A stretch of 64,000 bases of DNA from Candidatus Nomurabacteria bacterium (GTDB lineage: Bacteria; Patescibacteriota; Minisyncoccia; Phycocordibacterales; UBA918). The notes beneath the pieces were generated by a model. It was not told the origin of the DNA and did not search any database. It was given only the letters and a program-made list of their open reading frames with translations. The DNA is taken from assembly GCA_023898565.1 (NCBI GenBank), contig CP060228.1, positions 240,594-304,593 on the forward strand. Direction: 5' to 3'. The translations under genes were made by a program, and so were the position numbers. Each line of letters opens with the position of its first letter. Within the stretch, counting starts at the first letter, position 1. Of this stretch, positions 1 to 64,000 are shown piece by piece.

Positions 1-1042
1 AAAACTCAGTAAGTAAATGCGAACCTCCATAACTCAAAAACGGCACGGTTGTTCCCGTCACTGGCAGCAAACCAATATTCATACCAATATGCACAAAAAA
101 ATGCGCCACAAATAGCATACATACCCCCGCAGCAAACAGACGCTCAAAATTGGTTGCACCATGTACCGCGCTACTGAGCAATCGCCACACCACCAAGCCA
201 AACAACGTAAAAAGCAACAACACACCAATAAGCCCCCATTCCTCAGCGTACGCTGCAAAAATGAAGTCGGTTTCATATTCAGGCAAAAAGAGCAACTTTG
301 ATTGTGTACCATATCCAATCCCCTTACCAAAAAGCTGACCAGATCCGATGGCTACTGTCGACTGATATGCATTGTATCCAGCCCCTTGAATATCTGATAG
401 CGGATCTAAGAACGTCATAATACGCTCTTTTTGATACGGCAAAAACACAAACTGCCACAAAATCCCAAACGCCACCGCGCCGAGTAAAAACACCGTCAGT
501 AAGTGCCGGAGTTTAATTCCTGAAACAAGCACCATCCCCAACCACACAAAGAAAAGAATAATTGCCGAGCCAAAGTCAGGCTGAATAAACACCAGGCCAA
601 AAATACCAAGTGCGTACATTCCCGAGACAATAATGTGTCTGAAGTCACCAATCAGCTCGTGTCGTTTGGCAAAATACTTCGCCAACACAATAATCAATAC
701 TAATTTAGCGGGATCGGATGGCTGGAATGAAAAGAAGCCTAAGTCAAAACGACTTTGCGCACCAAGCGTAATTTCACCAATCATAAGTACCAACAACAGC
801 AAACCAATAGTGAAAAGGTACAAGAAAAAGGCGGTGTTCCCCATTCTCAAAAAACGATAATCAGGCACCATTGCCACTAACAGTGCAATCGTTGCTGCCG
901 CAATCCAAATAAGCTGACGGTTGAAAAATTCATTATCGCCAACATGTGAGTACATGGTGACCAACCCCATGAGCGAAAGGCCAATCACACTGAGAAACAG
1001 CGTTACGTCAAACCCGCCAAAAAATGTTTTGAGTTGTCCCAT
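1..1042 (-). CDS. SEDS-family cell-cycle protein FtsW/RodA (C-terminus beyond window edge)
   Basis: Manual translation of the minus strand from ATG at 1040-1042 gives MGQLKTFFGG...PVTGTTVPFLSYGGSHLLTEF, an open frame to position 1. It is a multi-TM protein with the SEDS signature; it is absent from the ORF track only because it is edge-truncated. Confidence 0.8.
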   Translation of the reverse strand, partial: MGQLKTFFGGFDVTLFLSVIGLSLMGLVTMYSHVGDNEFFNRQLIWIAAATIALLVAMVPDYRFLRMGNTAFFLYLFTIGLLLLVLMIGEITLGAQSRFDLGFFSFQPSDPAKLVLIIVLAKYFAKRHELIGDFRHIIVSGMYALGIFGLVFIQPDFGSAIILFFVWLGMVLVSGIKLRHLLTVFLLGAVAFGILWQFVFLPYQKERIMTFLDPLSDIQGAGYNAYQSTVAIGSGQLFGKGIGYGTQSKLLFLPEYETDFIFAAYAEEWGLIGVLLLFTLFGLVVWRLLSSAVHGATNFERLFAAGVCMLFVAHFFVHIGMNIGLLPVTGTTVPFLSYGGSHLLTEF

Positions 1043-1087
1043 TATCTCATTGTACCCCTCTGGTGCAGCTCCAGGAACTTGCGCAAC

Positions 1088-2467
1088 CTACCGCACTTCT
1101 GCGAAATTAGTTTTCGGCTTAGCAATAATATCAATCTTGGTAGGCCCCGATTCACAAAGTGAAGACGTGATTTCAGCATAAATATCTGCCAAATCGGCAC
1201 CAGTTGGAGCAAAGTAGGCATTAGCCGGCTCACTCGCAATCTGATTGATAAACTGGCGGTCGACTCCAGCACCAAGGCCAATTGCGTACACTTCGATATT
1301 ATCTTTATTCAGTTCCGCAGCAGTTGTGACTGCTTCTGCCACTGCATCTTCATCTCCCGCAGCAGTTGGCAATCCATCCGTCAAAAGCACTAACACTCGA
1401 CGAGCGTCGTTGTTATGCTCCACTGCATTTAATTCGGACGCCGCCAGCGTGAGCGCAGCACTGGTGTTTGTAAATCCAGACTCTTCACTTGAAGCAATCT
1501 GCAAATCCATTAACGCACCAACCACACTATCCCGACTTGCGCCAAGTGGTGAAATCAATGTCGCCTCTGTAGCAAACGTAACAAGCGCAACCTGGTCTGT
1601 ATCTTTAAGCGCGCTCACAAACGTACTGGCAGCCTCTAGTGCTGCAGTCACTGGCTGTGGCGGATCCCCGCCATCATTGTTCATACTACCCGACAGGTCA
1701 ATCGCTACGGCCACATCGGTTGGAATAATACAGCTTTTTACAGTCTTGGCGATTGAGTTTGGCCACGTAAATACAATGTCTTTAGTGCCACGAGCTGGAA
1801 TTGACTCAACGTATGTCTTTGATGCGGTTACCGGAGTGCCTCCCTCATCGAAAATAGTCGCGATTACCTCAACGTCGCTCGCGCCCACTAGTTCGGTATT
1901 TTCAATGGTTACATCAAGACGAGGACTTTCGTCAGCGTCAGTCAGGTCGATATCAAGTGAGCGGAATTGATCACGCGCTACTGAAGCTGGTAACCACAAT
2001 GACGCTGGCTTTAGCGTGAGTGTTGTTTCAGTCACCGCTGTTGCGCCAGTAGTAAAAATCTTCCCTTCAAAAATGGGATAGACACTATTGGGAGGCAGTG
2101 CAATAACACCCTCTCGTGAAGCAAGTATCGTACCGTTGTTTTTGAGCTCTAGCACATATTTCAATTCCGGCACACCGGCGGTTTGATTGGTGTTTTCGAT
2201 ATACGCGACCGAATTATACTGACCAGGCGCAATCTCAAAACTTTGTGCCCACACTATCCGCGGTGGTACTACTGTCGCCGCACAAATCTGCACACAGCCA
2301 CCACCGCAATCCACGCCTGTCTCTGCCCCATTCATCACTCCATCAAGACACGTAGGAGCTTGATAAAAATTAACATAATATGCAAACGCACCCACGAGCA
2401 ACCAAAACAACAAAAAGCCAGAACCATACTGTACTCTTCTTGCCACTGCCCAAGGTCTAATGCTCAT
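1088..2467 (-). CDS. membrane-anchored von Willebrand factor type A (VWA) domain protein
   Basis: N-terminal TM segment; VAIDLSGSMNNDGG...ALVTFATEATL...VLVLLTDGLPT matches a VWA MIDAS-type motif (DxSxS...T...D). Confidence 0.7.
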   Translation of the reverse strand: MSIRPWAVARRVQYGSGFLLFWLLVGAFAYYVNFYQAPTCLDGVMNGAETGVDCGGGCVQICAATVVPPRIVWAQSFEIAPGQYNSVAYIENTNQTAGVPELKYVLELKNNGTILASREGVIALPPNSVYPIFEGKIFTTGATAVTETTLTLKPASLWLPASVARDQFRSLDIDLTDADESPRLDVTIENTELVGASDVEVIATIFDEGGTPVTASKTYVESIPARGTKDIVFTWPNSIAKTVKSCIIPTDVAVAIDLSGSMNNDGGDPPQPVTAALEAASTFVSALKDTDQVALVTFATEATLISPLGASRDSVVGALMDLQIASSEESGFTNTSAALTLAASELNAVEHNNDARRVLVLLTDGLPTAAGDEDAVAEAVTTAAELNKDNIEVYAIGLGAGVDRQFINQIASEPANAYFAPTGADLADIYAEITSSLCESGPTKIDIIAKPKTNFAEVR

Positions 2468-2543
2468 GTGCCTTATTGTATCAGGTAAAACAAAGCGAAG
2501 AACGTTGCCCTATGCACAAAACTGCCACCGTCTGATAATTTTG

Positions 2544-5156
2544 CTATATCTCCTCGACCGTTCCAGTCGTTTCAATAACAGCCGTGTCAGTAAATATAGT
2601 AGAACCATCAACCGCGACACAGCGGAGTATAAATTCTGATTTGTTATTGATTGGTCCCACATTACTTAGCGTTCCGCTCGTGACTAAACCGCCGGAGTAA
2701 ACTGTTTGAGGTCCGCCTAAAGACGGCCCTTCAATTTCACAACTGCCAATATACCCGGCACCATTAAGATCCCAGTGTAGATCAATAGCATTGCCCGCTC
2801 GTACCAAACGATCCGGATCAGTTGTTAGTGAAATGTCTGGATCAGGGTACCCAACATAAATTTGGCGCATAAAAATATTGTCATCTTCGTTTGATTCAAG
2901 AACATCATCATCAGCATCAACTAAAATCTCTACCATATGTGGGCCAGGCGGAATATCGCTGCCCAGGTTGATTGATTGTGTTCCGGTATCGCTACCGTTC
3001 ATTATTGAGGGAATAGATACGTTTACAACCTCATCAAAACCTCCACCGCCATAATCAATGTTGAATCTTAACACTGACTCGAGCGCCTCAGTAGTTCCAT
3101 CATTAAAAATATTGTAATTAATAGTGAAGTAGTCATAATGGCCTGTCGTCCGATCAAAGGTAACTGAAGTTGCCAAGCTGCCAACATCAGCAGAAAGGTT
3201 AGGAGCTGGTGGAGCTTCCGAAATGGTAAACGGATATGAGGCGCAATTGTTCGACTCATCGAGTTCTGATACGCTATCAAATCCAAAATCAAGATCGACT
3301 GCGTCAGCGCAGACGTACAAGACATGCGAGCCGACCACTGCCGTTGACCAAGTGGTACTAGTCGAATATGTCATGCCATTGGCCAAACGACCCGTATTAC
3401 TATCACCATGGACTCGGCCAATGTTACTAGTAGCACAGTTTGGATTATCAACGCAAAATCGAACTAAACTGTTCAAACCATACGACCGAACACCATTTAA
3501 ACCACCAGCAAATAAATACTGTTGATTGCCGTACTCATAACTTACATGTGCATAGCCAGAGGTTTTTCCACCAGCATGCCCCACCAATTGAGCACTGTAC
3601 GGCACCGACACATCAACAGCGTTGACTCCGGCAAAACCAGTCACGTTGCCAACAAAAGCATAGCGATCATTGTGAGAAATGCCTCCTCCATACAGCAAAT
3701 TTGAATTCGTAGAGAAGTCACTGAAGTCGATACGATCAAGTAAGATAAGGTTAGCAGGATCGCTTACATCAACCACCGCGAAATCATCGGATCCATTGAG
3801 CGATATGTACAGCGTGTCATCCCCAAATAAGTCAATTTTGTTTACACCAACCGGGCTAAGGTCCGGCAAATCCAGCTCATTAACCAAGGCCAGAGAATTC
3901 AAGTCGTATACTTTTAGCTTTGTTCCTCCTGACACTGGAACCGATAATTTATACAAAAAACCATTGCCGACCGTGAAATTTGGTACGGTATCTGCTTCAG
4001 TAATAGAAGCTGTTTTGACTGGGTTAACTGGATCAGTGATGTCGAAAACCTCTAGATTTTCCATCGGGAAACCAGCATTACCATTGGCTGTTCCTGTAAA
4101 TAAGTAACTTTCGTCAATCTTTAGCACCTCAAATGAAGGCAAGGCTGTGGTAAACGTATTAACTAACACTGGATTAGTTGGATTTGAAATATCATAAATT
4201 TTGACATTATCGACATTTCCGCGCGCACCGATATAAGCGTAATTGCCCCGCACTTCAATCTGATTTGGATAATCACCGCCTGGCACTACCACACCGCCAA
4301 CTTTTATAATATTTTCCGGATCTGAAACATCATAAATACGTAAACCTTCTGCAGAAATAGTGTAGACCGCCGCATACAAGTAATTTCCGACCTGGACCAT
4401 GTCATACACACCACCATCCGCATACATATTTTCTGACTCACTTGCCACTCGATAGCCATAGGTATTTTCTGTTGTCATTGAGTCTGCAATATTGCGAATA
4501 TCTGCACTAAAGGTAATTTGCTCTCCCTCTTGCAGCAAACCAACCACAGAAACGTTTTCTACCACTATATCCGGGGCTGTAAAAACAGGACCCAGACAAG
4601 CACTAGCTGAACCAGTAACCCCAGGAGCATTACCACCATCATTACCAAAATCAATCCAACCAACTACCGAAGATCCCCATGCCCAACCACTCCAGTCACA
4701 AGAATTATCAACCGCTACGCCATACGGCGCACCATCCAAGGCCGTTCCAGAAAGACTTATCCAACCGTCCCAGCCGCCACTGTTCACTCCGGCGGCTACC
4801 GCAGACAATGCTCGCGCCCATCCAGTAACTACGCCTGTAGCACGATTTAATTGAGCCACGCAGCTGCCGCTTGGACAACCGCTTAAATCACCTCGGTCAA
4901 AGCTAATCCAACCAACATGTTCGCTCCAAGCATAGCCTGAGATTGTTCCTAGTGTGTTTACCGTTACGCCATAGTCTGGGCTAGCAGGTACATCTAGACT
5001 ATTCATCGAAATCCAGCCAATGTTTTCACTCCACGCGTAGCCAGACACATTATCGGTTGCAGCTGCCTCTACCACAATAGGTTGAACAGCAGCGACAAGA
5101 GTTGCCAGCAAGAAAGCCGCTGGAAAAAGAGTCGTAAATATTTTGGTAAGAGACAT
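2544..5156 (-). CDS. giant secreted repeat protein (N-terminal GYAWSE-x-GWISF repeats, CARDB-like segment, LVIVD-type beta-propeller repeats)
   Basis: Signal peptide; repeated SGYAWSENIGWISMNS / SGYAWSEHVGWISFD / WDGWISLSG motifs; repeated [LVI]x[IV][YF]D[IV]SDPxNP units (LRIYDVSDPENI, VKIYDISNPTNPV, LEVFDITDPVNPV, FAVVDVSDPANL) typical of LVIVD repeats. Confidence 0.65.
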   Translation of the reverse strand: MSLTKIFTTLFPAAFLLATLVAAVQPIVVEAAATDNVSGYAWSENIGWISMNSLDVPASPDYGVTVNTLGTISGYAWSEHVGWISFDRGDLSGCPSGSCVAQLNRATGVVTGWARALSAVAAGVNSGGWDGWISLSGTALDGAPYGVAVDNSCDWSGWAWGSSVVGWIDFGNDGGNAPGVTGSASACLGPVFTAPDIVVENVSVVGLLQEGEQITFSADIRNIADSMTTENTYGYRVASESENMYADGGVYDMVQVGNYLYAAVYTISAEGLRIYDVSDPENIIKVGGVVVPGGDYPNQIEVRGNYAYIGARGNVDNVKIYDISNPTNPVLVNTFTTALPSFEVLKIDESYLFTGTANGNAGFPMENLEVFDITDPVNPVKTASITEADTVPNFTVGNGFLYKLSVPVSGGTKLKVYDLNSLALVNELDLPDLSPVGVNKIDLFGDDTLYISLNGSDDFAVVDVSDPANLILLDRIDFSDFSTNSNLLYGGGISHNDRYAFVGNVTGFAGVNAVDVSVPYSAQLVGHAGGKTSGYAHVSYEYGNQQYLFAGGLNGVRSYGLNSLVRFCVDNPNCATSNIGRVHGDSNTGRLANGMTYSTSTTWSTAVVGSHVLYVCADAVDLDFGFDSVSELDESNNCASYPFTISEAPPAPNLSADVGSLATSVTFDRTTGHYDYFTINYNIFNDGTTEALESVLRFNIDYGGGGFDEVVNVSIPSIMNGSDTGTQSINLGSDIPPGPHMVEILVDADDDVLESNEDDNIFMRQIYVGYPDPDISLTTDPDRLVRAGNAIDLHWDLNGAGYIGSCEIEGPSLGGPQTVYSGGLVTSGTLSNVGPINNKSEFILRCVAVDGSTIFTDTAVIETTGTVEEI

Positions 5157-5293
5157 ATGATTACATTATCCCTAGCATTGTACCACCAGCGCAACACAGC
5201 GCTCAGCAGACTATCCACCCAGGAAACACGCCTTGCATGTGTGTGAGTACCTATTACAAACAAAAACCCGCCACATTCGTGGCAGGGAGCTCA

Positions 5294-5719
5294 TCACTTG
5301 AGCTCAACACCGTCCCAGGGGCGATGATCCACCCAGACGTTGCCCTTGCGGGTCAAAATGAGATTTTGGCAGCTGTTCGTCACATGAAGCGTGCCGTCGG
5401 CGGACAGTGTGCCTTTTGCCGGAGTGAAGTTCCGGCAGGCCGGATTGTTCTTGCTGCGGAAGTTGATTTGGCCTTCGAATCCATCAGCGGTTTGCTTGCT
5501 GATCTCGAGCGTCATCCATCCCCGCGCATTTCCATCTCGCCAGTTGCCGTTCAGCTCACTAGGGAGCGTCACCGCTTGGCTGCCAGAGCCCAGCTTCACC
5601 GCCTGCAGGCCGGAGCCAACAGCCGATGACCTGGTTTGAGTGGTCGTACACGCCGCCAGAAACAGCGAGAACGCGACACACATGAAAGCGGCAAAAAGAC
5701 CGCGGAACTTGGTTGCCAT
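5294..5719 (-). CDS. small lipoprotein, hypothetical
   Basis: Signal peptide with lipobox (FLAAC); preferred over the overlapping antisense plus-strand ORF. Confidence 0.5.
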   Translation of the reverse strand: MATKFRGLFAAFMCVAFSLFLAACTTTQTRSSAVGSGLQAVKLGSGSQAVTLPSELNGNWRDGNARGWMTLEISKQTADGFEGQINFRSKNNPACRNFTPAKGTLSADGTLHVTNSCQNLILTRKGNVWVDHRPWDGVELK

Positions 5720-5830
5720 GACTTTACCCTCCTTAGCAGGTGTAATTAGGCACTTGCACTATAACACACATTACGATACTAGCAATAGCTTCCCTTGCTG
5801 TACACAAGATATCAGCTGCCACTTCACACA

Positions 5831-5855
5831 AAAAAACCGCCCTAAGGCGGTTTTT
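5831..5855 (-). terminator. intrinsic terminator downstream of 5S rRNA
   Basis: aaaaaaccgccctaaggcggttttt hairpin with a U-tract on the minus strand. Confidence 0.6.
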
Positions 5856-5873
5856 AGGAGTATTAAAAGCTTT

Positions 5874-5984
5874 ATGTTGGCGCCTACCTACTCTTCCGCT
5901 TGCGCAGTACCATTGGTGGTAGAAGACTTTACTTCCGTGTTCGGAATGAGAACGGGTGTACCCCTTCCCCCAAAGCACCAACAT
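5874..5984 (-). rRNA. rrf: 5S rRNA
   Basis: Reverse complement reads TGTTGGTGC...CCGAACACGGAAGTAAAG...GCGCCAACA, with helix I pairing and conserved 5S loop motifs. Confidence 0.85.
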
Positions 5985-6046
5985 AAAACTTTCAAATTAA
6001 TCGTCGCTACGCTCGTGTGAAATGGTCCCGACAAAAGAACAAGGAA

Positions 6047-6118
6047 GAGGGGGAAGCAGGATTTGAACCTGCGACCTCTGGTGGTGAACCAGTGCTCTGC
6101 CAAACTGAGCTATTCCGC
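6047..6118 (-). tRNA. tRNA with non-canonical anticodon arm; anticodon probably CAC (Val?), identity uncertain
   Basis: Reverse complement GGCGGAATAGCTCAGTTTGGCAGAGC ACTGG TTCACCA CCAGA GGTC GCAGGTTCAAATCCTGC TTCCCCC T shows canonical D and T arms (GGTTCAAATCC). The anticodon stem has only 4 bp plus an A.A pair, position 37 is C, and there is a C3.C70 acceptor mismatch. No CCA is encoded. Confidence 0.55.
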
Positions 6119-6131
6119 CCGTTGTCGGGAA

Positions 6132-6208
6132 ATGGTCGGAGTGACTGGATTTGAACCAGTGACCTCTAGCTTTTTACACTAGCGCTCTACCAGGCTGAGC
6201 TACCCTCC
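6132..6208 (-). tRNA. tRNA with encoded CCA; anticodon reads AAA (Phe?), identity uncertain
   Basis: Reverse complement CGGAGGG TA GCTC AGCCTGGTA GAGC G CTAGT GTAAAAA GCTAG AGGTC ACTGG TTCAAAT CCAGT CACTCCG A CCA. It has a C1:G72 pair and a G6.A67 mismatch; U33-AAA-A37 sits in a 7-nt loop. Confidence 0.55.
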
Positions 6209-6287
6209 GTTTGACCATTTCACACGATCGTATTTGCATATTCAAGAAGTTTCTTCGCTACTCAAAATCTATACATGATGTACAGCG

Positions 6288-9532
<3,245 letters not shown>

Positions 9533-9999
9533 AACGCTATACACCGCTGTATAGATTTTGAGTGTCGCCCGCGCCTACCGGCGCGGGCATTACTGATGTG
9601 TGTCGGGGACGAAAAGACCTGAGCGGTTGCAACACCAAACTCATTTCTTAACCCGACACACTACCTGTGCTTGATGCTTCTGGGCTTGCGACCAGTCACA
9701 CCAAGCGGTGCCTACCGGGCGTCGATTCCACGGTAGGACTTTTCGAAGTCAGACCTTATCAATCTGACTTCTTGAATATGCAATTTTCAACGATCGCGCA
9801 TCCCCTTGAACTTTGGAAGAAAAAAGCCGCGGTGTCGCGGCAAGAAAATCACGAGTGACTCTCTTACTACGACTGAGCTTTAACTCCAAACTTCATAAAT
9901 ACGTGCCCGCTATCTTATACGAATAAAAAATAAAGTCAAGCATTTATTCTGGATATTTATCCTCGGTTCTATCAACAGTTTTTCCCCACCGAAAAATTG

Positions 10000-10716
10000 C
10001 TAGTTTTTGTGTGCCTTCGAACGATTTTGCTGCTCAATCACTCGCTTTAAATCACTAATTTCTTTGTTGTGCACAAACATTGTGGTAACACGGGCGACAA
10101 AAATCATAAATAAAATCGTCCCCAACAAACTCACTATGCCACCAAATACTTTTCCTTGTGGAGATGACGGAATTACATCGCCATAGCCAATGGTAGTGAT
10201 GGTAATCACCGCCCACCACAGTGAGTCATACAAAGACGTGATTGAGCCATCAAACCGCATCTCCACCTGCCACATGATAAACGCAGTGCTGACAATAAAT
10301 ATGCTTATGGTGATGAGAATGTACTCGATGTTATACACCAATTCCCGAGCACTCTTGCGCAACTTTGCGACACTCTTTTGCAACCGAAGAAAACGCAACA
10401 GACTCACCAGCCGCGATAGTCGCATTAAGCGAAGCGATAGAAATACGGGCATGACCGTGATTACTACCAACGACCAGTTTCTTTTCAGCATCGCCAACTT
10501 GCTCTTAGCGACGGCAAATTTTGCAAACAATTCTAAATAAAATGTTGACCAAATGAGTACGTTGAGAAGAGCAAAAACGCGCACCCACGTGTCTGGCAGC
10601 GCAAACAATGCGGGGACAGCAAGTGTCAGCGCCAAACAGACCGTGACCACCAGCATCGGCAACTCAAACCAATCTTCAACCAAACGTTCTCTGGCGGTTA
10701 ACCGGATCGTATTCAT
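10000..10716 (-). CDS. voltage-gated-type K+ channel (6TM: S4-like voltage sensor plus TIGYGD pore)
   Basis: RLMRLSRLVSLLRFLRL has an Arg every third residue, as in an S4 helix. A pore helix plus the selectivity filter TIGYGD is present, with flanking TM helices. Confidence 0.8.
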   Translation of the reverse strand: MNTIRLTARERLVEDWFELPMLVVTVCLALTLAVPALFALPDTWVRVFALLNVLIWSTFYLELFAKFAVAKSKLAMLKRNWSLVVITVMPVFLSLRLMRLSRLVSLLRFLRLQKSVAKLRKSARELVYNIEYILITISIFIVSTAFIMWQVEMRFDGSITSLYDSLWWAVITITTIGYGDVIPSSPQGKVFGGIVSLLGTILFMIFVARVTTMFVHNKEISDLKRVIEQQNRSKAHKN

Positions 10717-10770
10717 GTTTTTAGTCTAGCATTGACTAAACTGGAGACACTTATAATGTGCACACTAAGC

Positions 10771-10805
10771 AAAAGCACCGGCCAAAATTTGGCCGGTGCT
10801 TTTGC
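10771..10805 (-). terminator. intrinsic terminator
   Basis: agcaccggccaaaatttggccggtgct hairpin followed by tttgc. Confidence 0.55.
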
Positions 10806-11447
10806 TTACCGAAAGGTACTATGACTCATCACCTCATCACGTACACCGATTTTATCTACCAATACTTGATGTGTGTAATCAAAGAAATCTCGTGTGAGTT
10901 TGTCGTACATTCCTACTCGATACATGAGATCTTCCGACGACATCGCCGCAAACCGAATTTCAATACCAATCTCTGCTTCCAAAGAACGAATCGCCTTTTC
11001 CACTTTTGCTTGCGAGAATTTCTTCATTGCCAAAAGCACGTCGAGCCGCTGTTCGAAGTCGCGCACAAACACACCGCTTACGCCAACAAAATCAAGCACA
11101 CCAGCTTGACGCAAGTGTTTTAAAAGATTCTTCCCATCAATCGGCGCTGTTTCAAATAAGAAAGTTTGTAGGGCCTGAAGTTCAGGGAAATCTTTGTTGA
11201 CCGAATAGCCAATCGCCTTCATCTTTTTTGCCTTTCCTTCCACTTCAATATAGATAGTTTTTTGCTTAATCACCTCGGCTTTTTCAAGCGCATTCATTTC
11301 AGTGCGTGCAGTACGACGAACAAGCTTAGCGCGCTTGCTAATATCGTCGAACGAAAATTCCTTAGACGGATTAAACAGGAAAAAGCGGAGTAGTTTCACC
11401 CGAGCGGTGCTGCCAAACAGAATGGATAATGGATCGCGCGCTGCCAT
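10806..11447 (-). CDS. hypothetical protein with N-terminal winged-helix-like segment
   Basis: Long ORF; the N-terminus SILFGSTARVKLLRFFLFNPSKEFSFDDISKR resembles a wHTH. No further match recognised. Confidence 0.45.
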   Translation of the reverse strand: MAARDPLSILFGSTARVKLLRFFLFNPSKEFSFDDISKRAKLVRRTARTEMNALEKAEVIKQKTIYIEVEGKAKKMKAIGYSVNKDFPELQALQTFLFETAPIDGKNLLKHLRQAGVLDFVGVSGVFVRDFEQRLDVLLAMKKFSQAKVEKAIRSLEAEIGIEIRFAAMSSEDLMYRVGMYDKLTRDFFDYTHQVLVDKIGVRDEVMSHSTFR

Positions 11448-11524
11448 ACAGAATTACGTGCAGCGATTATAGCACAGCTTTTCGGTGGACAGTGTGAGAA
11501 GAAAATGTCGTGGTGCAATGCAAT

Positions 11525-11558
11525 AAAACCGGCGGGCCCTTCGGGCCCGCCGGTTTTA
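11525..11558. terminator. bidirectional intrinsic terminator
   Basis: aaaaccggcgggcccttcgggcccgccggtttta. Confidence 0.6.
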
Positions 11559-11746
11559 TATCAAATTACTAACGTAATTATTCAAGGGTAACTTTTGCTC
11601 CCTCACAAGTTACTAAGTGTTCTCACCAGCTTCGCTGGCTGTGAGCACTAAGTACTTGCGAGCCCGTCTCGCTGATTTGTCGCCCTAGGAAATGAGCTCC
11701 TCATATCGCTGCGGCTCTGGAGCAAAGGTGAATGAAATACAGTCTT

Positions 11747-11773
11747 TAAAAAACTGTCCTTTGGGCAGTTTTT
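11747..11773 (-). terminator. terminator after rplL
   Basis: aaaaaactgtcctttgggcagtttttt. Confidence 0.6.
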
Positions 11774-11781
11774 TAATTGAC

Positions 11782-12249
11782 TTATTTCAATGTCACCTTG
11801 GCTCCAGCTTCTTCAAGCTTAGCCTTAAGTGCCTCAGCGTCTTCTTTCTTCATGTTTTCCTTCACTACTGCTGGAGCGCCGTCTACCATTTCCTTAGCCT
11901 CCTTAAGTCCGAGACCAAGTACTTCCTTCACTACCTTGATAACAGCAATCTTCTGAGCACCAGCTTCAGTAAGTTCAACAGTGAATTCAGACTGTTCTTC
12001 ACCAGCGTCGCCAGCGGCTGCTGGACCGGCTACTGCAACAGCTGCTGCTGATACACCAAACTTCTTCTCAAATACCTTTACGAGTTCGTGTAGCTCGAGA
12101 ACGCTCATCTTTTCGATAGCTTCTACGATGCTCTTGAACTGGGCAGGAACTTCTACTTCTTCAGTAGTTTCTTCTGCTACTACTTCAGCGGCTGCTGGAG
12201 CGGCAGTTTCAGTAGTTTCTTCTACCTTTGTTTCATTTTCTTCACTCAT
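11782..12249 (-). CDS. rplL: 50S ribosomal protein bL12 (L7/L12) with acidic N-terminal extension
   Basis: The C-terminal domain [56 protein letters not shown] and the N-terminal dimerisation helix [28 protein letters not shown] are both present. The start is taken at M15 of the track ORF (ATG 12247-12249). Confidence 0.85.
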
Positions 12250-12385
12250 GATAATTTTTAGTTTAGTTCTATAGTCAGAGCGTTCCAGCAATTTGCTTTA
12301 GTAAAGAAGCAAATTGGGAACTAAATTCAGAATAGTCGCTTGCGCTCCTTTCTTCATTTATCTTCTGACATAATCTAGAATTTAA

Positions 12386-12874
12386 TTATGCACCTTTCTT
12401 CTCAGCTACAGCGTTGAGAACAATCGCGAGCCCCTGAATAGGTGAATTAATAACGTTGACGAACATACCACGAAGCACTGGAAGCGCTGGGATTGAAGCA
12501 ATCTCAGTCATTTCAGCTGCATCCTTGAATACGCCCTGGAAGACTCCACCTGCAATTGAGATGTTGTCCTTATACTTTCCTGCAAACTCTTTGATCTGCT
12601 GCGCTGGAGTGATGGCGTCGGCGCTGTATGCCACCGCGATCTCTCCCTCAAGTTCAGGCATAGTGCCCTCAAACGCTTCACCAAACGTACGCTTCATCAG
12701 CGTCTTCTTAGCCACAAAGTAGCCAACGCCCTGTTCGCGAAGCTGTGAACGCATTGCAGTTGTGTCAGCCACGGTCATCCCGTTGAACTTCACAAACACA
12801 ATTGACTCTGAGTCAGCCTTTACGCCATCAAGTTTTGCAAGAATGTCTTGTTTTTTTGCTTTTGTAATTGCCAT
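12386..12874 (-). CDS. rplJ: 50S ribosomal protein uL10
   Basis: MAITKAKKQDILAKL...; start taken at M28 of the track ORF (ATG 12872-12874). It lies immediately upstream of rplL. Confidence 0.85.
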   Translation of the reverse strand: MAITKAKKQDILAKLDGVKADSESIVFVKFNGMTVADTTAMRSQLREQGVGYFVAKKTLMKRTFGEAFEGTMPELEGEIAVAYSADAITPAQQIKEFAGKYKDNISIAGGVFQGVFKDAAEMTEIASIPALPVLRGMFVNVINSPIQGLAIVLNAVAEKKGA

Positions 12875-13087
12875 GATTTTATAGAAATCAATGGATAAAC
12901 TGCAGGCCCGGCGGGTAGATATAAAAAATACCCCTGACGGGCTCGACCTTTCCACACTAAAAAATAGTTGGACCTCGGCCGGCGGCGAATGCCTTTACTC
13001 CCCTTGAGGAACCAGCTGTCATGAGCCTGCGTGGAGACACTATACCAAAAAAATTAAAATTGCCAAGCGCTACGCGCTTGACAAAAG
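12875..13087 (-). promoter_or_regulatory. rplJ 5' leader (candidate L10 autoregulatory leader)
   Basis: A ~210-nt untranslated region lies between the upstream terminator and the rplJ start. In other bacteria this leader binds the L10(L12)4 complex; that role here is inference. Confidence 0.3.
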
Positions 13088-13110
13088 AACGGCCCGCTGC
13101 GCGGGCCGTT
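13088..13110 (-). terminator. intrinsic terminator after pgsA-like gene
   Basis: aacggcccgctgcgcgggccgtt. Confidence 0.5.
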
Positions 13111-13112
13111 AA

Positions 13113-13694
13113 CTATAGAAAATACCGCCTGAACGTAGCCGCCCGATTAAGTCCCCATGAGGCAAGGACCAATCCCAGCGAGACCATCGCCAGCTCATCG
13201 GGCGCCACAAACGACACCAGAGAGGGATACAACGCCACGATCATCAAGCCAAACAGCACGGCCGTTTTGGTTTTTGAAAGCAGTGTCACCGGCTTGGTAG
13301 CTGGTGCACGTACCCCGCGCATCGCCGCTGCGATATCAAACCGCCGCTGGTAGGTGTTGTCGATGTCATACAGCAAGTTGACCACAAACAACACACTGAG
13401 CCAAACCGAACCAGACGTAATGGCAAGACCAAGCAAAAACGGATTGGTGAAGCACTTATCCGCCAGCGGGTCGATTACCGCACCAAGCGGCGTCACCATC
13501 CCCTGCCGTCTCGCCAGCCAGCCATCAAGCCAGTCGGACAGACCAGCATACACGACTGCCAAAAACAGCACGTGTGTGCCGGCAAGCCACCACAAAGGCA
13601 CAGCCACCCCCGCCACTGCTCGACTGAGCGAAATGGCATTGGGTAGATTCCACTGCCGCGACGACCCTTGCCAGTACATCTCTGCCATATGCAT
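13113..13694 (-). CDS. pgsA: CDP-alcohol phosphatidyltransferase (PgsA-like)
   Basis: The motif SDWLDGWLARRQGMVTPLGAVIDPLADK matches D-x2-DG-x2-AR...G-x3-D-x3-D. Multi-TM protein. Confidence 0.8.
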   Translation of the reverse strand: MHMAEMYWQGSSRQWNLPNAISLSRAVAGVAVPLWWLAGTHVLFLAVVYAGLSDWLDGWLARRQGMVTPLGAVIDPLADKCFTNPFLLGLAITSGSVWLSVLFVVNLLYDIDNTYQRRFDIAAAMRGVRAPATKPVTLLSKTKTAVLFGLMIVALYPSLVSFVAPDELAMVSLGLVLASWGLNRAATFRRYFL

Positions 13695-13736
13695 GTCGTT
13701 CCCCTTTCAACACAAAAAGACCAGATCAAGCCGTAC

Positions 13737-13838
13737 TCTATCCTATTTTTATTTTTCTGCCTAGGGAGCCGCCATCCAGTGCCTGCAAAACCATCACTGC
13801 AATACAAAGTATTACTAATACTGGGAGTTTTTTATTCA
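13737..13838 (-). pseudogene. orphan 5' fragment of the small-protein paralogue family
   Basis: MNKKLPVLVILCIAVMVLQALDGGSLGRKIKIG* is a 34-codon fragment. Its first ~25 codons and the upstream region 13796-13925 are near-identical to 15566-15690. Confidence 0.5.
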
Positions 13839-13900
13839 TAATCTCAATGGCACTCCGCGCACTGTCATAATTTGTTGAACTCTATCTTTGTTAATTGTAT

Positions 13901-14452
13901 TTACTCTATGAACTCGAAAGAGTTAAGAAAATCAACAAATGCATCCTTTTGTCTTACCTGGCCAGATAAGTGTATCCAGTACTCATCGCTAATCAAGATA
14001 TAGTAATTTTCAGTTGGACCACCAATACCCTGATCATTTACCGCAAATAATGCAGTTCTATTTTTGAACTCCACCTCACTAATAACCACTCCACGGGCCT
14101 TCATTTTTGCATGCGCGCTTTCGATCCAGCTCTTTGGAGTAATATTTACCAAAATTGCATGTAAATTATAGGGATCAATAGGCTCAATAGCCATATTGAA
14201 CAAACTGACACTACTACCAAACGCTGGTTCCCTCACCTCCCATTCCTGTGGATACTCAAACTGAAATCCCCAGTCTTCATTGCGATAAATATTTGCATCG
14301 GTTGTCTCTATTTCAACAAATTCTTCCGGGGACGTTGTGGCGGTTTGTTTGGTGTCTTTCTCAGCTGCTGAATCAGATGGTTCATGCCACAGCCACCAAG
14401 CAGCCCCAATGAGTACCAAAACCACTACAAAAGTTAAGAGTGACTTATTCAT
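13901..14452 (-). CDS. small membrane-anchored protein, paralogue family member 1 (conserved YRNEDWGFQFEYP ... SFEFIE)
   Basis: N-terminal TM anchor; shared motifs with 14548-15075 and 15664-16212. Confidence 0.6.
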   Translation of the reverse strand: MNKSLLTFVVVLVLIGAAWWLWHEPSDSAAEKDTKQTATTSPEEFVEIETTDANIYRNEDWGFQFEYPQEWEVREPAFGSSVSLFNMAIEPIDPYNLHAILVNITPKSWIESAHAKMKARGVVISEVEFKNRTALFAVNDQGIGGPTENYYILISDEYWIHLSGQVRQKDAFVDFLNSFEFIE

Positions 14453-14547
14453 GTTTCAGGTTTGTAATTAATTGGTTGATAATGTGCGTTATTTATTCTA
14501 TATCATTCGCTGCCACCACATCATTTTTGCCCACTTGTCACACAGGT

Positions 14548-15075
14548 TTACTCGATGAATTTAAAGGTGTTGAGAACAAGCTGGAGCTCTGACGCGTACT
14601 CATCTTGCACACTCAAATTTATCCAATATTCATCATTAATCAGTACAAAGTATTCTTGCGTCGGTATTGAAGACATAGTAACAGAGGAATAACTCCACCA
14701 TTCCCGACCACCTATTACTATCTTTGACTCAAATTTCTTTCTCAATCGCTCCCCCCATTCTTTTGAGCTTATGAAAATACGTAATGGGGAAAAGGCTAAT
14801 TTTTCATCATCAATTAAACCAATGTTTAGTAGGGCGGCCTTATTAGAAGAAACGGGATCTTGTAAATTCCATCTTTTGGGATACTCAAACTGAAATCCCC
14901 ACTCTTCGTTTCTATAGATGTGGTTCTCGTTTTCAGCAATCTCTTCAGGCTGCTTCGTTTCCACAATGTCTTCTGTGGCCTGCTCGCCCGTCTTAATAAA
15001 AAGCCCGTGCCAAGCTGCCAATCCGACCGCGACCGCAATACAAAGTATTGTTAATACTGGGAGTTTTTTATTCAT
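14548..15075 (-). CDS. small membrane-anchored protein, paralogue family member 2
   Basis: MNKKLPVLTILCIAVAVGLAAWH...NHIYRNEEWGFQFEYP...NTFKFIE; start taken at M16 of the track ORF. Confidence 0.6.
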   Translation of the reverse strand: MNKKLPVLTILCIAVAVGLAAWHGLFIKTGEQATEDIVETKQPEEIAENENHIYRNEEWGFQFEYPKRWNLQDPVSSNKAALLNIGLIDDEKLAFSPLRIFISSKEWGERLRKKFESKIVIGGREWWSYSSVTMSSIPTQEYFVLINDEYWINLSVQDEYASELQLVLNTFKFIE

Positions 15076-15602
15076 CAACAAATTCAAAGGACTCAACAAC
15101 ACCAGCAAACAACTCTTCATAATGGCCGTTTGTGCCCAAAATCATTTTATAATCTTTAATGGGAAGAATTATCGCTATCTCTGTATCACTTTTCCAGTCA
15201 TAAATATACTTAACCCCAGAAACTCCGTCGACTACAATCAATTCTTCGGTCTTGTCTATGTTATTAAATGATTTTTCCGCAAAACTGTGTGTAACAATGT
15301 TTACCAGCACTGGGTCACCGTGATGTAATTCTTGATCAGGATAGAGAGTCACATTAAACTCTGAACTGCCACTTTGAAACGGGATCTTGTAAATTCCATC
15401 TTTTGGGATACTCAAACTGAAATCCCCACTCTTCATTTCTATAGATGTGGTTCTCGCTTTCAGCGATCTCTTCAGGCTGCTCCGTTTCCGCAATGTCTTC
15501 TGTGGCCTGCTCGCCTGTCTCAATAAAAAGCCAGTGCCAAGCTACTAGTCCAGCCACAACTACAATACAAAGTATTGCTAATACTGTGAGTTTTTTATTC
15601 AT
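15068..15602 (-). pseudogene. frameshifted/chimeric member of the paralogue family
   Basis: The N-terminal 82-codon ORF (15354-15602) shares ~220 bp of near-identical DNA with paralogue 2 (14850-15068 vs 15378-15603). It ends in a stop and continues in another frame (15068-15523) encoding a divergent C-terminal domain that ends ...SFEFVDE. Confidence 0.5.
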
Positions 15603-15663
15603 AATTTCAATGGCACTATGCGCACTGTCATAATTTGTTGAACTCTATCTTTGTTAATCACAT

Positions 15664-16212
15664 CTATTCTATGAACTCGAAAGATTCAATGATCTGATTG
15701 TACTCCTCTTCATATTTACTAATTCCAGTAATATCAATCCAATACTCATCACTGACCAAGACTAACGTGAGAATCGCTGGACGACTCCACCCATCTTTAT
15801 CATATGTCTTGTAGGCTGATTTCCCGTCTAGAAAAATCTCTTCAAAAACAACTCCCCTAGCCTTCATTTTGGTCATGGCACCTTCTATCCAGTTTTTGGG
15901 AGTAATGTTTATCGTGATGCCATTGGCAGGCGCTGGACCAATTGCCATATTGAATAAACTCACACCACTCACGAATGCCGGTTCCCGCACCTCCCATTCC
16001 TGTGGATACTCAAACTGAAATCCCCAGTCTTCATTGCGATAAATATTTACATCGGTTGTCTCTATTTCAACAAATTCTTCTGGGGACGTGGTGGCAGTTT
16101 GATTAGTGCCAATCTCAACCTCAACTGCTGAATCAGACATTTCGTGCCACACCCACCAAGCAGCACCAATGATTACCAAAATCAATACAAAAGTTAAAAG
16201 TGACTTACTCAT
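15664..16212 (-). CDS. small membrane-anchored protein, paralogue family member 4
   Basis: MSKSLLTFVLILVIIGAAWWVWHE...YRNEDWGFQFEYPQEWEVREPAF...ESFEFIE. The start overlaps the stop of the upstream giant gene by 8 nt. Confidence 0.6.
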   Translation of the reverse strand: MSKSLLTFVLILVIIGAAWWVWHEMSDSAVEVEIGTNQTATTSPEEFVEIETTDVNIYRNEDWGFQFEYPQEWEVREPAFVSGVSLFNMAIGPAPANGITINITPKNWIEGAMTKMKARGVVFEEIFLDGKSAYKTYDKDGWSRPAILTLVLVSDEYWIDITGISKYEEEYNQIIESFEFIE

Positions 16213-18979
16213 ATTTCAGTTTTGCAATTAACTGACTGATAATGTCGTTTATTTCGTCAGCGTCACTGTTATTCATTCCCCGACCAGCCCGTCGCTCTAC
16301 CAAACGGTTAAGATTTTTTAAAATAGCCGATGCTGCGCGCTTACGATTTTTATTATAATGTTTCTCGGCCAACTTCAAATTAGCTTCTAGTCGTAACCGA
16401 AGAAATCGATTTTGAATCTCAGCTTCATCAATTCGTTCATTTAATAGACTAAATAGCGGCTTTGTATTTAGTGGAACCTCGACCTCCTCAATCACTTCTC
16501 CGCCGCCACTCACCTCTACCGCAAAACCTTGTGGGGGAATTTCAGACACTAACTCATCCTTAGCAAGCTCAATAACTGTTTGACCCGTGTTCAGCACAAG
16601 TGAATACTGACTCCCAGAAGTAGCTGTTTCATCAGGCGCCACCTCAAATATGTAGACGCCATCTTTCAGTTCTGTGAAGTACACCCGGTCAATTGACTGA
16701 CCATCGTGACCGCGCTCAATTTCTGAGTAATACATTACCCCCGGAACTTCTCGGATATACTCCAAATCAGATGGGATGATATCCTCGTATGACAACGTCA
16801 AGCCATCAGGGTCGGTGACAATCAGGTCAACCGGAGAAAAGGTGCTGGCAGAAGAAAATCCGTGCTGGTGAATACGTCTGCGTTCAACAAAATCAGAATC
16901 TTTTTCATAATTTACACTTTCCCCTTGAATCACTCCAAGATCTTCAGACGATGCGTTCACCACATCGTACCCTTCGCTTTCACCAACGTACATTGCCACA
17001 TGACTGATTCGAGAATCATCCCCGAAGAATAATGCGTCCCCCGGCTCCAACTCCCCCACCACCTCACTTGACTGCACATCACCGAACATGCCATCAGCAG
17101 TTACATTGGCCACATAATTGTCATGCGCTTCAGTTGGATCATTTGCCTTGTTAAAAGCCCAATAAATCAACCCCGAGCAGTCGATTCCAGGCGCAACTCT
17201 TTCGTAATTGTAATAATGATTCTTTTGATAGTAGCCTGAAACTATCTCATGTGGATCAACGAAATAACCCTCGATGTAGTTCCAACCACGGGAACCTAAC
17301 TCATACACATCTCCTGGATCTGCTTGTGACTGAACCGCTGCCGCTAGTAATTGTTTTGCCAACTCCGCAGCCCTCTCACCCAGCGTGAGTTCAGGAGTCG
17401 GCTCGGGTTCAGGCTCTGGTTCTGGTGCAGACTGCACCGCTACTGTCACCTGGCAATTATTCGAGCCGCCAACACTAGTGAACATAGCAGTGTAGGTTGT
17501 CGTTTCCGTCGGCGATACGACCAATTCACCAGTAGGATCAACCGCGCCTATGCCAGTATCAATCTCGACCGATGCCGCATGCTCGCTGGTCCAAGAAAGA
17601 GTTGTCGTGCCACCAGCAGCAATTGTCGCTGGTGCTGCATACATAACACACGTTGGTGCTGGTGGATTCACCTCAATAAAATCATCCGCCGTAGCGCAAC
17701 CCGGATCAGCGGGAAAATCAATAAGACCATCAGCATCATTATCGATCCCATCGCTACACTGTGCCAGCGGCAACTCGACCAATTGTGCTGCTGTGCGTGG
17801 GAATTCGTCAAACAAACCAAAGCCATTCAATTCATAGGCTTGATCGCAGAAATCATCAGCATCTTCATTGACACAGCCTTCCCCCACCTCATCAAAGGTA
17901 TCCCAATAATTACCACCCAGCGAAGCGTGCGAGAAAGCCACTTCAGTAGCCCACTCCGGCACATCAACATGCGTGTCGTTGTTGATAAAATTATTACCAT
18001 ACAGCCAGCTGATTGATTCAGCTTGCGCGTACGCAACCTTCGATACTGCTGACCGTACTATGACTGCAAAATTATGAACAAGATTTTTTAGCTGCTCACT
18101 AAGCGCAATCTTGCGCACTTGATGTGCAGCACCAAACGTAGGGATCGGCTCATCACCTGGACCACCAGCGTCGCTCGAAGCAACTACCACCACACCCGTA
18201 TTCCCGTCACGAAAGGCGTTGTTTGTAACGATGTTGCCTGCTGCATTATCTGTCTGTAGCGTAAGAGCAATATTTGAGCGCGCAATATCATTGGCAGTAA
18301 TTGTATTGCTGCTTGATAGATCAATTGATACCCCCGTAGTCGATTCGGCGATGCGATTCTCTTTCACCACACTACCGCTAACCGCATTCAAATCAATACC
18401 AACAGCAGCATGCTCAATGAAATTATTACGTATCTCAAGATTTGCAGCATTTTGCGCACTCACCGCAGTCCAAAGTGGAGCATCACTACTCCCGCGCACC
18501 ACATTCCCTTCCACCAAGCCACCAATCTGATCGAAGAAGTGGATGCCACTAAACGAAGACTCAATGACATTGGACTTGGCCCGGCCACTATCTGCTTGAT
18601 CAAAGATAATTCCACCACCAATCAAATTAAGGTTTTGAACAGCCACACCCTCGACGCTGTTCACTCGCACCGCCCATTTCTCGCCTGACATATCATCGAT
18701 ATCTATAGTATGTCCGGCCCCCTCAAGGGTAGCTGCCGAAGTAGTGATGATAATTGGTTCAGAAATGTCTGTAGTCAGCGTGCACGTACGATTCGTCGCC
18801 TCCCAGTTGCCAATGGACCGACAACCACCGCCAGTTGCATTGATTTCATAAAATGCCTGGGAGGCTGCAAATGACAGCGCCCAGGCACAAACAGAAACCA
18901 TGATTGCGACAAAATATGACACTCTGCTATGACCGATCATAGTCATTTTGCTGTTTGAGTAATTCGGCTTTGTGGCCAA
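16205..18979 (-). CDS. giant secreted protein: right-handed beta-helix (PbH1) repeats + NlpC/P60 peptidase domain + C-terminal coiled coil
   Basis: Signal peptide present. PbH1-like repeats are IRNNFIEHAAVGIDLN / VKENRIAESTTGVSIDLS / ITANDIARSNIALTLQ. The NlpC/P60 catalytic signature is IDCSGLIYWAF ... GDALFFGDDSRISHVAMYVGE (Cys and His). A PEPEPEPEP linker is present. The start may be M12/M14. Confidence 0.7.
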   Translation of the reverse strand: MATKPNYSNSKMTMIGHSRVSYFVAIMVSVCAWALSFAASQAFYEINATGGGCRSIGNWEATNRTCTLTTDISEPIIITTSAATLEGAGHTIDIDDMSGEKWAVRVNSVEGVAVQNLNLIGGGIIFDQADSGRAKSNVIESSFSGIHFFDQIGGLVEGNVVRGSSDAPLWTAVSAQNAANLEIRNNFIEHAAVGIDLNAVSGSVVKENRIAESTTGVSIDLSSSNTITANDIARSNIALTLQTDNAAGNIVTNNAFRDGNTGVVVVASSDAGGPGDEPIPTFGAAHQVRKIALSEQLKNLVHNFAVIVRSAVSKVAYAQAESISWLYGNNFINNDTHVDVPEWATEVAFSHASLGGNYWDTFDEVGEGCVNEDADDFCDQAYELNGFGLFDEFPRTAAQLVELPLAQCSDGIDNDADGLIDFPADPGCATADDFIEVNPPAPTCVMYAAPATIAAGGTTTLSWTSEHAASVEIDTGIGAVDPTGELVVSPTETTTYTAMFTSVGGSNNCQVTVAVQSAPEPEPEPEPTPELTLGERAAELAKQLLAAAVQSQADPGDVYELGSRGWNYIEGYFVDPHEIVSGYYQKNHYYNYERVAPGIDCSGLIYWAFNKANDPTEAHDNYVANVTADGMFGDVQSSEVVGELEPGDALFFGDDSRISHVAMYVGESEGYDVVNASSEDLGVIQGESVNYEKDSDFVERRRIHQHGFSSASTFSPVDLIVTDPDGLTLSYEDIIPSDLEYIREVPGVMYYSEIERGHDGQSIDRVYFTELKDGVYIFEVAPDETATSGSQYSLVLNTGQTVIELAKDELVSEIPPQGFAVEVSGGGEVIEEVEVPLNTKPLFSLLNERIDEAEIQNRFLRLRLEANLKLAEKHYNKNRKRAASAILKNLNRLVERRAGRGMNNSDADEINDIISQLIAKLKYE

Positions 18980-19415
18980 CCAGATTAGAAAGGAGCTGCA
19001 AAAATGTAGCTACAGCAGAGAGAGCTAGAAGTAATACCGGGAAGACTGCGTACGGTGTAATGAGGTAAAAGAAAATCACTACTGCTGCAAGCCACATGCC
19101 CATGCACCACGGACAGTCAAACAGATCAGCTAACGTGCGGCGCGGGCCAGTCTTCGGCTTTTGAAGCTCGTATCCTCGCCCCACCTTCACCACATCCCAA
19201 AACTGTTCACGGATAAACTTAGTGATGCCATCGTACACAAACAGCCGAGTCAGACGCCACGTTGCAAGCGTGATAAGGACAAAGTCAACCAGCGTGAGAT
19301 CGACCAGTGGAATCCGAGCTTCGGTCTCTAGAATAATCGCTCCCATGATTATCAAAACTGCAAAAAAAACGGAGAAAACAAAGTTCCAAAAATATTGATC
19401 AGTAATACGAAACAT
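18927..19415 (-). CDS. DUF1360-like membrane protein
   Basis: Multi-TM with a CPWCMGMW motif; start taken at M25 of the track ORF. Confidence 0.55.
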   Translation of the reverse strand: MFRITDQYFWNFVFSVFFAVLIIMGAIILETEARIPLVDLTLVDFVLITLATWRLTRLFVYDGITKFIREQFWDVVKVGRGYELQKPKTGPRRTLADLFDCPWCMGMWLAAVVIFFYLITPYAVFPVLLLALSAVATFLQLLSNLVGHKAELLKQQNDYDRS

Positions 19416-19600
19416 AAGACTATTGTACACCTTCGCCACCTGTACCGATAAGCAAAATAAACAAGAGCACACCAGCGACGACCGCAATGAAACTAAAGAG
19501 AAAGCGGTAGAAGGTTTTGTTGGCGAGTTTCTCTGATATGTTTTGGCGGAAGGCGTTTTTACGTGGTGGCATAGTGAGTACAGTATACCAAATCAAACGC

Positions 19601-19637
19601 AAAACCGCCGGAAACCCTTCGGGTTTCCGGCGGTTTT
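19601..19637 (-). terminator. intrinsic terminator
   Basis: aaaaccgccggaaacccttcgggtttccggcggtttt. Confidence 0.6.
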
Positions 19638-19688
19638 GCTTCCTTTCTCCCCACTCCGTCACCGCCAACCAAAATCACTCAGATACAC

Positions 19689-19713
19689 AAAAAGCCCCCG
19701 AAGGGGCTTTTTG
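19689..19713 (-). terminator. intrinsic terminator after PG-binding protein gene
   Basis: aaaaagcccccgaaggggctttttg. Confidence 0.6.
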
Positions 19714-19766
19714 TTAACTCTAGCTTAGACGTTCGTCACAAACCATTGTTGCATCGAAACTAGAAA

Positions 19767-21770
19767 CTAGTTAACGATTGTAACAACAGATGTTCGGTAG
19801 TCAGTCACTGGAAGTGTTGACTGTGTCTGATCTGGAGTTGTGTCCTGATCCTCATCGAATGAGAGTGAGTTAAGAACAAGACGAGCTGCTGTGTTAGCTA
19901 CACCAGGAACGTATGTAACGGTGATAGTAACAGTTTCAGTCTCACCTTCAGTGATTTCGAAGAATCCACCCACTTCATCAGCTGATGAAGTAAGAACAAC
20001 CGTTGATGTACCAGCTGATACTGTAGCACCTGAACCGTTCACGAGTGACCATGAAGTTGAGGTTGCAGGATCAGTTGAAAGGTATACATCCTGTTCGAAC
20101 GCAGTTACTTCTACTTCGATTTCGAAAGTAGCGTAGTCATCAGTAGCACCGTCGTTAACTGTTACGTCAGCGTCAGTAGAAACTGGAGACACGTCGATAC
20201 CTGCAGTTCGAAGAGTGTGCGCATCACCAGTAGCAGCACCAGAAAGCTGGCTGTCACCAAGATCATCAGCACCCTCAGCGCTTACGATTGTTGTATCAAG
20301 AGCGTCAATAGAAGCCTTGATAGTTGCACCTTCGCTTGTTGAAGCGATTGACTTGAAGCGAACCATAAGTTCTGCTTCTACACGATCACCAGCGTCGATA
20401 ACCACATCACCGTCTACATCAAATGTAAGAACAGCTGGGATAACGAGGCTTGAACCGTTAGCTACAGACACATCGTCGATTGTTACACCGTCGATAACAA
20501 GTTCTACATCATCCACAAGTGTGCTGTAAGCAGCAAGTGTAGTTGAAGCGTTGATCTTGATTGAGTTAAGTTCAATGTCGTTTACTGAATCATCAGTGTC
20601 AAGGTCAAACACGAATACAGTGTACCAGTCTGACTTCTTATCATCATTTACCTGAAGGGTTGAAGCATCAGGATCGTTTGATGAGGTCTTAGCCTTAAGT
20701 TCATCTTCTGAACCAGCTTCATCAACAGTGAAAGTCTGCTCACCATCAGTTCCAATGTCATCCATTGAATCTTCAGTTGTAGCAACACCATCAGCATCGA
20801 AGAAACGAACAGCTACTACACCAACAGTCCAAGTGGTCAATTCTTCTGTATCAAGACCAGTCTGTACTGTTGCAGCGATAGTAATTTCAAGCTCTTCATC
20901 TTCCATACCTACGATATGAAGACCTGAGAAACGAAGTGTACCTTCATCTTCATCAAGGTAATCATCTTCATCGTCAGCATTTTCTTCAGCAACCTTGTCG
21001 CCATCTACCCAGAGAGAGATAGTTTCAAAAGCGTCCCATGGACGTACTGATGAAGTATCAGTCTCAGCCTGTCCGAGAAGCTGTACATCGATGCGTGAGA
21101 TTTCAGCATCACCATCAGCGAACTCTACAGTTGCTTCTGCGATTTCTGCATCTTCAGCACCTTCTTCGAGCTCATCATCTGAAGCTGAGTCCATTTCGAA
21201 CTTGTCGAGTGAAGCTTCACCTGAAAGTTCCATGTCTTCATCTTCGTCCATGTCTTCATCTTCGTCCATGTCTTCATCAGTGTCTACTACTGGAGCAGCT
21301 ACACAGAGGCTGTTAGCCTTAGCACGTGTACCTGGACCAAAGTAACCTGTTGGGTTAACAAGGTTTGCTGGTGAAAGAACCTCTGAACGGTACTTTACCT
21401 GAAGCTTTGAAACTGCTGCTGCGGTAGCTGGACCGTAGTATTCAGTTTCCATACCAGCTGAACCAGCACCTTCTACTGCCACGCGAGTGTCAGCATCAGC
21501 GTTGAGGAACATCTGGAGCATCTTTACATCTGCACCGGTAGCACCTGTTGAAAGGTCACGGGTCCATGTGTAAGGACATACACCTGCTGCTGTAGTAGCT
21601 GCACCAGTCTGTGACTGAAGTGCTGCAACCTGCGCGAGCAAGTCATTGATCATCTTCTGTAGATCTTCAGTAGTCTGCGCCTTTGCTGTTGAAGCAAATG
21701 CAGTGAAGATCATAGCTACTGCTACAAAAGCTACTGAAAGCTTTGAAGCAATGTCTTTCGTGTTAGTCAT
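19767..21770 (-). CDS. secreted cell-surface protein with N-terminal peptidoglycan-binding-like domain, acidic DEDMDEDED repeats and Ig-like beta-sandwich domains
   Basis: Signal peptide; TGATGADVKMLQMFL...YYGPATAAAVSKLQ matches the PG_binding_1 pattern (G..G.DV..LQ..L ... G..T..AV..FQ). Confidence 0.6.
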   Translation of the reverse strand: MTNTKDIASKLSVAFVAVAMIFTAFASTAKAQTTEDLQKMINDLLAQVAALQSQTGAATTAAGVCPYTWTRDLSTGATGADVKMLQMFLNADADTRVAVEGAGSAGMETEYYGPATAAAVSKLQVKYRSEVLSPANLVNPTGYFGPGTRAKANSLCVAAPVVDTDEDMDEDEDMDEDEDMELSGEASLDKFEMDSASDDELEEGAEDAEIAEATVEFADGDAEISRIDVQLLGQAETDTSSVRPWDAFETISLWVDGDKVAEENADDEDDYLDEDEGTLRFSGLHIVGMEDEELEITIAATVQTGLDTEELTTWTVGVVAVRFFDADGVATTEDSMDDIGTDGEQTFTVDEAGSEDELKAKTSSNDPDASTLQVNDDKKSDWYTVFVFDLDTDDSVNDIELNSIKINASTTLAAYSTLVDDVELVIDGVTIDDVSVANGSSLVIPAVLTFDVDGDVVIDAGDRVEAELMVRFKSIASTSEGATIKASIDALDTTIVSAEGADDLGDSQLSGAATGDAHTLRTAGIDVSPVSTDADVTVNDGATDDYATFEIEVEVTAFEQDVYLSTDPATSTSWSLVNGSGATVSAGTSTVVLTSSADEVGGFFEITEGETETVTITVTYVPGVANTAARLVLNSLSFDEDQDTTPDQTQSTLPVTDYRTSVVTIVN

Positions 21771-22424
21771 AACTATAATTATCTGTAATAGTTTGCGTAA
21801 TTACTACGCGTGCCTCCCGAAGGAGACTTAAACTTGATAAGTCTAATAATATGAATTAATTCATATTAGTAAGTGGTTTATCAGATCACTTACGTAATAT
21901 CACCAAACCTCTCACCCGAGAGTGTGAGGCTAGGCTGCGAATTCGGACTGCGTGTCTGTGCGGCGGACAGGGCGGGAAAAAGTCGTGCGGTAGGTTTCAC
22001 TTCTATAGAGTAAACACTCCATAGAAAATGGTTTTTGTTTTTGCTATGTAGTTGTCAAAAAACAAACGCTCATCCATCTAGTGACTTTTGTCTCTAAGGG
22101 TATGGTTGGGGTACTGCCCCTTGCATAACAATCCTAGAAAAAAAGCGCACCAGCGCGTACCAAGATAGTAGCATTATTTTTGTCTACTCGGGAGTTCACA
22201 GGTTGTGGATACATGGTCGGCTGCAACTGCAGCCTGCCTTGTTCCCATAGCCCTTCAGATGACTCTTGCTTCGACAGATAAACACCCATCTTGTGGTTCT
22301 GTGTATTAAGACGAGGCACCTCGCAGTGTCTTACCAAGCCACAAATTACAAAACACAAAATTTGTTTTGCAAGTCATACGCTCGCACTATGTGATACCTG
22401 GAGGCAGTGCTTTGGATTGCGTGC

Positions 22425-22462
22425 GGGACACCGTAGGTGTCCCGCACGCAATCTTCCTTCTC
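22425..22462. other. perfect 14-bp-stem hairpin in a long intergenic region
   Basis: gcgtgcgggacacc gtag ggtgtcccgcacgc. Confidence 0.4.
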
Positions 22463-22588
22463 CTATACACAGTCTAGTGTCTTTTATTACAGAGCCAGTA
22501 CTTGTCTTATTAAAACAAGATAAAGAACAATGATGACTATTCTTACCTTATCAGCATAGATAGTCAAGGACTTATTCAGTCTAAGACA

Positions 22589-23347
22589 CTATTTGCTAAC
22601 TGAGTATCTAGACCATCTACGCTCTCCTTCTCGGACAACTTGTCCAGACTCTATGAGACTATTGAGCTCACGCTGAATTGTCTTTTCACTCACGTCTGTT
22701 ATCACTTCCGCAATGTCTTTGATTGTGGCTTGTGGTTTTGCTTCAAGGACTGTCTTTATGCGTTCTGCTCTATCGGTCAGCTGACTATAGACCAAGTACG
22801 CGTCTGTGCTGATGTCCCCAGCCGGAATCGTAACGCGGCGCTGTCTGTTTGGAGCACCCTGACCGCTCCCACTGCTTGCGGCCGACCGGCTGGCGGGCTT
22901 ACTCGGTGTCTGCTTTGGAATAACCACTTCTGTCAACTCTTCTACTGACACTCCTTCGTTGTTGGTGTAGTGATTGTTGATATATCGAAGTACTGCATCT
23001 AGCTGATCAGACAGGAGGCGGAAAATATCGAGTGGAATTACTTTGGCCATCTGCGCAATACGTAGTGTACTTTCAAGTCCAACGAGTCCGTACTGAAATC
23101 GTAAAAGACCATCGTGCAGCTCGTGTGACTGCAGAGTCAGTGTCTCCAAAGATAGCTCGTGAGTCTTTAATGCTCTGTCCTTAATTTTTTCAATATGAGT
23201 TTCTGTCTTTGAACTGTCTTTTGTCTCAGACAGAATATAGAAAATAACCGACACAATCTTCTCTGTCTTCTTAAAGACATTGTTGTAGTAATTTGTGTCG
23301 CTTGAGAGTCTTTTAATCTGAATTGTGTTGTCCTTTTCTGCCTGCAT
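22589..23347 (-). CDS. hypothetical protein with C-terminal winged-helix DNA-binding domain
   Basis: ...ATIKDIAEVITDVSEKTIQRELNSLIESGQVVREGERRWSRYSV is wHTH-like. Confidence 0.5.
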   Translation of the reverse strand: MQAEKDNTIQIKRLSSDTNYYNNVFKKTEKIVSVIFYILSETKDSSKTETHIEKIKDRALKTHELSLETLTLQSHELHDGLLRFQYGLVGLESTLRIAQMAKVIPLDIFRLLSDQLDAVLRYINNHYTNNEGVSVEELTEVVIPKQTPSKPASRSAASSGSGQGAPNRQRRVTIPAGDISTDAYLVYSQLTDRAERIKTVLEAKPQATIKDIAEVITDVSEKTIQRELNSLIESGQVVREGERRWSRYSVSK

Positions 23348-23548
23348 AGTTGTCTGACCTTAACGACTTTTAAGACGTGTCTTTGTTGTACGTTATCTAC
23401 TACTATAAGGACATTTTTGTACTTTGCAAGAGCTGTCCTTTCTTCGTCCTTGAGATGATTGACCCTGATTTTAGGCCCTTCTTCGTGCTATCATGTGGGT
23501 ACTTTAATTTAGTAACCATTCAGAAATTCAACCCGCTACATTTGTCCT

Positions 23549-25780
23549 ATGGCCCGCAAGAAACGATCGATTAAAAAAGAAAAAGAACCACTCTTCCATG
23601 ACTTGAGTCCACACGCCAAGCAAGCAATTGGAGCGGTAGTGATGGGCATCTTGGCGGTGTTCTTTCTCTTTTCCCTACTCGACTACGCCGGACCAGTCGG
23701 CTCATTTACCGAGGAAGCCCTTGTGGCTCTGTTTGGGGCCGGTGCTTGGCTCTCGCCACTTGCGTGCGCAACATACATATATGTGCTCTTGAATCCACGT
23801 GAGGAAGACCAGAGTCTCAGTGGTGCCAAAATTACCGGAATGATTCTCCTCTTTGTCTCTTTGCTTGCCGGACTCGAACTCTCAGAAGCTGATCGTGGAG
23901 GCTGGGTTGGCTGGGCACTTGAAGCACCGCTCGCATATCTCCTCGACACGACCGTTGCGGGCATCCTTATCTTTGGTCTCGTGCTCATTTCCATCTTCCT
24001 CCTGTTCAATACCGGCATCGGACTGCCAGGATTCTTAAAGAAGAAACCAAACACAGAAAATGAAATGGATACTTTCGATGACATTGAAGCCCTCGATATT
24101 CCCGACATCGAACCAGTCGAGGACGAGCAGACAATAGATGAAGACGAAGCGTCTGATGAAGAGCCAGCGACGGGCCTTGCTGCCATGACCAAGAAAGTCG
24201 CCTCACTCGGCAAAGCCAAAGGTGGCAGCGAAATCGTTATCAAGAATTTTAACGGCACCTACGTTGCTCCGTCACTGACCCTGCTCAATAAAGAAAAAGG
24301 CAAGGCACAAATCGGCGACGTAAAAGCCAACGCCAATACCATCAAACGCACCCTGCGTGACTTCGGTATCAGCGTCGAAATGGATGCGGTGGAGAGCGGT
24401 CCGACTATTACCCGCTACGCACTGAAGCCAGCACAGGGTGTCAAAATTTCTCGCATCGTTGGTCTGCAGCAGGAGTTGCAGCTTGCCCTCAAAGCATCGA
24501 CTATCCGTGTAGAAGCACCGATTCCTGGCCGATCACTCGTGGGTATTGAGGTGCCAAATGAGACCCGTGCCACGGTTGGTCTCGCTTCACTTCTGTCTAC
24601 TCCGGAGTACACTGATTCACCGCATCCGCTTGTAGCCGCACTCGGCAAAGACGTAACCGGCAACGTTCACTTTGCCAACATCGCCCGCATGCCGCACGGC
24701 CTCATCGCTGGTACAACTGGTGCTGGTAAATCGGTGGCAATTCACAACATCATCATCTCACTCCTCTATCGCAACTCACCAGACCAGCTTCGTTTTATCC
24801 TTGTAGACCCGAAGCGCGTCGAGCTCACCCTATACAATAAGATTCCACATCTCCTCACACCAGTTATCACGCAAGCCAAGAAGGCCCTGCAGGCACTTAA
24901 CTGGGCAGTGAAGGAAATGGAACGGCGGTACGACATTCTCGAGTCTGAACAAGTACAAAACCTGTCTTCATACCACAAGAATGTATACCAACCAGCTAAA
25001 GAAGCCTGGGAAGCCGCTGGCAAAAACGAAGAAGATCGCGCCAACCTACCTGAAGCACTCCCTTATATTGTGATTATTCTTGATGAGCTCAATGACCTCA
25101 TGCAAGCGTATCCACGCGAACTCGAGGCGTACATTGTGCGTTTGGCACAGATGTCGCGCGCCGTCGGCATTCACCTTCTCCTCGCCACCCAACGACCGTC
25201 GGTAAACGTTATCACCGGTACAATCAAGGCAAACATCCCAACCCGTGTCGCACTCATGGTGGCCTCGCAGGTAGACTCACGCACGATTATCGACACCGTC
25301 GGAGCCGAAAAACTCCTTGGACAAGGTGACATGCTGTATCAGTCTTCGGACAGTCCAAAACCAATCCGCCTCCAGTCTGCGTATGTGTCGGAAGACGAAA
25401 TCAAGAAAGTGGTAGAATATCTCAAGAAGCAAGACGCGCACGAGCTTGATACGATCAATTTTGACGACGCAGCCAGCAGCAGCAACGACGCCGTCTTTAG
25501 TAGCATGGTTGGTGGTGGCGACGACGCAGACGATGAGCTATACGAAGACGCCAAACTGGCCGTCATTGAGGCTGGTAAAGCATCCACCTCATACATTCAG
25601 CGCAAACTGCGCGTTGGCTACTCTCGTGCCGCCCGTCTCATGGACCTCTTGGAAGAAAATGGTGTTATTGGCCCGGCCGATGGCTCAAAGCCACGCGAAA
25701 TTCTGATGACGGGCGGCAATGATGATATGAACGACGACGCAGAAGAAGATGATGAAACAGACGAAAAACGTCAATTCTAA
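23549..25780 (+). CDS. ftsK: DNA translocase FtsK/SpoIIIE
   Basis: N-terminal TM region; Walker A GTTGAGKSVAIH; LVDPKRVEL; ATQRPS; C-terminal gamma wHTH TSYIQRKLRVGYSRAARLMDLLEENGVIGP. Confidence 0.9.
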   Translation: MARKKRSIKKEKEPLFHDLSPHAKQAIGAVVMGILAVFFLFSLLDYAGPVGSFTEEALVALFGAGAWLSPLACATYIYVLLNPREEDQSLSGAKITGMILLFVSLLAGLELSEADRGGWVGWALEAPLAYLLDTTVAGILIFGLVLISIFLLFNTGIGLPGFLKKKPNTENEMDTFDDIEALDIPDIEPVEDEQTIDEDEASDEEPATGLAAMTKKVASLGKAKGGSEIVIKNFNGTYVAPSLTLLNKEKGKAQIGDVKANANTIKRTLRDFGISVEMDAVESGPTITRYALKPAQGVKISRIVGLQQELQLALKASTIRVEAPIPGRSLVGIEVPNETRATVGLASLLSTPEYTDSPHPLVAALGKDVTGNVHFANIARMPHGLIAGTTGAGKSVAIHNIIISLLYRNSPDQLRFILVDPKRVELTLYNKIPHLLTPVITQAKKALQALNWAVKEMERRYDILESEQVQNLSSYHKNVYQPAKEAWEAAGKNEEDRANLPEALPYIVIILDELNDLMQAYPRELEAYIVRLAQMSRAVGIHLLLATQRPSVNVITGTIKANIPTRVALMVASQVDSRTIIDTVGAEKLLGQGDMLYQSSDSPKPIRLQSAYVSEDEIKKVVEYLKKQDAHELDTINFDDAASSSNDAVFSSMVGGGDDADDELYEDAKLAVIEAGKASTSYIQRKLRVGYSRAARLMDLLEENGVIGPADGSKPREILMTGGNDDMNDDAEEDDETDEKRQF

Positions 25781-25783
25781 CCT

Positions 25784-26161
25784 ATGCATGAAGACACTGT
25801 CCCATTTCGCTCGGTTGTAAAATCAACCCTCATCGCCTCGGGACTCTTAATTATTCTGGGATATGTGATTTTTCAGGCTAGATTCCTGATTATGGGACCA
25901 CAAATCACCCTAACCAGCAGCCCTACCATCATTCATAACGACCGACAAATTTACCTCACTGGCTCCACCTTCAACATCAGTCGCCTTTGGCTCAACGACC
26001 GACAAATTTACACTGACGCGCACGGACATTTCAAGGAGGCGCTCATCCTCGAAAACGGCTATACTGTAGCTACCCTTCGGGCAGAAGATAGATATGGACG
26101 TGTCACCACTGTAGAAAGACCTTTCGTGTACACACCATCGAGTTTTATCCAATCAATCTAA
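25784..26161 (+). CDS. hypothetical membrane-anchored protein
   Basis: ORF with an N-terminal TM helix, directly downstream of ftsK. Confidence 0.4.
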   Translation: MHEDTVPFRSVVKSTLIASGLLIILGYVIFQARFLIMGPQITLTSSPTIIHNDRQIYLTGSTFNISRLWLNDRQIYTDAHGHFKEALILENGYTVATLRAEDRYGRVTTVERPFVYTPSSFIQSI

Positions 26162-26304
26162 GCAATGACGAACACTATGGCAGCAGCAAAAAAGATAAAT
26201 GAAATAAGGAGCAAAAGCGACTATATTGAATTTACGTCTCAATTTCGCCCTGCCCTAGGCGAAATTGCTAGACGAACCCAAGTTTACTCATAACAATACA
26301 TACT

Positions 26305-27378
26305 ATGGCAGCAGCAAAAAAGAAGACCGCAAAAACCACCGACGCACCAGAAACCGCTGAAAAGAAAGGCACTAATGAGATTCTTGAGACAATTCGTAGC
26401 ATCAAGACCAAGTTTGGTGACGAGGCAATTATGACTCTCGACGAAACCAAGCACGTCGATGTGGAAGCAATTTCATCAGGTTCAATCGGTCTGGATGATG
26501 CGCTTGGCATTGGCGGTTATCCGCGCGGGCGTATTATTGAAATATTTGGTCCAGAGTCATCGGGCAAAACTACTCTTTCCTTGCATGCCGTAGCCGAAGC
26601 ACAAAAAGCCGGTGGGATTTGTGCATTTATCGACGCAGAGCATGCGATGGACCCAGAGTACGCTAAGAATCTCGGTGTGAAGCTCGACGAACTCCTTATT
26701 TCCCAGCCTGACAACGGCGAACAGGCGCTGGAGATTGTGGAGTCACTCGTCCGCTCCGGTAAGCTCGACGTGATTGTGATTGACTCAGTCGCTGCGCTCA
26801 CTCCACGAGACGAAATCGAGGGTGAGATGGGTGCGCACCATGTAGGTAAGCAAGCTCGTCTCATGAGCCAGGCGCTCCGCAAGCTCACCGGTATTGTGGC
26901 CAAAAGCAAAACGGTAGTGATCTTCATTAACCAAATCCGTATGCAGGTTGGTGTGATGTTTGGTAACCCAGAAACCACCCCGGGTGGTAAAGCGCTTAAA
27001 TTCTATACTTCAGTTCGTCTTGATATTCGCCGTATCGCACAGATTAAGAAGGGCGAAGAAGTAGTTGGCGGCCGCCACCGCGTGAAAGTAGTGAAGAATA
27101 AGGTCGCTGCCCCATTCCGCACCACTGAATTCGACCTCCTCTACGGAGAAGGCATTTCAGGCGAAGGTGAACTTTTGGCTCTCGGTGAAAAGTACAAGAT
27201 GGTCACCAAAGCCGGCGCCTCATACTCATACACCCCACCAGGTGGCGATGAGTCAACTGTCGTGAAGCTCGGCCGTGGCTATGATGCTGCGCGCACCACG
27301 CTGAAAGAAGATAAGAAACTCAAAGCGGAACTACTGAAGAACATTCGTAAGGCGCTTAAGGAAGAAGCTGCGAAGTAA
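26305..27378 (+). CDS. recA: recombinase RecA
   Basis: [13 protein letters not shown] (Walker A), [12 protein letters not shown], and conserved L2 region; lysine-rich N-terminal extension. Confidence 0.9.
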
Positions 27379-27389
27379 TGAGCTGTGCG

Positions 27390-27427
27390 AAAACCGGCTG
27401 GGACCCTTTGGGTCCCAGCCGGTTTTT
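27390..27427 (+). terminator. terminator after recA
   Basis: aaaaccggctgggaccctttgggtcccagccggttttt. Confidence 0.6.
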
Positions 27428-27443
27428 CAATACAACGTTATGA

Positions 27444-27782
27444 CTACGCTACTTTAGGTAGCAAAATACGAGACGCCAATGCCTGCATGAGATGATAGCC
27501 AGCACTCACTGTCACTACCCCAGCCACCACAAAGGTTACTACGGTCACGAGCTCGCCATGCGTAGCTGCCTCCACAAAACTATTCCACACAAACCTCGGC
27601 GCACCGCCCACGGGTACAGAAAGTAAATTGTGCACAATACTCGCCACGTGAAGCCATTTTGCTAAGAAAAAGCCCGCGACGGGAAGAAATACTCCCTGCC
27701 AAAACATACTATGCGAAATAATACTAAGCCCATAGCTGTAGTACACCCGCCGCATGATGATTGATTGCATATCTGACTTCAT
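27444..27782 (-). CDS. small membrane protein, putative anti-sigma factor
   Basis: Immediately downstream of the ECF sigma gene; 3-4 TM helices. Assigned from position only. Confidence 0.4.
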   Translation of the reverse strand: MKSDMQSIIMRRVYYSYGLSIISHSMFWQGVFLPVAGFFLAKWLHVASIVHNLLSVPVGGAPRFVWNSFVEAATHGELVTVVTFVVAGVVTVSAGYHLMQALASRILLPKVA

Positions 27783-27833
27783 ACTCTCTATATCTCAACT
27801 AGTTACAAAAAAGTTACTGCATCCAGCCAGGAC

Positions 27834-28424
27834 TTATAGCAACGCCTCGGCTTCTCCATCTTTCCCCTCTTTTTTAAAAGCTGCCTTGGCGCGATGAATG
27901 CGCGCCTTGATAGTGCCGGCATTTTCTCCAGTATAATCGGCGATATCTTGATGCGACCACCGCTCAATGTAATGCAACCTAAGCACGACCGCAAAGTGCT
28001 CTGGAAGACGAGCTAATATTCGGTCTACCCCGTCTCGCTTTTCAGCAAAGCCGCTATGTTCTTTCCACTCACCGTACTGCTGCTCCAGCTCTGGATCCAT
28101 TGCTACAAAACGCTGCCTATCCTTCACCACTTTCTGATAGCGCGTAAAAGCAGTATTCAGTAGTATGCGATACGCCCATGATGAAAACTTCGCCCCCGAT
28201 TGTGGCTCGTATTTATCAGCGTTTACGTAGATTTTGGTAAATGCGTCCTGTACCACCTCCTCCACATCAAGTGGATCATAGATAATCGCGCGAACCTTTC
28301 GCGTAAACGGGTCTTGGTATCGGCGCACCAAAATAGCGAACAACCACGGCGAAGACTGCGACTCCGCCAAAAGCCGCTCATCTTCCCATTCCTCCGCTTC
28401 ATCCGTAGCTGTAAATCCCAACAT
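27834..28424 (-). CDS. ECF-type RNA polymerase sigma-70 factor
   Basis: Region 2 (VQDAFTKIYVNADKY) and region 4 HTH (WSHQDIADYTGENAGTIKARIHRAK). Confidence 0.75.
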   Translation of the reverse strand: MLGFTATDEAEEWEDERLLAESQSSPWLFAILVRRYQDPFTRKVRAIIYDPLDVEEVVQDAFTKIYVNADKYEPQSGAKFSSWAYRILLNTAFTRYQKVVKDRQRFVAMDPELEQQYGEWKEHSGFAEKRDGVDRILARLPEHFAVVLRLHYIERWSHQDIADYTGENAGTIKARIHRAKAAFKKEGKDGEAEALL

Positions 28425-28467
28425 ATGCTAGTATGCTGCCACTCTAACACAATAGAAAAATTTTAAT

Positions 28468-29043
28468 ATGGCAGTTTTATCTTACAACGAGATTACCGTT
28501 AAAAAAGTCATTAATTACGAGGATGAACCCTTTTTGGTGATTTCGTCACACGTATTCCGCAAGCAGAAGCGCAAGCCAGTCAATAACACCAAGCTCAAAA
28601 GCCTTAAATCAGGCAAATTGCTTGAGGTTACGTTCCATCAAAACGAAACTGCCGATGAAGCCGAACTGGAGACCCGCAGTGTTACGTATATCTACAAAAA
28701 ACCTGGAGAATACTGGTTCCACAACACCGGCAAGCCATCCGAACGCTTCGCAATGCCAGAAGACCAGGTGGGCGATCAAGGCAAATATATGAAAGAGCGC
28801 ACTGAGATTGACGCCCTCATTTTCAACGAAGAGATTATTGGTCTCAAGTTCCCAATTAAGGTAGACCTTAAGGTAACTGAAGCCATGCCGGCAGTTAAGG
28901 GCAATACTTCAAGCGGCGCTCAAAAGGAGGTAACACTAGAGACTGGTGCTACCATCATGGTGCCAATGTTTATCAACGAAGGTGACATCATTAGTATCAA
29001 CACCGAAGAAGGTACATACTCTGCTCGCGCTGAGAAGAATTAA
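28468..29043 (+). CDS. efp: elongation factor P
   Basis: Overall EF-P architecture and C-terminal GATIMVPMFINEGDIISINTEEGTYSARA. The loop that usually carries KPGKG is RKQKRKPVNN. Confidence 0.8.
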   Translation: MAVLSYNEITVKKVINYEDEPFLVISSHVFRKQKRKPVNNTKLKSLKSGKLLEVTFHQNETADEAELETRSVTYIYKKPGEYWFHNTGKPSERFAMPEDQVGDQGKYMKERTEIDALIFNEEIIGLKFPIKVDLKVTEAMPAVKGNTSSGAQKEVTLETGATIMVPMFINEGDIISINTEEGTYSARAEKN

Positions 29044-29052
29044 TGCATGAGA

Positions 29053-29085
29053 AAGGGCCGACGCGTACGCGTCGGCCCTTTTTTG
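29053..29085 (+). terminator. terminator after efp
   Basis: aaagggccgacgcgtacgcgtcggccctttttt. Confidence 0.6.
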
Positions 29086-29088
29086 ACC

Positions 29089-29304
29089 CTACTCCATTCG
29101 CTGATCAAACGGATGCTGTGCCGCCCATTCCCGGACTCGCCGAATTTGCGGCACGTCGATGGTTTGAATTTCAACGGTGGTGATGTTGTCATTTACTGCC
29201 TCATCATTGATGAACCGCGCCAGACATTGTCCGGTGCGCCGAAATGCTGCCTGAGCCACTTGGTACAAGCGACCACACGCAGTTGCTACCGCGAAGATGA
29301 ACAT
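29089..29304 (-). CDS. hypothetical small protein (71 aa)
   Basis: ORF between two terminators; no family recognised. Confidence 0.35.
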   Translation of the reverse strand: MFIFAVATACGRLYQVAQAAFRRTGQCLARFINDEAVNDNITTVEIQTIDVPQIRRVREWAAQHPFDQRME

Positions 29305-29347
29305 AGCGTTCTCCTTTCGTACTTCCCATACCCATTATGGCAGAGGA

Positions 29348-29383
29348 AACAAAAACCGCAATCATTTGATTGCGGTTTTTGTT
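29348..29383. terminator. bidirectional terminator
   Basis: aaacaaaaaccgcaatcatttgattgcggtttttgtt. Confidence 0.55.
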
Positions 29384-29384
29384 C

Positions 29385-29585
29385 CTAGTGCTGGATGTAT
29401 GGCATAAGAGCCATGAATCGTGCGCGCTTTACAGCAGAAGCGAAGTTTCGCTGGGCTTTTGCGGTCATGTGTGTACGACGACGATTGAACATACGAGCGT
29501 GTGGGTTCACATTAGCCTTAAGGCGCATAATGTCCTTGTAGTCGATGTGGTGCGCAGGCTGGCTGGTTTCTTTTACTTCGGTCAT
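29385..29585 (-). CDS. rpsR: 30S ribosomal protein bS18
   Basis: ...RRRTHMTAKAQRNFASAVKRARFMALMPY; start taken at M9 (ATG 29583-29585). Confidence 0.85.
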   Translation of the reverse strand: MTEVKETSQPAHHIDYKDIMRLKANVNPHARMFNRRRTHMTAKAQRNFASAVKRARFMALMPYIQH

Positions 29586-29739
29586 GATTTTATTAGTTAG
29601 ACAAAGCAACAGGTCAAAATTCTAAATTCAGAGGTGACCCAGATACAAGGCGCCGGAAGAAAATAATACGAATGGGACTTACGTCCAGTGAGTATTATTT
29701 TACTGAAAGGCAACACCGTAGCTGGGTTACATTCTGTAT

Positions 29740-30180
29740 TTAGAAAGGAATGTCCTCGGGATTGATCTCCTCCTCTGGATAATCTGGAATCGCAGGCGCT
29801 TTTCCATCATCTCCCCCCACTGCTGCTGCAGCTGGTGCTCCAGAACCGGTCGCTCCGCCCTTTGGCCCAAATTGGACACGATCGGCGATGATTTCCGTAC
29901 GATACTGCTTCTGACCGTCCTTATCCCAACTCCGGGTCTGCATGCGACCTTCTACGAAGACGCCGTTACCCTTGAAGAGATATTTTGCAGAATTTTCAGC
30001 TTGCTTACCAAATACCACAATGTTGTGATAATCAGCCGCCTCCTGACGCTTACCATCGCGGTCATTGAAGACGCGGTTGGTTGCGACTGAGAAGCTACAT
30101 ACTTGCATCCCGCTTGGGAGAGCCTTGAGTTCTGGGTCACGAGTGAGATTCCCGTAGACCATTGCTTTGTTAAGATACAT
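29740..30180 (-). CDS. ssb: single-stranded DNA-binding protein
   Basis: OB fold MYLNKAMVYGNLTRDPELK...; C-terminal acidic tail ...EDIPF. Confidence 0.9.
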   Translation of the reverse strand: MYLNKAMVYGNLTRDPELKALPSGMQVCSFSVATNRVFNDRDGKRQEAADYHNIVVFGKQAENSAKYLFKGNGVFVEGRMQTRSWDKDGQKQYRTEIIADRVQFGPKGGATGSGAPAAAAVGGDDGKAPAIPDYPEEEINPEDIPF

Positions 30181-30218
30181 AATTTCGGATTTGAATCGTT
30201 AAGACGTGTATCAGGCAA

Positions 30219-30740
30219 TTATACCTTGTCTTCTGATTCTGCTCCATCTTCGGCTTCAGTAGCCTCCTCGGTTTCAGTTTCGTCAACCTCTTCGGCTGAC
30301 TCTTCACCGTCTTCTGACGCTTCGTCTAGGTCAACTGTTTCAACCTTCTTTCCAGCAGCAGCGAGTGCTTCGTGGAAGTAAAATGGGTTTTCCTCTTCAA
30401 CCTTAGTAAGCTTGGTAAGCATGTGACGGAGCAATTCCTTGGTTCCATCTACTTCTTCCATAATTTCTTCGATCGCTGCCGGTTCTGCTGTAAAGCGTAC
30501 CCATCCGAAGTATGCGCTGGCGAACTTGCGATTGCGACCTTCAAGGTGCTTCACAATTTCGTATGCGAGCTCAAAACGAGCTGGTGCTTCTTCGATAGTC
30601 ACGGTACCACCGTGCTTAGTAATGGCAGCCTTGAGCTTATCAAAGACTGTAGTCACTTCCCCTTCAGCAACCGTTGGAAGTACGTGGAAGGCAAGCTCGT
30701 ATGAGTTCACCTCGGCTGCTGGCATGTTTGTTTCTGACAT
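30219..30740 (-). CDS. rpsF: 30S ribosomal protein bS6 with long acidic C-terminal tail
   Basis: YELAFHVLPT...RFELAYEIVKH; sits in the classic rpsF-ssb-rpsR arrangement. Confidence 0.85.
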   Translation of the reverse strand: MSETNMPAAEVNSYELAFHVLPTVAEGEVTTVFDKLKAAITKHGGTVTIEEAPARFELAYEIVKHLEGRNRKFASAYFGWVRFTAEPAAIEEIMEEVDGTKELLRHMLTKLTKVEEENPFYFHEALAAAGKKVETVDLDEASEDGEESAEEVDETETEEATEAEDGAESEDKV

Positions 30741-30802
30741 GTGTTCAGGAACTTAATTAATAACGCGGAGAACAATACCACAAAGATGGTTTTATTTCAA
30801 TA

Positions 30803-31855
30803 CTATTTTCGCTCCCTCGAGCGTGCTTTTAGCGCTGCCACGGCAATATACACCCCACCCGTCATCAGCGCGATATACCAGACGCTTATGCCAATAATTG
30901 CCACCGGTGGCAAAACACTGAAAATCGTTACCGATACGCCAAAGACTAAAAATACCGTACGGATCTGCTGCCAACTGAAAAATTCAGACCCTAACACTGA
31001 TTCCGTAGACGTTGCCTTTTGGGAGCGCGCAAAAAGATACACAGCCACTACATAGGTGAGCAATATAACCACAATCGGCTCTACGGTTTGCGGAATTCCT
31101 TCCGGCACCAATTTGGGGTACGTCACTAGATAGAGCAGCGTCAGCAATATTCCATAAGCCCAAAAACCCATCCTACTTACTGCCAATGCTCGAATATCAA
31201 CCAATTGACGTTTCCTAAGCAAGGCGACCATTAAAAAGGTGCCCAGTATCGTAAACCAAGCTGCTGGCGCAAAAAACCCGTGAGAAGTGGCCACAATCGG
31301 TCCACAGCCTACCACCAAGGCCAAGATCAGCCGCCATTTCTTCTTTCCGTACTGCAAAAGTGATTGAAACTCCGGCAAAACCTTACCTGAAATTAACTGA
31401 TACAGCGCAATTGGCACAATGAATGACATCACGGGGTGCCACCACAAAACGAGCGCAACATACTCACCAATTCCCACCCCTGCCACTTCACCAAATACGA
31501 ATCCACCGTTACTTGGATACCCAATCCATAGCACCTTGGTAATCCAGGCTTCATACAAGGCAAACATCACTCCTAGAAAATATAGCTGGTACCAAGCGGT
31601 TTTTTGGAATCGAACAGCCACCGACCACAGAAAGACGATGTGTAGAAAATATAGCGGAAACGTCACCAAAAGCGCCCAAGGACTAACAAACCACAGTGGT
31701 GATGAACCTGATAAAAGCTCGGCACTGGCCATACCGAAGACAGCCAAAAGCACGTAACTAGCAAACATACCCACATAGTAGCACTTACGTACCCTCAAAT
31801 TACGATTAGTGGTATGATAAAAAACACATGAAATTATCACACGATGCAACGACAT
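30803..31855 (-). CDS. polytopic membrane protein, hypothetical
   Basis: About 10 predicted TM helices; start ambiguous. Confidence 0.5.
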   Translation of the reverse strand: MSLHRVIISCVFYHTTNRNLRVRKCYYVGMFASYVLLAVFGMASAELLSGSSPLWFVSPWALLVTFPLYFLHIVFLWSVAVRFQKTAWYQLYFLGVMFALYEAWITKVLWIGYPSNGGFVFGEVAGVGIGEYVALVLWWHPVMSFIVPIALYQLISGKVLPEFQSLLQYGKKKWRLILALVVGCGPIVATSHGFFAPAAWFTILGTFLMVALLRKRQLVDIRALAVSRMGFWAYGILLTLLYLVTYPKLVPEGIPQTVEPIVVILLTYVVAVYLFARSQKATSTESVLGSEFFSWQQIRTVFLVFGVSVTIFSVLPPVAIIGISVWYIALMTGGVYIAVAALKARSRERK

Positions 31856-32754
31856 ATTTGATAGGCACAGTCGCTGTTATAGGCATAATTGCAAGCACTG
31901 CACTCACCCTCCTGAACCAGAACAAAAGCTCTGAAATTGCCATCCTTACAGCCGAACGAAACAACTTACTGCAAGAAAAGTCTCAAAAGATCAACGAGCT
32001 AGAAGTAGCTAGTAGTACGATTGCCGACCTCAAATCAGACTTGGCTGATTTCAAAGAAGAACTTGAAGAACTCGCCGATGACTACCGCGACGAGAAAAAT
32101 AAGAATGACGACTTCGAAGACCAAATACGCGACCTCGCTGGCACCCTTGGCGACCTCGACAAACTGGCCAAGACTGATGAGGAGCTACTTGCTAAATATT
32201 CAAAAGTGTACTTCCTGAATGAAAACTATACCCCGTCTCGCGTAAAACAAATTGATGACAAGTACATCCTCCCAGGTAAGAAAGACCAGTATTTTCACGC
32301 TGAAGCCATCGACCACCTCGAAGATTTACTTGACGCAGCAAAAAAAGCTGACCTCGACCTTAAAGTTGCATCCGCCTACCGCTCTTTCGACGAACAAACT
32401 GACCTCAAGGGTCAATACACGCAAGTCTATGGCACTGGCGCAAATGCCTTCTCAGCCGACCAAGGTTACTCAGAACACCAACTTGGCACCACCGTTGACC
32501 TCACTACCGTTGAAGTTGGCGGGACATATACCAGCTTTAAAGATACCGATGCCTACACCTGGCTCCTTGATAACGCCTACAAATACGGCTTTATCCTTTC
32601 CTACCCTGAAGGTAATGATTATTACATTTTCGAACCGTGGCATTGGCGCTTTGTTGGGATCGACTTGGCTCGCGACTTGCATCGCAAAGATAAAACATTT
32701 TACGACCTTGACCAGCGTGATATTAATGAGTATCTGTTGACTTTGTTTGACTAA
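31828..32754 (+). CDS. membrane-anchored D-Ala-D-Ala carboxypeptidase (peptidase M15B, VanY-like) with coiled-coil linker
   Basis: SAYRSFDEQ ... SEHQLGTTVDL ... EPWHWRFVG are the M15 VanY-type Zn-binding motifs. Confidence 0.75.
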   Translation: MKLSHDATTYLIGTVAVIGIIASTALTLLNQNKSSEIAILTAERNNLLQEKSQKINELEVASSTIADLKSDLADFKEELEELADDYRDEKNKNDDFEDQIRDLAGTLGDLDKLAKTDEELLAKYSKVYFLNENYTPSRVKQIDDKYILPGKKDQYFHAEAIDHLEDLLDAAKKADLDLKVASAYRSFDEQTDLKGQYTQVYGTGANAFSADQGYSEHQLGTTVDLTTVEVGGTYTSFKDTDAYTWLLDNAYKYGFILSYPEGNDYYIFEPWHWRFVGIDLARDLHRKDKTFYDLDQRDINEYLLTLFD

Positions 32755-33854
32755 TGAAACCCTCAGCCGACCAAGCGTACGAGGCGTTTTGGGCCCGTCT
32801 ATCTCCTGCGTATCCCGTTTCTCGCGGCAGTCTTCGTTTGCCCATAGCTACAAAACTCACCTCGCTGCCAAATTTCGTACATAAAGAGATTCAAGAAGAA
32901 CTGAAAGCAATTTTACAAAAACTGCTTGATACACACGGCACGAAACAAAGCGCTGAGACTCGTGCTAAAAATGCTGGCGAGGATTTTATTACACCGTTAA
33001 TTACTGACGAATACACAGGAATTGTTCGCTTTGATTGCATTTGGGAGCCAGCTACTGGTTCGGTAAAAATTCTAGAGATTAACTGTGACTATCCTGACGG
33101 CCTACTACTTCATGACAGTACATATAGCGTACTGACGAGCACCGAAACCAACCTGCATCACAACTTATTCCTAGAACTACTTAACGAAGCCGAGTCTGTG
33201 TACGTGCTGCATAATGAACACGCTTTTTTTGTTGATAGTTACCATGCTGAACACAACAAACTTACTCATCATGGCAAGGAGAGTTTTATTGGATACGACG
33301 TCACTGAAATACCATCAAATGCAACTGTTCGCAGATGTCTTGAGACCAGCAAACTCACTCCAAAACAAGTCGAACGTTTAAAAAACAACAACCATCGATA
33401 CATCAACACTCTAGCTTTAAGAACTTTGGGCTATAAAGATTTACTTGCAACCATAAATCACTCTTTTGTTCCCAAAACAATCAAATTAACTTCTGAAAGT
33501 GTACCGGAAGTTACCTCCAGACAGTCCCAAATAGTCCTTAAGCCCGCAGATGGATGTGAGGGTTACGGTATATACTTTGGGCATCAAATAACCCCACTTG
33601 AGTGGGAATCGTTGGCGTATTCCTTACTTCAAAAGAACTATATAGCTCAAGAATTAGTTGAAATACCGAAACGCGCTGTTGATTTGTATGATAAAAACAC
33701 AGTAATAACTAAAGAGCTGTATTTTGACCTCTGTCCTCATTTCTTTGTTAAAAACGGTACTGTACTTGGCAGCGGACACACGTTAACTCGTTACTCTGAA
33801 AAGCAGATAGTAAATGTGTCTCAAGGTGGCGGCATTGGTTATTACGCTCTTTAA
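32754..33854 (+). CDS. ATP-grasp-like (GspS / circularly-permuted ATP-grasp type) family protein
   Basis: GIVRFDCIWEPATGSVKILEINCDYPDG resembles the pre-ATP-grasp/ATP-grasp core. The start overlaps the upstream stop (TAATG). Confidence 0.45.
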   Translation: MKPSADQAYEAFWARLSPAYPVSRGSLRLPIATKLTSLPNFVHKEIQEELKAILQKLLDTHGTKQSAETRAKNAGEDFITPLITDEYTGIVRFDCIWEPATGSVKILEINCDYPDGLLLHDSTYSVLTSTETNLHHNLFLELLNEAESVYVLHNEHAFFVDSYHAEHNKLTHHGKESFIGYDVTEIPSNATVRRCLETSKLTPKQVERLKNNNHRYINTLALRTLGYKDLLATINHSFVPKTIKLTSESVPEVTSRQSQIVLKPADGCEGYGIYFGHQITPLEWESLAYSLLQKNYIAQELVEIPKRAVDLYDKNTVITKELYFDLCPHFFVKNGTVLGSGHTLTRYSEKQIVNVSQGGGIGYYAL

Positions 33855-33887
33855 AAAGGCCGGCCCTCGAGAGGGCCGGCCTTTTTA
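33853..33887. terminator. bidirectional terminator
   Basis: aaaaaggccggccctcgagagggccggccttttt. Confidence 0.6.
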
Positions 33888-34784
33888 AATCCTATAGAAT
33901 CGCTTAGCATTCTCAACAAGCTGCTGCCGCACCACTTCCTCATCCATTCCCTTAATGGCCGCAATCTTTTTGTACACCTCAATCACCATCCATGGCTCGG
34001 CACGTTTGCCACGATGAGGCACCGGCGCCACGTACGGACAATCAGTCTCGCCATGCATAAGCTCAAGCGGCACCGCCTTCACCACCTCCTCATACACCGA
34101 TGCAAAGGTAATCACCCCAGTGAAAGAAACCGTGCCACCAATATCAAAAAACTTCTTAGCCTCATCGTAGGTGCCGGCGTAAAAATGCACATTGAACGGC
34201 ACTTTAGCGTACTGTTTGAGCACTTCATAGACATCCTCATACACACTGCGCCCAGTCGGACTCGCTTCCCCCGGCTTTGGATTGCGCGTATGAATCATAA
34301 GCGGTAAGTTATGCTCGTTCGCAAATTGTATCTGGGCGATAAAGTTTTGCTCCTGTGTCTCATAACTATCTGGCGCCGTGTGCCAATAATCAAACCCACA
34401 CTCCCCAACCCCCACTACCTTCGGCGCTTTGGCGAGCTCATGGTAAAAATCTGGATTGAACGACTCTATTCCCGAACGAGGAGAATCCTCGTCTTCTCTA
34501 CCCGGAACAGTGTAGATGGGATGCAGGCCGATAATTGCGTAGCAATTATCCCCTCCGGGGGCAACCTGCGCTCGCTCGGAAATATCGGAAATCTTTCCGC
34601 TATTTCGCTCGCTCGCTTGGTTGAACGTCCCATTTGCAATCTCCACCGCTCGCTTACTCGATGCTTCTCCAGTCCCTACATTTATAATCGCCACCTCATC
34701 AGCCACACATTGTGAAAGCACTACGTCTACATCCTCCGTAAAAGCCGCGAGATTCAAGTGTGCGTGAGTGTCGATGTATTTCAT
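33885..34784 (-). CDS. TatD-family metal-dependent hydrolase
   Basis: MKYIDTHAHLN... plus conserved His/Asp/Glu blocks; carries an internal insertion. Confidence 0.7.
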   Translation of the reverse strand: MKYIDTHAHLNLAAFTEDVDVVLSQCVADEVAIINVGTGEASSKRAVEIANGTFNQASERNSGKISDISERAQVAPGGDNCYAIIGLHPIYTVPGREDEDSPRSGIESFNPDFYHELAKAPKVVGVGECGFDYWHTAPDSYETQEQNFIAQIQFANEHNLPLMIHTRNPKPGEASPTGRSVYEDVYEVLKQYAKVPFNVHFYAGTYDEAKKFFDIGGTVSFTGVITFASVYEEVVKAVPLELMHGETDCPYVAPVPHRGKRAEPWMVIEVYKKIAAIKGMDEEVVRQQLVENAKRFYRI

Positions 34785-34786
34785 GG

Positions 34787-36211
34787 CTATTGCTCAAGTC
34801 GCGCAAATAAATTATCCGGCTTTTTGTTCTCTTTAATCGCAGTCAAAATAATCGCTGCGGTTTCTGGCATAAACGCCGCCAAAGCTTCTGCTACTTCATG
34901 CAGATCTTTTACCAGCTTCTGAATCATTTCCACCGCGGCTTCCTTGTCGGTCTTCACCACCTTAAATGGTTCATTTTCCGTGATGTATTCATCCATCTGC
35001 CCAATTGCATTCCATACTCCATCAAGCACCGTCTGGAATTCAAACCGCTCAAGTGCCGCATGATCCATGGTTGTTACATCTTTTGTGTCAACCGGGTCTT
35101 CAAGGTGCGTCTCGGCCATCTTCATAATACGCGCGGTGAGATTGCCCAGGCCATTCACAAGATTGGCGGTATACCACTCATCGAGTCTGTCCCAAGTTAC
35201 ATCGGTATCTTCAAATGGATGCACGTGACGAAGCAGCAGGTAGCGTGTCGCCTCTGCCCCATATTTGGCAGTAAGTTCAAATGGACTAATCACGTTCCCG
35301 AGTGACTTACTCATTTTTTGGCCACCACTATTGATAAAACCACCAATAAAAATCTGGGTTGAAGGCGGAAGCTCAGCCGAAAGGAGCATCGCCTGCCAAA
35401 TCGCACTCTGCTGACGCAAGTTGTCCTTACCAGCAAACTGCACGCCTGGCCACCAGCCGCCGAAGTCGGCCTGCTCTGGCCAACCTGTGACTGAGATGTA
35501 GTTGGTCAGAGCATCGAACCACACGTACATCACATGCTCCTCATCGTCTGGCACTGGCACGCCCCACGCCATTTTAGTCTTCAGACGAGACACACTAAAG
35601 TCTTGGAGACCACCTGCAACAAACTTCTTAATTTCGGCCAACCGAAAATCTGGCACGACGAAATTTTCTTGTGAAGCATACAAATCAAGCAACGCCTGCT
35701 GATAGTTTGAAAAGCGGAAGAAGTAGTTTTCCTCAGAGCGGATTTCAATTTCGTAATTTGGATGGAGCGGGCACTTGTCATCTTCAAGCTCTGAGTCGGT
35801 CTTTTCAAGCTCACACCCTTTGCAGTACTTCACCTCATGCTCCGCCTTATAAATATCCCCCTTCGCCTTGCAGCGTCGCCACATTTCCTGCGCAGCCAAC
35901 TTATGATGTGCGTCTGTTGTACGAACGAAATTTGCCTCCGGCAAAATGCCGAGCTCAGGCAACAGTTTCTTAAATTCATCAGCCAGCTCATCCACAAACA
36001 TCTGTGTATCCTTACCGAGCTCGAGCGCCTTATCGTAGATTTTCTGACCATGCTCATCAGTACCGGTATTCAAAAACACCGGATGCCCGAGCAGCTTGAA
36101 ATAGCGTGCGTAGGCATCAGCGCGCACCAACTCAGCCGCAAACCCAATATGCGGACTCGAGTTTACGTACGGAAGCGTTGTAGTGATGTATTTCGGTGTT
36201 TTTTCAGACAT
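34787..36211 (-). CDS. metG: methionyl-tRNA synthetase
   Basis: PYVNSSPHIGFA (HIGH-region variant reading HIGF), KMSKS, and CxxC zinc knuckles; start taken at M31. Confidence 0.8.
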   Translation of the reverse strand: MSEKTPKYITTTLPYVNSSPHIGFAAELVRADAYARYFKLLGHPVFLNTGTDEHGQKIYDKALELGKDTQMFVDELADEFKKLLPELGILPEANFVRTTDAHHKLAAQEMWRRCKAKGDIYKAEHEVKYCKGCELEKTDSELEDDKCPLHPNYEIEIRSEENYFFRFSNYQQALLDLYASQENFVVPDFRLAEIKKFVAGGLQDFSVSRLKTKMAWGVPVPDDEEHVMYVWFDALTNYISVTGWPEQADFGGWWPGVQFAGKDNLRQQSAIWQAMLLSAELPPSTQIFIGGFINSGGQKMSKSLGNVISPFELTAKYGAEATRYLLLRHVHPFEDTDVTWDRLDEWYTANLVNGLGNLTARIMKMAETHLEDPVDTKDVTTMDHAALERFEFQTVLDGVWNAIGQMDEYITENEPFKVVKTDKEAAVEMIQKLVKDLHEVAEALAAFMPETAAIILTAIKENKKPDNLFARLEQ

Positions 36212-36253
36212 AGTGAAATTACTGTAGCATAGAAAATACGTTTTGAGACATAA

Positions 36254-36374
36254 AGCAAACTGACGCAATGTGTAGGCCTCGCGGAGCAGCGGTTCAGTCA
36301 AGATACGAAGTGTCTTGACTGGTTCGCGTCGCGAGCGGAGAGCTTGACTCGTGCCTACTCATTGCGTCAGTTTG
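36254..36374. repeat. palindromic repeat element, copy 1 (~120 bp; terminal inverted repeats plus internal hairpin)
   Basis: The termini gcaaactgacgcaatg...cattgcgtcagtttgc enclose a core whose reverse complement matches 40421-40507 almost exactly. Confidence 0.6.
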
Positions 36375-36384
36375 CTCTTTGTTT

Positions 36385-37779
36385 TTATTTCAAGTACGCA
36401 GCTAGCTCAGCAATTGCCACACGCTCCTGCTCACCGGTATCACGATTGCGTACAGTCACGGTATCTTTCAGCGCTGGATTTTCTTCGCCGAGCGTATCAA
36501 AGTCAATTACCACACACGCCGGTGTACCAATTTCGTCTTGACGACGGTAGCGCTTGCCGATGTTGCCGTTGTCATCCCATGCCACGTTGCCAAACTCTTT
36601 CTTCAACGCCACAAAGACTTCACGCGCCTTCTCTACAAGCTGCGGCTTGTTCTTCAGGAGCGGTGACACCGCCACGCGATATGGTGCTAGTTCAGATGAC
36701 AAGCGAAGGACTGTACGAGTTTCCCCATTTAATTCATCCTCGTCATAAGCGTCACACAATACAGCCAAGAACATTCGACCCATACCCACTGATGTTTCAA
36801 GAATCCACGGAATGTACTTCTCTCCTGTTTCAGGATCTGTGAATCGTAAGTCTGTTCCCGAGAATTTTTGATGCTGAGTTAAGTCATAATCCGTACGGTC
36901 ATGAATTCCTTCCAACTCATCAAAACCTCCAGGGAAATTGTATTCGATATCCCAAGCATCAGCTGCATAGAACACCAAATTCTCATGCTGCTTAAAGCGA
37001 AGATTTTCTGGCTTGATACCAATAGATACGTACCAATCAAGTCGGTCTTGTTTAATCTTTTCGTATGCGGCTTTGTTTTCATGCGGCTTTACAAAAAACT
37101 GCGTGTCCGCCTGCTCCATTTCACGAGTACGGAACAAGAAGTTTCTCGGAGAAATTTCATTACGAAACGCCTTACCAATCTGAGCAATACCGAACGGAAG
37201 TTTTGGCGACATCGAATTAACAATGTTCTTATAGTTTAGATAGATACCTTGACAAGCCTCGCCCGGAAGATAAACCGGCTCAGCTCCTTCTGAAGTAAAG
37301 TCACCTAGGTTTGATTTCACAAGCAAATTGAATGCTTTAGCGGCAGTGAAGTTTTTCTGGCCGCACTTAGGACATGGAATCTTATCTCGATTTGCATCAA
37401 AAAGTTCATTGATTTCTGCCTCCGACATTTTCTCGTCAGCCGTTACTCCAACTCGCTCTAGCTCCTTGTCGACTCTAATGCGCGTATTACATTCCTTACA
37501 TTCTGCCAATGGATCTGAAAAGCCAGACGTGTGGCCACTCGCTTCCCAAACCATAGGATGTTTAAACATTCCCGAGTCTAGTCCATAGTAGTTCTCCTTG
37601 TCATATACATTAGCCTTCCACCACGCTTGCTTTAGATTATTGAGCAACTCCACGCCCATCGGACCATAATCAAACACCCCAGCTAACCCGCCATAAATCT
37701 CACTCCCCTGAAACACAAAACCGCGTCGCTTACACAGACTAGTTATTTTTTCCATTTTTTGATCAATGTTTTCTTTCAT
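36385..37779 (-). CDS. glyQS: glycyl-tRNA synthetase (alpha2 type)
   Basis: MEKITSLCKRRGFVFQGSEIYGGLAGVFDYGPMGVEL... with class II motifs; start at M56 (or M64 at 37755). Confidence 0.85.
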   Translation of the reverse strand: MKENIDQKMEKITSLCKRRGFVFQGSEIYGGLAGVFDYGPMGVELLNNLKQAWWKANVYDKENYYGLDSGMFKHPMVWEASGHTSGFSDPLAECKECNTRIRVDKELERVGVTADEKMSEAEINELFDANRDKIPCPKCGQKNFTAAKAFNLLVKSNLGDFTSEGAEPVYLPGEACQGIYLNYKNIVNSMSPKLPFGIAQIGKAFRNEISPRNFLFRTREMEQADTQFFVKPHENKAAYEKIKQDRLDWYVSIGIKPENLRFKQHENLVFYAADAWDIEYNFPGGFDELEGIHDRTDYDLTQHQKFSGTDLRFTDPETGEKYIPWILETSVGMGRMFLAVLCDAYDEDELNGETRTVLRLSSELAPYRVAVSPLLKNKPQLVEKAREVFVALKKEFGNVAWDDNGNIGKRYRRQDEIGTPACVVIDFDTLGEENPALKDTVTVRNRDTGEQERVAIAELAAYLK

Positions 37780-37837
37780 ATTTCTTTCGCTTTTCAGCTC
37801 CGTCCAGCGATTTGCCCTAGGTCTTGGGCAACATGAA

Positions 37838-39790
37838 TTATCTAACCACTGCCCCGTCCCCCTTTTCAAATCCCATTTCGGTTGAGAGTTCAGTTGTAAC
37901 AGCTCCCGCAGAATCTTGCAAGAGCACACCGGTATAGCGATCATTAGCCTTCAAAGACTGCGGTCGCACGAGCACCGGACTAGTTCCAAGCTGAGAGAGA
38001 CTTGGCTGAATGCTCACCTGAAAGGTAAGTTCTTTTCGCTGACCGCGCGTGATGTCACCAATATCCCAAACCATATTTTTTGATACGGTATTGTATGTCA
38101 ATGTACCATCACCTTCGTACATATCGAGCCAGTTAACATAAATCGGCAAGCTAGTCTCCACAATCGCATTCCCGACGTTATTGGCACCAGCTTCAGCCAC
38201 CAGCGTAACCGCGTACGTAGTAAACTCACCAACTTTCGGCGGAATCGGGCCGCTGCCAGTAAAGCTACCGGCGTCCCTGCTTACCTGACTTCTCATTGCA
38301 ACGTGTGATGAGTACTTAGCCTCCGCAGTAACCGAACCAATGAGTGTTTCTTGAGCGCTTGTCTCAGCCACGCGTCTCGCATAGACATTTACCACCATGT
38401 TAAAAAAGGCTTCTGTTCTAAGCGGTCCTGGATTCAGGCTAAAACTAAGTCCGCGCGTATCTCCAGGATTGATTTGTGCAAAGGAAGGATTGTTGGAAAC
38501 TTCCCAACGGACCGTGCCGGTATTTGAGTCATAGAAGCCGTTGCTACTTGCAATCGAATCTTCGTCAAGTGCATTGCCTCCCGGCACCACCTCAACAATC
38601 ATGTCATACACCGATTCTTCAAGCGTATTCTTGATATTAATTCCTACACTAGAACCATCCGCCTCTGGCAAAATGGCAGAACCATCACGATCACCATTGA
38701 TGGAAATTGCCACATCAATAAATGGCCGTTCAATAATAAAATCGGCTCGTGCATCGGTCAGTGTCGATCCGACGAGATACTGGTTGTCTGGATTAGCTGG
38801 ACCCGCTGCAAAATTGATACGGAAGGTTTCATCTGTTAAGCCACGGACAATCCCCCGTAATTTAATGGTGGTGCTAGCTTCCGGCAGCAGCTTATCAATC
38901 TTCCACACATTTTCTCCGTAAATTGGCGCAGGCGTAGATGATTCAAAATCAAATCCATTTGGATACGACGCGGTGATGAGTATATCCTCAAGTGGTGATG
39001 AGGCGTTTGAAACGGCAGTGATGGTTAGGTCGACCCGCTGTCCCGACGCAACTTTTTCAACATTATCTATACGAAGCACTAGTGGCGACGAGCTAATTCG
39101 AAAGGCAAGCGGATTTGCGTCTTTGTAAAACATGCCATTAGAACCGTTAATACGATACTCTACCGAAGCCTCAATCTTTTTCTCAGCGTTTTCTTCACCA
39201 AATACAGCCACTTTGACTGGTACTTTTTGTATTTCCCCCGGACCGACATCATCGAGCGGAATTCGCTCTTCGAATAAATTTCGTGGGGAGTCTCCTACTG
39301 AGCGCGTGCCATTTGGATATCGCAAAATCAAGGTCGCCGATTCAATCGGAACAGTATTTTGGTTGGCCACCAAGACTTCAAGTGACATCACTTCACCACC
39401 ACCAATGAGTGACTGACCTTCAATCGTGACCTGGATATTATCACTGGAAATTTGGTTACCACCAAAATACCAGAACATAGTTGATATAAGCGCCACAAAG
39501 GCAAAAATGAAGAAGCTCCCTAGGAGCACAAAACTACGATAATGCCGTCGCGGTGACTGCACGCTGGGAGCCTCAGACAACCCGGACTCTTCACCAGCAG
39601 CAGCCATACCTTGCCGAAGATCGTTTGTATCGCCACGACGCGCTTGACTGGGCAAGCTCCAATTCCGCGATACATCTACTTTTTCATCGGTCAGCTGGTG
39701 CCGAGCGGCTTTCTCAGCTTCTGCTCCTCGATCATACAGACGCTTACGCATCTCATCGAGATTATCCTGTGATTGTAGTGGCTTCATCAT
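37838..39790 (-). CDS. membrane-anchored large extracellular protein (repeated beta-sandwich domains), hypothetical
   Basis: A cytoplasmic N-terminus and single TM helix are followed by ~550 aa of repetitive beta-rich sequence. Confidence 0.5.
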   Translation of the reverse strand: MMKPLQSQDNLDEMRKRLYDRGAEAEKAARHQLTDEKVDVSRNWSLPSQARRGDTNDLRQGMAAAGEESGLSEAPSVQSPRRHYRSFVLLGSFFIFAFVALISTMFWYFGGNQISSDNIQVTIEGQSLIGGGEVMSLEVLVANQNTVPIESATLILRYPNGTRSVGDSPRNLFEERIPLDDVGPGEIQKVPVKVAVFGEENAEKKIEASVEYRINGSNGMFYKDANPLAFRISSSPLVLRIDNVEKVASGQRVDLTITAVSNASSPLEDILITASYPNGFDFESSTPAPIYGENVWKIDKLLPEASTTIKLRGIVRGLTDETFRINFAAGPANPDNQYLVGSTLTDARADFIIERPFIDVAISINGDRDGSAILPEADGSSVGINIKNTLEESVYDMIVEVVPGGNALDEDSIASSNGFYDSNTGTVRWEVSNNPSFAQINPGDTRGLSFSLNPGPLRTEAFFNMVVNVYARRVAETSAQETLIGSVTAEAKYSSHVAMRSQVSRDAGSFTGSGPIPPKVGEFTTYAVTLVAEAGANNVGNAIVETSLPIYVNWLDMYEGDGTLTYNTVSKNMVWDIGDITRGQRKELTFQVSIQPSLSQLGTSPVLVRPQSLKANDRYTGVLLQDSAGAVTTELSTEMGFEKGDGAVVR

Positions 39791-39813
39791 ATGCTTTTAA
39801 GTATACCACCGCC

Positions 39814-40404
39814 CTAGAGATGACTCGCCTTCACCGCATGGGCATAGAGTTTGGCAATACCAGTTTCAAATGATTTTGCGTATAAGTCTGGAATCTCAAT
39901 CACCGATGCAGCTCGGAGCGATTCTGGTATGTACGTCATGTCTACGTACCCCAACTGTCCCAAAAGCCGCACCTGCACCACCTGCTCTACAAACGTCCGC
40001 TTAGACAGCTTGCCGAGCAGTGATTCAAGTGAGGTTATTACTTCATCAAAAAACTGCGGCTGCGCCTCCTCGCCATGCACAAACCGTCGCAACAGCCGCA
40101 CCAAACTCACTACGCTCCCGCGCGCTTCTTTACTATCCGCTTCATGATAGAAATTTCTAAGCGGCTCAATACTCCCAATCCGCCAACCTGCCTTCCCCTT
40201 TACCAATGACACACGAAGGTAGGTAAAATCCTGCAGTGCATAGCGTTGGCGCGAGCGCTCCTCGCGCACACTGCGCGCATCAGCAAAAAGCATACCGGCC
40301 TCACGGGTAAACAGCAAAAAAGACCGGTCGGCAGTATTCCGGTCTCTCGTGCCACAGACTAATGCTTCGGTTGTGTAGGTTTCGTAGGCCATAAAGTATT
40401 GCAT
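39814..40404 (-). CDS. recO: DNA repair protein RecO (short form)
   Basis: The N-terminal OB fold TEALVCGTRDRNTADRSFLLFTREAGMLFADARSVREERSRQRYALQDFTYLRVSL matches the RecO pattern; start at M9. Confidence 0.6.
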   Translation of the reverse strand: MQYFMAYETYTTEALVCGTRDRNTADRSFLLFTREAGMLFADARSVREERSRQRYALQDFTYLRVSLVKGKAGWRIGSIEPLRNFYHEADSKEARGSVVSLVRLLRRFVHGEEAQPQFFDEVITSLESLLGKLSKRTFVEQVVQVRLLGQLGYVDMTYIPESLRAASVIEIPDLYAKSFETGIAKLYAHAVKASHL

Positions 40405-40407
40405 CTC

Positions 40408-40520
40408 ATTGTCAGTTTCTGCAGGCACGAGTCAAGCTCTCCGCTCGCGACGCGAACCTGTCAAGATGTTGCACATCTGGACAGAACCGCTGCTCCGCGA
40501 GGCCTGCCGAAACTGCCACT
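40408..40520. repeat. palindromic repeat element, copy 2
   Basis: cattgtcagtttctgcaggcacgagtcaagctctccgctcgcgacgcgaacc...gaaccgctgctccgcgaggcctgccgaaactgccactg is the reverse complement of the copy-1 core, with similar termini. Confidence 0.6.
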
Positions 40521-40542
40521 GAATACAAGAGACTGATGATGA

Positions 40543-43500
40543 TTACACCTTCAAAATCGCAAAGACAAACTCGTAGTCGTCCGCCTGCACACTTTCTCCT
40601 TCTGTCTCAGCGAAGACGAGCTTGCTTGCGCCCACAGTCTTAGTGAGCAGTTCACGATGCAGTTCGATTGCCTGTTGACCAGCTTCATTCGTGGCAATCG
40701 TGAGCGTGACTGCATCGCTCGGCGCAAGACCTTCGGTCTTGCGCCGCCCCTGAATAGCCCGCATCAGTTCACGCACCGCCCCTTCAGCAATGAGTGCTGG
40801 AGTAAGATTTGCATCAATCATTACTGCATTTTCAATGTTTGAATCATGACTAACCATCTTTACGTTAACCTCATCTCTCACAAGAGATTGAAATGGCTCA
40901 TATAAACCACCATTCAAATCTCTAACACGCAACTCATTCAATGGTTGCCGCACTTTAATATTAGTCTTTGACCGATCTTCTAGTGCCATCGTAATTAACT
41001 CTCTAGTCTCTCTCATTTTTAGAATAATTTCCTCATCAACCTCCCCTCCCTCTGGCCACGCGCCGAGGTGCACGCTTTCAGCATCATCGTCTTCTTTCAC
41101 CGCCTGCCAGAGATACTCAGCGTAAAACGGCATGACTGGCGCCATTACGAGCGCGAGCGTCCGGAGCGTGTAGCGGAGGGTAGCGAGCGCTCGGTCTCTA
41201 TCAGCTGCATCGTCGCCTTTAAGACGCTCTCGTGAGCGACGCAAATACCACACCGACAGATCATCAATAAAGTCTGTCAGTGGGCGCACTGCCTTATCAA
41301 GCTCATACTTTTTATATCCTTCGGTCGATTCAGCAATGAGCTGATTGAGTCGCGCAAGCACCCAGCGGTCGAGCACGTGGGTCGAATCATTGGCCGCCGG
41401 CGCTGCAGCAAACATTTGGTACATCGTGAGCACGTTATGCAGCCGACCGATATTCTTGCGCTGCAATTCGAGCACTTCTTTTTCTGAGAAGCTCAAGTCT
41501 TCTCCGCGCACTACTGGTGATGAGAGCAAGTAGAAGCGCATCGCATCAATCCCTACTCGATCAGCCAGCTCCATTGGGTCAGGATAATTCTGCAGCGACT
41601 TCGACATCTTCTTGCCATCTTCGGCGAGCACCAGCCCGTTCACAATCACATTCTCATACGGCGATTTACCAAAGAGTGCTGTGCCAAGCACAATGAGCGA
41701 ATAGAACCAGCCACGGGTTTGGTCGAGTCCTTCAGCAATAAACTGCGCTGGGAAATTTTCAGTCTCAAAGGTGTCCTGGCACGCAAACGGGTAGTGAAAC
41801 TGTGCGTATGGCATCGAACCACTTTCAAACCAACAATCAAACACATCTGGAATACGCTCTATCTTCACGCCATTATCAAAGAGCTCAATATCGTCGATGT
41901 ATGGCCGATGGAAGTCGAGCTCATAGAAGTCGTTGTGCGGCATTGGTGTAAACGGCAGTGCGCGAAGCTCCGCATTCGCGAGGTCATATGAATTATCTTC
42001 GATATGCTTGGCTGCCACCTCCGCACTGTCGCCCTTAGCGACTGCCTGGAGCATCTGCATCGTGCCGTTGTGTGAGACAACGAGCACCTTCTTCCCTTCC
42101 AGCTTTGCATTTACTTCGTAGAGGAATGCACCAGTACGCGTTCGTACATCATTCCAATTCTCACCACCCTCCGGACGCTTCGTAAGCCGGTCCATACCAG
42201 TCTCATAAAATGCGTGGTACTCATCTACCTGCTTCCCTTCAAATTCACCAAACGACATTTCAAGAAGTCGATCATCAGCAATGAGCATATCCGAAGAAAG
42301 CCCAAGTTCGGCCGCGACTGCCTCGGCCGTTTCTTTGGTGCGCTGGAGTGGTGAGTAATAGATATAATCAATGCCGGTTTCGCGGAGCTCAGCCGCCAAA
42401 GCCTTCACCTGCTCCTTGCCAGTTTCCGTGATGCCATTTTCTACCCCGCTCTCACGATTAAGGACCCCTTTGGTATTAAGGGCAGACTCCGCATGACGAG
42501 TAATAAAGAATTGATTTCCGTAATCTGGAACATGTTTTTGTAATTCAGCCAAACTGCCGAAAATCTTAACTTGTCCATTGGCGGTATTACGCCAAATTGG
42601 CAGCGGTGCACCCCAATAGCGCTGCCGGCTAACCGCCCAATCACGAGCACCTTCGAGCCACTTACCAAAGCGATTTTCTCCCACGTGTCCTGGCACCCAA
42701 CCAACAGTATTATTGGCCGCCAAAAGTTGGTCTTTGATTTGTGGCACGTCCACAAACCACGACGTCGTCGCGTAATTAAGCAGCGGTGTGTCACAGCGCC
42801 AACAGTGCGGATAGCTGTGCGAAATCTTCTCCTTCGCAAACAACCGACCACGAGCAGCCAGCGCGCGAATTACCTCGATGTCAGCATCCATATGCGTAAT
42901 GTCACCTTCATCTTTTGGCTTCACGAGCTGCCCAGCAAAATCCGTCACGAAGTCTTCGAAATGCCCCGACTCAGTCACATGATGCTTTACTGGAATACCA
43001 TGCGCCTGCCCCAGCTTCATGTCATCTTCACCATAGGCTGGCGCGATATGTACGATGCCAGTTCCTTCCTCACCGACTTCCACAAAGTCAGCATGGAGCA
43101 CCGTCCAGGCGTGTTCGCCGGCTTCTGCTACTTGCTCGCGCAGCCATGGGAATGGCGGTTCATACTTTTTTCCGAGCAATTCAGAGCCCTTAAGTACTTC
43201 AATTTGATTTGGATAAAAATCAGCAAATACCCCCCAATCACCAGCAGAGTTTGTAATATTTTTTTCTAACTCTTCCCTGTCAAAAAGCTGATCTAAGGCT
43301 GACATCACACTTCTTCCGCTGTTTAGATTCTTCCAGAAAATTTCTTTACTTAAAATGTAAGCACCTGGAGAAACAACAGAAGACTCATCAACATCATCAG
43401 ATTCTGACTTAACCCAAGTTTCAGAAGTTCTGTTTAAGTGTACATTTTTCACTTTCACATACTCAATCTCCTGATTGACCGCGAGCGCCATATTCCCTGG

Positions 43501-44223
43501 CAGTGTCCACGGGGTCGTTGTCCACGCGATAAGTGATGTATTTTCTTCATCTACCAGAGGAAATTCCACAAAGACTGAAATATCCTTGATGTCTTTGTAT
43601 CCAAGGTTTACCTCGAAGTTTGAGAGCGTCGTGCCACAGCGTGGACAGAGATGCATACTCTTAAACCCTTCAAACACCAAGCCCTTATCATGGAGTGATT
43701 TAAATACCCACCACACACTTTCGGTGTAGGTGCTATCCATAGTCTTGTAGTCGTTTTCCATGTCCACAAAGCGACCCATGCGCGGCACAATCTTCCGCCA
43801 ATCATCGGCGTACTCCATCACCGACTCGCGCGCTTCTTCATTAAAATTCTTCACCCCGTAGGTTTCGATGTCACGCTTGGTCGCCAGACCAAGCTTCTTT
43901 TCGATGAGGTTTTCAACCGGCAAGCCGTGACAATCCCAGCCCCACTGTCGCCGCACACGGTAGCCCTGCATGGTCCAAAAGCGTGGCACCGCATCCTTAA
44001 TGGTGCCAGCCAAGATGTGGCCGTAGTGCGGCATACCCGTCGCAAACGGCGGACCGTCATAAAATACGTAGTCACCTTTCGGCGCCCCGCCGGCTGGCGC
44101 CGTCAAACTTTTATTAAAAATATCGTGCTCCTGCCAAAATTCGAGCATCGATTCTTCGCGGAGTGCCACTTCAGACTTCTCCACTTCAACTACCTCAACA
44201 GTATCGTTGTTTTTGTTAGACAT
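40543..44223 (-). CDS. ileS: isoleucyl-tRNA synthetase (type 2) with ~230-aa inserted histidine-phosphatase-like domain
   Basis: HIGH (PHYGHILAG), KMSKS, and the conserved IleRS blocks WTTTPWTLP and AVSRQRYWGAPLPIW...IPDVFDCWFESGS. The insertion between the last two blocks contains FFITRHAES...YYSPLQRTKETA...VLVVSHNG. Confidence 0.85.
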   Translation of the reverse strand: MSNKNNDTVEVVEVEKSEVALREESMLEFWQEHDIFNKSLTAPAGGAPKGDYVFYDGPPFATGMPHYGHILAGTIKDAVPRFWTMQGYRVRRQWGWDCHGLPVENLIEKKLGLATKRDIETYGVKNFNEEARESVMEYADDWRKIVPRMGRFVDMENDYKTMDSTYTESVWWVFKSLHDKGLVFEGFKSMHLCPRCGTTLSNFEVNLGYKDIKDISVFVEFPLVDEENTSLIAWTTTPWTLPGNMALAVNQEIEYVKVKNVHLNRTSETWVKSESDDVDESSVVSPGAYILSKEIFWKNLNSGRSVMSALDQLFDREELEKNITNSAGDWGVFADFYPNQIEVLKGSELLGKKYEPPFPWLREQVAEAGEHAWTVLHADFVEVGEEGTGIVHIAPAYGEDDMKLGQAHGIPVKHHVTESGHFEDFVTDFAGQLVKPKDEGDITHMDADIEVIRALAARGRLFAKEKISHSYPHCWRCDTPLLNYATTSWFVDVPQIKDQLLAANNTVGWVPGHVGENRFGKWLEGARDWAVSRQRYWGAPLPIWRNTANGQVKIFGSLAELQKHVPDYGNQFFITRHAESALNTKGVLNRESGVENGITETGKEQVKALAAELRETGIDYIYYSPLQRTKETAEAVAAELGLSSDMLIADDRLLEMSFGEFEGKQVDEYHAFYETGMDRLTKRPEGGENWNDVRTRTGAFLYEVNAKLEGKKVLVVSHNGTMQMLQAVAKGDSAEVAAKHIEDNSYDLANAELRALPFTPMPHNDFYELDFHRPYIDDIELFDNGVKIERIPDVFDCWFESGSMPYAQFHYPFACQDTFETENFPAQFIAEGLDQTRGWFYSLIVLGTALFGKSPYENVIVNGLVLAEDGKKMSKSLQNYPDPMELADRVGIDAMRFYLLSSPVVRGEDLSFSEKEVLELQRKNIGRLHNVLTMYQMFAAAPAANDSTHVLDRWVLARLNQLIAESTEGYKKYELDKAVRPLTDFIDDLSVWYLRRSRERLKGDDAADRDRALATLRYTLRTLALVMAPVMPFYAEYLWQAVKEDDDAESVHLGAWPEGGEVDEEIILKMRETRELITMALEDRSKTNIKVRQPLNELRVRDLNGGLYEPFQSLVRDEVNVKMVSHDSNIENAVMIDANLTPALIAEGAVRELMRAIQGRRKTEGLAPSDAVTLTIATNEAGQQAIELHRELLTKTVGASKLVFAETEGESVQADDYEFVFAILKV

Positions 44224-44292
44224 AAAATTGTTTGGTTATGTATATCAGACATATAAACCACGTGTATCAGACGTGTTTTGGCATCCTAACAG

Positions 44293-44319
44293 AAAAAGCA
44301 GCTGCTGGGTAGCAGCTGC
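44293..44319 (-). terminator. terminator/attenuator hairpin in the ileS leader
   Basis: On the minus strand gcagctgct accc agcagctgc tttttct lies ~65 nt upstream of the ileS start. Confidence 0.45.
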
Positions 44320-44463
44320 AGTGATTGGAATCAGGCAAGAACAATCCACGAGGGATCAAGACTGGCATCTCCTTCCATCTCTTTTCTCCTTGCATACTCA
44401 GTGGACAACCCGTGAGTTTCTGTTTTTAGCATAACTTGTCCGATGTTTCTGCACAAGCATGTA

Positions 44464-44489
44464 GAAAGGCCGCCCGAAGGGCGGCCTTT
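44464..44489. terminator. bidirectional terminator
   Basis: aaaggccgcccgaagggcggcctttt. Confidence 0.55.
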
Positions 44490-44774
44490 TCGTAGGTGTG
44501 TCCATTCACGCCACCTTAAGCTGACGTACCGAGGCTCGCTCGGCGTGCCACTCAAAATGAGTCACTTCTGCCTTCCGGTGTCGGAGATCAACCACCCCCG
44601 GCGGAAGTGATTCCTCCTCAGAAGCAACACCGTACCAAGCGAACGGGAAGAACCAGACTTGAAACCAGAATGTCGGGGCAAACATGGCGCTCCTCCTCTT
44701 TCTCGTAACAATATAAACCAATGCTTTGTAAAGCGTACCCCCGTTATCTAAAAAACACAAGTTTCTGTAGTGCG

Positions 44775-45878
44775 TTACTCGATCCGCGTTTCAAGCTCTT
44801 TAGGTGCACCAACGACAACCTTCACCTCACGCCGCCCGAGTACTTGCCCGCGCTCAGTCTCAACACTACAGCGCCAAATGCCCGAAGTGAAATTAGCAAT
44901 ACGTGTGTATCCTCCATATCCAGCCTGATTACTCCCCGCAATGGCATACCCGATACGATCACCATACTGTGCCCAATCACCATTTACATCCTTGTATTCC
45001 CAGCGATGGTAAATTGTGGTCGAGAGTTTCGTTGGTGCATACACGCGAGCGAAGCACGCGATTGAACTGTGTGCCGGATGCAGTACATCATCAACAAACG
45101 GTATCTTACGGTACCACGGCTGCAGCTCATAGGTGACGCGATATGACTTACCTCCGTCTGCTGCCATCATCGTATCTACCGACTGCACTACATCAAGCGT
45201 GGTGAGGGAAAGCGGAATGGGCGGAATAATGCTCGTGAAGTAGAAAATGTTGAATAAGACATACACACTCCCAATCGAAAGAATCACCCGTTTGGTATTC
45301 AGCGCCATGAAGTGCGGCACAATACGATACAGAAGCTGCACCACAAAAATCACCAACATAAGTGCAATAAGACCACTGAGCACAAACATGCCATCTCCCA
45401 TCTTGCCGGTTAAGACCGGCAAGACCATAACCACATAAGAAAACAAACCTATAAAATACAATGTAATGTGATAGATCAATTTATCTGATCGCTTTCCAAT
45501 CATTTCATTGCCGAAAATAACGAAGACAATCAGGAGTAAAAATGGAGCGCTCGAAAACCAATCACCGCTACGGCCGTAAAAAATCAACATTCCTGACAGC
45601 AGTCCGCCAAACGCGTACTGCATTATCATCGGACTTGACCAATTAAAAAAGCGCACCAGGAAACGCGGCCCCTTTTCTGATACGCCCACATACAGCAGCA
45701 ACATCGAAATAGTGGCCAAGCAAACATAAAAAAGCAGGATGAGATTATCGAACAAATTATCGATCTGATTCAACAGAATCAGATCAGTCATAAATCCCAT
45801 CACAAACGCGATCGTCAACCAGTGATGTTTCAAAAAATACTCCGTTTTGCGCACAAAGTCTGCCATACTGGGTATCAT
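44775..45878 (-). CDS. polytopic membrane protein with C-terminal extracytoplasmic domain, hypothetical
   Basis: About 8 TM helices followed by a ~130-aa soluble domain. Confidence 0.5.
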   Translation of the reverse strand: MIPSMADFVRKTEYFLKHHWLTIAFVMGFMTDLILLNQIDNLFDNLILLFYVCLATISMLLLYVGVSEKGPRFLVRFFNWSSPMIMQYAFGGLLSGMLIFYGRSGDWFSSAPFLLLIVFVIFGNEMIGKRSDKLIYHITLYFIGLFSYVVMVLPVLTGKMGDGMFVLSGLIALMLVIFVVQLLYRIVPHFMALNTKRVILSIGSVYVLFNIFYFTSIIPPIPLSLTTLDVVQSVDTMMAADGGKSYRVTYELQPWYRKIPFVDDVLHPAHSSIACFARVYAPTKLSTTIYHRWEYKDVNGDWAQYGDRIGYAIAGSNQAGYGGYTRIANFTSGIWRCSVETERGQVLGRREVKVVVGAPKELETRIE

Positions 45879-45914
45879 ACCAAAAGAAAAGCGCCCGCGA
45901 AGCGGGCGCTTTTC

Positions 45915-47180
45915 TTATACATACACCTCAGGCACCGGAAACGCTTTGCAAAGCGTCTCTACTTCGTGCTTGATGCGTGCTTTTTCCTCCACGTCATCTT
46001 TTGCCTTGAGGGCTGCCATCATGAGTTCAGCAAGCTTTGTGGCCTCCCCTTCCTTCATGCCACGCGAGGTCATTGCCGGCGTACCAAAGCGAATTCCCGA
46101 CGGATCAAGCGCACTGCGTGTTTCATCGGCAATCATGTTTTTGTTAAGCGTAATACCTACCTCATCCAGCACTGCTTCCGCCTCAGCACCAGTGATACCA
46201 AGCGAACCATAGACATCAGCTAAGAGCAAGTGATTGTCAGTGCCGCCGCCCAGCAAGCGCACACCCGCGTCTTTAAATACCGCTTCCATCGCTTTGGCGT
46301 TCTTCAGTACTTGTACAGCATATATCTTAAAACTCGGCTTGAGCGCCTCACCAAATGCCACCGCCTTTGCCGCAATAATATGCATGTGCGGACCACCCTG
46401 CACTCCTGGGAAGACTGTCCTATTGATTCGCTTGGCGAGCTCTTCACTTTCACGCACTAAAATCATACCGCCTCGTGGGCCACGAAGGGTTTTGTGTGTC
46501 GTAGTGGTCATCACATCAAAACCATAATCGAATGGATTCTTCAGTGCACCACCGGCAATCAGTCCAGCAATGTGTGCCACATCTGCCACCGTGTACGCTC
46601 CCACCTCCCTGGCAATGGCGACAAACTTCGCATAATCGAGCTCACGACTGTAGGCTGAGAAACCAGCCAAAATAATCTTTGGCTTATGTTCTAGCGCGAC
46701 TGCCCTAAGCTCATCATAGTCGATCTCACCCGTCTCGACGTCCTTCATTTTGTAGCGAACGAAGTTGAAGACTTTATTAATACTAGTGGTTGGATGACCG
46801 TGTGTGAGATGACCACCGTGCGAAAGGTCCATTCCCAACACCGTGTCACCCGGCTCCATGAGCGCAAAGTACATCGCCATATTGGCAGCCGCACCCCCGA
46901 GCGGCTGGACATTCGCAAAGCGAGCCTTAAAAAGCTGTTTGGCACGCTCAATAGCGAGCGTCTCCACCACGTCAGTAAACTGCTGACCACCATAGTAGCG
47001 CTTGCCCGGATACCCTTCAGCGTACTTATTGGTAAAGACCGAACCAGCTGCTTCGCGGACTGCTTGTGAAACATAGTTTTCGCTCGGAATAAGCTCCACT
47101 CCCAGCCGCTCACGTTCTTCTTCACCCGTGAGCGCACCAAACACTTCCTTATCTTGTGCCTCAATATGTGTGTACTGCAT
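45915..47180 (-). CDS. glyA: serine hydroxymethyltransferase
   Basis: GGHLTHGHPTT and the PLP-binding TTTHKTLRGPRGG; start at M16. Confidence 0.9.
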   Translation of the reverse strand: MQYTHIEAQDKEVFGALTGEEERERLGVELIPSENYVSQAVREAAGSVFTNKYAEGYPGKRYYGGQQFTDVVETLAIERAKQLFKARFANVQPLGGAAANMAMYFALMEPGDTVLGMDLSHGGHLTHGHPTTSINKVFNFVRYKMKDVETGEIDYDELRAVALEHKPKIILAGFSAYSRELDYAKFVAIAREVGAYTVADVAHIAGLIAGGALKNPFDYGFDVMTTTTHKTLRGPRGGMILVRESEELAKRINRTVFPGVQGGPHMHIIAAKAVAFGEALKPSFKIYAVQVLKNAKAMEAVFKDAGVRLLGGGTDNHLLLADVYGSLGITGAEAEAVLDEVGITLNKNMIADETRSALDPSGIRFGTPAMTSRGMKEGEATKLAELMMAALKAKDDVEEKARIKHEVETLCKAFPVPEVYV

Positions 47181-47255
47181 AGAAAAAAATACTGAATGAT
47201 TAAAGTCGACTTTCACTATAAACACCTACACCATATGCAATGACACTAACCTAAA

Positions 47256-47651
47256 CTAGACCGTTTCAACCCCACCTAAATCCTCGGCCTGAATTAAATG
47301 AGCGTGGTGTATATGTTGTACCAAAAGCTGTGCAATTCTCTCACCAGCAACAAAGGTGCGCGGCTCACTACTCGTATTAAGTAATTCCACTTCAATTTCA
47401 TCGCGATAGCCCGAATCAACAAAACTGTGCGTTACTTTGATGGTATCTTTTGTCACCATTGCATTCTCTCCCCAAATAAGCCCAACATACCCAACCGGCA
47501 TCGCCATCGCCACTCCTGTCGGTATCGTTACTCGTTGCCCTGGAGTAATGGTCACCTCATGTAGTGCGTAGAGGTCAATGCCTGGGCCAGCTTCACTTTC
47601 ATAGGCTGGCAACTTCGCTTCTTCGTGTAGTCGTTTGATAAGAATTTCCAT
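47256..47651 (-). CDS. dut: dUTP diphosphatase
   Basis: Trimeric dUTPase motifs GIDLYA, GLIWGENAM(SG), GYRDEIEV and RIAQL. Confidence 0.8.
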   Translation of the reverse strand: MEILIKRLHEEAKLPAYESEAGPGIDLYALHEVTITPGQRVTIPTGVAMAMPVGYVGLIWGENAMVTKDTIKVTHSFVDSGYRDEIEVELLNTSSEPRTFVAGERIAQLLVQHIHHAHLIQAEDLGGVETV

Positions 47652-47662
47652 ACTATTTAATT

Positions 47663-48322
47663 TTACAACAACGGTCGAATAAGTCCGTATAGCTCGGTAT
47701 TGATATTGTCCTTACTGCGAAGCTTGTCATCCATAAGGCAAGAGACGATTTTCCACTTTTCTAACGCAGCAATACTAGCAGCGCATTTCTGCAGCGACGC
47801 TTGGTAATATTCGTCGGTTTCCGTATGACCGAGATTTGGCTTGCTTTCGTCTGTCGTGAGCAAAGCGTGGCGCATTTCTGCTGGCATATCTAAATACACC
47901 ACCATATCTGGCCGTGGCACCTTGAATACATCGTACTCCAGGCGCTGCAACCACAGCAGAAATGCGCCACGCTTCTCAACATCTGAAATTTTTGCTCCTT
48001 GGTGGAGCATGTTGGCAGTTACATAGCGATCAAGAATGACATGCTTCCCTTCCGCAAGCCAGCCGGCAATCAAATCTTTTGTCTCAAAGCGATCGCCGGC
48101 AAAAAGAATCGCGGCTAAGCGCGGATCAAGCTCAAGAAAATTTCCGTGAACCTCATCAATCCATTCTCTAATATACGATCCAAAAAAACTGTCTTCATAA
48201 CGTGGGAATTCTAAGGTCTCTACGGCAACCCCTTCTCCACGCAGTCGTTCGGCCAAAAGCCTCACTTGCGTTGCCTTTCCAGCCCCGTCTGCTCCTTCAA
48301 TAACGATTAGTTTTCCTGACAT
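47663..48322 (-). CDS. tmk: thymidylate kinase (copy 1)
   Basis: P-loop IVIEGADGAGKAT, DRY motif DRYVTANMLHQG, and lid region. Confidence 0.85.
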   Translation of the reverse strand: MSGKLIVIEGADGAGKATQVRLLAERLRGEGVAVETLEFPRYEDSFFGSYIREWIDEVHGNFLELDPRLAAILFAGDRFETKDLIAGWLAEGKHVILDRYVTANMLHQGAKISDVEKRGAFLLWLQRLEYDVFKVPRPDMVVYLDMPAEMRHALLTTDESKPNLGHTETDEYYQASLQKCAASIAALEKWKIVSCLMDDKLRSKDNINTELYGLIRPLL

Positions 48323-48370
48323 ATCTATCTGAATTTATGGCCTCATGGTACCACAACCCGGACGCTTTAC

Positions 48371-48781
48371 TTAATCAGTTGAATATCGACAGCTTTGTAA
48401 ATCAGCCTGATACAAAATCGCGTCAGGATTCTTCACAAACTTGCCATCCACCAACTGTCCGGTACGTGAATTAATCTCTTTGTACACCTCATCCATCACT
48501 TTGGCTGGGTCATACCCCAGCTTCGCGATTGCTCCCGTTGCAAACACGATAATATCCGCCATGGCATCGACCACCTTTTCAGCCTCTGGCTCAATCTCGC
48601 CCACAATTTCATTCGCTAAACGAAGTGCCTCTTCGCGGCCGCTCACACTATCGTACTTACCAGTGCTTTCTAGCAACTCTTCTGCAATGAATGACACCTC
48701 ATTTTTGAAATGAAATCCACGCTCTAAGAGTCCACGCTCATTATTCCAATCAACAATCTTCTGAAACATACTCATAGGCAA
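48371..48781 (-). CDS. MazG-like all-alpha nucleoside triphosphate pyrophosphohydrolase
   Basis: FQKIVDWNNERGLL...FIAEELLEST...EEALRLANEIVGE...DAMADIIVFA matches the MazG/HisE-like EExxE/D motif pattern. Confidence 0.5.
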   Translation of the reverse strand: MPMSMFQKIVDWNNERGLLERGFHFKNEVSFIAEELLESTGKYDSVSGREEALRLANEIVGEIEPEAEKVVDAMADIIVFATGAIAKLGYDPAKVMDEVYKEINSRTGQLVDGKFVKNPDAILYQADLQSCRYSTD

Positions 48782-48830
48782 AAATTCTGAGATAAATAAT
48801 TCCTATTGTAGCGAGCTGGGACAGAAACGC

Positions 48831-48865
48831 AAAAGGCCGGAATGAGCTTCGCTCATTCCGGCCTT
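48831..48865. terminator. bidirectional terminator
   Basis: aaaaggccggaatgagcttcgctcattccggcctt. Confidence 0.55.
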
Positions 48866-48874
48866 ACTTTACCC

Positions 48875-49531
48875 TTACAACAACACTTGACGCACTGTCC
48901 GATAAATCTCCTCATGAATATCCTCCCGCGCCCGCAACACCCCTTCGACAGTGCAGGCAATTTTCTGCCAGTTATTGAGGCCAGCCACCAGTGACTGTGC
49001 CGCAGTTTCAGTCGCCGTTTGATGCGCTTCGTCGAGCTCTGCCAAATCAAGCGCTTTGCGCGAACCGTCTCCTGCCAATAACCCCTTACGGACCGCAAAT
49101 GGCACCTCTAGGTACATAATGAGATCTGGTCGCGGAATCCCAAACACTCCATGCTCCACCTCATCAATCCAGTTTAGAAAATCAGCACGCTCAGTTTCAT
49201 CAGTAAGCTTTGCCCCTTGATGCAGCATATTCGCGCTCACATACCTATCCGCAATAACCACCGTGCCACCTTCAAGCCATTCACGGATTTGCCCTGATGA
49301 TTCAAAGCGGTCAGCCGCATAGAGCGCCGAGGCGATTCGCGGATCAATCTGCATGAAGTCGCCCCGCTTGCCATCCAGACACTCTCGAATGAGTGCGCCA
49401 AACGTATTGCTACTGTACTTAGGAAAATCAATCGTTTCCACCTTTCTTCCTTCTTGCAACAAACGCTCTTTCAAGAGTGCTACCTGTGTCGCCTTACCCG
49501 AACCGTCACTACCATCGATTACGAAAAACAT
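48875..49531 (-). CDS. tmk: thymidylate kinase (copy 2, paralogue)
   Basis: P-loop FVIDGSDGSGKAT and DRYVSANMLHQG; shares IPRPD and other blocks with copy 1. Confidence 0.8.
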   Translation of the reverse strand: MFFVIDGSDGSGKATQVALLKERLLQEGRKVETIDFPKYSSNTFGALIRECLDGKRGDFMQIDPRIASALYAADRFESSGQIREWLEGGTVVIADRYVSANMLHQGAKLTDETERADFLNWIDEVEHGVFGIPRPDLIMYLEVPFAVRKGLLAGDGSRKALDLAELDEAHQTATETAAQSLVAGLNNWQKIACTVEGVLRAREDIHEEIYRTVRQVLL

Positions 49532-49732
49532 ACTGATATCATCTTTATATCACACCGAATTAACAACCTGCAAAATCACATGCTTTATTTTTCAAAATAG
49601 TAAAAACGAAACACTTATAGCAACTCGTCAATAACAGTAACCAGATTGCTTTTGTTATGTTTGACACAGTTTCGTTCCTTACATGCGAAATGATTGTTAC
49701 AATGGTCTGATTACACCTAAAGGAGCAGGAAT

Positions 49733-50560
49733 ATGAAACAATACCTCGATACACTACGACACATCTACGAGCACGGCACTGATGTCGAGGGTCGCAATGG
49801 CATGACCAGAAAATTGATGGCCGAGCAGATGCGCTTCAATCTGGAGGACGGCTTCCCAGCAGTGACCACCAAAAAACTGGCCTTCAAAGCTGTGAAAAGT
49901 GAGCTCTTGTGGTTTATTGAAGGGACGGGTGATGAGAACCGCCTCAAAGAACTCAACGGCACAAACAACACCATTTGGACTGCCAACGCTGAGGCTGATT
50001 ACTGGAAGCCAAAAGCAAAATTCCCTGGCGACCTCGGCCGTGTCTACGGCGTACAGTGGCGACACTGGCAAAAGCCTGACGGGACGGAAATTGACCAACT
50101 CACGGAAGTGATTGAAAAAATCAAAAAAGACCCAAACGACCGACGTCTGATTGTCACTGCTTGGAATCCAGGCGAGCTCGACCAGATGGCACTCCCGCCA
50201 TGCCACATGACCTATCAGTTTTTCGTTGCCAACGGCAAACTTTCGCTCCACATGACCCAGCGTAGCTGCGACATGTTCCTCGGCGTACCATTCAATATTG
50301 CATCATACTCCCTACTCTTAGCCATGGTTGCACAAGTCACCGATCTCACTCCACACGAATGTGTTCTCACTTTGGTGGATGCGCACATCTACCACAACCA
50401 TTTCGACGCGGTGGAAGAGCAGCTCAAGCGCAACCCACACCCGCTACCAAAGCTCTGGCTGAATCCTGAGGTAAAAAGCATCTACGACTTCACCATGGAT
50501 GACATCAAACTGGAAGATTACCAGCACGATGAAACCATCAGAGCTGAGATGGCGGTTTAA
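49733..50560 (+). CDS. thyA: thymidylate synthase (ThyA)
   Basis: LPPCHMTYQFFV (catalytic Cys) and SCDMFLGVPFNIASYSLL. Confidence 0.9.
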   Translation: MKQYLDTLRHIYEHGTDVEGRNGMTRKLMAEQMRFNLEDGFPAVTTKKLAFKAVKSELLWFIEGTGDENRLKELNGTNNTIWTANAEADYWKPKAKFPGDLGRVYGVQWRHWQKPDGTEIDQLTEVIEKIKKDPNDRRLIVTAWNPGELDQMALPPCHMTYQFFVANGKLSLHMTQRSCDMFLGVPFNIASYSLLLAMVAQVTDLTPHECVLTLVDAHIYHNHFDAVEEQLKRNPHPLPKLWLNPEVKSIYDFTMDDIKLEDYQHDETIRAEMAV

Positions 50561-50563
50561 TAC

Positions 50564-50593
50564 GAAACCGCAGATTTACTCTGCGGTTTCTTT
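50564..50593 (+). terminator. hairpin between thyA and folA (attenuator/terminator)
   Basis: gaaaccgcagatttactctgcggtttcttt. Confidence 0.4.
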
Positions 50594-50619
50594 CTGAAAG
50601 ACACTGCAAGGAACCTACT

Positions 50620-51126
50620 ATGCCTCAACCACCTATTGTTATAGTCACTGCCATGAGTCGCCAGCATCAAGCTATTGGGATGAATAATAGCCTGCTTTGG
50701 CACGTACCAGCAGATCTCCAGCGCTTCAAAGAACTTACCCTAGGACACCCAATCATTATGGGACGGAAGACCTTTGAGTCGATTCTGGCGATTCTTGGCA
50801 AGCCACTACCAGGCCGCACCAATATCGTCGTTACTCGCGACGAAACGTATCGATACAACACCGCTAAGATCGCTCACTCCCTCGAAGAAGCAATTACTAT
50901 TGCAAATGAGGAGCAACCAGCTGAAATTCACATCGGCGGCGGCGCTGAGCTCTATCGTCAAGCAATTCCGCTTGTGAGCAAACTACATGTGACTTGGTTT
51001 GACAATGAGCCCGAAGCCGACACGTTCTTCCCTTCGTTTCTCGATGAGTTTATTGAAACAGCGATTTATGAGCCGCAAACTCATGAAGGCGTCACGTTTC
51101 AATGGGTTGATTACGTACGGGAGTAA
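50620..51126 (+). CDS. folA: dihydrofolate reductase
   Basis: IVIVTAMSRQHQAIGMNNSLLWHVPADLQRFKELTLGHPIIMGRKTFESI is a DHFR signature. Confidence 0.85.
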   Translation: MPQPPIVIVTAMSRQHQAIGMNNSLLWHVPADLQRFKELTLGHPIIMGRKTFESILAILGKPLPGRTNIVVTRDETYRYNTAKIAHSLEEAITIANEEQPAEIHIGGGAELYRQAIPLVSKLHVTWFDNEPEADTFFPSFLDEFIETAIYEPQTHEGVTFQWVDYVRE

Positions 51127-51132
51127 ACAAAG

Positions 51133-51165
51133 AAAAAGGCCGGCGCTACGCGCCGGCCTTTTTCT
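51133..51165. terminator. bidirectional terminator (folA / rplK)
   Basis: aaaaaggccggcgctacgcgccggccttttt. Confidence 0.6.
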
Positions 51166-51176
51166 TTTGCTGACTG

Positions 51177-51602
51177 TTAGTCAACCACTTTAATACCCAT
51201 TGAGTAACAAGTGCCTTCTACCGTCTTCATTGCCGCTTCGATTGAAGCAGCGTTGAGATCTGGCATCTTTTCCTCTGCCACCTCGCGCACCTGCGCTTTA
51301 GTGATGGTACCAGCTTGTGACACCGTGTTCTTACTAGAACCCTTGTCCTTGCCGATTTTCTTGAGAATCAGACGTGACATTGGTGATACCTTTACGATGA
51401 AATCAAAGCTACGATCGTCGTAAACATTGATAACACAAGGCACAACGTCACCCATACGTTCACGAGTCTGTTCGTTGAACTGATTAACGAATTCACCAAT
51501 GTTAATACCAGCCTGACCGAGTACCGGACCAAGCGGTGGAGCTGGGGTAGCCTTACCACCCACAGCTTGAACTTTTACTTGCTTAAGAAGTTTCTTTGCC
51601 AT
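51177..51602 (-). CDS. rplK: 50S ribosomal protein uL11
   Basis: MAKKLLKQVKVQAVGGKATPAPPLGPVLGQAGINI... Confidence 0.9.
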   Translation of the reverse strand: MAKKLLKQVKVQAVGGKATPAPPLGPVLGQAGINIGEFVNQFNEQTRERMGDVVPCVINVYDDRSFDFIVKVSPMSRLILKKIGKDKGSSKNTVSQAGTITKAQVREVAEEKMPDLNAASIEAAMKTVEGTCYSMGIKVVD

Positions 51603-51703
51603 GTTGTTTTATTTAAAACTGTTGCGTACGAGTAATAGTCCATAGTTACTACCCCCACTAGAAGCTCGCGTATCGTACAAGAGAAATACTGGTTTTGCAA
51701 GTT

Positions 51704-51730
51704 AAAAGCCGCTCTGCATGAGCGGCTTTT
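51704..51730 (-). terminator. intrinsic terminator
   Basis: aaaagccgctctgcatgagcggctttt. Confidence 0.5.
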
Positions 51731-51747
51731 GCCCAACAATCTAGCTG

Positions 51748-52371
51748 TTAAGCAGGTTTTTTAGAGATATATTGCTGCACTGGAACAAAACGAAGCAATG
51801 CACTAAAGAACGTCATGAGGAAATAAGCCCACGGCAAAAGATACTCTTGCGGCAACACTCCAGCCCTGTATTGAAGTAGCCACACTTCAAGCACAGTACC
51901 GAGAAGCCATGGAAACCAAGGCAGCGTGCCTTGTGTACGAGGATTAGCTACCAGCGCTTGCCACAATGGCACAACCGGCAGTAATCCGGCTATCAAACTA
52001 CACACCAGCACCAACAACGCGAGCGTCCTAGAGTCACCATCATAAAACACGAGTGCTCCACCCCACACAATCATGGTTCCAATCGCTAGCGCAAGCGACG
52101 ATTGACTCCACCGATCAGTCGACACTGTATAGCGACCACGCATGAATGCAGCGATCAACAGGGCCGCACTTCCGATCGCAGCAGCACCTGGAATCATCGC
52201 TGATACTCCAAGCTCCACCGCACTCACCACTTGCAGTAAGTCGACTACCAGCCAAATACTGAAAGCGAGAATCGCAGGCGCCGGACCATCGTCTCCTTTT
52301 TTGGAAAGTTCAAACACGTAGAGCACGTAGCCCGCGCAAAATACCAGACCAGGTATATATTCGTAGTTCAC
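51748..52371 (-). CDS. polytopic membrane protein, hypothetical (GTG start)
   Basis: The track ORF start (52482) lies inside the terminator hairpin at 52442-52470. An AAGGAG ribosome-binding site followed by a GTG at 52369-52371 gives VNYEYIPGLVF... Confidence 0.45.
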   Translation of the reverse strand: MNYEYIPGLVFCAGYVLYVFELSKKGDDGPAPAILAFSIWLVVDLLQVVSAVELGVSAMIPGAAAIGSAALLIAAFMRGRYTVSTDRWSQSSLALAIGTMIVWGGALVFYDGDSRTLALLVLVCSLIAGLLPVVPLWQALVANPRTQGTLPWFPWLLGTVLEVWLLQYRAGVLPQEYLLPWAYFLMTFFSALLRFVPVQQYISKKPA

Positions 52372-52441
52372 TGAAATGCTCCTTGAAAGTCCAGCAGCAT
52401 AATGCCGTGAAGCAGCTCTTTGGTCAATGGGGTACACACAC

Positions 52442-52470
52442 AAAAGGCCGGCGCTATGCGCCGGCCTTTT
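52442..52470 (-). terminator. terminator after nusG
   Basis: aaaaggccggcgctatgcgccggcctttt is one mismatch from the 51133-51165 hairpin. Confidence 0.55.
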
Positions 52471-52481
52471 GTGTGTGTACA

Positions 52482-53027
52482 TTACACTCGCTTAACCTGG
52501 AGAAAATCAAGCTCGACTGGTGTTTCGCGCCCAAACATAGACACCATCACCTTCACCTTTCCACTTTCCTCATCCACCTCACCCACCTTGCCTTCAAGGT
52601 CTTTGAATGGGCCGTCCACGATACTGACTAGGTCACCCGCGCTTAAGTCCACTTTATGCTTCACGGTCTCACTACTCATACGCTTCATGAGTGCGTTGTA
52701 TTCAGCCTCCGAAAGCGGTACTGGCTGCGTGCCACTCCCAACGAACCCAGTCACCCGCGGTGTATTACGCACCACAAACCACGACTCGTCATCCACAATC
52801 ATTTCCACGAGCACGTATCCAGGATAGATGCGCTCTTCTTCAGTCACTCGCTTACCACCTTTAACCCGAATCTTCTTTTCAGTTGGTACCACCACGTTGA
52901 AGATCTTGTCATTCATATTGAGCGAATCAATACGCTGCTTGAGATTACGCGTTACTGCGTTTTCGTATCCAGAATATGTGTGAATGGCGTACCAATGCCG
53001 TTCACCACTGCTGTGCTGTTTTGCCAT
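52482..53027 (-). CDS. nusG: transcription termination/antitermination factor NusG
   Basis: NGN domain HWYAIHTYSGYENAV and C-terminal KOW domain GDLVSIVDGPFKDLEGKVGEVD. Confidence 0.9.
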   Translation of the reverse strand: MAKQHSSGERHWYAIHTYSGYENAVTRNLKQRIDSLNMNDKIFNVVVPTEKKIRVKGGKRVTEEERIYPGYVLVEMIVDDESWFVVRNTPRVTGFVGSGTQPVPLSEAEYNALMKRMSSETVKHKVDLSAGDLVSIVDGPFKDLEGKVGEVDEESGKVKVMVSMFGRETPVELDFLQVKRV

Positions 53028-53030
53028 GAC

Positions 53031-53219
53031 TTAGAAACGGTTAACCACTCGTTCAATCACTAGTGAAAACACGTGATCAAACGCGCCAGTAAAGAGGGCT
53101 ACTACTATAGAAATAACCACCACCAAAACGGTGTACATCATCGCTTGATGCTGGGTTGGCCAGTGTACCTGCTGCAATTCAGCAGCCGTATCACGAAAAT
53201 ATTTTACGAGTGAATTCAT
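53031..53219 (-). CDS. secE: preprotein translocase subunit SecE
   Basis: A 62-aa single-TM protein immediately upstream of nusG. Confidence 0.8.
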   Translation of the reverse strand: MNSLVKYFRDTAAELQQVHWPTQHQAMMYTVLVVVISIVVALFTGAFDHVFSLVIERVVNRF

Positions 53220-53434
53220 TGTGAAGATTTAAAAGTGGGAAATAAGGTAATAGAGAAAGTGATGGATACCCAACGCTTTCACTGCCGCTCGCTGCCGCTA
53301 GATTCAGCCTTAGGATGGGGCTGAATCGTAGCGAAGCGCCGGCATAAGTTCGAAATAGTCGCGCTTCGCGCTCCTTTTCTCACTTAAAAACCCCTCTCGG
53401 GGCTCTATTGCTCACAATCATACGCTCCTTCTTA

Positions 53435-53477
53435 AAAAACGCAAGGCCGGCGAGTCCTTTGGACTCGCCGGCCTTGC
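53435..53477 (-). terminator. intrinsic terminator
   Basis: gcaaggccggcgagtcctttggactcgccggccttgc. Confidence 0.55.
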
Positions 53478-53495
53478 GGCACCGCAGCTAATTAT

Positions 53496-54290
53496 TTACT
53501 GTACTTCAAAGGTCACGTTCACTCGCACCGTCGTGCTATCCTCGCCAACAGGCAGCTCTGCACCTCCCATACCCATCGCCTCTTCTGCCATCATATCGTA
53601 GGACATAGTTTTTGCGTACGGTTCGTAGTAGCTATTTTCTTCATAGTACGAAGCTAAGCGCACCACACGCACTCCCAACTGCTTTGCAAGCACTCCCGCC
53701 TTCTCGTTAGCGTCAGCGATGGCCTTCGCCCGAGCCTCGGCTTTAAGAGCGTTGGTATCATCGACGGTAAAATCAAGATTGCTGATGTTAGTTGCCCCCC
53801 GTTCACCAACACCACCAATCACTTCTGGAGCTTTGGCAGTATCACGCACTTTCACCGCCACCGATTCAGTCACTTCAAAGCCGTCCTGCACGCGCTCACC
53901 TGGCGGACAATATGACACACCAAACGCACACACCCGCTCTTCATACCGCCACTTTGGATACAAATTATAATTCTCTACTTTTATATCTTTGTCTTCAATT
54001 CCTTGTTCACGCAAATAGCTTAAAATTGCGTTTACCTTCTCACCCATCGCAGCCTGCGCTTCTGCCGCAGTCATTGCTTCAGCGGTAACTGAAAATGAAA
54101 AACGGCCAATGTCGGGCACCGCCAACACCTCTCCCTCACCAGACACTGAAATGGTGGCCGGCATTGGATTGGCAAACTTCGCTTGTTCAAAATTAAGTCG
54201 TGCATATGAGCCAAGTGCAATGATTCCCATAAGCATCAAAAGGCCGGCTAAAAGGCGCATTTGTGGTGAATTAAACATACTTTCTGACAT
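53496..54290 (-). CDS. SIMPL-domain (DUF541) secreted protein
   Basis: Signal peptide; ISVSGEGEVLAVPDIGRFSFSV...TTVRVNVTFEV; start at M66 of the track ORF. Confidence 0.6.
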   Translation of the reverse strand: MSESMFNSPQMRLLAGLLMLMGIIALGSYARLNFEQAKFANPMPATISVSGEGEVLAVPDIGRFSFSVTAEAMTAAEAQAAMGEKVNAILSYLREQGIEDKDIKVENYNLYPKWRYEERVCAFGVSYCPPGERVQDGFEVTESVAVKVRDTAKAPEVIGGVGERGATNISNLDFTVDDTNALKAEARAKAIADANEKAGVLAKQLGVRVVRLASYYEENSYYEPYAKTMSYDMMAEEAMGMGGAELPVGEDSTTVRVNVTFEVQ

Positions 54291-54297
54291 ATAATTA

Positions 54298-55236
54298 TTA
54301 TAATAACTCCCTAATAATCCGACGGATTCGCTGCGAAGTAGTTTCTTCATATCCGCAAACCAACTCAAATGCTGCCAAATCTTCTTCGCTGAGCTTTGGA
54401 ACCACTTCAGGATTCTCCAGTAAATAGTACATGACGGAAGATTCTCCAGCAACATGATCAATACCGAGCGCGTGCCCAAACTCATGCATTAATACTTTAA
54501 CCAATTCATTTTCATTCGAGAATTTGTATATATGTATACTGTCTCCCTGATAATCACCCTGTGTGAACTCTCTGGAAAAACCATATTCTTCATTGTATGC
54601 AGTCACTTGCGTGTTGTAATCTGCAACCAAATCATTGCCACGCTTCCCAAGCTTATTGATATTTGCGGCCAGATCATTAAGCTGCGCCGCTGTTTTGGCT
54701 AACTCGTCAGCATCATCACGCAATTCAACTCGTTCAGACTCTAGCCCTTCATACACATCTGCAGGTGCCCCGCCACGGTCATTGTAGCGATTAACCTCAG
54801 TATTATAGGCCTCTAGACGCGCCTCATAATCCGCCAGCTTAGCATCATACGATTGCGACAGCTTATGGTGTTCTGCCTGTAGTTTCTCAACCGTTAAAAT
54901 GACTGACTCGCTCTCTTCACGCTGTGCGTCCAATACCGCACGTTCTGATGCTTCAGTATCGGCCAATTCTTGACGTTCATCGTAGATGAAATGTATGGGA
55001 AAATCTGCCGTTTCGTTATACGTAAATAAATCACGGCCAATCGCCTGCTCCCACTTTGTCTCAGCCTCCAACGCGTACTCGAGGGCTTTTTCACGAGTGA
55101 TTCCAAACGATGTGTCAACTTCGCCAATCCGATACGCAAGCGGCGCTGGACAAATAGCTGCCGTCGACTGGTACCAATATGCACCAACACTAACAAGTGT
55201 CAGAAGCAGCACAATAAGTAATATGTCTTTCATCAC
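54298..55236 (-). CDS. secreted metzincin-type zinc metalloprotease with coiled-coil region
   Basis: Signal peptide plus HEFGHALGIDH (HExxHxxGxxH). Confidence 0.65.
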   Translation of the reverse strand: MMKDILLIVLLLTLVSVGAYWYQSTAAICPAPLAYRIGEVDTSFGITREKALEYALEAETKWEQAIGRDLFTYNETADFPIHFIYDERQELADTEASERAVLDAQREESESVILTVEKLQAEHHKLSQSYDAKLADYEARLEAYNTEVNRYNDRGGAPADVYEGLESERVELRDDADELAKTAAQLNDLAANINKLGKRGNDLVADYNTQVTAYNEEYGFSREFTQGDYQGDSIHIYKFSNENELVKVLMHEFGHALGIDHVAGESSVMYYLLENPEVVPKLSEEDLAAFELVCGYEETTSQRIRRIIRELL

Positions 55237-55453
55237 TATAAGCTAATCATAAGAATTCAGACAACACAAACGGCGCCCAGCGGGGACTGCGTAGTCGCGA
55301 TACGTAGTCCCTGATAGGCGCCGTTTGAATTTAAAATAGAAACATGTTTGCAAGAGCAGTGCTCTTACGTACAAAGATTATACCGCATAACACGGCTCAC
55401 GTTTAAAAAGATTTCAACAGGTATGGGACGGGGCTTGCCCTCCGTTAGAACAC

Positions 55454-55837
55454 CTACATCAAAATATTCTCTCCCGTAGCTCCCGGAGCCACATCGTATA
55501 CCATGTCTGGAGTTAGTCGGATTACCGCGCGCAACGTTCGATCTGGGAAACGTTCTTTCATAACTACCGCCTGTGCCTTAAACGCCTCCCCATCTGTCTC
55601 ATATACAGCCCGCCCTTTGATTTGCAAACCAACGAATCCTTGCCAACACGTAAATGCCACCATTGAATTTTGTTGCAAATTCACTGCCGTCTTCCCCATA
55701 AAAAAGTCAAAAAACCAAATTTCTTCACCATGCACTTCCACCACCGAAAGCGGTACCACATTCACCCCTTCTGGACCATTAGTTGCTAATGCAAACGCGG
55801 TCGATTCCGCTATCTTCTTTTCGATGTCTGCTGTCAT
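55454..55837 (-). CDS. pyridoxamine-5'-phosphate-oxidase-like FMN-binding split-barrel protein
   Basis: Size and motif pattern (...VNVVPLSVVEV...) consistent with the PNPOx-like fold; low certainty. Confidence 0.4.
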   Translation of the reverse strand: MTADIEKKIAESTAFALATNGPEGVNVVPLSVVEVHGEEIWFFDFFMGKTAVNLQQNSMVAFTCWQGFVGLQIKGRAVYETDGEAFKAQAVVMKERFPDRTLRAVIRLTPDMVYDVAPGATGENILM

Positions 55838-55958
55838 ACTCGACTATTATATACCACTTGATAAAATTCTGTTTCGATAACACTACCGCCCAACCAAAAC
55901 CGTCAGCTACTACTCAAAAACATCCAAAACCGGCGGCTTTGGGAAACAATAATCAGGT

Positions 55959-56504
55959 TTAACCCCCGAAAAAACGTTGCAACCAACCTTTTTTCTGCAC
56001 TGAAGTGGCCGGAGTTGTTGACTCATGAGGATTCATAACCTCTTTTCCCATGCTGGCTAAACGCGCTTCTCTCTCCGCATTAAGCGATGCTGTACGCATT
56101 TCGTCTGCCCGTGCCGTTTGACCAACAACCGCGGACACGTCTTCCGACGCCACAGCCTGCTCGCTCGTTAGTGCCTCTCCCTCGTCTAGAGTAGCGACAT
56201 TCAAGACTTCAGTGTCCACTGCTTCCGAATCTTCTCCTGTGTCTAGGCCCATGTGTAACTCTGGAAAAGCTCCTTCTGGAGCATCAGTGCGCTCTGGCAC
56301 AGCACCTGCTCGTTCAGCCTCATTTTTTACCGCTTGAAATCCTTCATATCCAGGCGTCAATTCCGAACCATCAACATCTCCCTGTCGGTCAAGCGTCTCG
56401 TAAGGATTGTTGTTGTAAGGGTCATAGCCCTGACCCTCTGCACCGCTCCGATACTCTTGTTCTGCGTTTCTGCCTTTTCCCTGACCAAATGATTCTAGTG
56501 ACAT
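55959..56504 (-). CDS. acidic low-complexity protein, hypothetical
   Basis: ORF with strongly biased D/E/G/A composition. Confidence 0.35.
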   Translation of the reverse strand: MSLESFGQGKGRNAEQEYRSGAEGQGYDPYNNNPYETLDRQGDVDGSELTPGYEGFQAVKNEAERAGAVPERTDAPEGAFPELHMGLDTGEDSEAVDTEVLNVATLDEGEALTSEQAVASEDVSAVVGQTARADEMRTASLNAEREARLASMGKEVMNPHESTTPATSVQKKGWLQRFFGG

Positions 56505-56608
56505 GATACTGATGTGTATAGTCTTATAATTTTAAATAATAGTATCCTGAATTCCTGTATAAATAAAGCCAAAACCTCCCCCGACGGGAGGTTTTGGCTT
56601 TATTCTAA

Positions 56609-58291
56609 TTACTTCTGATCCTGTTCCGCCAACTTCTTGCGCACCATCTGCTGGGCCGCATTCATACTGTGCTGGTAGTACAAACTCTTTACACCTTGCT
56701 TCCACGCCTTGATGTAGAGAGCGTTAATATCCTTCACCGGCGTATCTGGCGCCACCATAATATTGAGTGACTGCCCCTGATCGATGAACGCCTGTCGCTC
56801 ACCAGCCTGGTCGATAATCGCCTCTTGGTCGATTTCTGAGAACGTGCGGAAGACTGCCTTTTCGTCGTCAGTGAGACACTTAAGGTGCTGCACTGAGCCG
56901 TCGTTGTCGCGAATACTATCCCAGGTCACCTTAGTATCTTCCCCCTTCTCTGCCAGCAATTCCTGAAGCGTTGGGTTCTTGATGGTCACCTTCATCTTCG
57001 CTACGTCTTTGGTATAGCAGTTGCTCCAAATCGGCTCGATACCTTGCGATACCTGCCCAAGAATAAACGCAGACGAAGTAGTTGGTGCAATCGCAATCGT
57101 AGTGGTGTTGCGACGACCATAGCCCTTTAGCACTTCTGGTTCACCAAGCTCGGTAGCGAGCTGCTTGGTCGCAGCATCGGCTTTCTCTTGCATGAGCTTA
57201 AAGACTTCTGTGTTGAGCGCTGCCGCTTCCTTACTTTCAAATGGCAACTGCTTTGATTGGAGGAGAGAGTGGTATCCAAGGACACCTAAGCCGAGAGCTC
57301 TATTGGCCTTTGAGAAGTTGTACGCTCGCTCCATAAAGCGGAATGCGAGCTGCTTTTCATGCTCTTCATGATCACGGAGGGCTTCAAGCTTCACGTTGAA
57401 GTCTTCAATTACCGTATCCAGAAACGCAATCATGGTTTCGATGAGGTCAGTATCCTTCCAGTCATCATAGTGCAGGAGGTTCACTGATGATAAACAACAC
57501 ACAAATGACCAGTCATCGCGTGACGGGAGCATAATTTCGCTACACATATTGCTCGCGTAGATTTTTAGCTCCTTGTCTTTATACACGTCTACGGTGTTCT
57601 TATTGGCAGTGTCAGAGAACATGATGTACGGATACCCCATTTCACCACGACGCTGGATGATGCGCGCCCAAACCTTGCGCTTCTTCTCATCACCACCAAT
57701 CATCTCTTCCATCCACTCATCCCCTACCGTTACACCATGGGTGAGCTTTTGGATTGGATTTCCTTCGGTGCCGATATCAAGGAACTCCATGATATCAGCG
57801 TGTTCCGCTGGCAAATACGGGGAGAAGTGTCCGCGACGAACCGACCCCTGACTGACCACATCCACCAGTGTCTCAAAGAGCTGCATGAAATGCACTGAGC
57901 CTGATGAATGGCCGTTGTCTGAGGCAATCTCCGCCCCGCGAGCGCGCAAGTCACCAAAGTACCCAGAACAACCACCACCATACTTACTCATCATTCCTAC
58001 CTCACCATGCGTATGGAGAATGCTGCCCATGTTGTCCGAAACGTACGATCCAAAGCAACTAATCGGCAAACCTTTCGGAATACCGAAGTTTGACCATACC
58101 GGCGAAGAGAGTGAAATCCACCCCTTCGACATATACTCAATAAACTTCTCGGCAAAGCCTTCGCGACCGAGATACTGCTCGGCAGCTTTGGCAATAACTT
58201 CAATTCGATCTTCAGCGGTTTGGCCTGGAGCCAAGTATCCGCGGGCTAAAAACGCGCGACTATTTTCGTTCAACCAGTACCAGGGTTCCAT
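56609..58291 (-). CDS. nrdA: class I ribonucleotide reductase alpha subunit, cone-less short form
   Basis: SNMCSEIMLP (active-site Cys/Glu), GLPISCFG, and the C-terminal KSLYYQ tyrosine pair. There is no N-terminal ATP-cone and no C-terminal Cys pair. Confidence 0.75.
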   Translation of the reverse strand: MEPWYWLNENSRAFLARGYLAPGQTAEDRIEVIAKAAEQYLGREGFAEKFIEYMSKGWISLSSPVWSNFGIPKGLPISCFGSYVSDNMGSILHTHGEVGMMSKYGGGCSGYFGDLRARGAEIASDNGHSSGSVHFMQLFETLVDVVSQGSVRRGHFSPYLPAEHADIMEFLDIGTEGNPIQKLTHGVTVGDEWMEEMIGGDEKKRKVWARIIQRRGEMGYPYIMFSDTANKNTVDVYKDKELKIYASNMCSEIMLPSRDDWSFVCCLSSVNLLHYDDWKDTDLIETMIAFLDTVIEDFNVKLEALRDHEEHEKQLAFRFMERAYNFSKANRALGLGVLGYHSLLQSKQLPFESKEAAALNTEVFKLMQEKADAATKQLATELGEPEVLKGYGRRNTTTIAIAPTTSSAFILGQVSQGIEPIWSNCYTKDVAKMKVTIKNPTLQELLAEKGEDTKVTWDSIRDNDGSVQHLKCLTDDEKAVFRTFSEIDQEAIIDQAGERQAFIDQGQSLNIMVAPDTPVKDINALYIKAWKQGVKSLYYQHSMNAAQQMVRKKLAEQDQK

Positions 58292-58328
58292 AGAATTCAG
58301 GATAATTCAGAATTAATTCGTAATACGT

Positions 58329-59642
58329 CTAGAAGAGATCATCACTTGTAACACTCGATGAGCGCTTGTTGTAGTTGATTGATCGCTTGTGGAAGAAATC
58401 GACATGCTTCGTAGCAATCACTTCGTTGTCGAACCAATCAGTTTCTGCCAATAACGCCTCACTCACTTCGAAGATGCGTGGCAAGCCGATTGAAGCGAGG
58501 GAGTTGTTGAAGCGATGCTTAATAAATTCCTTTACATTGGCTGCTGGCAAGAAGTCCAGCTCCCCTGCTTCAAAAATCCAGTCCACGATTTTTGCTTCGG
58601 ATTCATAGGCCTCCTCACACGCCTTCATGATGAGATTGTTACAGTCTTCATCAAACCACTCTGGATGCTCGTCTTTGATTACATTAATGACATCGATACC
58701 GAACATGCCGTGAATTTGTTCTTCTTTTGAAGTCGCTTCCACTGCGTTACTGATGCCTTTGAACAAGTTTTTGTGCTTGTTGAAGCTCATCATAATCAGG
58801 AACTGTGAGAAGAGTGACACGTGCTCCACAAAGAGCGAGAAGAGCATTACCGCATGAGCGTACTCACGATTTTCGGTGGTACGAGAGAGGTCGATCACCT
58901 TCTCCAGGTAGTCCATGCGCTGCTGAATCACCGGAATTTCCTTTATCTTCTTAAACTCGTCATTAAGACCAAGAATCTCCAAGAGATGCGCGTACGCATC
59001 AGCGTGGCGCACTTCCGACTCGGCAAACGTGGCGCCCACTGCCCCAATCTCTGGCTTGGGCATCTTTTTGTAGATGTCGCCCCAGAAGGTCTTCACCGCC
59101 ACTTCGATCTGTGCGATTGCCAGCATGGCGTGCTTAATCGCAGTCCGTTCAGCCTCACTCACATTAATATGAAAATCCTGCACATCAGCGGTGTAGTTGA
59201 ATTCAGTGTGAATCCAGTATGAGTGACGGATTGCGTTGGTGTACTCATAAAGTTCTGGATATTCGTACGGCTTGAGATTCTGACGCTTCGCAAAAATATC
59301 ACGCTCACGTAGCTTTTTACGCTCGTTACGATAAATGATATATGCTTTGGCGGTATTGTAGTAATCCTTCTCCATCAGCGCCTGCTCAACCAAGTCCTGA
59401 ATCTCTTCCACGGCAGGATTACCATCAACACACTTCTTCGCCATCGGGTGATCGGGCGCTGCAGTACCGGCCTGCACGCACATCGCGACCACTTTTTGGT
59501 GTGCTAGTTCCGCGACATCTTCAGCAGCAGCACGGTCTCCCTCTCCCGTTTCAGCCAATGCTTTTGCAATGGCACTAGTGATCTTTGAGAGATCAAACGG
59601 CTGGACCGAACCATCTCGCTTTCGGATATTTTCAATTTCCAT
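58329..59642 (-). CDS. nrdB: class I ribonucleotide reductase beta subunit with N-terminal ATP-cone fusion
   Basis: The N-terminus MEIENIRKRDGSVQPFDLSKITSAIAKAL is an ATP-cone. It is followed by the ferritin-like R2 core (SEVRHADAY, FSLFVEHVSLFSQF, EEQIHG, C-terminal ...DDLF). Confidence 0.8.
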   Translation of the reverse strand: MEIENIRKRDGSVQPFDLSKITSAIAKALAETGEGDRAAAEDVAELAHQKVVAMCVQAGTAAPDHPMAKKCVDGNPAVEEIQDLVEQALMEKDYYNTAKAYIIYRNERKKLRERDIFAKRQNLKPYEYPELYEYTNAIRHSYWIHTEFNYTADVQDFHINVSEAERTAIKHAMLAIAQIEVAVKTFWGDIYKKMPKPEIGAVGATFAESEVRHADAYAHLLEILGLNDEFKKIKEIPVIQQRMDYLEKVIDLSRTTENREYAHAVMLFSLFVEHVSLFSQFLIMMSFNKHKNLFKGISNAVEATSKEEQIHGMFGIDVINVIKDEHPEWFDEDCNNLIMKACEEAYESEAKIVDWIFEAGELDFLPAANVKEFIKHRFNNSLASIGLPRIFEVSEALLAETDWFDNEVIATKHVDFFHKRSINYNKRSSSVTSDDLF

Positions 59643-60406
59643 AGCAATCGTTAAGAAAGTTTATTGAGTAACTACAGCAATTGCGAGCAGACATAATCAG
59701 TGGAAGAAATCTGCAGTCTTTCGACCGCAGTGATTAGGTCTAAGCGCAATCTAAGGTCGCGACAAACACACCACCGTGCATACTCACAGTGTCTGCTCTT
59801 CTCTAGTATGTAAGTAGAGCGGAGCGTGTGTCTTACCTCCGACACACGATCTCTCGTGTGATGTATTAATAGTACCACCGTAGCGCTGGACGTGCTCGAG
59901 ACTCCACACCGATAAATAAAGGTATTCTGTCATTCTTGTGGATAACTTTTGGGATAACTCACGCTGTCTTAAAAGTACGAATCAATAATCACCTTTTGCC
60001 AATATATACAGGTTTAGTTTTTTATTCCTTGGTCACCGACTTGAGGAGGAAACTTGCGTTTTACCCACTTTTTGTACTACTCTACCGACAGACCATTCAA
60101 CCAACAAACGAGGGCCTTATGCATAGAAACATTCCCGATACCGGCTGTCCTTTTTATGGCCTGCAAAACTTACTGGTGGTGTTCTTCCCCAAGAATCACT
60201 GCTGCGGCTTGAGCCCCAAATTTGATTCTTGCGACCAGAATGATCCGCAGCTTCGCCACTGCCCTCGAGTTGACACGGCAGAATTTTGCAAAGTACTTTC
60301 TGGACAACGAGTGATTTTCCCCGAAGGCTCAAGCGAGGCTCCGTCCGGTTCGCCAGGCACGCCTATGAACGTTTGGTACACATCACCAGATCTGTGGTTC
60401 AAAAAA

Positions 60407-60432
60407 TAAAACTGCCCGGACGGGCAGTTTTT
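60407..60432. terminator. bidirectional terminator
   Basis: aaaactgcccggacgggcagtttttt. Confidence 0.6.
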
Positions 60433-60443
60433 TAATACTTCGT

Positions 60444-60842
60444 TTAACGCTGCAGACTATCGCGAATTTCGCGTAAAAGCTTAACTTCTTCTGACGGCTC
60501 AGCTGGCTTTGTTTCTTTTGCTTCTTCAGCCTCATCGCCATCAAGCACATCTTGAGCCTTATTGATAGCCTTAATTACCATAAAGATAACCAACGCCACA
60601 ATCAAGAAATCAACCACTGACTGAATAAATGCTCCATAGGTGACCACTGCTCCACCCACCTGGTAACTCATGCCAGAGAAGTTAACTCCACCCATCAGAA
60701 GACCAATAAGTGGCGTAATAATATTGTCCACCAACGATGAAACAATCTTTCCAAACGCCGCTCCAATAACCACAGCCACTGCCAAGTCAATCACATTGCC
60801 TTTCATGGCAAAGGCCTTAAATTCATTTATGAATGCCACCAT
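60444..60842 (-). CDS. mscL: large-conductance mechanosensitive channel
   Basis: [44 protein letters not shown]. Confidence 0.9.
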
Positions 60843-60884
60843 ACAAAAACTACTTATAAGTAATACTTTAATTATAGCTTGATT

Positions 60885-62045
60885 TTAATGGTGGTGATCA
60901 TGGCCATGTGCGCAAGGCGACACTTCTGGCTCTTTGTCAATTTTATGTCGACTGAAGTACCAAGCAGCAGCAATTGTAGTAGCTGGCACTGCCAGCATTA
61001 GGCCGATACTCCCCACCAAAATGCGGACAATCTCAGCAGCAATCACTTCTTGATTGAGTGAGGTCAGTAGTGAGCTGTCGGCATGCACATACAACAATAT
61101 AAGCGGTAATGAAACGCCGACATACGCCAGAGCGAGCGTATTCACAAGCGACCCGATGTGATCACGTCCGACTATAATCGCCCGCTGGTACAAATCTTTG
61201 AAATGAAACGTTGGATTAGCGTACTTCAGTTGCTCGACAACCGAAGCTTGTGTAATCGAAACGTCATCAAGTACTCCTAAAATACCAATGATAATGCTCC
61301 CTAGTAGTAATCCGGCCAAGTCAAGTGTGCCGTCGGTAGCGAAATTAAGATACACCGAGGCATCTGATCCGAAACCTGAAAAGCGAGAAGCGACCGTCAC
61401 CGCCCAGGCAATAACACACGTAATAATCACTGCACTAAACGTCCCAACAAAGGCAATAATTGTACGCGCGGTAAACCCATGAGTACCGAACAAAATGAAA
61501 GCCAAGATTACACCACCAATACCCACACTTGCGAGTGCCGGGTCGTATCCAGCTAGCAGCGCTGGTACCAACAAAAAGAAAATACCAAGCACGCTCGCTG
61601 CCAAGGAAAGTAGCGCTCGAACACCCTGCCAGCCTGAGAAAATAAGCAGCAACACCACAAACAAGACGCTAAGGAACAACAACGCTGGCCGTCGCTCAAA
61701 ATCCGCATATGAAAAATACTCATCCCCGTCAATCAGCTGCATGTGATTGACGAATATCTTGTCCCCCGCCTGAAGCGTGGTTAGTTCATTTTCAAACCGT
61801 ATCACCTCACCAGCTCGCTCCCCCTCAGTAAGAGTTGCCCGAATAATCTGCACCGTCGCAGTCGCAGTGGTTCCGGTTATTTCTCGATCGTACTCATCAA
61901 CCACCTCTAAGACTTCTGCTGACCAGCGATCCTTGGTCTCTTGATGCAATGTTTGAGCTTCTCCGAGACATGGAACCAGAAGTGCCGTCCCTAAAAGTAC
62001 ACTAAATAAGTAACTTCGCCACATAAAAACCAATGCCAGCACCAA
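60885..62045 (-). CDS. YibE/F-family membrane protein
   Basis: An N-terminal extracytoplasmic domain is followed by ~6 TM helices with YibE/F-like spacing; His-rich C-terminus. Confidence 0.55.
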   Translation of the reverse strand: MVLALVFMWRSYLFSVLLGTALLVPCLGEAQTLHQETKDRWSAEVLEVVDEYDREITGTTATATVQIIRATLTEGERAGEVIRFENELTTLQAGDKIFVNHMQLIDGDEYFSYADFERRPALLFLSVLFVVLLLIFSGWQGVRALLSLAASVLGIFFLLVPALLAGYDPALASVGIGGVILAFILFGTHGFTARTIIAFVGTFSAVIITCVIAWAVTVASRFSGFGSDASVYLNFATDGTLDLAGLLLGSIIIGILGVLDDVSITQASVVEQLKYANPTFHFKDLYQRAIIVGRDHIGSLVNTLALAYVGVSLPLILLYVHADSSLLTSLNQEVIAAEIVRILVGSIGLMLAVPATTIAAAWYFSRHKIDKEPEVSPCAHGHDHHH

Positions 62046-62229
62046 GCATGAAAGTGAAAAAAAGTGTCACAATTAATGACGTTTGATCCATGCAGGCATT
62101 TTACTACAGAGTCACCCCAAGAAGCTAACGTCCAAAGACTCGACTTTTGGTAAAAAAATAGGTATAAATGTGCCACTACGGCGGGATTTTGCCGGGCGCC
62201 AGCCCGACGCAAAATCCCGCCTAGCAAAT

Positions 62230-62302
62230 GGCGGCTATAGTATAACGGTTAGTGCTCCGGTTTGTGGTACCGGCAGTTCGGGTTCGATTCCCGGTAGCCG
62301 CC
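62230..62302 (+). tRNA. tRNA-His (anticodon GTG) with encoded G-1
   Basis: G-1 GCGGCTA...CCGGT TTGTGGT ACCGG...GGGTTCGATTCCC...TAGCCGC C closely parallels E. coli tRNA-His, including G-1:C73. Confidence 0.8.
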
Positions 62303-62413
62303 CAGATTAAGAAGCTATATTTAACAACGTATTTTGAAGGTATTTTCTAGTGTCTATTATCCTTAATGGAACCATATATAAATAGCTTCAGAAATTAACC
62401 GTTTAATGATAAA

Positions 62414-62896
62414 GTGATTTTTATGACAAAAGCTCCAAGAAACAAAGCAACCACTGCATCGTATTTAGTATTGCAAAAAGATAACGAAATCCTGTTTGCT
62501 CGCAGATGTAACACAGGATATCAAGACGGTAATTATCAAGTTCCAGCTGGTCATATTGATGCGGGTGAACTTCCGAGCGAAGCTCTAATTCGTGAAGTCA
62601 AAGAAGAAATAGGTATCACTATCAAACCCGAGAATGTAAAATTTGCACACACTTCCTTTAGGCCAATGATGGATGAGACTGGTGATCGAGTTGATTATTT
62701 TTTCATTGTTGAGACTTGGGAAGGAGAAGTCACAAATTGCGAACCAGACAAGTGCGATCATCTTTTATGGACCACAATTGAAAAGATGCCTGAAAACACC
62801 ACTCCTCACGTTAGGATTGCCCTAGAGTGTATTGGTAAAAATGAACCGTTTTCCGAGATTAGTCTGAATGAGCTAAAGGAAACGGGGATGTACTAG
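62414..62896 (+). CDS. NUDIX hydrolase
   Basis: Nudix box GHIDAGELPSEALIREVKEEIGI. Confidence 0.8.
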   Translation: MIFMTKAPRNKATTASYLVLQKDNEILFARRCNTGYQDGNYQVPAGHIDAGELPSEALIREVKEEIGITIKPENVKFAHTSFRPMMDETGDRVDYFFIVETWEGEVTNCEPDKCDHLLWTTIEKMPENTTPHVRIALECIGKNEPFSEISLNELKETGMY

Positions 62897-62914
62897 AACA
62901 TCCATGCAGTAAAA

Positions 62915-62947
62915 GAAAAAAGACCCACACTTGTGTGGGTCTTTTGA
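62915..62947. terminator. bidirectional terminator
   Basis: aaaaaagacccacacttgtgtgggtcttttg. Confidence 0.55.
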
Positions 62948-62967
62948 TGGTCGAATGACCTGATAAT

Positions 62968-63519
62968 TTACATCTTGTCTTCAACAAGCTGGACATAGCC
63001 AACTGTAACGACCTGGGAATCTGGGATACCCAAGGATGCAGCAATACTTCTAAGATGGCGACGGCCCTTTTCAACATCATTGGTCATCACCTCCATCTCA
63101 ACGAAAGAACCAAGACCTTCAATATGATCGAGGTTTAACTCAACGTCTTGGATATGACCTGATTCACGTGTTTTGATAATACGCACGTATTCAGCTAGGC
63201 CAATGGCCGCAAGTATCGATTTCATAGCATCTGGATTTGAGATCGAACTTTCAATCTCAATCCAACTACCATCAGTTGCGCCATTAAAAGACTTATACGT
63301 AAGCCTCGCTTCGTCGCCACCACTTCGCACCCTCAGCACAAAAGGACTTTCCTTAGTTTTGCCAGCATCTTTCAACGCTGCATTACAGAAATAAAAATCC
63401 TCTTGTCTGACTGGATCACACGGCACCCAGTGAAGCTTACTTAGCGCATTCCTTACTTGAACTATCTCCGCCTCATCTCTCAACTGATAACGTATCTCAA
63501 CTTCTTTCTGGTTAGTCAT
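62968..63519 (-). CDS. CYTH-domain protein (class IV adenylyl cyclase / triphosphatase family)
   Basis: The N-terminal EVEIRYQL and an acidic-residue pattern along a beta-barrel are consistent with CYTH. Confidence 0.5.
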   Translation of the reverse strand: MTNQKEVEIRYQLRDEAEIVQVRNALSKLHWVPCDPVRQEDFYFCNAALKDAGKTKESPFVLRVRSGGDEARLTYKSFNGATDGSWIEIESSISNPDAMKSILAAIGLAEYVRIIKTRESGHIQDVELNLDHIEGLGSFVEMEVMTNDVEKGRRHLRSIAASLGIPDSQVVTVGYVQLVEDKM

Positions 63520-63540
63520 CGTTTTCTCCTTCCGATTTGG

Positions 63541-63972
63541 TTAAGACGCTAGAGTTTCCTTATATGCTTTTGCAACTGGACTGACTAAAAAATCTTCCAG
63601 TGGCATCAACACGTCTGAAGAGTTCTTATACAAACAGAGACGAACGAAGTACTTGCCGCCTCTGACTTCAACACGTATACCGTAGAACCCTTCCCTACAC
63701 TGATGTTTCATGTGACATCCGCCACATATAGCGTCCAGAAAGTACGAGTACTCTTCTTTGATTTCGAATTGAAACCCATCTGAAGAAACCCAAGTATCTA
63801 CCTTGTTAGAACTCCCTTTCCTTAAAGAAGAAGAAACGGGGGCTGCTTCGAGAGCCTGGCAGAGCGATCGTATGGCTGCCTTACTGCGATCTATTGCTGA
63901 CAAGTCGTTTAGTATTCTGACACCAATCTTTGCTTGCTCTTGGATTGGAGTGAGCATTTCAAGGACTGACAA
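63541..63972 (-). CDS. hypothetical protein
   Basis: ORF only. Confidence 0.35.
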   Translation of the reverse strand: MSVLEMLTPIQEQAKIGVRILNDLSAIDRSKAAIRSLCQALEAAPVSSSLRKGSSNKVDTWVSSDGFQFEIKEEYSYFLDAICGGCHMKHQCREGFYGIRVEVRGGKYFVRLCLYKNSSDVLMPLEDFLVSPVAKAYKETLAS

Positions 63973-64000
63973 AGCTTTCTCTGTCGAAGAATGCAGAACG

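What the first reader, a model, noticed from the sequence alone, without database searches (positions are those of the whole stretch)
41850..42550. Isoleucyl-tRNA synthetase carries an inserted histidine-phosphatase (PGAM-like) domain inside its catalytic core
In most IleRS proteins the stretch between the conserved blocks '..SRQRYWGAPLPIW..' and '..PDxxDxWF(D/E)SGS..' is a short linker (~60 aa in E. coli). Here it is ~230 aa and contains FFITRHAES...YYSPLQRTKETA...LLEMSFGEFEGK...VLVVSHNG. These match the RHG-type catalytic His motif, the 'SPLxRA'-type second motif and the C-terminal His motif of the phosphoglycerate-mutase/histidine-phosphatase superfamily. An in-frame phosphatase module within an essential aaRS is not a standard architecture. 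It could be an editing or regulatory accessory, a phosphatase acting on nucleotide products, or a domesticated insertion.
Basis: partly seen in the sequence, partly recalled or inferred. Interest (0 to 1): 0.75.

Follow-up and report, generated by a model that had tools for sequence, protein, structure and literature searches.

The report
Phosphatase domain nested inside isoleucyl-tRNA synthetase
The enzyme that loads isoleucine onto tRNA in this tiny-genome (CPR/Parcubacteria) bacterium carries a complete, apparently working phosphatase inside its catalytic core; this is standard for its whole lineage and was briefly noted in 2013, but nobody knows what the phosphatase does.

Summary
The 1226-aa ORF at 40543-44223 (-) is a type-2 isoleucyl-tRNA synthetase (IleRS). 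A ~206-residue insert (residues 564-769) holds a histidine-phosphatase domain (Pfam His_Phos_1, E = 5.7e-35). The insert sits in the CP3 subdomain, whose two anchor points line the pocket that binds the tRNA CCA end.

It is not a rarity. When the search query had the insert deleted, all 120 closest IleRS relatives (Kaiserbacteria, Nomurabacteria, Paceibacteria) still carried the domain. An exhaustive search found over 100 clusters with it at the same site. Kantor et al. 2013 mentioned a similar IleRS in an SR1 genome.

Among 121 relatives the insert is variable (43% mean identity against 70-85% for the host). The catalytic residues R576, H577, N583, R628, E655 and H718 never change. The AlphaFold model is confident (pLDDT 95.8) and matches small phosphatases (PspA, PhoE) better than mutases.

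ValRS of other CPR lineages acquired such domains separately, mostly at the same CP3 site.

Best reading: an active, probably broad-specificity phosphatase that works independently of tRNA charging. This is inference (confidence 0.45); the substrate is unknown. Coupling to the tRNA acceptor end or to nucleotide ligands cannot be excluded. It is a new member of a known but uncharacterised architecture.

The parts
40543..44223 (-). ileS coding sequence: type-2 (eukaryote/Thermus-like) isoleucyl-tRNA synthetase, 1226 aa including the nested phosphatase
   Evidence: ORF. TIGR00392 849 bits; Pfam tRNA-synt_1, Anticodon_1 and DUF5915. Best solved relatives are human, yeast and T. thermophilus IleRS.
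44017..44028 (-). HIGH signature motif (HYGH, residues 66-69)
   Evidence: HxGH is intact in 121 of 121 close relatives.
43201..43431 (-). Region of the CP1 editing domain (residues ~265-341) that holds ~35-40 residues absent from nearly all relatives
   Evidence: Column occupancy in A4. The distance from WTTTPWT to GTGxVH is 146 aa here, typically 88-95 in relatives, and at most 124 in any other. pLDDT is below 50 at residues 261-285 and 301-338.
42610..42648 (-). CP2-CP3 linker ARDWAVSRQRYWG (residues 526-538). Its yeast equivalent lines the tRNA CCA-end / reveromycin pocket.
   Evidence: Direct reading of the sequence against yeast 453-ARDWNVSRNRYWG-465 in PMC7955072.
42535..42609 (-). N-terminal remnant of CP3 (residues 539-563): two beta-strands plus the start of a helix, ending GSLAELQK
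   Evidence: Alignment to human IleRS stops at residue 563. AF2 predicts strands at query positions 3-6 and 12-14 and a helix at 18-22.
41917..42534 (-). The insert (residues 564-769): His_Phos_1 domain plus a ~35-aa C-terminal extension that leads back into CP3
   Evidence: Gap relative to human IleRS. The site is fixed across the family: the domain starts 25-37 aa after WGxPxPxW and ends 27-48 aa before HRPYID.
42025..42507 (-). Pfam His_Phos_1 (PF00300) match, residues 573-733
   Evidence: E = 5.7e-35. AF2 pLDDT is 94-98 across the domain. Foldseek best hits are PspA and PhoE.
42493..42498 (-). Catalytic Arg576-His577 (RHAES; the His is the phospho-acceptor)
   Evidence: Invariant in 121 of 121 close relatives and at least 90% conserved in 150 distant ones.
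42475..42477 (-). Asn583, a phosphate-pocket residue
   Evidence: Invariant in A4.
42340..42342 (-). Arg628 (SPLQRTKETA), the second catalytic Arg
   Evidence: Invariant in A4 and A3.
42259..42261 (-). Glu655 (LLEMSFG), the presumed proton donor
   Evidence: Invariant in A4 and at least 90% conserved in A2 and A3.
42070..42072 (-). His718 (VVSHNG), the second catalytic His
   Evidence: Invariant in A4 and A3.
41839..41916 (-). C-terminal remnant of CP3 (residues 770-795, DFHRPYIDDIELFDNGVKIERIPDVF)
   Evidence: Alignment to human IleRS resumes at residue 770. Mean pairwise identity is 0.75 among relatives.
41815..41850 (-). PDVFDCWFESGS (residues 792-803), the start of the second Rossmann half. 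The yeast equivalents Asp527 and Trp529 contact the CCA-site ligand.
   Evidence: PMC7955072.
41596..41610 (-). KMSKS signature motif (residues 872-876)
   Evidence: KMSK[SK] or KLSKK is present in 121 of 121 relatives.

Best explanation
The gene encodes the organism's housekeeping type-2 IleRS. A complete branch-1 histidine-phosphatase domain has been grafted into the CP3 subdomain of its catalytic core.

Shown: the synthetase keeps all its own signature motifs. The phosphatase keeps the full catalytic set (Arg576-His577, Asn583, Arg628, Glu655, His718). It folds with the CP3 remnants into one confidently predicted unit. It is present in every close relative.

Inferred: the domain is a working phosphomonoesterase of the compact PhoE/PspA/CobC type, not a phosphoglycerate mutase. 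It most likely acts on its own, in trans, on one or more small phosphorylated metabolites with loose specificity. On this view CP3 is a permissive surface loop of a constitutively expressed essential protein, and the phosphatase takes no part in amino-acid activation, transfer or editing. Once the lineage's only copy of a needed phosphatase was locked inside ileS, it could not be lost.

Confidence in the architecture and in an intact catalytic apparatus is about 0.95. Confidence in the 'autonomous small-molecule phosphatase' step is about 0.45.
For: - Domain identity: Pfam His_Phos_1 E = 5.7e-35. AF2 pLDDT 95.8 and pTM 0.92.
- Fold: Foldseek best hits are PspA 4ij6 (TM 0.73-0.77) and PhoE 1h2e (rmsd 2.4 A), then Rv2419c, HFP and CobC. 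The dPGMs listed have lower TM, about 0.57-0.65, except the small S. pombe enzyme 1FZT at 0.74.
- Sequence: closest to PspA (8e-16), PhoE, TIGAR and fructose-2,6-bisphosphatases. Canonical dPGMs are not detected.
- Active enzyme: 6 catalytic residues are invariant in 121 relatives while the domain averages only 43% pairwise identity.
- No conserved interface: host domains are 70-85% identical while the insert surface evolves fast. The pocket-shaping loop 586-598 and the cap 656-687 are the most variable parts (0.26 and 0.33 identity, with indels).
- Charge: the domain is acidic in the window protein (pI 5.0, net charge -8) and has no consistent charge across the family.
- Extra copies elsewhere: additional copies lie at other sites in IleRS (the anticodon-domain region in P0105, between DxWFESG and the QTRGW motif in P0118) and on the CP1/CP2 side in ValRS. 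Position near the active site is therefore not required.
- General tolerance: CPR IleRS also carry unrelated inserts (GNAT, AAA_18/AAA_33 P-loop, IS200 transposase, and Nudix per Kantor 2013).
- Not needed for class-Ia charging: the MetRS in this window and the Nomurabacteria ValRS hit (931 aa, no PF00300) lack it.
- The host is functional: HIGH and KMSKS are intact in 121 of 121 relatives.
Against: - No activity or substrate has been measured.
- The same CP3 site was used independently in IleRS and in ValRS: 72 of 87 ValRS copies are there, and ValRS inserts score no closer to IleRS inserts than free-standing phosphatases do. Both CP3 anchor points line the CCA-end pocket. This could reflect a function that needs that location, not just a tolerant loop.
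- The predicted rigid packing on CP3 (pTM 0.92) is more than a passive tether would need.
- A variable specificity cap would also be expected if the synthetase itself delivered the substrate.
- I could not obtain model coordinates or a usable full-length model, so the distance and orientation between the two active sites are unknown.
- I could not inventory a whole genome to see whether this is the only His_Phos copy.
Confidence: 0.45

Rival explanations
1. Coupled accessory site. The phosphatase works together with the synthetase on something bound at or next to the aminoacylation pocket. Candidates are a tRNA acceptor end carrying a 2'/3'-terminal (pyro)phosphate that blocks charging, an adenine-nucleotide by-product (AMP, Ap4A-type), or a phosphorylated adenylate-mimicking inhibitor. 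The IleRS body provides recognition, so the phosphatase only needs to see a terminal phosphate.
For: - The insert lies in CP3, and both anchors (ARDWAVSRQRYWG and DCWFE) correspond to yeast residues that line the CCA-end pocket.
- Independent acquisition at the same CP3 site in IleRS and ValRS.
- A rigid CP3-phosphatase unit.
- Retention throughout the clade with invariant catalytic residues.
- A variable specificity cap, consistent with recognition being outsourced to the host.
- Other nucleotide-directed domains (Nudix, P-loop kinase) occur in CPR IleRS.
- The best NCBIfam phosphatase hit is the RNase H/acid-phosphatase fusion family, a precedent for pairing this domain with a nucleic-acid enzyme.
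Against: - No step of aminoacylation or editing produces a phosphomonoester other than AMP.
- There is no reason why only tRNA-Ile (or tRNA-Val in other lineages) would need end repair.
- The domain is acidic and has no conserved surface patch outside the catalytic pocket.
- Extra copies occur far from the active site.
- The MetRS in this window and a ValRS from Nomurabacteria, a related lineage, lack the domain.
Confidence: 0.28
2. Embedded glycolytic enzyme. The domain is the lineage's missing phosphoglycerate mutase (a short dPGM-type enzyme), which HMM-based metabolic reconstructions miss because it is hidden inside ileS.
For: - Jaffe et al. 2020 report PGM apparently absent from several shallow Parcubacteria clades, possibly because the enzymes are too divergent to detect (PMC7304191).
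- The insert hits the 194-position archaeal short dPGM model at 84.6 bits and the small S. pombe dPGM 1FZT at E = 2e-7.
- No separate mutase was found in the 64-kb window.
Against: - All mutase equivalog models score far below cut-off: dPGM_arch 84.6 against 225, GpmB 44.6 against 261, PRK01295 35.6 against 316.
- Phosphatases are the better match in both sequence and fold.
- The segment after Glu655 reads EMSFGEFEGK. From my recollection of the dPGM literature, the mutase motif there is ERHYG..NK, and the RR motif and C-terminal tail are also missing.
- The pocket-shaping cap is poorly conserved (0.33 identity, with indels), which is unlike an enzyme tuned to 2,3-BPG and 3-PG.
- 64 kb is too small a sample to claim a mutase is absent from the genome.
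Confidence: 0.1
3. Non-catalytic module. The fold is kept only as a structural, docking or regulatory element (a pseudo-enzyme), or it acts as a protein phosphatase that regulates IleRS or a partner.
For: - Histidine-phosphatase folds are used as protein phosphatases elsewhere (PGAM5, Sts-1, SixA; my own knowledge).
- The predicted rigid integration with CP3.
- The P0067 ValRS protein matches NCBIfam sixA above its cut-off, though with no single stretch passing on its own.
Against: - A pseudo-enzyme would not keep all six catalytic residues invariant across 121 relatives (at least 90% conserved across 150 more distant sequences) while the rest of the domain drifts to 43% identity.
- No conserved surface exists for a protein partner.
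- No kinase is encoded next to ileS in the conserved neighbourhood.
Confidence: 0.07

Closest known systems
The 'unusual isoleucine-tRNA synthetase' of candidate phylum SR1 (RAAC1_SR1_1 and ACD80), Kantor et al. 2013, mBio, PMC3812714
   Same: It is a CPR IleRS interrupted in frame by phosphoglycerate-mutase-family (His_Phos) domains. It was reported as an oddity with no function assigned.
   Different: The SR1 protein is described as split into four regions by one Nudix domain and two PGAM domains. The window protein has a single His_Phos in CP3 and no Nudix. The window organism belongs to the Parcubacteria/Paceibacteria group, not SR1.
Compact free-standing histidine phosphatases: PspA phosphoserine phosphatase (4IJ5/4IJ6), PhoE/YhfR (1H2E/1EBB), CobC alpha-ribazole phosphatase, Rv2419c
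   Same: Same fold, size and catalytic residues. These are the best sequence and structure matches.
   Different: Those are independent ~200-aa proteins. None of their NCBIfam equivalog cut-offs is reached: PspA 74 against 350, CobC 86 against 163. Substrate specificity therefore cannot be transferred.
Bifunctional RNase H / acid phosphatase (Rv2228c / RnhC family, NCBIfam NF005567)
   Same: A CobC-like histidine phosphatase joined to a nucleic-acid enzyme. It is the top-scoring phosphatase model for the insert, at 88 bits.
   Different: That family is an end-to-end fusion, not a nested insertion. The score is far below the cut-off of 326, and the partner enzyme is different.
IleRS with an added N-acetyltransferase domain (NCBIfam NF040702 ileS_w_GNAT)
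   Same: An IleRS that carries an extra small-molecule-modifying enzyme domain. This shows IleRS is a recurrent host for accessory enzymes.
   Different: The accessory domain is different (GNAT). The window protein scores 327 bits against a cut-off of 1999, so it is not a member.
The CP1 editing domain of class Ia synthetases
   Same: A hydrolytic domain nested inside the Rossmann-fold catalytic domain through a connective-polypeptide insertion.
   Different: CP1 is universal in IleRS, ValRS and LeuRS, and it acts on the aminoacyl ester of the enzyme's own tRNA. The His_Phos insert is restricted to certain lineages, lies in CP3, and has no demonstrated link to the tRNA.
ValRS with 1-4 His_Phos inserts in Gracilibacteria and Peregrinibacteria (e.g. 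P0067, P0280-P0297)
   Same: The sister class-Ia synthetase hosts the same domain type, mostly at the homologous CP3 site.
   Different: The host enzyme and the lineages differ. The inserts are no closer to the IleRS inserts than free-standing phosphatases are (median 95 bits against 85-105), so the acquisition was probably independent.

Membership tests
Histidine phosphatase superfamily, branch 1 (Pfam PF00300) | Profile match above the curated threshold | tested here: met
   121.2 bits against a cut-off of 21.7, E = 5.7e-35, residues 573-733.
Histidine phosphatase superfamily, branch 1 (Pfam PF00300) | RHG-type motif holding the phospho-acceptor His and its neighbouring Arg | tested here: met
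   R576-H577 in FFITRHAES. Invariant in 121 relatives. The third position is G or A.
Histidine phosphatase superfamily, branch 1 (Pfam PF00300) | Second Arg, second His and acidic proton donor that complete the phosphate pocket | tested here: met
   R628, H718 and E655, plus N583, are all invariant in A4.
Histidine phosphatase superfamily, branch 1 (Pfam PF00300) | Alpha/beta fold of the superfamily | tested here: met
   AF2 pLDDT 95.8. Foldseek probability 1.00 to PspA, PhoE, dPGMs and others.
Histidine phosphatase superfamily, branch 1 (Pfam PF00300) | Phosphoryl-transfer activity through a phospho-histidine intermediate | not testable with these tools
   Needs enzymology on the wild type and the H577A mutant.
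Cofactor-dependent phosphoglycerate mutase (GpmA / dPGM) | Score above the equivalog thresholds | tested here: not met
   dPGM_arch 84.6 against 225, GpmB 44.6 against 261, PRK01295 35.6 against 316. Canonical dPGM chains are absent from the PDB sequence hits at E <= 0.001.
Cofactor-dependent phosphoglycerate mutase (GpmA / dPGM) | Distal-substrate binding motifs (ERHYG..NK, RR) and a C-terminal tail. The motif definitions come from my own recollection of the dPGM literature. | tested here: not met
   The sequence reads EMSFGEFEGK after Glu655. There is no RR motif. The C-terminus runs straight back into CP3.
PspA-type phosphoserine phosphatase (NF045917) | Equivalog threshold | tested here: not met
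   74.2 bits against a cut-off of 350, although PspA is the best solved relative.
CobC alpha-ribazole phosphatase (TIGR03162) | Equivalog threshold | tested here: not met
   85.7 bits against a cut-off of 162.9.
Isoleucyl-tRNA synthetase (TIGR00392), type 2 | Equivalog threshold for the whole protein | tested here: met
   849.3 bits against a cut-off of 621.4. The best PDB hits are type-2 or eukaryotic IleRS at E = 1e-193 to 1e-211, against 4e-85 for type-1 S. aureus IleRS.
Isoleucyl-tRNA synthetase (TIGR00392), type 2 | HIGH and KMSKS class-I signatures, the CP1 editing motif, the anticodon-binding domain and the C-terminal domain | tested here: met
   HYGH 66-69, KMSKS 872-876 and WTTTPWT 234-240. 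Anticodon_1 and DUF5915. The motifs are intact in 121 of 121 relatives.
Isoleucyl-tRNA synthetase (TIGR00392), type 2 | Sole, functional IleRS of the genome | not testable with these tools
   Only 64 kb is available, and it holds no second ileS (ORF list).
Mupirocin-resistance IleRS MupA / MupB (NF000257 / NF000258) | Exception-level threshold | tested here: not met
   634 and 663 bits against a cut-off of 1900.
CPR IleRS interrupted by PGAM-family domains (architecture noted by Kantor et al. 2013) | In-frame His_Phos domain splitting the IleRS catalytic region in a CPR bacterium | tested here: met
   The closest relatives are Parcubacteria-group CPR.
CPR IleRS interrupted by PGAM-family domains (architecture noted by Kantor et al. 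2013) | An additional Nudix domain and a second PGAM domain, as in the SR1 protein | tested here: not met
   Pfam finds one His_Phos and no Nudix. No Nudix box occurs in any of the 398 related sequences held.

The most novel reading that the evidence does not exclude
Class Ia synthetases of CPR bacteria have gained a third catalytic site. A phosphatase is mounted rigidly on CP3 at the rim of the CCA-end pocket and works on a ligand presented by the synthetase. One example would be removing a 2'/3'-terminal phosphate or pyrophosphate from the tRNA acceptor end, which would repair tRNA or counteract a toxin. Another would be destroying a phosphorylated adenylate-type by-product or inhibitor. The independent capture of such domains at the same CP3 site by IleRS and ValRS would then be convergent evolution of a new quality-control or repair step in tRNA charging.
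Probability: 0.15. Interest if true: 0.85.

Novelty: new member of a known kind. Interest (0 to 1): 0.5.

Why it matters
**An open question.** An apparently active enzyme has been locked inside the catalytic core of an essential translation enzyme across a large part of the Candidate Phyla Radiation. ValRS has independently done the same. Yet the literature searched here contains only one sentence on it, from 2013.

**If the phosphatase is autonomous.** It is a clear example of how minimal genomes bolt metabolic functions onto essential, constitutively expressed scaffolds. It also shows that CP3 is a tolerant site for grafting domains into a class-Ia synthetase.

**If the phosphatase is coupled to charging.** It would be a new kind of accessory activity in tRNA aminoacylation.

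**A practical consequence (inference).** Domain-based metabolic reconstructions of CPR genomes could count this ileS gene as a phosphoglycerate mutase or phosphatase, or could miss a real activity hidden in it. NCBI names several of these proteins only 'class I tRNA ligase family protein'.

Tried and rejected
- **Misleading first search.** The first word-index homology search with the insert returned only nine hits. Five were short IleRS fragments, two of them with both PF00133 and PF00300 annotated, which wrongly suggested rarity. The exhaustive HMMER search and the insert-deleted query corrected this.
- **Full-length model uninformative.** The AF2 model of residues 1-1190 with 62 close relatives gave pLDDT 70.5 and pTM 0.60, and even the IleRS core scored low. 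It says nothing about how the phosphatase is oriented relative to the synthetic site. The tools also return no coordinates, so site-to-site distances could not be measured.
- **Single versus multiple insertion events.** The insert-versus-host distance correlation is positive but weak (Mantel r = 0.33, 0 of 2000 permutations reached it). Insert identity is no lower between the two IleRS HIGH-region subtypes (FATG-type and TANG-type; 0.33) than within them (0.32, 0.36). The signal is saturated, so this test is inconclusive.
- **Recent duplication of the extra copies: rejected.** Copies within one protein are about 26% identical, whereas orthologous copies in different proteins reach 42-55%.
- **Recent horizontal acquisition or assembly chimera: rejected.** GC content matches the flanks. 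The junctions are the same in four genomes, one of them a closed chromosome. The domain is universal among relatives.
- **Intein or mobile element: rejected.** There are no such domains in the insert.
- **Nudix box search.** None was found in the 398 related proteins held.
- **Upstream leader RNA or T-box.** No Rfam hit came near its gathering score.
- **Gene neighbourhood.** ileS, a recO-like gene and a DUF11 gene are syntenic in all four genomes, but this is uninformative about the phosphatase.
- **Literature.** Searches found nothing beyond Kantor 2013.
Full report

Yes. The minus strand carries one uninterrupted ORF at 40543-44223 that encodes 1226 aa. Pfam finds tRNA-synt_1 (E = 1.4e-136), Anticodon_1 and DUF5915. 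Nested inside the synthetase match it finds His_Phos_1 at residues 573-733 (E = 5.7e-35, 121 bits against a cut-off of 21.7). NCBIfam calls the protein ileS, at 849 bits against a cut-off of 621.

The best solved relatives are type-2 or eukaryote-like IleRS: human 9w01, yeast and Candida enzymes, and T. thermophilus 1ile. In the alignment to the human enzyme, query residues 563-770 correspond to only residues 490-498. The insert is therefore about 206 residues (564-769; window 41917-42534). Its GC content is the same as that of the flanks.

**2. Where in the enzyme is it?**

Structural papers on yeast and Candida IleRS define CP3 as yeast residues 459-526 (Candida 473-534). CP3 is a small subdomain that varies between IleRS types: it has a zinc motif in Thermus and three helices in S. 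aureus. The yeast CP2-3 linker 453-ARDWNVSRNRYWG-465, together with Asp527 and Trp529 just after CP3, lines the pocket that binds the tRNA CCA end and the inhibitor reveromycin A (PMC7955072 and PMC7191050).

The window protein has ARDWAVSRQRYWG at 526-538 and DCWFE at 796-800. The phosphatase is therefore nested within CP3, between its beta-hairpin and helical parts, and both anchor points sit at the CCA-end pocket. That last step is my inference from sequence correspondence, not a measured geometry.

**3. Is it a one-off?**

No. The first word-index search suggested rarity, returning five short IleRS fragments, but that was a sensitivity artefact.
The junctions are identical in all of them.
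- An exhaustive HMMER search of 1.84 billion representatives gave 103 hits at E <= 1e-30. Most of the best 150 match the whole 260-aa query in one stretch at about positions 450-770 of 1100-1200-aa proteins.
- Of 154 sequences, 139 carry at least one IleRS flank motif. The site is fixed: the domain starts 25-37 aa after WGxPxPxW and ends 27-48 aa before HRPYID.
- When I deleted the insert from the query, so that ranking depended only on the synthetase, all 120 best hits (60-86% identity) carried PF00300. The named ones are Kaiserbacteria, Nomurabacteria, Paceibacteria and Parcubacteria, and several sit on 0.6-1.05-Mb contigs.

In this lineage the insert is the normal state of IleRS.

Kantor et al. 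[quoted passage not shown] I found no later work on it.

**4. Is the phosphatase likely to be active, and of what kind?**

- *Conservation.* Among 121 close relatives the His_Phos core averages only 43% pairwise identity, while the host domains average 70-85%. Even so, N570, R576, H577, N583, G602, R628, A633, E655, E688, R696 and H718 are invariant. These include the complete catalytic set of the superfamily. The same residues are at least 90% conserved across 150 sequences that are 29-49% identical to the query. This is the signature of selection on catalysis, not on a surface.
- *Fold.* An AlphaFold2 model of residues 541-800 is very confident (pLDDT 95.8, pTM 0.92), including the linkers. 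The phosphatase and the CP3 remnants are therefore predicted as one compact unit. Foldseek places it closest to PspA phosphoserine phosphatase, PhoE, Rv2419c, a riboflavin-pathway phosphatase and CobC (target TM 0.72-0.77). The cofactor-dependent mutases are further away at about 0.57-0.65, apart from the small S. pombe enzyme 1FZT at 0.74.
- *Sequence.* A search of the PDB with the insert alone gives the same order. Canonical dPGMs are not detected.
- *Family thresholds.* No NCBIfam equivalog threshold is reached, whether for a mutase, PspA, CobC or GpmB. The substrate cannot be inferred by homology.
- *Specificity regions.* The two regions that shape the substrate pocket in this superfamily are the loop 586-598 and the cap 656-687. 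They are the least conserved parts (0.26 and 0.33 identity, with indels).

**5. Is the host still a synthetase?**

Yes. HxGH and KMSK[SK] (or KLSKK) are intact in 121 of 121 relatives. The editing-domain motifs are present.

The gene lies in a conserved housekeeping neighbourhood. ileS, a recO-like gene and a DUF11 gene are syntenic in all four genomes, with glyA upstream in two of them. The window also holds MetRS, TatD, dut, two tmk genes, thyA, folA, ribonucleotide reductase, FtsK, RecA, EF-P and NusG. There is no other His_Phos copy or mutase in the window. The window's MetRS has no insert.

**6. The wider pattern.**

- Some IleRS carry two His_Phos copies, either in tandem within CP3 or at other sites.
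- P0131 has an added AAA_18/AAA_33 P-loop domain. P0094 has an IS200-type transposase segment and a GNAT domain.
- P0067 is a ValRS with four copies.
- In a set of 120 ValRS relatives, mostly from Gracilibacteria and Peregrinibacteria, 71 carry one to four His_Phos domains, and 72 of the 87 copies lie at the homologous CP3 site.
- These ValRS domains score against the IleRS-insert profile (median 95 bits) no better than unrelated free-standing phosphatases do (85-105 bits). The acquisitions appear to be independent.
- The extra copies are old paralogues, not recent duplications.

**7. Mechanism.**

*Shown:* a functional-looking IleRS with a nested histidine phosphatase that is intact at every catalytic position and is retained throughout the clade.

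*Inferred as the best explanation (about 0.45):* the phosphatase is an autonomous, loosely specific phosphomonoesterase that acts on small metabolites, and CP3 serves as a permissive loop of an essential, constitutively expressed scaffold. Five observations favour this:
- the domain's surface and specificity regions evolve fast;
- its charge is acidic or inconsistent across the family (pI 5.0 here);
- extra copies occur far from the synthetic site;
- unrelated enzyme domains also accumulate in CPR IleRS;
- the MetRS in this window and the ValRS of a related lineage (Nomurabacteria) lack the domain.

*Main rival (about 0.28):* coupling to something bound at the CCA or adenylate pocket. Three observations support it: CP3 was used convergently in two synthetases, both anchors sit on the CCA pocket, and the predicted mounting is rigid. 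A variable cap would also fit if the host delivers the substrate.

*Third reading (about 0.10):* a hidden phosphoglycerate mutase. Jaffe et al. 2020 noted that PGM seems absent from several Parcubacteria clades. However, the sequence, the fold and the motifs all point to a phosphatase, not a mutase.

*Fourth reading (about 0.07):* a purely structural pseudo-enzyme, or a protein phosphatase. The invariant catalytic residues make the pseudo-enzyme version unlikely.

I could not discriminate further. The tools return no coordinates, the full-length model was poor, and whole genomes were out of reach.

**8. Verdict.**

The claim that the architecture is non-standard is wrong for this lineage and has been anticipated in the literature. 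This is a new member of a known but uncharacterised architecture. Interest is moderate, because the function of a conserved and probably active enzyme inside an essential synthetase remains an open and readily testable question.

Noticed in passing
window 43201-43431 (-), IleRS residues ~265-341: The CP1 editing-domain region holds ~35-40 residues that almost none of the 120 closest relatives have. The distance from WTTTPWT to GTGxVH is 146 aa here, typically 88-95 in relatives, and at most 124 in any other. AF2 confidence is below 50 in this region.
   Followed up: partly
P0067 and P0280-P0398: ValRS of Gracilibacteria, Peregrinibacteria and related CPR carry 1-4 His_Phos domains, mostly at the homologous CP3 site. 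They appear to have been acquired independently of the IleRS inserts. Related ValRS proteins, including the one from Nomurabacteria, lack them.
   Followed up: partly
P0131, P0094, P0105, P0118, P0113, P0151, P0120: Other CPR IleRS variants exist. P0131 has an AAA_18/AAA_33 P-loop (kinase-like) domain between DxWFESG and the QTRGW motif. P0094 has an IS200 Y1-transposase segment in the editing domain plus a C-terminal GNAT. Several proteins have second His_Phos copies, in tandem or in the anticodon-domain region.
   Followed up: partly
L001 4591-8064; P0015; several proteins: Some insert-bearing IleRS have altered HIGH motifs: HSGS in L001, HVGN in P0015, and a PGIHH ('GxHH'-like) form in one IleRS subtype. 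The last recalls the altered-motif, mupirocin-hyper-resistant IleRS2 described in PMC10485003 (title and abstract seen).
   Followed up: no
window 45918-51123 and 56612-59660: A cluster of thymidylate and deoxynucleotide metabolism genes: glyA, dUTPase, two thymidylate-kinase paralogues (47666-48334 and 48878-49549), thyA, folA, and both ribonucleotide reductase subunits (the small subunit has an ATP-cone).
   Followed up: no
window 13904-16215 (-): Three tandem ~185-197-aa paralogues with weak PsbP_2-like matches (E = 8e-5 to 7e-4, all below Pfam's cut-off).
   Followed up: no
window 44224-44777, compared with L001-L004: All four related genomes have a 571-597-aa ORF immediately upstream of ileS. 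The window lacks it and has a 550-bp non-coding gap there, containing a terminator-like hairpin (44298-44319) and no significant Rfam match.
   Followed up: partly
window 6133-6209 (-): ARAGORN calls a 77-nt tRNA-Phe with the unusual anticodon AAA (at position 35), next to tRNA-Val(CAC). This may be a miscall or an atypical tRNA.
   Followed up: no
window 37841-40431 (-) and L001-L004: The gene order ileS, recO-like (RecO_N only, ~200 aa), then a ~620-650-aa DUF11-repeat protein is conserved in all four related genomes.
   Followed up: partly

What the first reader, a model, noticed from the sequence alone, without database searches (positions are those of the whole stretch)
56609..59642. Ribonucleotide reductase with the ATP-cone on NrdB rather than NrdA
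The beta subunit ORF begins with a canonical ATP-cone (MEIENIRKRDGSVQPFDLSKITSAIAKAL...) fused to the ferritin-like R2 core. The adjacent alpha subunit is short (560 aa), starts directly with the catalytic barrel and has no cone. It also lacks the usual C-terminal redox-active Cys pair; it ends ...KSLYYQHSMNAAQQMVRKKLAEQDQK. Allosteric activity regulation through an NrdB-borne cone has been described in only a few bacteria; the missing C-terminal cysteines also raise the question of how the active site is re-reduced.
Basis: partly seen in the sequence, partly recalled or inferred. Interest (0 to 1): 0.6.

Follow-up and report, generated by a model that had tools for sequence, protein, structure and literature searches.

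The report
Tail-less class Id ribonucleotide reductase
This is a manganese-type (class Id) ribonucleotide reductase operon from a tiny-genome Patescibacteria bacterium. Its on/off nucleotide sensor sits on the small subunit, which is a known arrangement. Its large subunit has lost the terminal cysteine pair that class I enzymes are described as using to recharge the active site, which appears not to have been reported.

Summary
[quoted passage not shown] Its best solved relative is the ATP-cone NrdB of Leeuwenhoekiella blandensis (5OLK, E 9e-173). nrdA (56609-58291, 560 aa) is a cone-less NrdAi/"NrdE-prime" class Id alpha subunit. That architecture is already known.

The missing C-terminal Cys pair is real. 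It ends at TAA, a second in-frame TAA and a terminator. All 120 closest NrdA clusters share it, as do two named Patescibacteria genomes at 81% and 72% identity. These sequences form one clade. Every tailed relative (48-70% identity) and 129 of 150 family representatives end in Cx2-3C; none of the other 21 has a full-length Cys-free tail.

Cys55 and Cys71 are the only cysteines in either subunit that are invariant in this clade and essentially absent from tailed relatives. They flank a variable loop in a 13-residue-longer stretch of the NrdB cone. I propose, as inference at about 40%, that this flexibly tethered cysteine "finger" replaces the alpha tail as the dithiol shuttle. The rivals are direct reduction by a free redoxin or thiol, or an unlinked shuttle protein.

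I also found a covariation-supported 187-nt leader RNA upstream of nrdB that has no Rfam match.

The parts
58329..59642 (-). nrdB, class Id beta subunit (437 aa): ATP-cone + flexible linker + ferritin-like R2 core
   Evidence: ORF. Pfam ATP-cone 77 bits and Ribonuc_red_sm 206 bits. Best PDB sequence match is 5OLK, E 8.7e-173, which is also the top Foldseek match for the AF2 model.
59313..59642 (-). ATP-cone domain of NrdB (about residues 1-110)
   Evidence: Pfam match in two stretches. AF2 pLDDT 79-94 with the elements beta-hairpin, a1 18-32, a2 37-60, a3 78-91 and a4 95-113. The KRDG motif and the residues that form the L. blandensis cone-cone interface are conserved.
59421..59486 (-). Clade-specific cysteine finger in the cone (residues 53-74: AMC55-variable loop-KC71xDG)
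   Evidence: Cys55 and Cys71 are invariant in 120/120 close NrdB clusters while residues 60-69 vary. The pair is present only in the tail-less loci (window, L005, L075) and absent from 22 tailed, cone-bearing relatives. AF2 places Cys55 in an elongated helix a2 and Cys71 just after a short return helix.
58332..59285 (-). R2 (radical-generating) core of NrdB, residues 120-437, with C-terminal ...SDDLF
   Evidence: Pfam PF00268 covers residues 120-393. The EVRH/HADAY, VEHV and EEQIH ligand motifs and the class Id Glu180/Lys184 pair (L. blandensis Glu170/Lys174) are conserved.
56609..58291 (-). nrdA, class Id alpha subunit (560 aa), cone-less
   Evidence: TIGR02510 NrdE-prime 730 bits, above the 602 cut-off. 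Best PDB matches are 6DQX (A. ureae) and 6DQW (F. johnsoniae) class Id alpha. The catalytic motifs PISC79F, N-x-C250-x-E, VC265C266 and LYY539 are present.
56612..56680 (-). Cys-free C-terminal tail of NrdA (residues 538-560)
   Evidence: No Cys after YY in the window or in any of the 120 closest clusters. In alignment A1 the tail stops where CxxC(E/H/S)(A/G) begins in relatives.
56561..56600 (-). Intrinsic terminator of the nrdBA operon
   Evidence: AAGCCAAAACCTCCC-GTCG-GGGAGGTTTTGGCTT followed by TATTT, lying directly after the two in-frame TAA codons.
59677..59863 (-). Conserved structured 5' leader RNA of nrdB (candidate cis-regulator)
   Evidence: Covariation in three helices. The core motif lies about 180-230 nt upstream of nrdB in almost all metagenome hits that have enough downstream DNA. 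CM R1 gives 149 bits here and hits only tail-less-clade loci. No Rfam match.
59869..59877 (-). Conserved TGGTAnnAT box just upstream of the leader (putative extended -10 promoter; inferred)
   Evidence: Conserved block in the upstream alignments. It was not called by the sigma-70 scan.

Best explanation
The locus is a nrdB-nrdA operon for a class Id (NrdAi/NrdBi, dimanganese-type) ribonucleotide reductase from a Patescibacteria bacterium of the Nomurabacteria/Kaiserbacteria group. Overall activity is probably switched as in Leeuwenhoekiella blandensis. There, ATP or dATP binds the N-terminal ATP-cone of NrdB, and dATP drives cone-cone contacts that lock beta into inactive tetramers. This is inferred from homology. 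NrdA keeps the active-site Cys pair, so a disulfide must form at every turnover. However, NrdA has lost the C-terminal CxxC that normally carries electrons from thioredoxin or glutaredoxin into the active site. My proposal, which is inference and not shown, is that the shuttle dithiol has moved to the other subunit. Cys55 and Cys71 sit at the base of a clade-specific helix-loop-helix 'finger' on the ATP-cone. The cone hangs on a roughly 40-residue flexible linker. These two cysteines would reduce the NrdA active-site disulfide in trans and then be re-reduced by a cellular redoxin. This would be analogous to the glutaredoxin domain fused to the NrdB N-terminus in Facklamia ignava.
For: Identity and regulation:
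- Pfam and NCBIfam assignments.
- 5OLK is the top match by sequence and by fold.
- The cone-cone interface residues of L. blandensis (Asp73, Met80, Lys89, Ile92/93, Arg95) and the Glu/Lys pair near the metal site are conserved.

Tail loss is real and fixed:
- 120/120 closest NrdA clusters lack Cys after YY.
- The gene ends in a double stop codon plus a terminator.
- 129/150 family representatives end in Cx2-3C, and none of the other 21 has a full-length Cys-free tail.
- All tailed relatives at 48-70% identity keep CxxC.
- The tail-less sequences are monophyletic.

Link to the cone cysteines:
- Cys55 and Cys71 are invariant while the loop between them varies.
- The pair occurs only in the tail-less loci and in none of the 22 tailed, cone-bearing relatives.
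- A scan of both subunits for clade-fixed residues essentially absent from tailed relatives found only W4, R210 and Y340 in NrdA. In NrdB it found the Cys finger (A53, M54, C55, A58, K70, C71, G74) plus Q240. NrdA itself is therefore barely remodelled.
- AF2 models the finger confidently (pLDDT 85-94) and the linker at residues 107-147 as disordered.
- No redoxin gene lies in the conserved neighbourhood.
- There is a precedent for a reductant module on the NrdB N-terminus (PMC6187632).
Against: - The co-occurrence reflects a single evolutionary event in one clade, so it has no statistical weight.
- I could not obtain model coordinates. The proximity of Cys55 and Cys71 is inferred from secondary structure only.
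- Folded redoxins are said not to fit in the class I active-site pocket (PMC4390871). A helical finger may not fit either.
- An independent tail-less alpha lineage in Actinobacteria (L076-L078) has a cone-less NrdB with no comparable Cys pair. Other solutions to tail loss therefore exist.
- The Cys pair could instead be a structural staple, a metal site or a redox sensor.
- I could not survey the rest of the genome for dedicated redoxins or for a second RNR.
Confidence: 0.4

Rival explanations
1. The active-site disulfide of the tail-less NrdA is reduced directly by a free thioredoxin-like protein or a low-molecular-weight dithiol, with no protein-borne shuttle. The cone Cys pair has an unrelated role, for example as a disulfide staple, a metal ligand set or a redox sensor that tunes oligomerisation.
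For: The class III RNR of Neisseria bacilliformis uses thioredoxin without any C-terminal Cys pair (PMC4390871). From my own knowledge, E. coli NrdA mutants lacking the tail cysteines still turn over with DTT. The actinobacterial tail-less alpha (L076-78) has no cone Cys pair.
Against: Almost all other NrdAi sequences with the same minimal architecture keep CxxC, which implies the tail is needed in this scaffold. NrdA of the tail-less clade shows only three fixed substitutions relative to tailed relatives. There is therefore no visible opening of the active site.
Confidence: 0.3
2. A dedicated shuttle protein encoded elsewhere in the genome supplies the dithiol in trans. It could be, for example, an NrdH- or Trx-like protein with a flexible Cys-bearing extension. 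It may dock on the conserved Cys-free NrdA tail (NAAQQMVRKKL).
For: The Cys-free tail is still conserved in sequence and length, which suggests a retained binding role. Only 64 kb of a roughly 0.95 Mb genome was visible.
Against: No redoxin-like CxxC ORF lies in the window. None lies in the conserved YibE_F-MscL-nrdB-nrdA-PNPOx-peptidase M10 neighbourhood in nine clade loci. There is no positive evidence for such a protein.
Confidence: 0.2
3. The tail-less NrdA is an assembly, annotation or recoding artefact, or a decaying gene.
For: None was found. I considered this because some Patescibacteria recode UGA.
Against: The stop codon is TAA, followed by a second TAA and a terminator. The same end occurs in 120 independent clusters from NCBI, JGI, ENA and Logan assemblies at 82-100% identity. 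All catalytic residues are intact.
Confidence: 0.01

Closest known systems
Leeuwenhoekiella blandensis class Id RNR (NrdAi plus ATP-cone-NrdBi; PDB 5OLK, 6SF4/5; PMC5794259, PMC6754362)
   Same: Same domain architecture and the same beta-then-alpha gene order. The R2 core is about 68% identical in the structure-based alignments to the L. blandensis core. The cone-cone interface residues, the metal ligands and the Glu/Lys pair near the metal site are conserved. NrdA is cone-less.
   Different: The window's cone is 13 residues longer and carries the Cys55/Cys71 finger, whereas L. blandensis has no Cys there. L. blandensis NrdA ends ...VSCEA, as read from the cloning primer. The window's NrdA has no terminal cysteines.
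Facklamia (Falseniella) ignava Grx-ATP-cone-NrdB fusion (PMC6187632; locus L027)
   Same: NrdBi with an N-terminal cone. A redox-active module attached to the NrdB N-terminus serves NrdA. NrdA is 61% identical.
   Different: F. ignava has a complete glutaredoxin domain with CPWC, which my pipeline recovered in L027. It also keeps the NrdA tail (...CLACEA). The window has no Grx domain and no tail, only two cysteines inside the cone.
Flavobacterium johnsoniae and Actinobacillus ureae class Id RNRs (PDB 6DQW, 6DQX, 6CWO-Q)
   Same: NrdA has the same minimal architecture (E 1e-203 and 3e-182). The beta core is of the dimanganese type.
   Different: Their beta subunits have no ATP-cone. Relatives of their alpha subunits keep the CxxC tail (Pasteurellaceae ...CSSCEG, Flavobacterium ...CQSCEA).
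Class III RNR of Neisseria bacilliformis, which uses thioredoxin without a C-terminal Cys pair (cited in PMC4390871)
   Same: It is a ribonucleotide reductase that forms an active-site disulfide and is re-reduced without a tail shuttle.
   Different: It belongs to a different class (glycyl radical, anaerobic), has a different active-site layout and has no beta subunit.
Uncharacterised actinobacterial NrdA/NrdB-like pairs (Lentzea, Nocardioides; L076-L078)
   Same: Class I-type alpha with intact catalytic motifs and a Cys-free C-terminus.
   Different: NrdA is only about 39% identical. NrdB has no cone and no N-terminal Cys pair. The function has not been tested.

Membership tests
Class Id RNR (NrdAi/NrdBi) | Alpha subunit of the short, cone-less NrdAi / 'NrdE-prime' type | tested here: met
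   TIGR02510 scores 729.6 bits against a cut-off of 602. The best PDB hits are the class Id alpha structures 6DQX and 6DQW.
Class Id RNR (NrdAi/NrdBi) | Beta subunit with carboxylate/His metal ligands, plus the class Id Lys projecting to the metal site (L. blandensis Glu170/Lys174) | tested here: met
   E180-V-A-V-K184, E210xxH213, E273 and E308xxH311 are present and invariant in the clade. They align to L. blandensis, and the feature is described in PMC5794259.
Class Id RNR (NrdAi/NrdBi) | Mn2(IV,III) cofactor as the radical initiator, with no tyrosyl radical | not testable with these tools
   This needs EPR and metal analysis of purified NrdB.
ATP-cone-bearing NrdBi (L. blandensis type) | N-terminal ATP-cone above the Pfam gathering score, in the same polypeptide as the R2 core | tested here: met
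   PF03477 scores 77.2 bits against 25.8. It is a single ORF, 437 aa in nearly all of 120 homologue clusters.
ATP-cone-bearing NrdBi (L. blandensis type) | Residues forming the dATP-induced cone-cone (a3/a4) interface | tested here: met
   The equivalents of Asp73, Met80, Lys89, Ile92/93 and Arg95 are conserved (IQD, ALM, AKAYIIYR).
ATP-cone-bearing NrdBi (L. blandensis type) | dATP inhibits by driving beta2 into beta4 | not testable with these tools
   This needs activity assays and SEC, GEMMA or cryo-EM.
Canonical class I reductive half-reaction | Redox-active Cys pair at the NrdA C-terminus | tested here: not met
   There is no Cys after Y539. PMC6187632 states that all class I RNRs have this pair.
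Canonical class I reductive half-reaction | Active-site Cys pair plus thiyl Cys, Asn/Glu and the YY dyad | tested here: met
   C79, C250 in N-x-C-x-E, C265/266 and Y538/Y539 are invariant.
Grx-fused NrdB (F. ignava type) | Glutaredoxin domain with CPxC N-terminal to the cone | tested here: not met
   NrdB starts directly with the cone at M1, and Pfam finds no Grx domain. The positive control L027 shows the Grx.
NrdR-regulated nrd operon | Tandem 16-bp NrdR boxes at fixed spacing in the promoter | tested here: inconclusive
   ACACGAGAGATCGTGT resembles a box in this window. In homologues the two arms are separated by a variable number of bases (about 7 to more than 20 nt), and the region behaves as RNA helices with covariation. 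No second box was seen. I did not search for an nrdR gene.

The most novel reading that the evidence does not exclude
A whole clade of Patescibacteria runs a class I RNR in which the electron-shuttling dithiol has been transferred from the catalytic subunit's C-terminal tail to a cysteine 'finger' on the ATP-cone of the radical-generating subunit. One small domain would then carry out both allosteric on/off control and re-reduction of the active site. The operon would also be controlled by a previously undescribed riboswitch-like leader RNA.
Probability: 0.3. Interest if true: 0.8.

Novelty: new variant of a known kind. Interest (0 to 1): 0.6.

Why it matters
Reviews state that all class I and II RNRs need a C-terminal Cys pair because redoxins cannot enter the active site. 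Here is an abundant, strongly conserved lineage that lacks it, found in groundwater, marine and other metagenomes. It may be the organism's only aerobic route to dNTPs. That makes the question "how else can a class I RNR be re-reduced?" directly testable with two small recombinant proteins and two point mutants. If the cone cysteines are the shuttle, this would be a new function for the ATP-cone. It would also be a second, independent case, after the F. ignava Grx fusion, of reductant function migrating to NrdB. The leader RNA adds a candidate new regulatory element for dNTP supply in bacteria that have very few known regulators.

Tried and rejected
1. Other NrdA cysteines as compensators. Cys108 (GGGCS) and Cys425 (SNCY) are invariant in the closest 120 clusters, but they do not track tail loss. 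Tail-less L075 has GGGTS, tailed L009 has GGGCS, and many tailed relatives have SNCY. Rejected.

2. A redoxin gene nearby. No Trx-, Grx- or NrdH-like CxxC ORF lies in the 64-kb window. None lies within +/-3-10 kb in nine clade loci.

3. Stop-codon read-through, recoding or truncation. The gene ends in TAA, then TAA, then a terminator. Rejected.

4. A frameshift between the cone and the core. It is a single ORF, 437 aa in nearly all of 120 clusters. Rejected.

5. The downstream 181-aa ORF (55959-56504) as a split-off tail. It has no Cys and is not conserved in the clade. Rejected.

6. Rfam families in the 800-nt upstream gap. There were none at gathering score or at E <= 1 other than noise.

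7. A pseudoknot between the leader's GGAGG loop and the downstream CUUCC. It is not supported, because several sequences have CUACC with no compensating change.

8. Literature searches for Patescibacteria/CPR RNRs or for class I RNRs lacking C-terminal cysteines found nothing relevant. Rose et al. 2019 (PMC6456427) was not held.

9. Measuring the Cys55-Cys71 distance. The structure tool returns no coordinates, so only secondary structure and pLDDT were available.
Full report
**Observation**

The finding's coordinates are the exact limits of two adjacent minus-strand ORFs. nrdB is 58329-59642 (437 aa) and nrdA is 56609-58291 (560 aa), with a 37-nt gap and beta-then-alpha gene order.

- NrdB scores 77.2 bits on Pfam ATP-cone (cut-off 25.8) and 206 bits on Ribonuc_red_sm.
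- NrdA matches only the all-alpha N-domain (31 bits) and the barrel (322 bits). It has no cone but does keep a short N-domain.
- NCBIfam places NrdA in TIGR02510 'NrdE-prime' at 730 bits, above the cut-off.
- The cone and the core are in one reading frame. Nearly all of the 120 closest NrdB clusters are 437 aa and carry both domains. A frameshift artefact is therefore excluded.

**What it is**

- Against the PDB, NrdB is closest to the ATP-cone-containing NrdB of Leeuwenhoekiella blandensis (5OLK, E 8.7e-173, aligned over residues 2-437). Next come cone-less class Id beta subunits.
- NrdA is closest to the class Id alpha subunits of Actinobacillus ureae and Flavobacterium johnsoniae (6DQX and 6DQW).
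- An AlphaFold2 model of NrdB (mean pLDDT 73; cone residues 79-94) finds 5OLK as its best structural match.
- The metal ligands, the Tyr four residues after His213, and the Glu180/Lys184 pair are all present and invariant in the clade. Glu180/Lys184 corresponds to the Glu170/Lys174 feature described for L. blandensis.
- The residues that build the dATP-induced cone-cone interface in L. blandensis are conserved. These are Asp73, Met80, Lys89, Ile92/93 and Arg95.

The operon therefore encodes a class Id RNR of the published cone-on-NrdB type. By homology, it most likely uses the same dATP-driven beta-tetramer off switch.

**Source and spread**

- The exact proteins are on record from MAGs labelled Candidatus Nomurabacteria and Kaiserbacteria. 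One contig is 951,832 bp.
- At least 120 clusters at 90% identity, each 82-100% identical to the query, exist for each subunit. They come from NCBI, JGI, ENA, Logan and Tara data.
- The neighbourhood YibE_F - MscL - nrdB - nrdA - (PNPOx-like) - peptidase M10 - SIMPL - SecE - NusG - L11 is conserved.

**The missing tail**

- NrdA ends ...LYYQHSMNAAQQMVRKKLAEQDQK, then TAA, a second in-frame TAA and a strong terminator.
- None of the 120 closest NrdA clusters has a cysteine after the YY dyad.
- Of 150 representatives of the wider family (50% identity clusters), 129 end in Cx2-3C within three residues of the C-terminus.
- My motif filter left 18 unparsed; several of these showed CxxC tails. The only three with no Cys after YY have just 4-9 residues after the YY dyad and look truncated.
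- A scan of species-representative genomes gave a graded series.
- Tail-less: a Kaiserbacteria MAG (L005, 81%) and an unclassified MAG (L075, 72%).
- Tailed (CxxC kept): every relative from 70% down to 48% identity. These include Saccharibacteria, Levyibacteriota, Paceibacterota, Flavobacteriia, Falseniella ignava and Pasteurellaceae.
- On a neighbour-joining tree built without the tail columns, the tail-less sequences form one clade. Its sister is a tailed Saccharibacteria sequence (L006).
- L. blandensis and F. ignava NrdA end ...VSCEA and ...LACEA, as read from the published cloning primers.
- The literature I could search states that all class I RNRs have this pair, and that redoxins cannot enter the active site (PMC6187632; PMC4390871).
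- I found no paper describing this exception.
- The active-site residues Cys79, Cys265/266, Cys250, Asn248, Glu252 and Tyr538/539 are intact. A disulfide must therefore still be reduced at every turnover.

**What might replace the tail**

- Two other clade-invariant NrdA cysteines, Cys108 and Cys425, do not track tail loss and were rejected.
- No redoxin-like ORF lies in the window or in the conserved neighbourhood.
- The NrdB cone is 13 residues longer than that of L. blandensis, the extra residues lying between helices a2 and a3.
- Cys55 and Cys71 in this region are invariant in 120/120 clusters, while the ten residues between them vary freely.
- Among cone-bearing NrdBs from named genomes, this Cys pair occurs only in the window, L005 and L075, which are exactly the tail-less loci. 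It is absent from 22 tailed relatives.
- The sister L006 has an insert of similar length with GCDGYC but no Cys55.
- I scanned both subunits for positions fixed in the tail-less clade and essentially absent from tailed relatives. NrdA gave only W4, R210 and Y340. NrdB gave the finger residues (A53, M54, C55, A58, K70, C71, G74) plus Q240.
- AF2 models a long helix 37-60 containing Cys55, a turn, a short helix 66-70, then Cys71. Confidence is high (pLDDT 85-94). Residues 107-147 are modelled as a disordered tether.
- From this helix-turn-helix geometry I infer that the two cysteines face each other near the base of a protruding finger. I could not measure the distance.

**Mechanism**

Shown:
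- The architecture and the conserved catalytic, ligand and interface residues.
- A fixed, monophyletic loss of the tail cysteines.
- A clade-specific, invariant Cys pair on a tethered domain of the partner subunit.

Inferred:
- dATP/ATP switching works as in L. blandensis.
- The Cys55/Cys71 finger acts as the dithiol shuttle in place of the alpha tail and is recharged by a cellular redoxin. I put this at about 0.4.

Rivals:
- Direct reduction by a free redoxin or small thiol (about 0.3). The class III enzyme of N. bacilliformis is a precedent. So is an independent tail-less actinobacterial alpha whose NrdB has neither a cone nor such cysteines (L076-78).
- A dedicated shuttle protein encoded elsewhere (about 0.2).

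The main weakness is that tail loss and finger gain represent one evolutionary event.

**Leader RNA (found in passing)**

- The window has about 800 nt without a gene upstream of nrdB.
- Its proximal 187 nt (59677-59863, minus strand) are conserved across the clade.
- A metagenome scan with its invariant core returned 55 loci. In almost every locus with enough downstream DNA, an nrdB start follows about 180-230 nt later.
- On 43 distinct sequences, a hand-drawn structure has 81% of cells paired, against 32-44% when partners are slid. Thirty-three pairs show double changes, and no shuffle of 500 reached these two measures or the covariation score. Three helices show clear compensatory changes: AU 23 / GC 17, GC 27 / AU 13 and UA 29 / CG 13.
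- Four invariant CACAC/GUGUG segments can pair as 1:2 plus 3:4, or as 2:3. This is the arrangement expected of a switch.
- Rfam 15 has no match.
- A covariance model hits only tail-less-clade loci and none of more than 60 tailed NrdAi loci.
- Its ligand and mode of action are unknown.

**Verdict**

The cone-on-NrdB architecture is already known, and this is one more member, in a phylum where it seems not to have been discussed. The Cys-less NrdA tail, fixed in a large Patescibacteria clade and coupled to a Cys finger in the NrdB cone, is a new variant. It contradicts a general statement about class I RNRs and gives a simple, testable hypothesis. Interest is 0.6.

Noticed in passing
window 59677-59863 (- strand), with a conserved TGGTAnnAT box at 59869-59877: A conserved, covariation-supported 187-nt structured leader lies upstream of nrdB. 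It has four invariant CACAC/GUGUG segments capable of alternative pairings and an invariant GGAGGUAA loop. It has no Rfam match and occurs only in the tail-less-NrdA clade, almost always about 180-230 nt before nrdB. It is a candidate new riboswitch or attenuator.
   Followed up: partly
L076-L078 (Nocardioides, Lentzea), e.g. L077 4815-5897 and 5761-7599: Actinobacteria carry an NrdB-like/NrdA-like pair about 39% identical to this NrdA. The catalytic motifs are intact, but the alpha C-terminus is Cys-free (…LYYMRSRAGVQASKQRR) and the NrdB has no cone. This is a second, independent tail-less class I-type lineage.
   Followed up: partly
L006 1473-2795 (Saccharibacteria MAG, sister of the tail-less clade): Its NrdB cone has an insert of similar length containing GCDGYC but no Cys55 equivalent, while its NrdA keeps ...CISCEG. 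It may be an intermediate state.
   Followed up: no
window 55454-55837 (- strand): A 127-aa PNPOx_N-family (FMN-binding split-barrel) protein lies downstream of nrdA. It sits directly after nrdA in several clade members (L085, L087, L090). In the window a 181-aa ORF lies between them. Class Id cofactor assembly is reported to need superoxide, so a flavoprotein partner is conceivable. This is pure speculation.
   Followed up: no
window 5875-9531 (- strand): This is an rRNA region with the order 23S - tRNA - tRNA - 5S and no 16S in the window. The 23S match spans 3243 nt for a 2925-position model, implying roughly 300 nt of insertions. This is typical of reports on CPR rRNA genes but was not examined.
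   Followed up: no
window 6133-6209 (- strand): ARAGORN calls a tRNA with anticodon AAA ('tRNA-Phe') between the 23S and 5S genes. An unmodified A34 anticodon for Phe is very unusual in bacteria. By eye the anticodon loop reads G-U-AAA-A-A.
   Followed up: no
window 55959-56504 (- strand): A 181-aa acidic, low-complexity, Cys-free ORF with no Pfam match lies right after the nrdA terminator. It is present in near-identical strains (L001-L004) but absent at this position in other clade members.
   Followed up: no
P0321, P0328, P0329, P0335, P0341, P0356, P0360, P0367, P0369, P0374, P0378, P0388 (family representatives): A dozen more distant NrdA-family representatives carry a glutaredoxin-like CP(W/Y)C domain fused to the NrdA C-terminus.
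   Followed up: no
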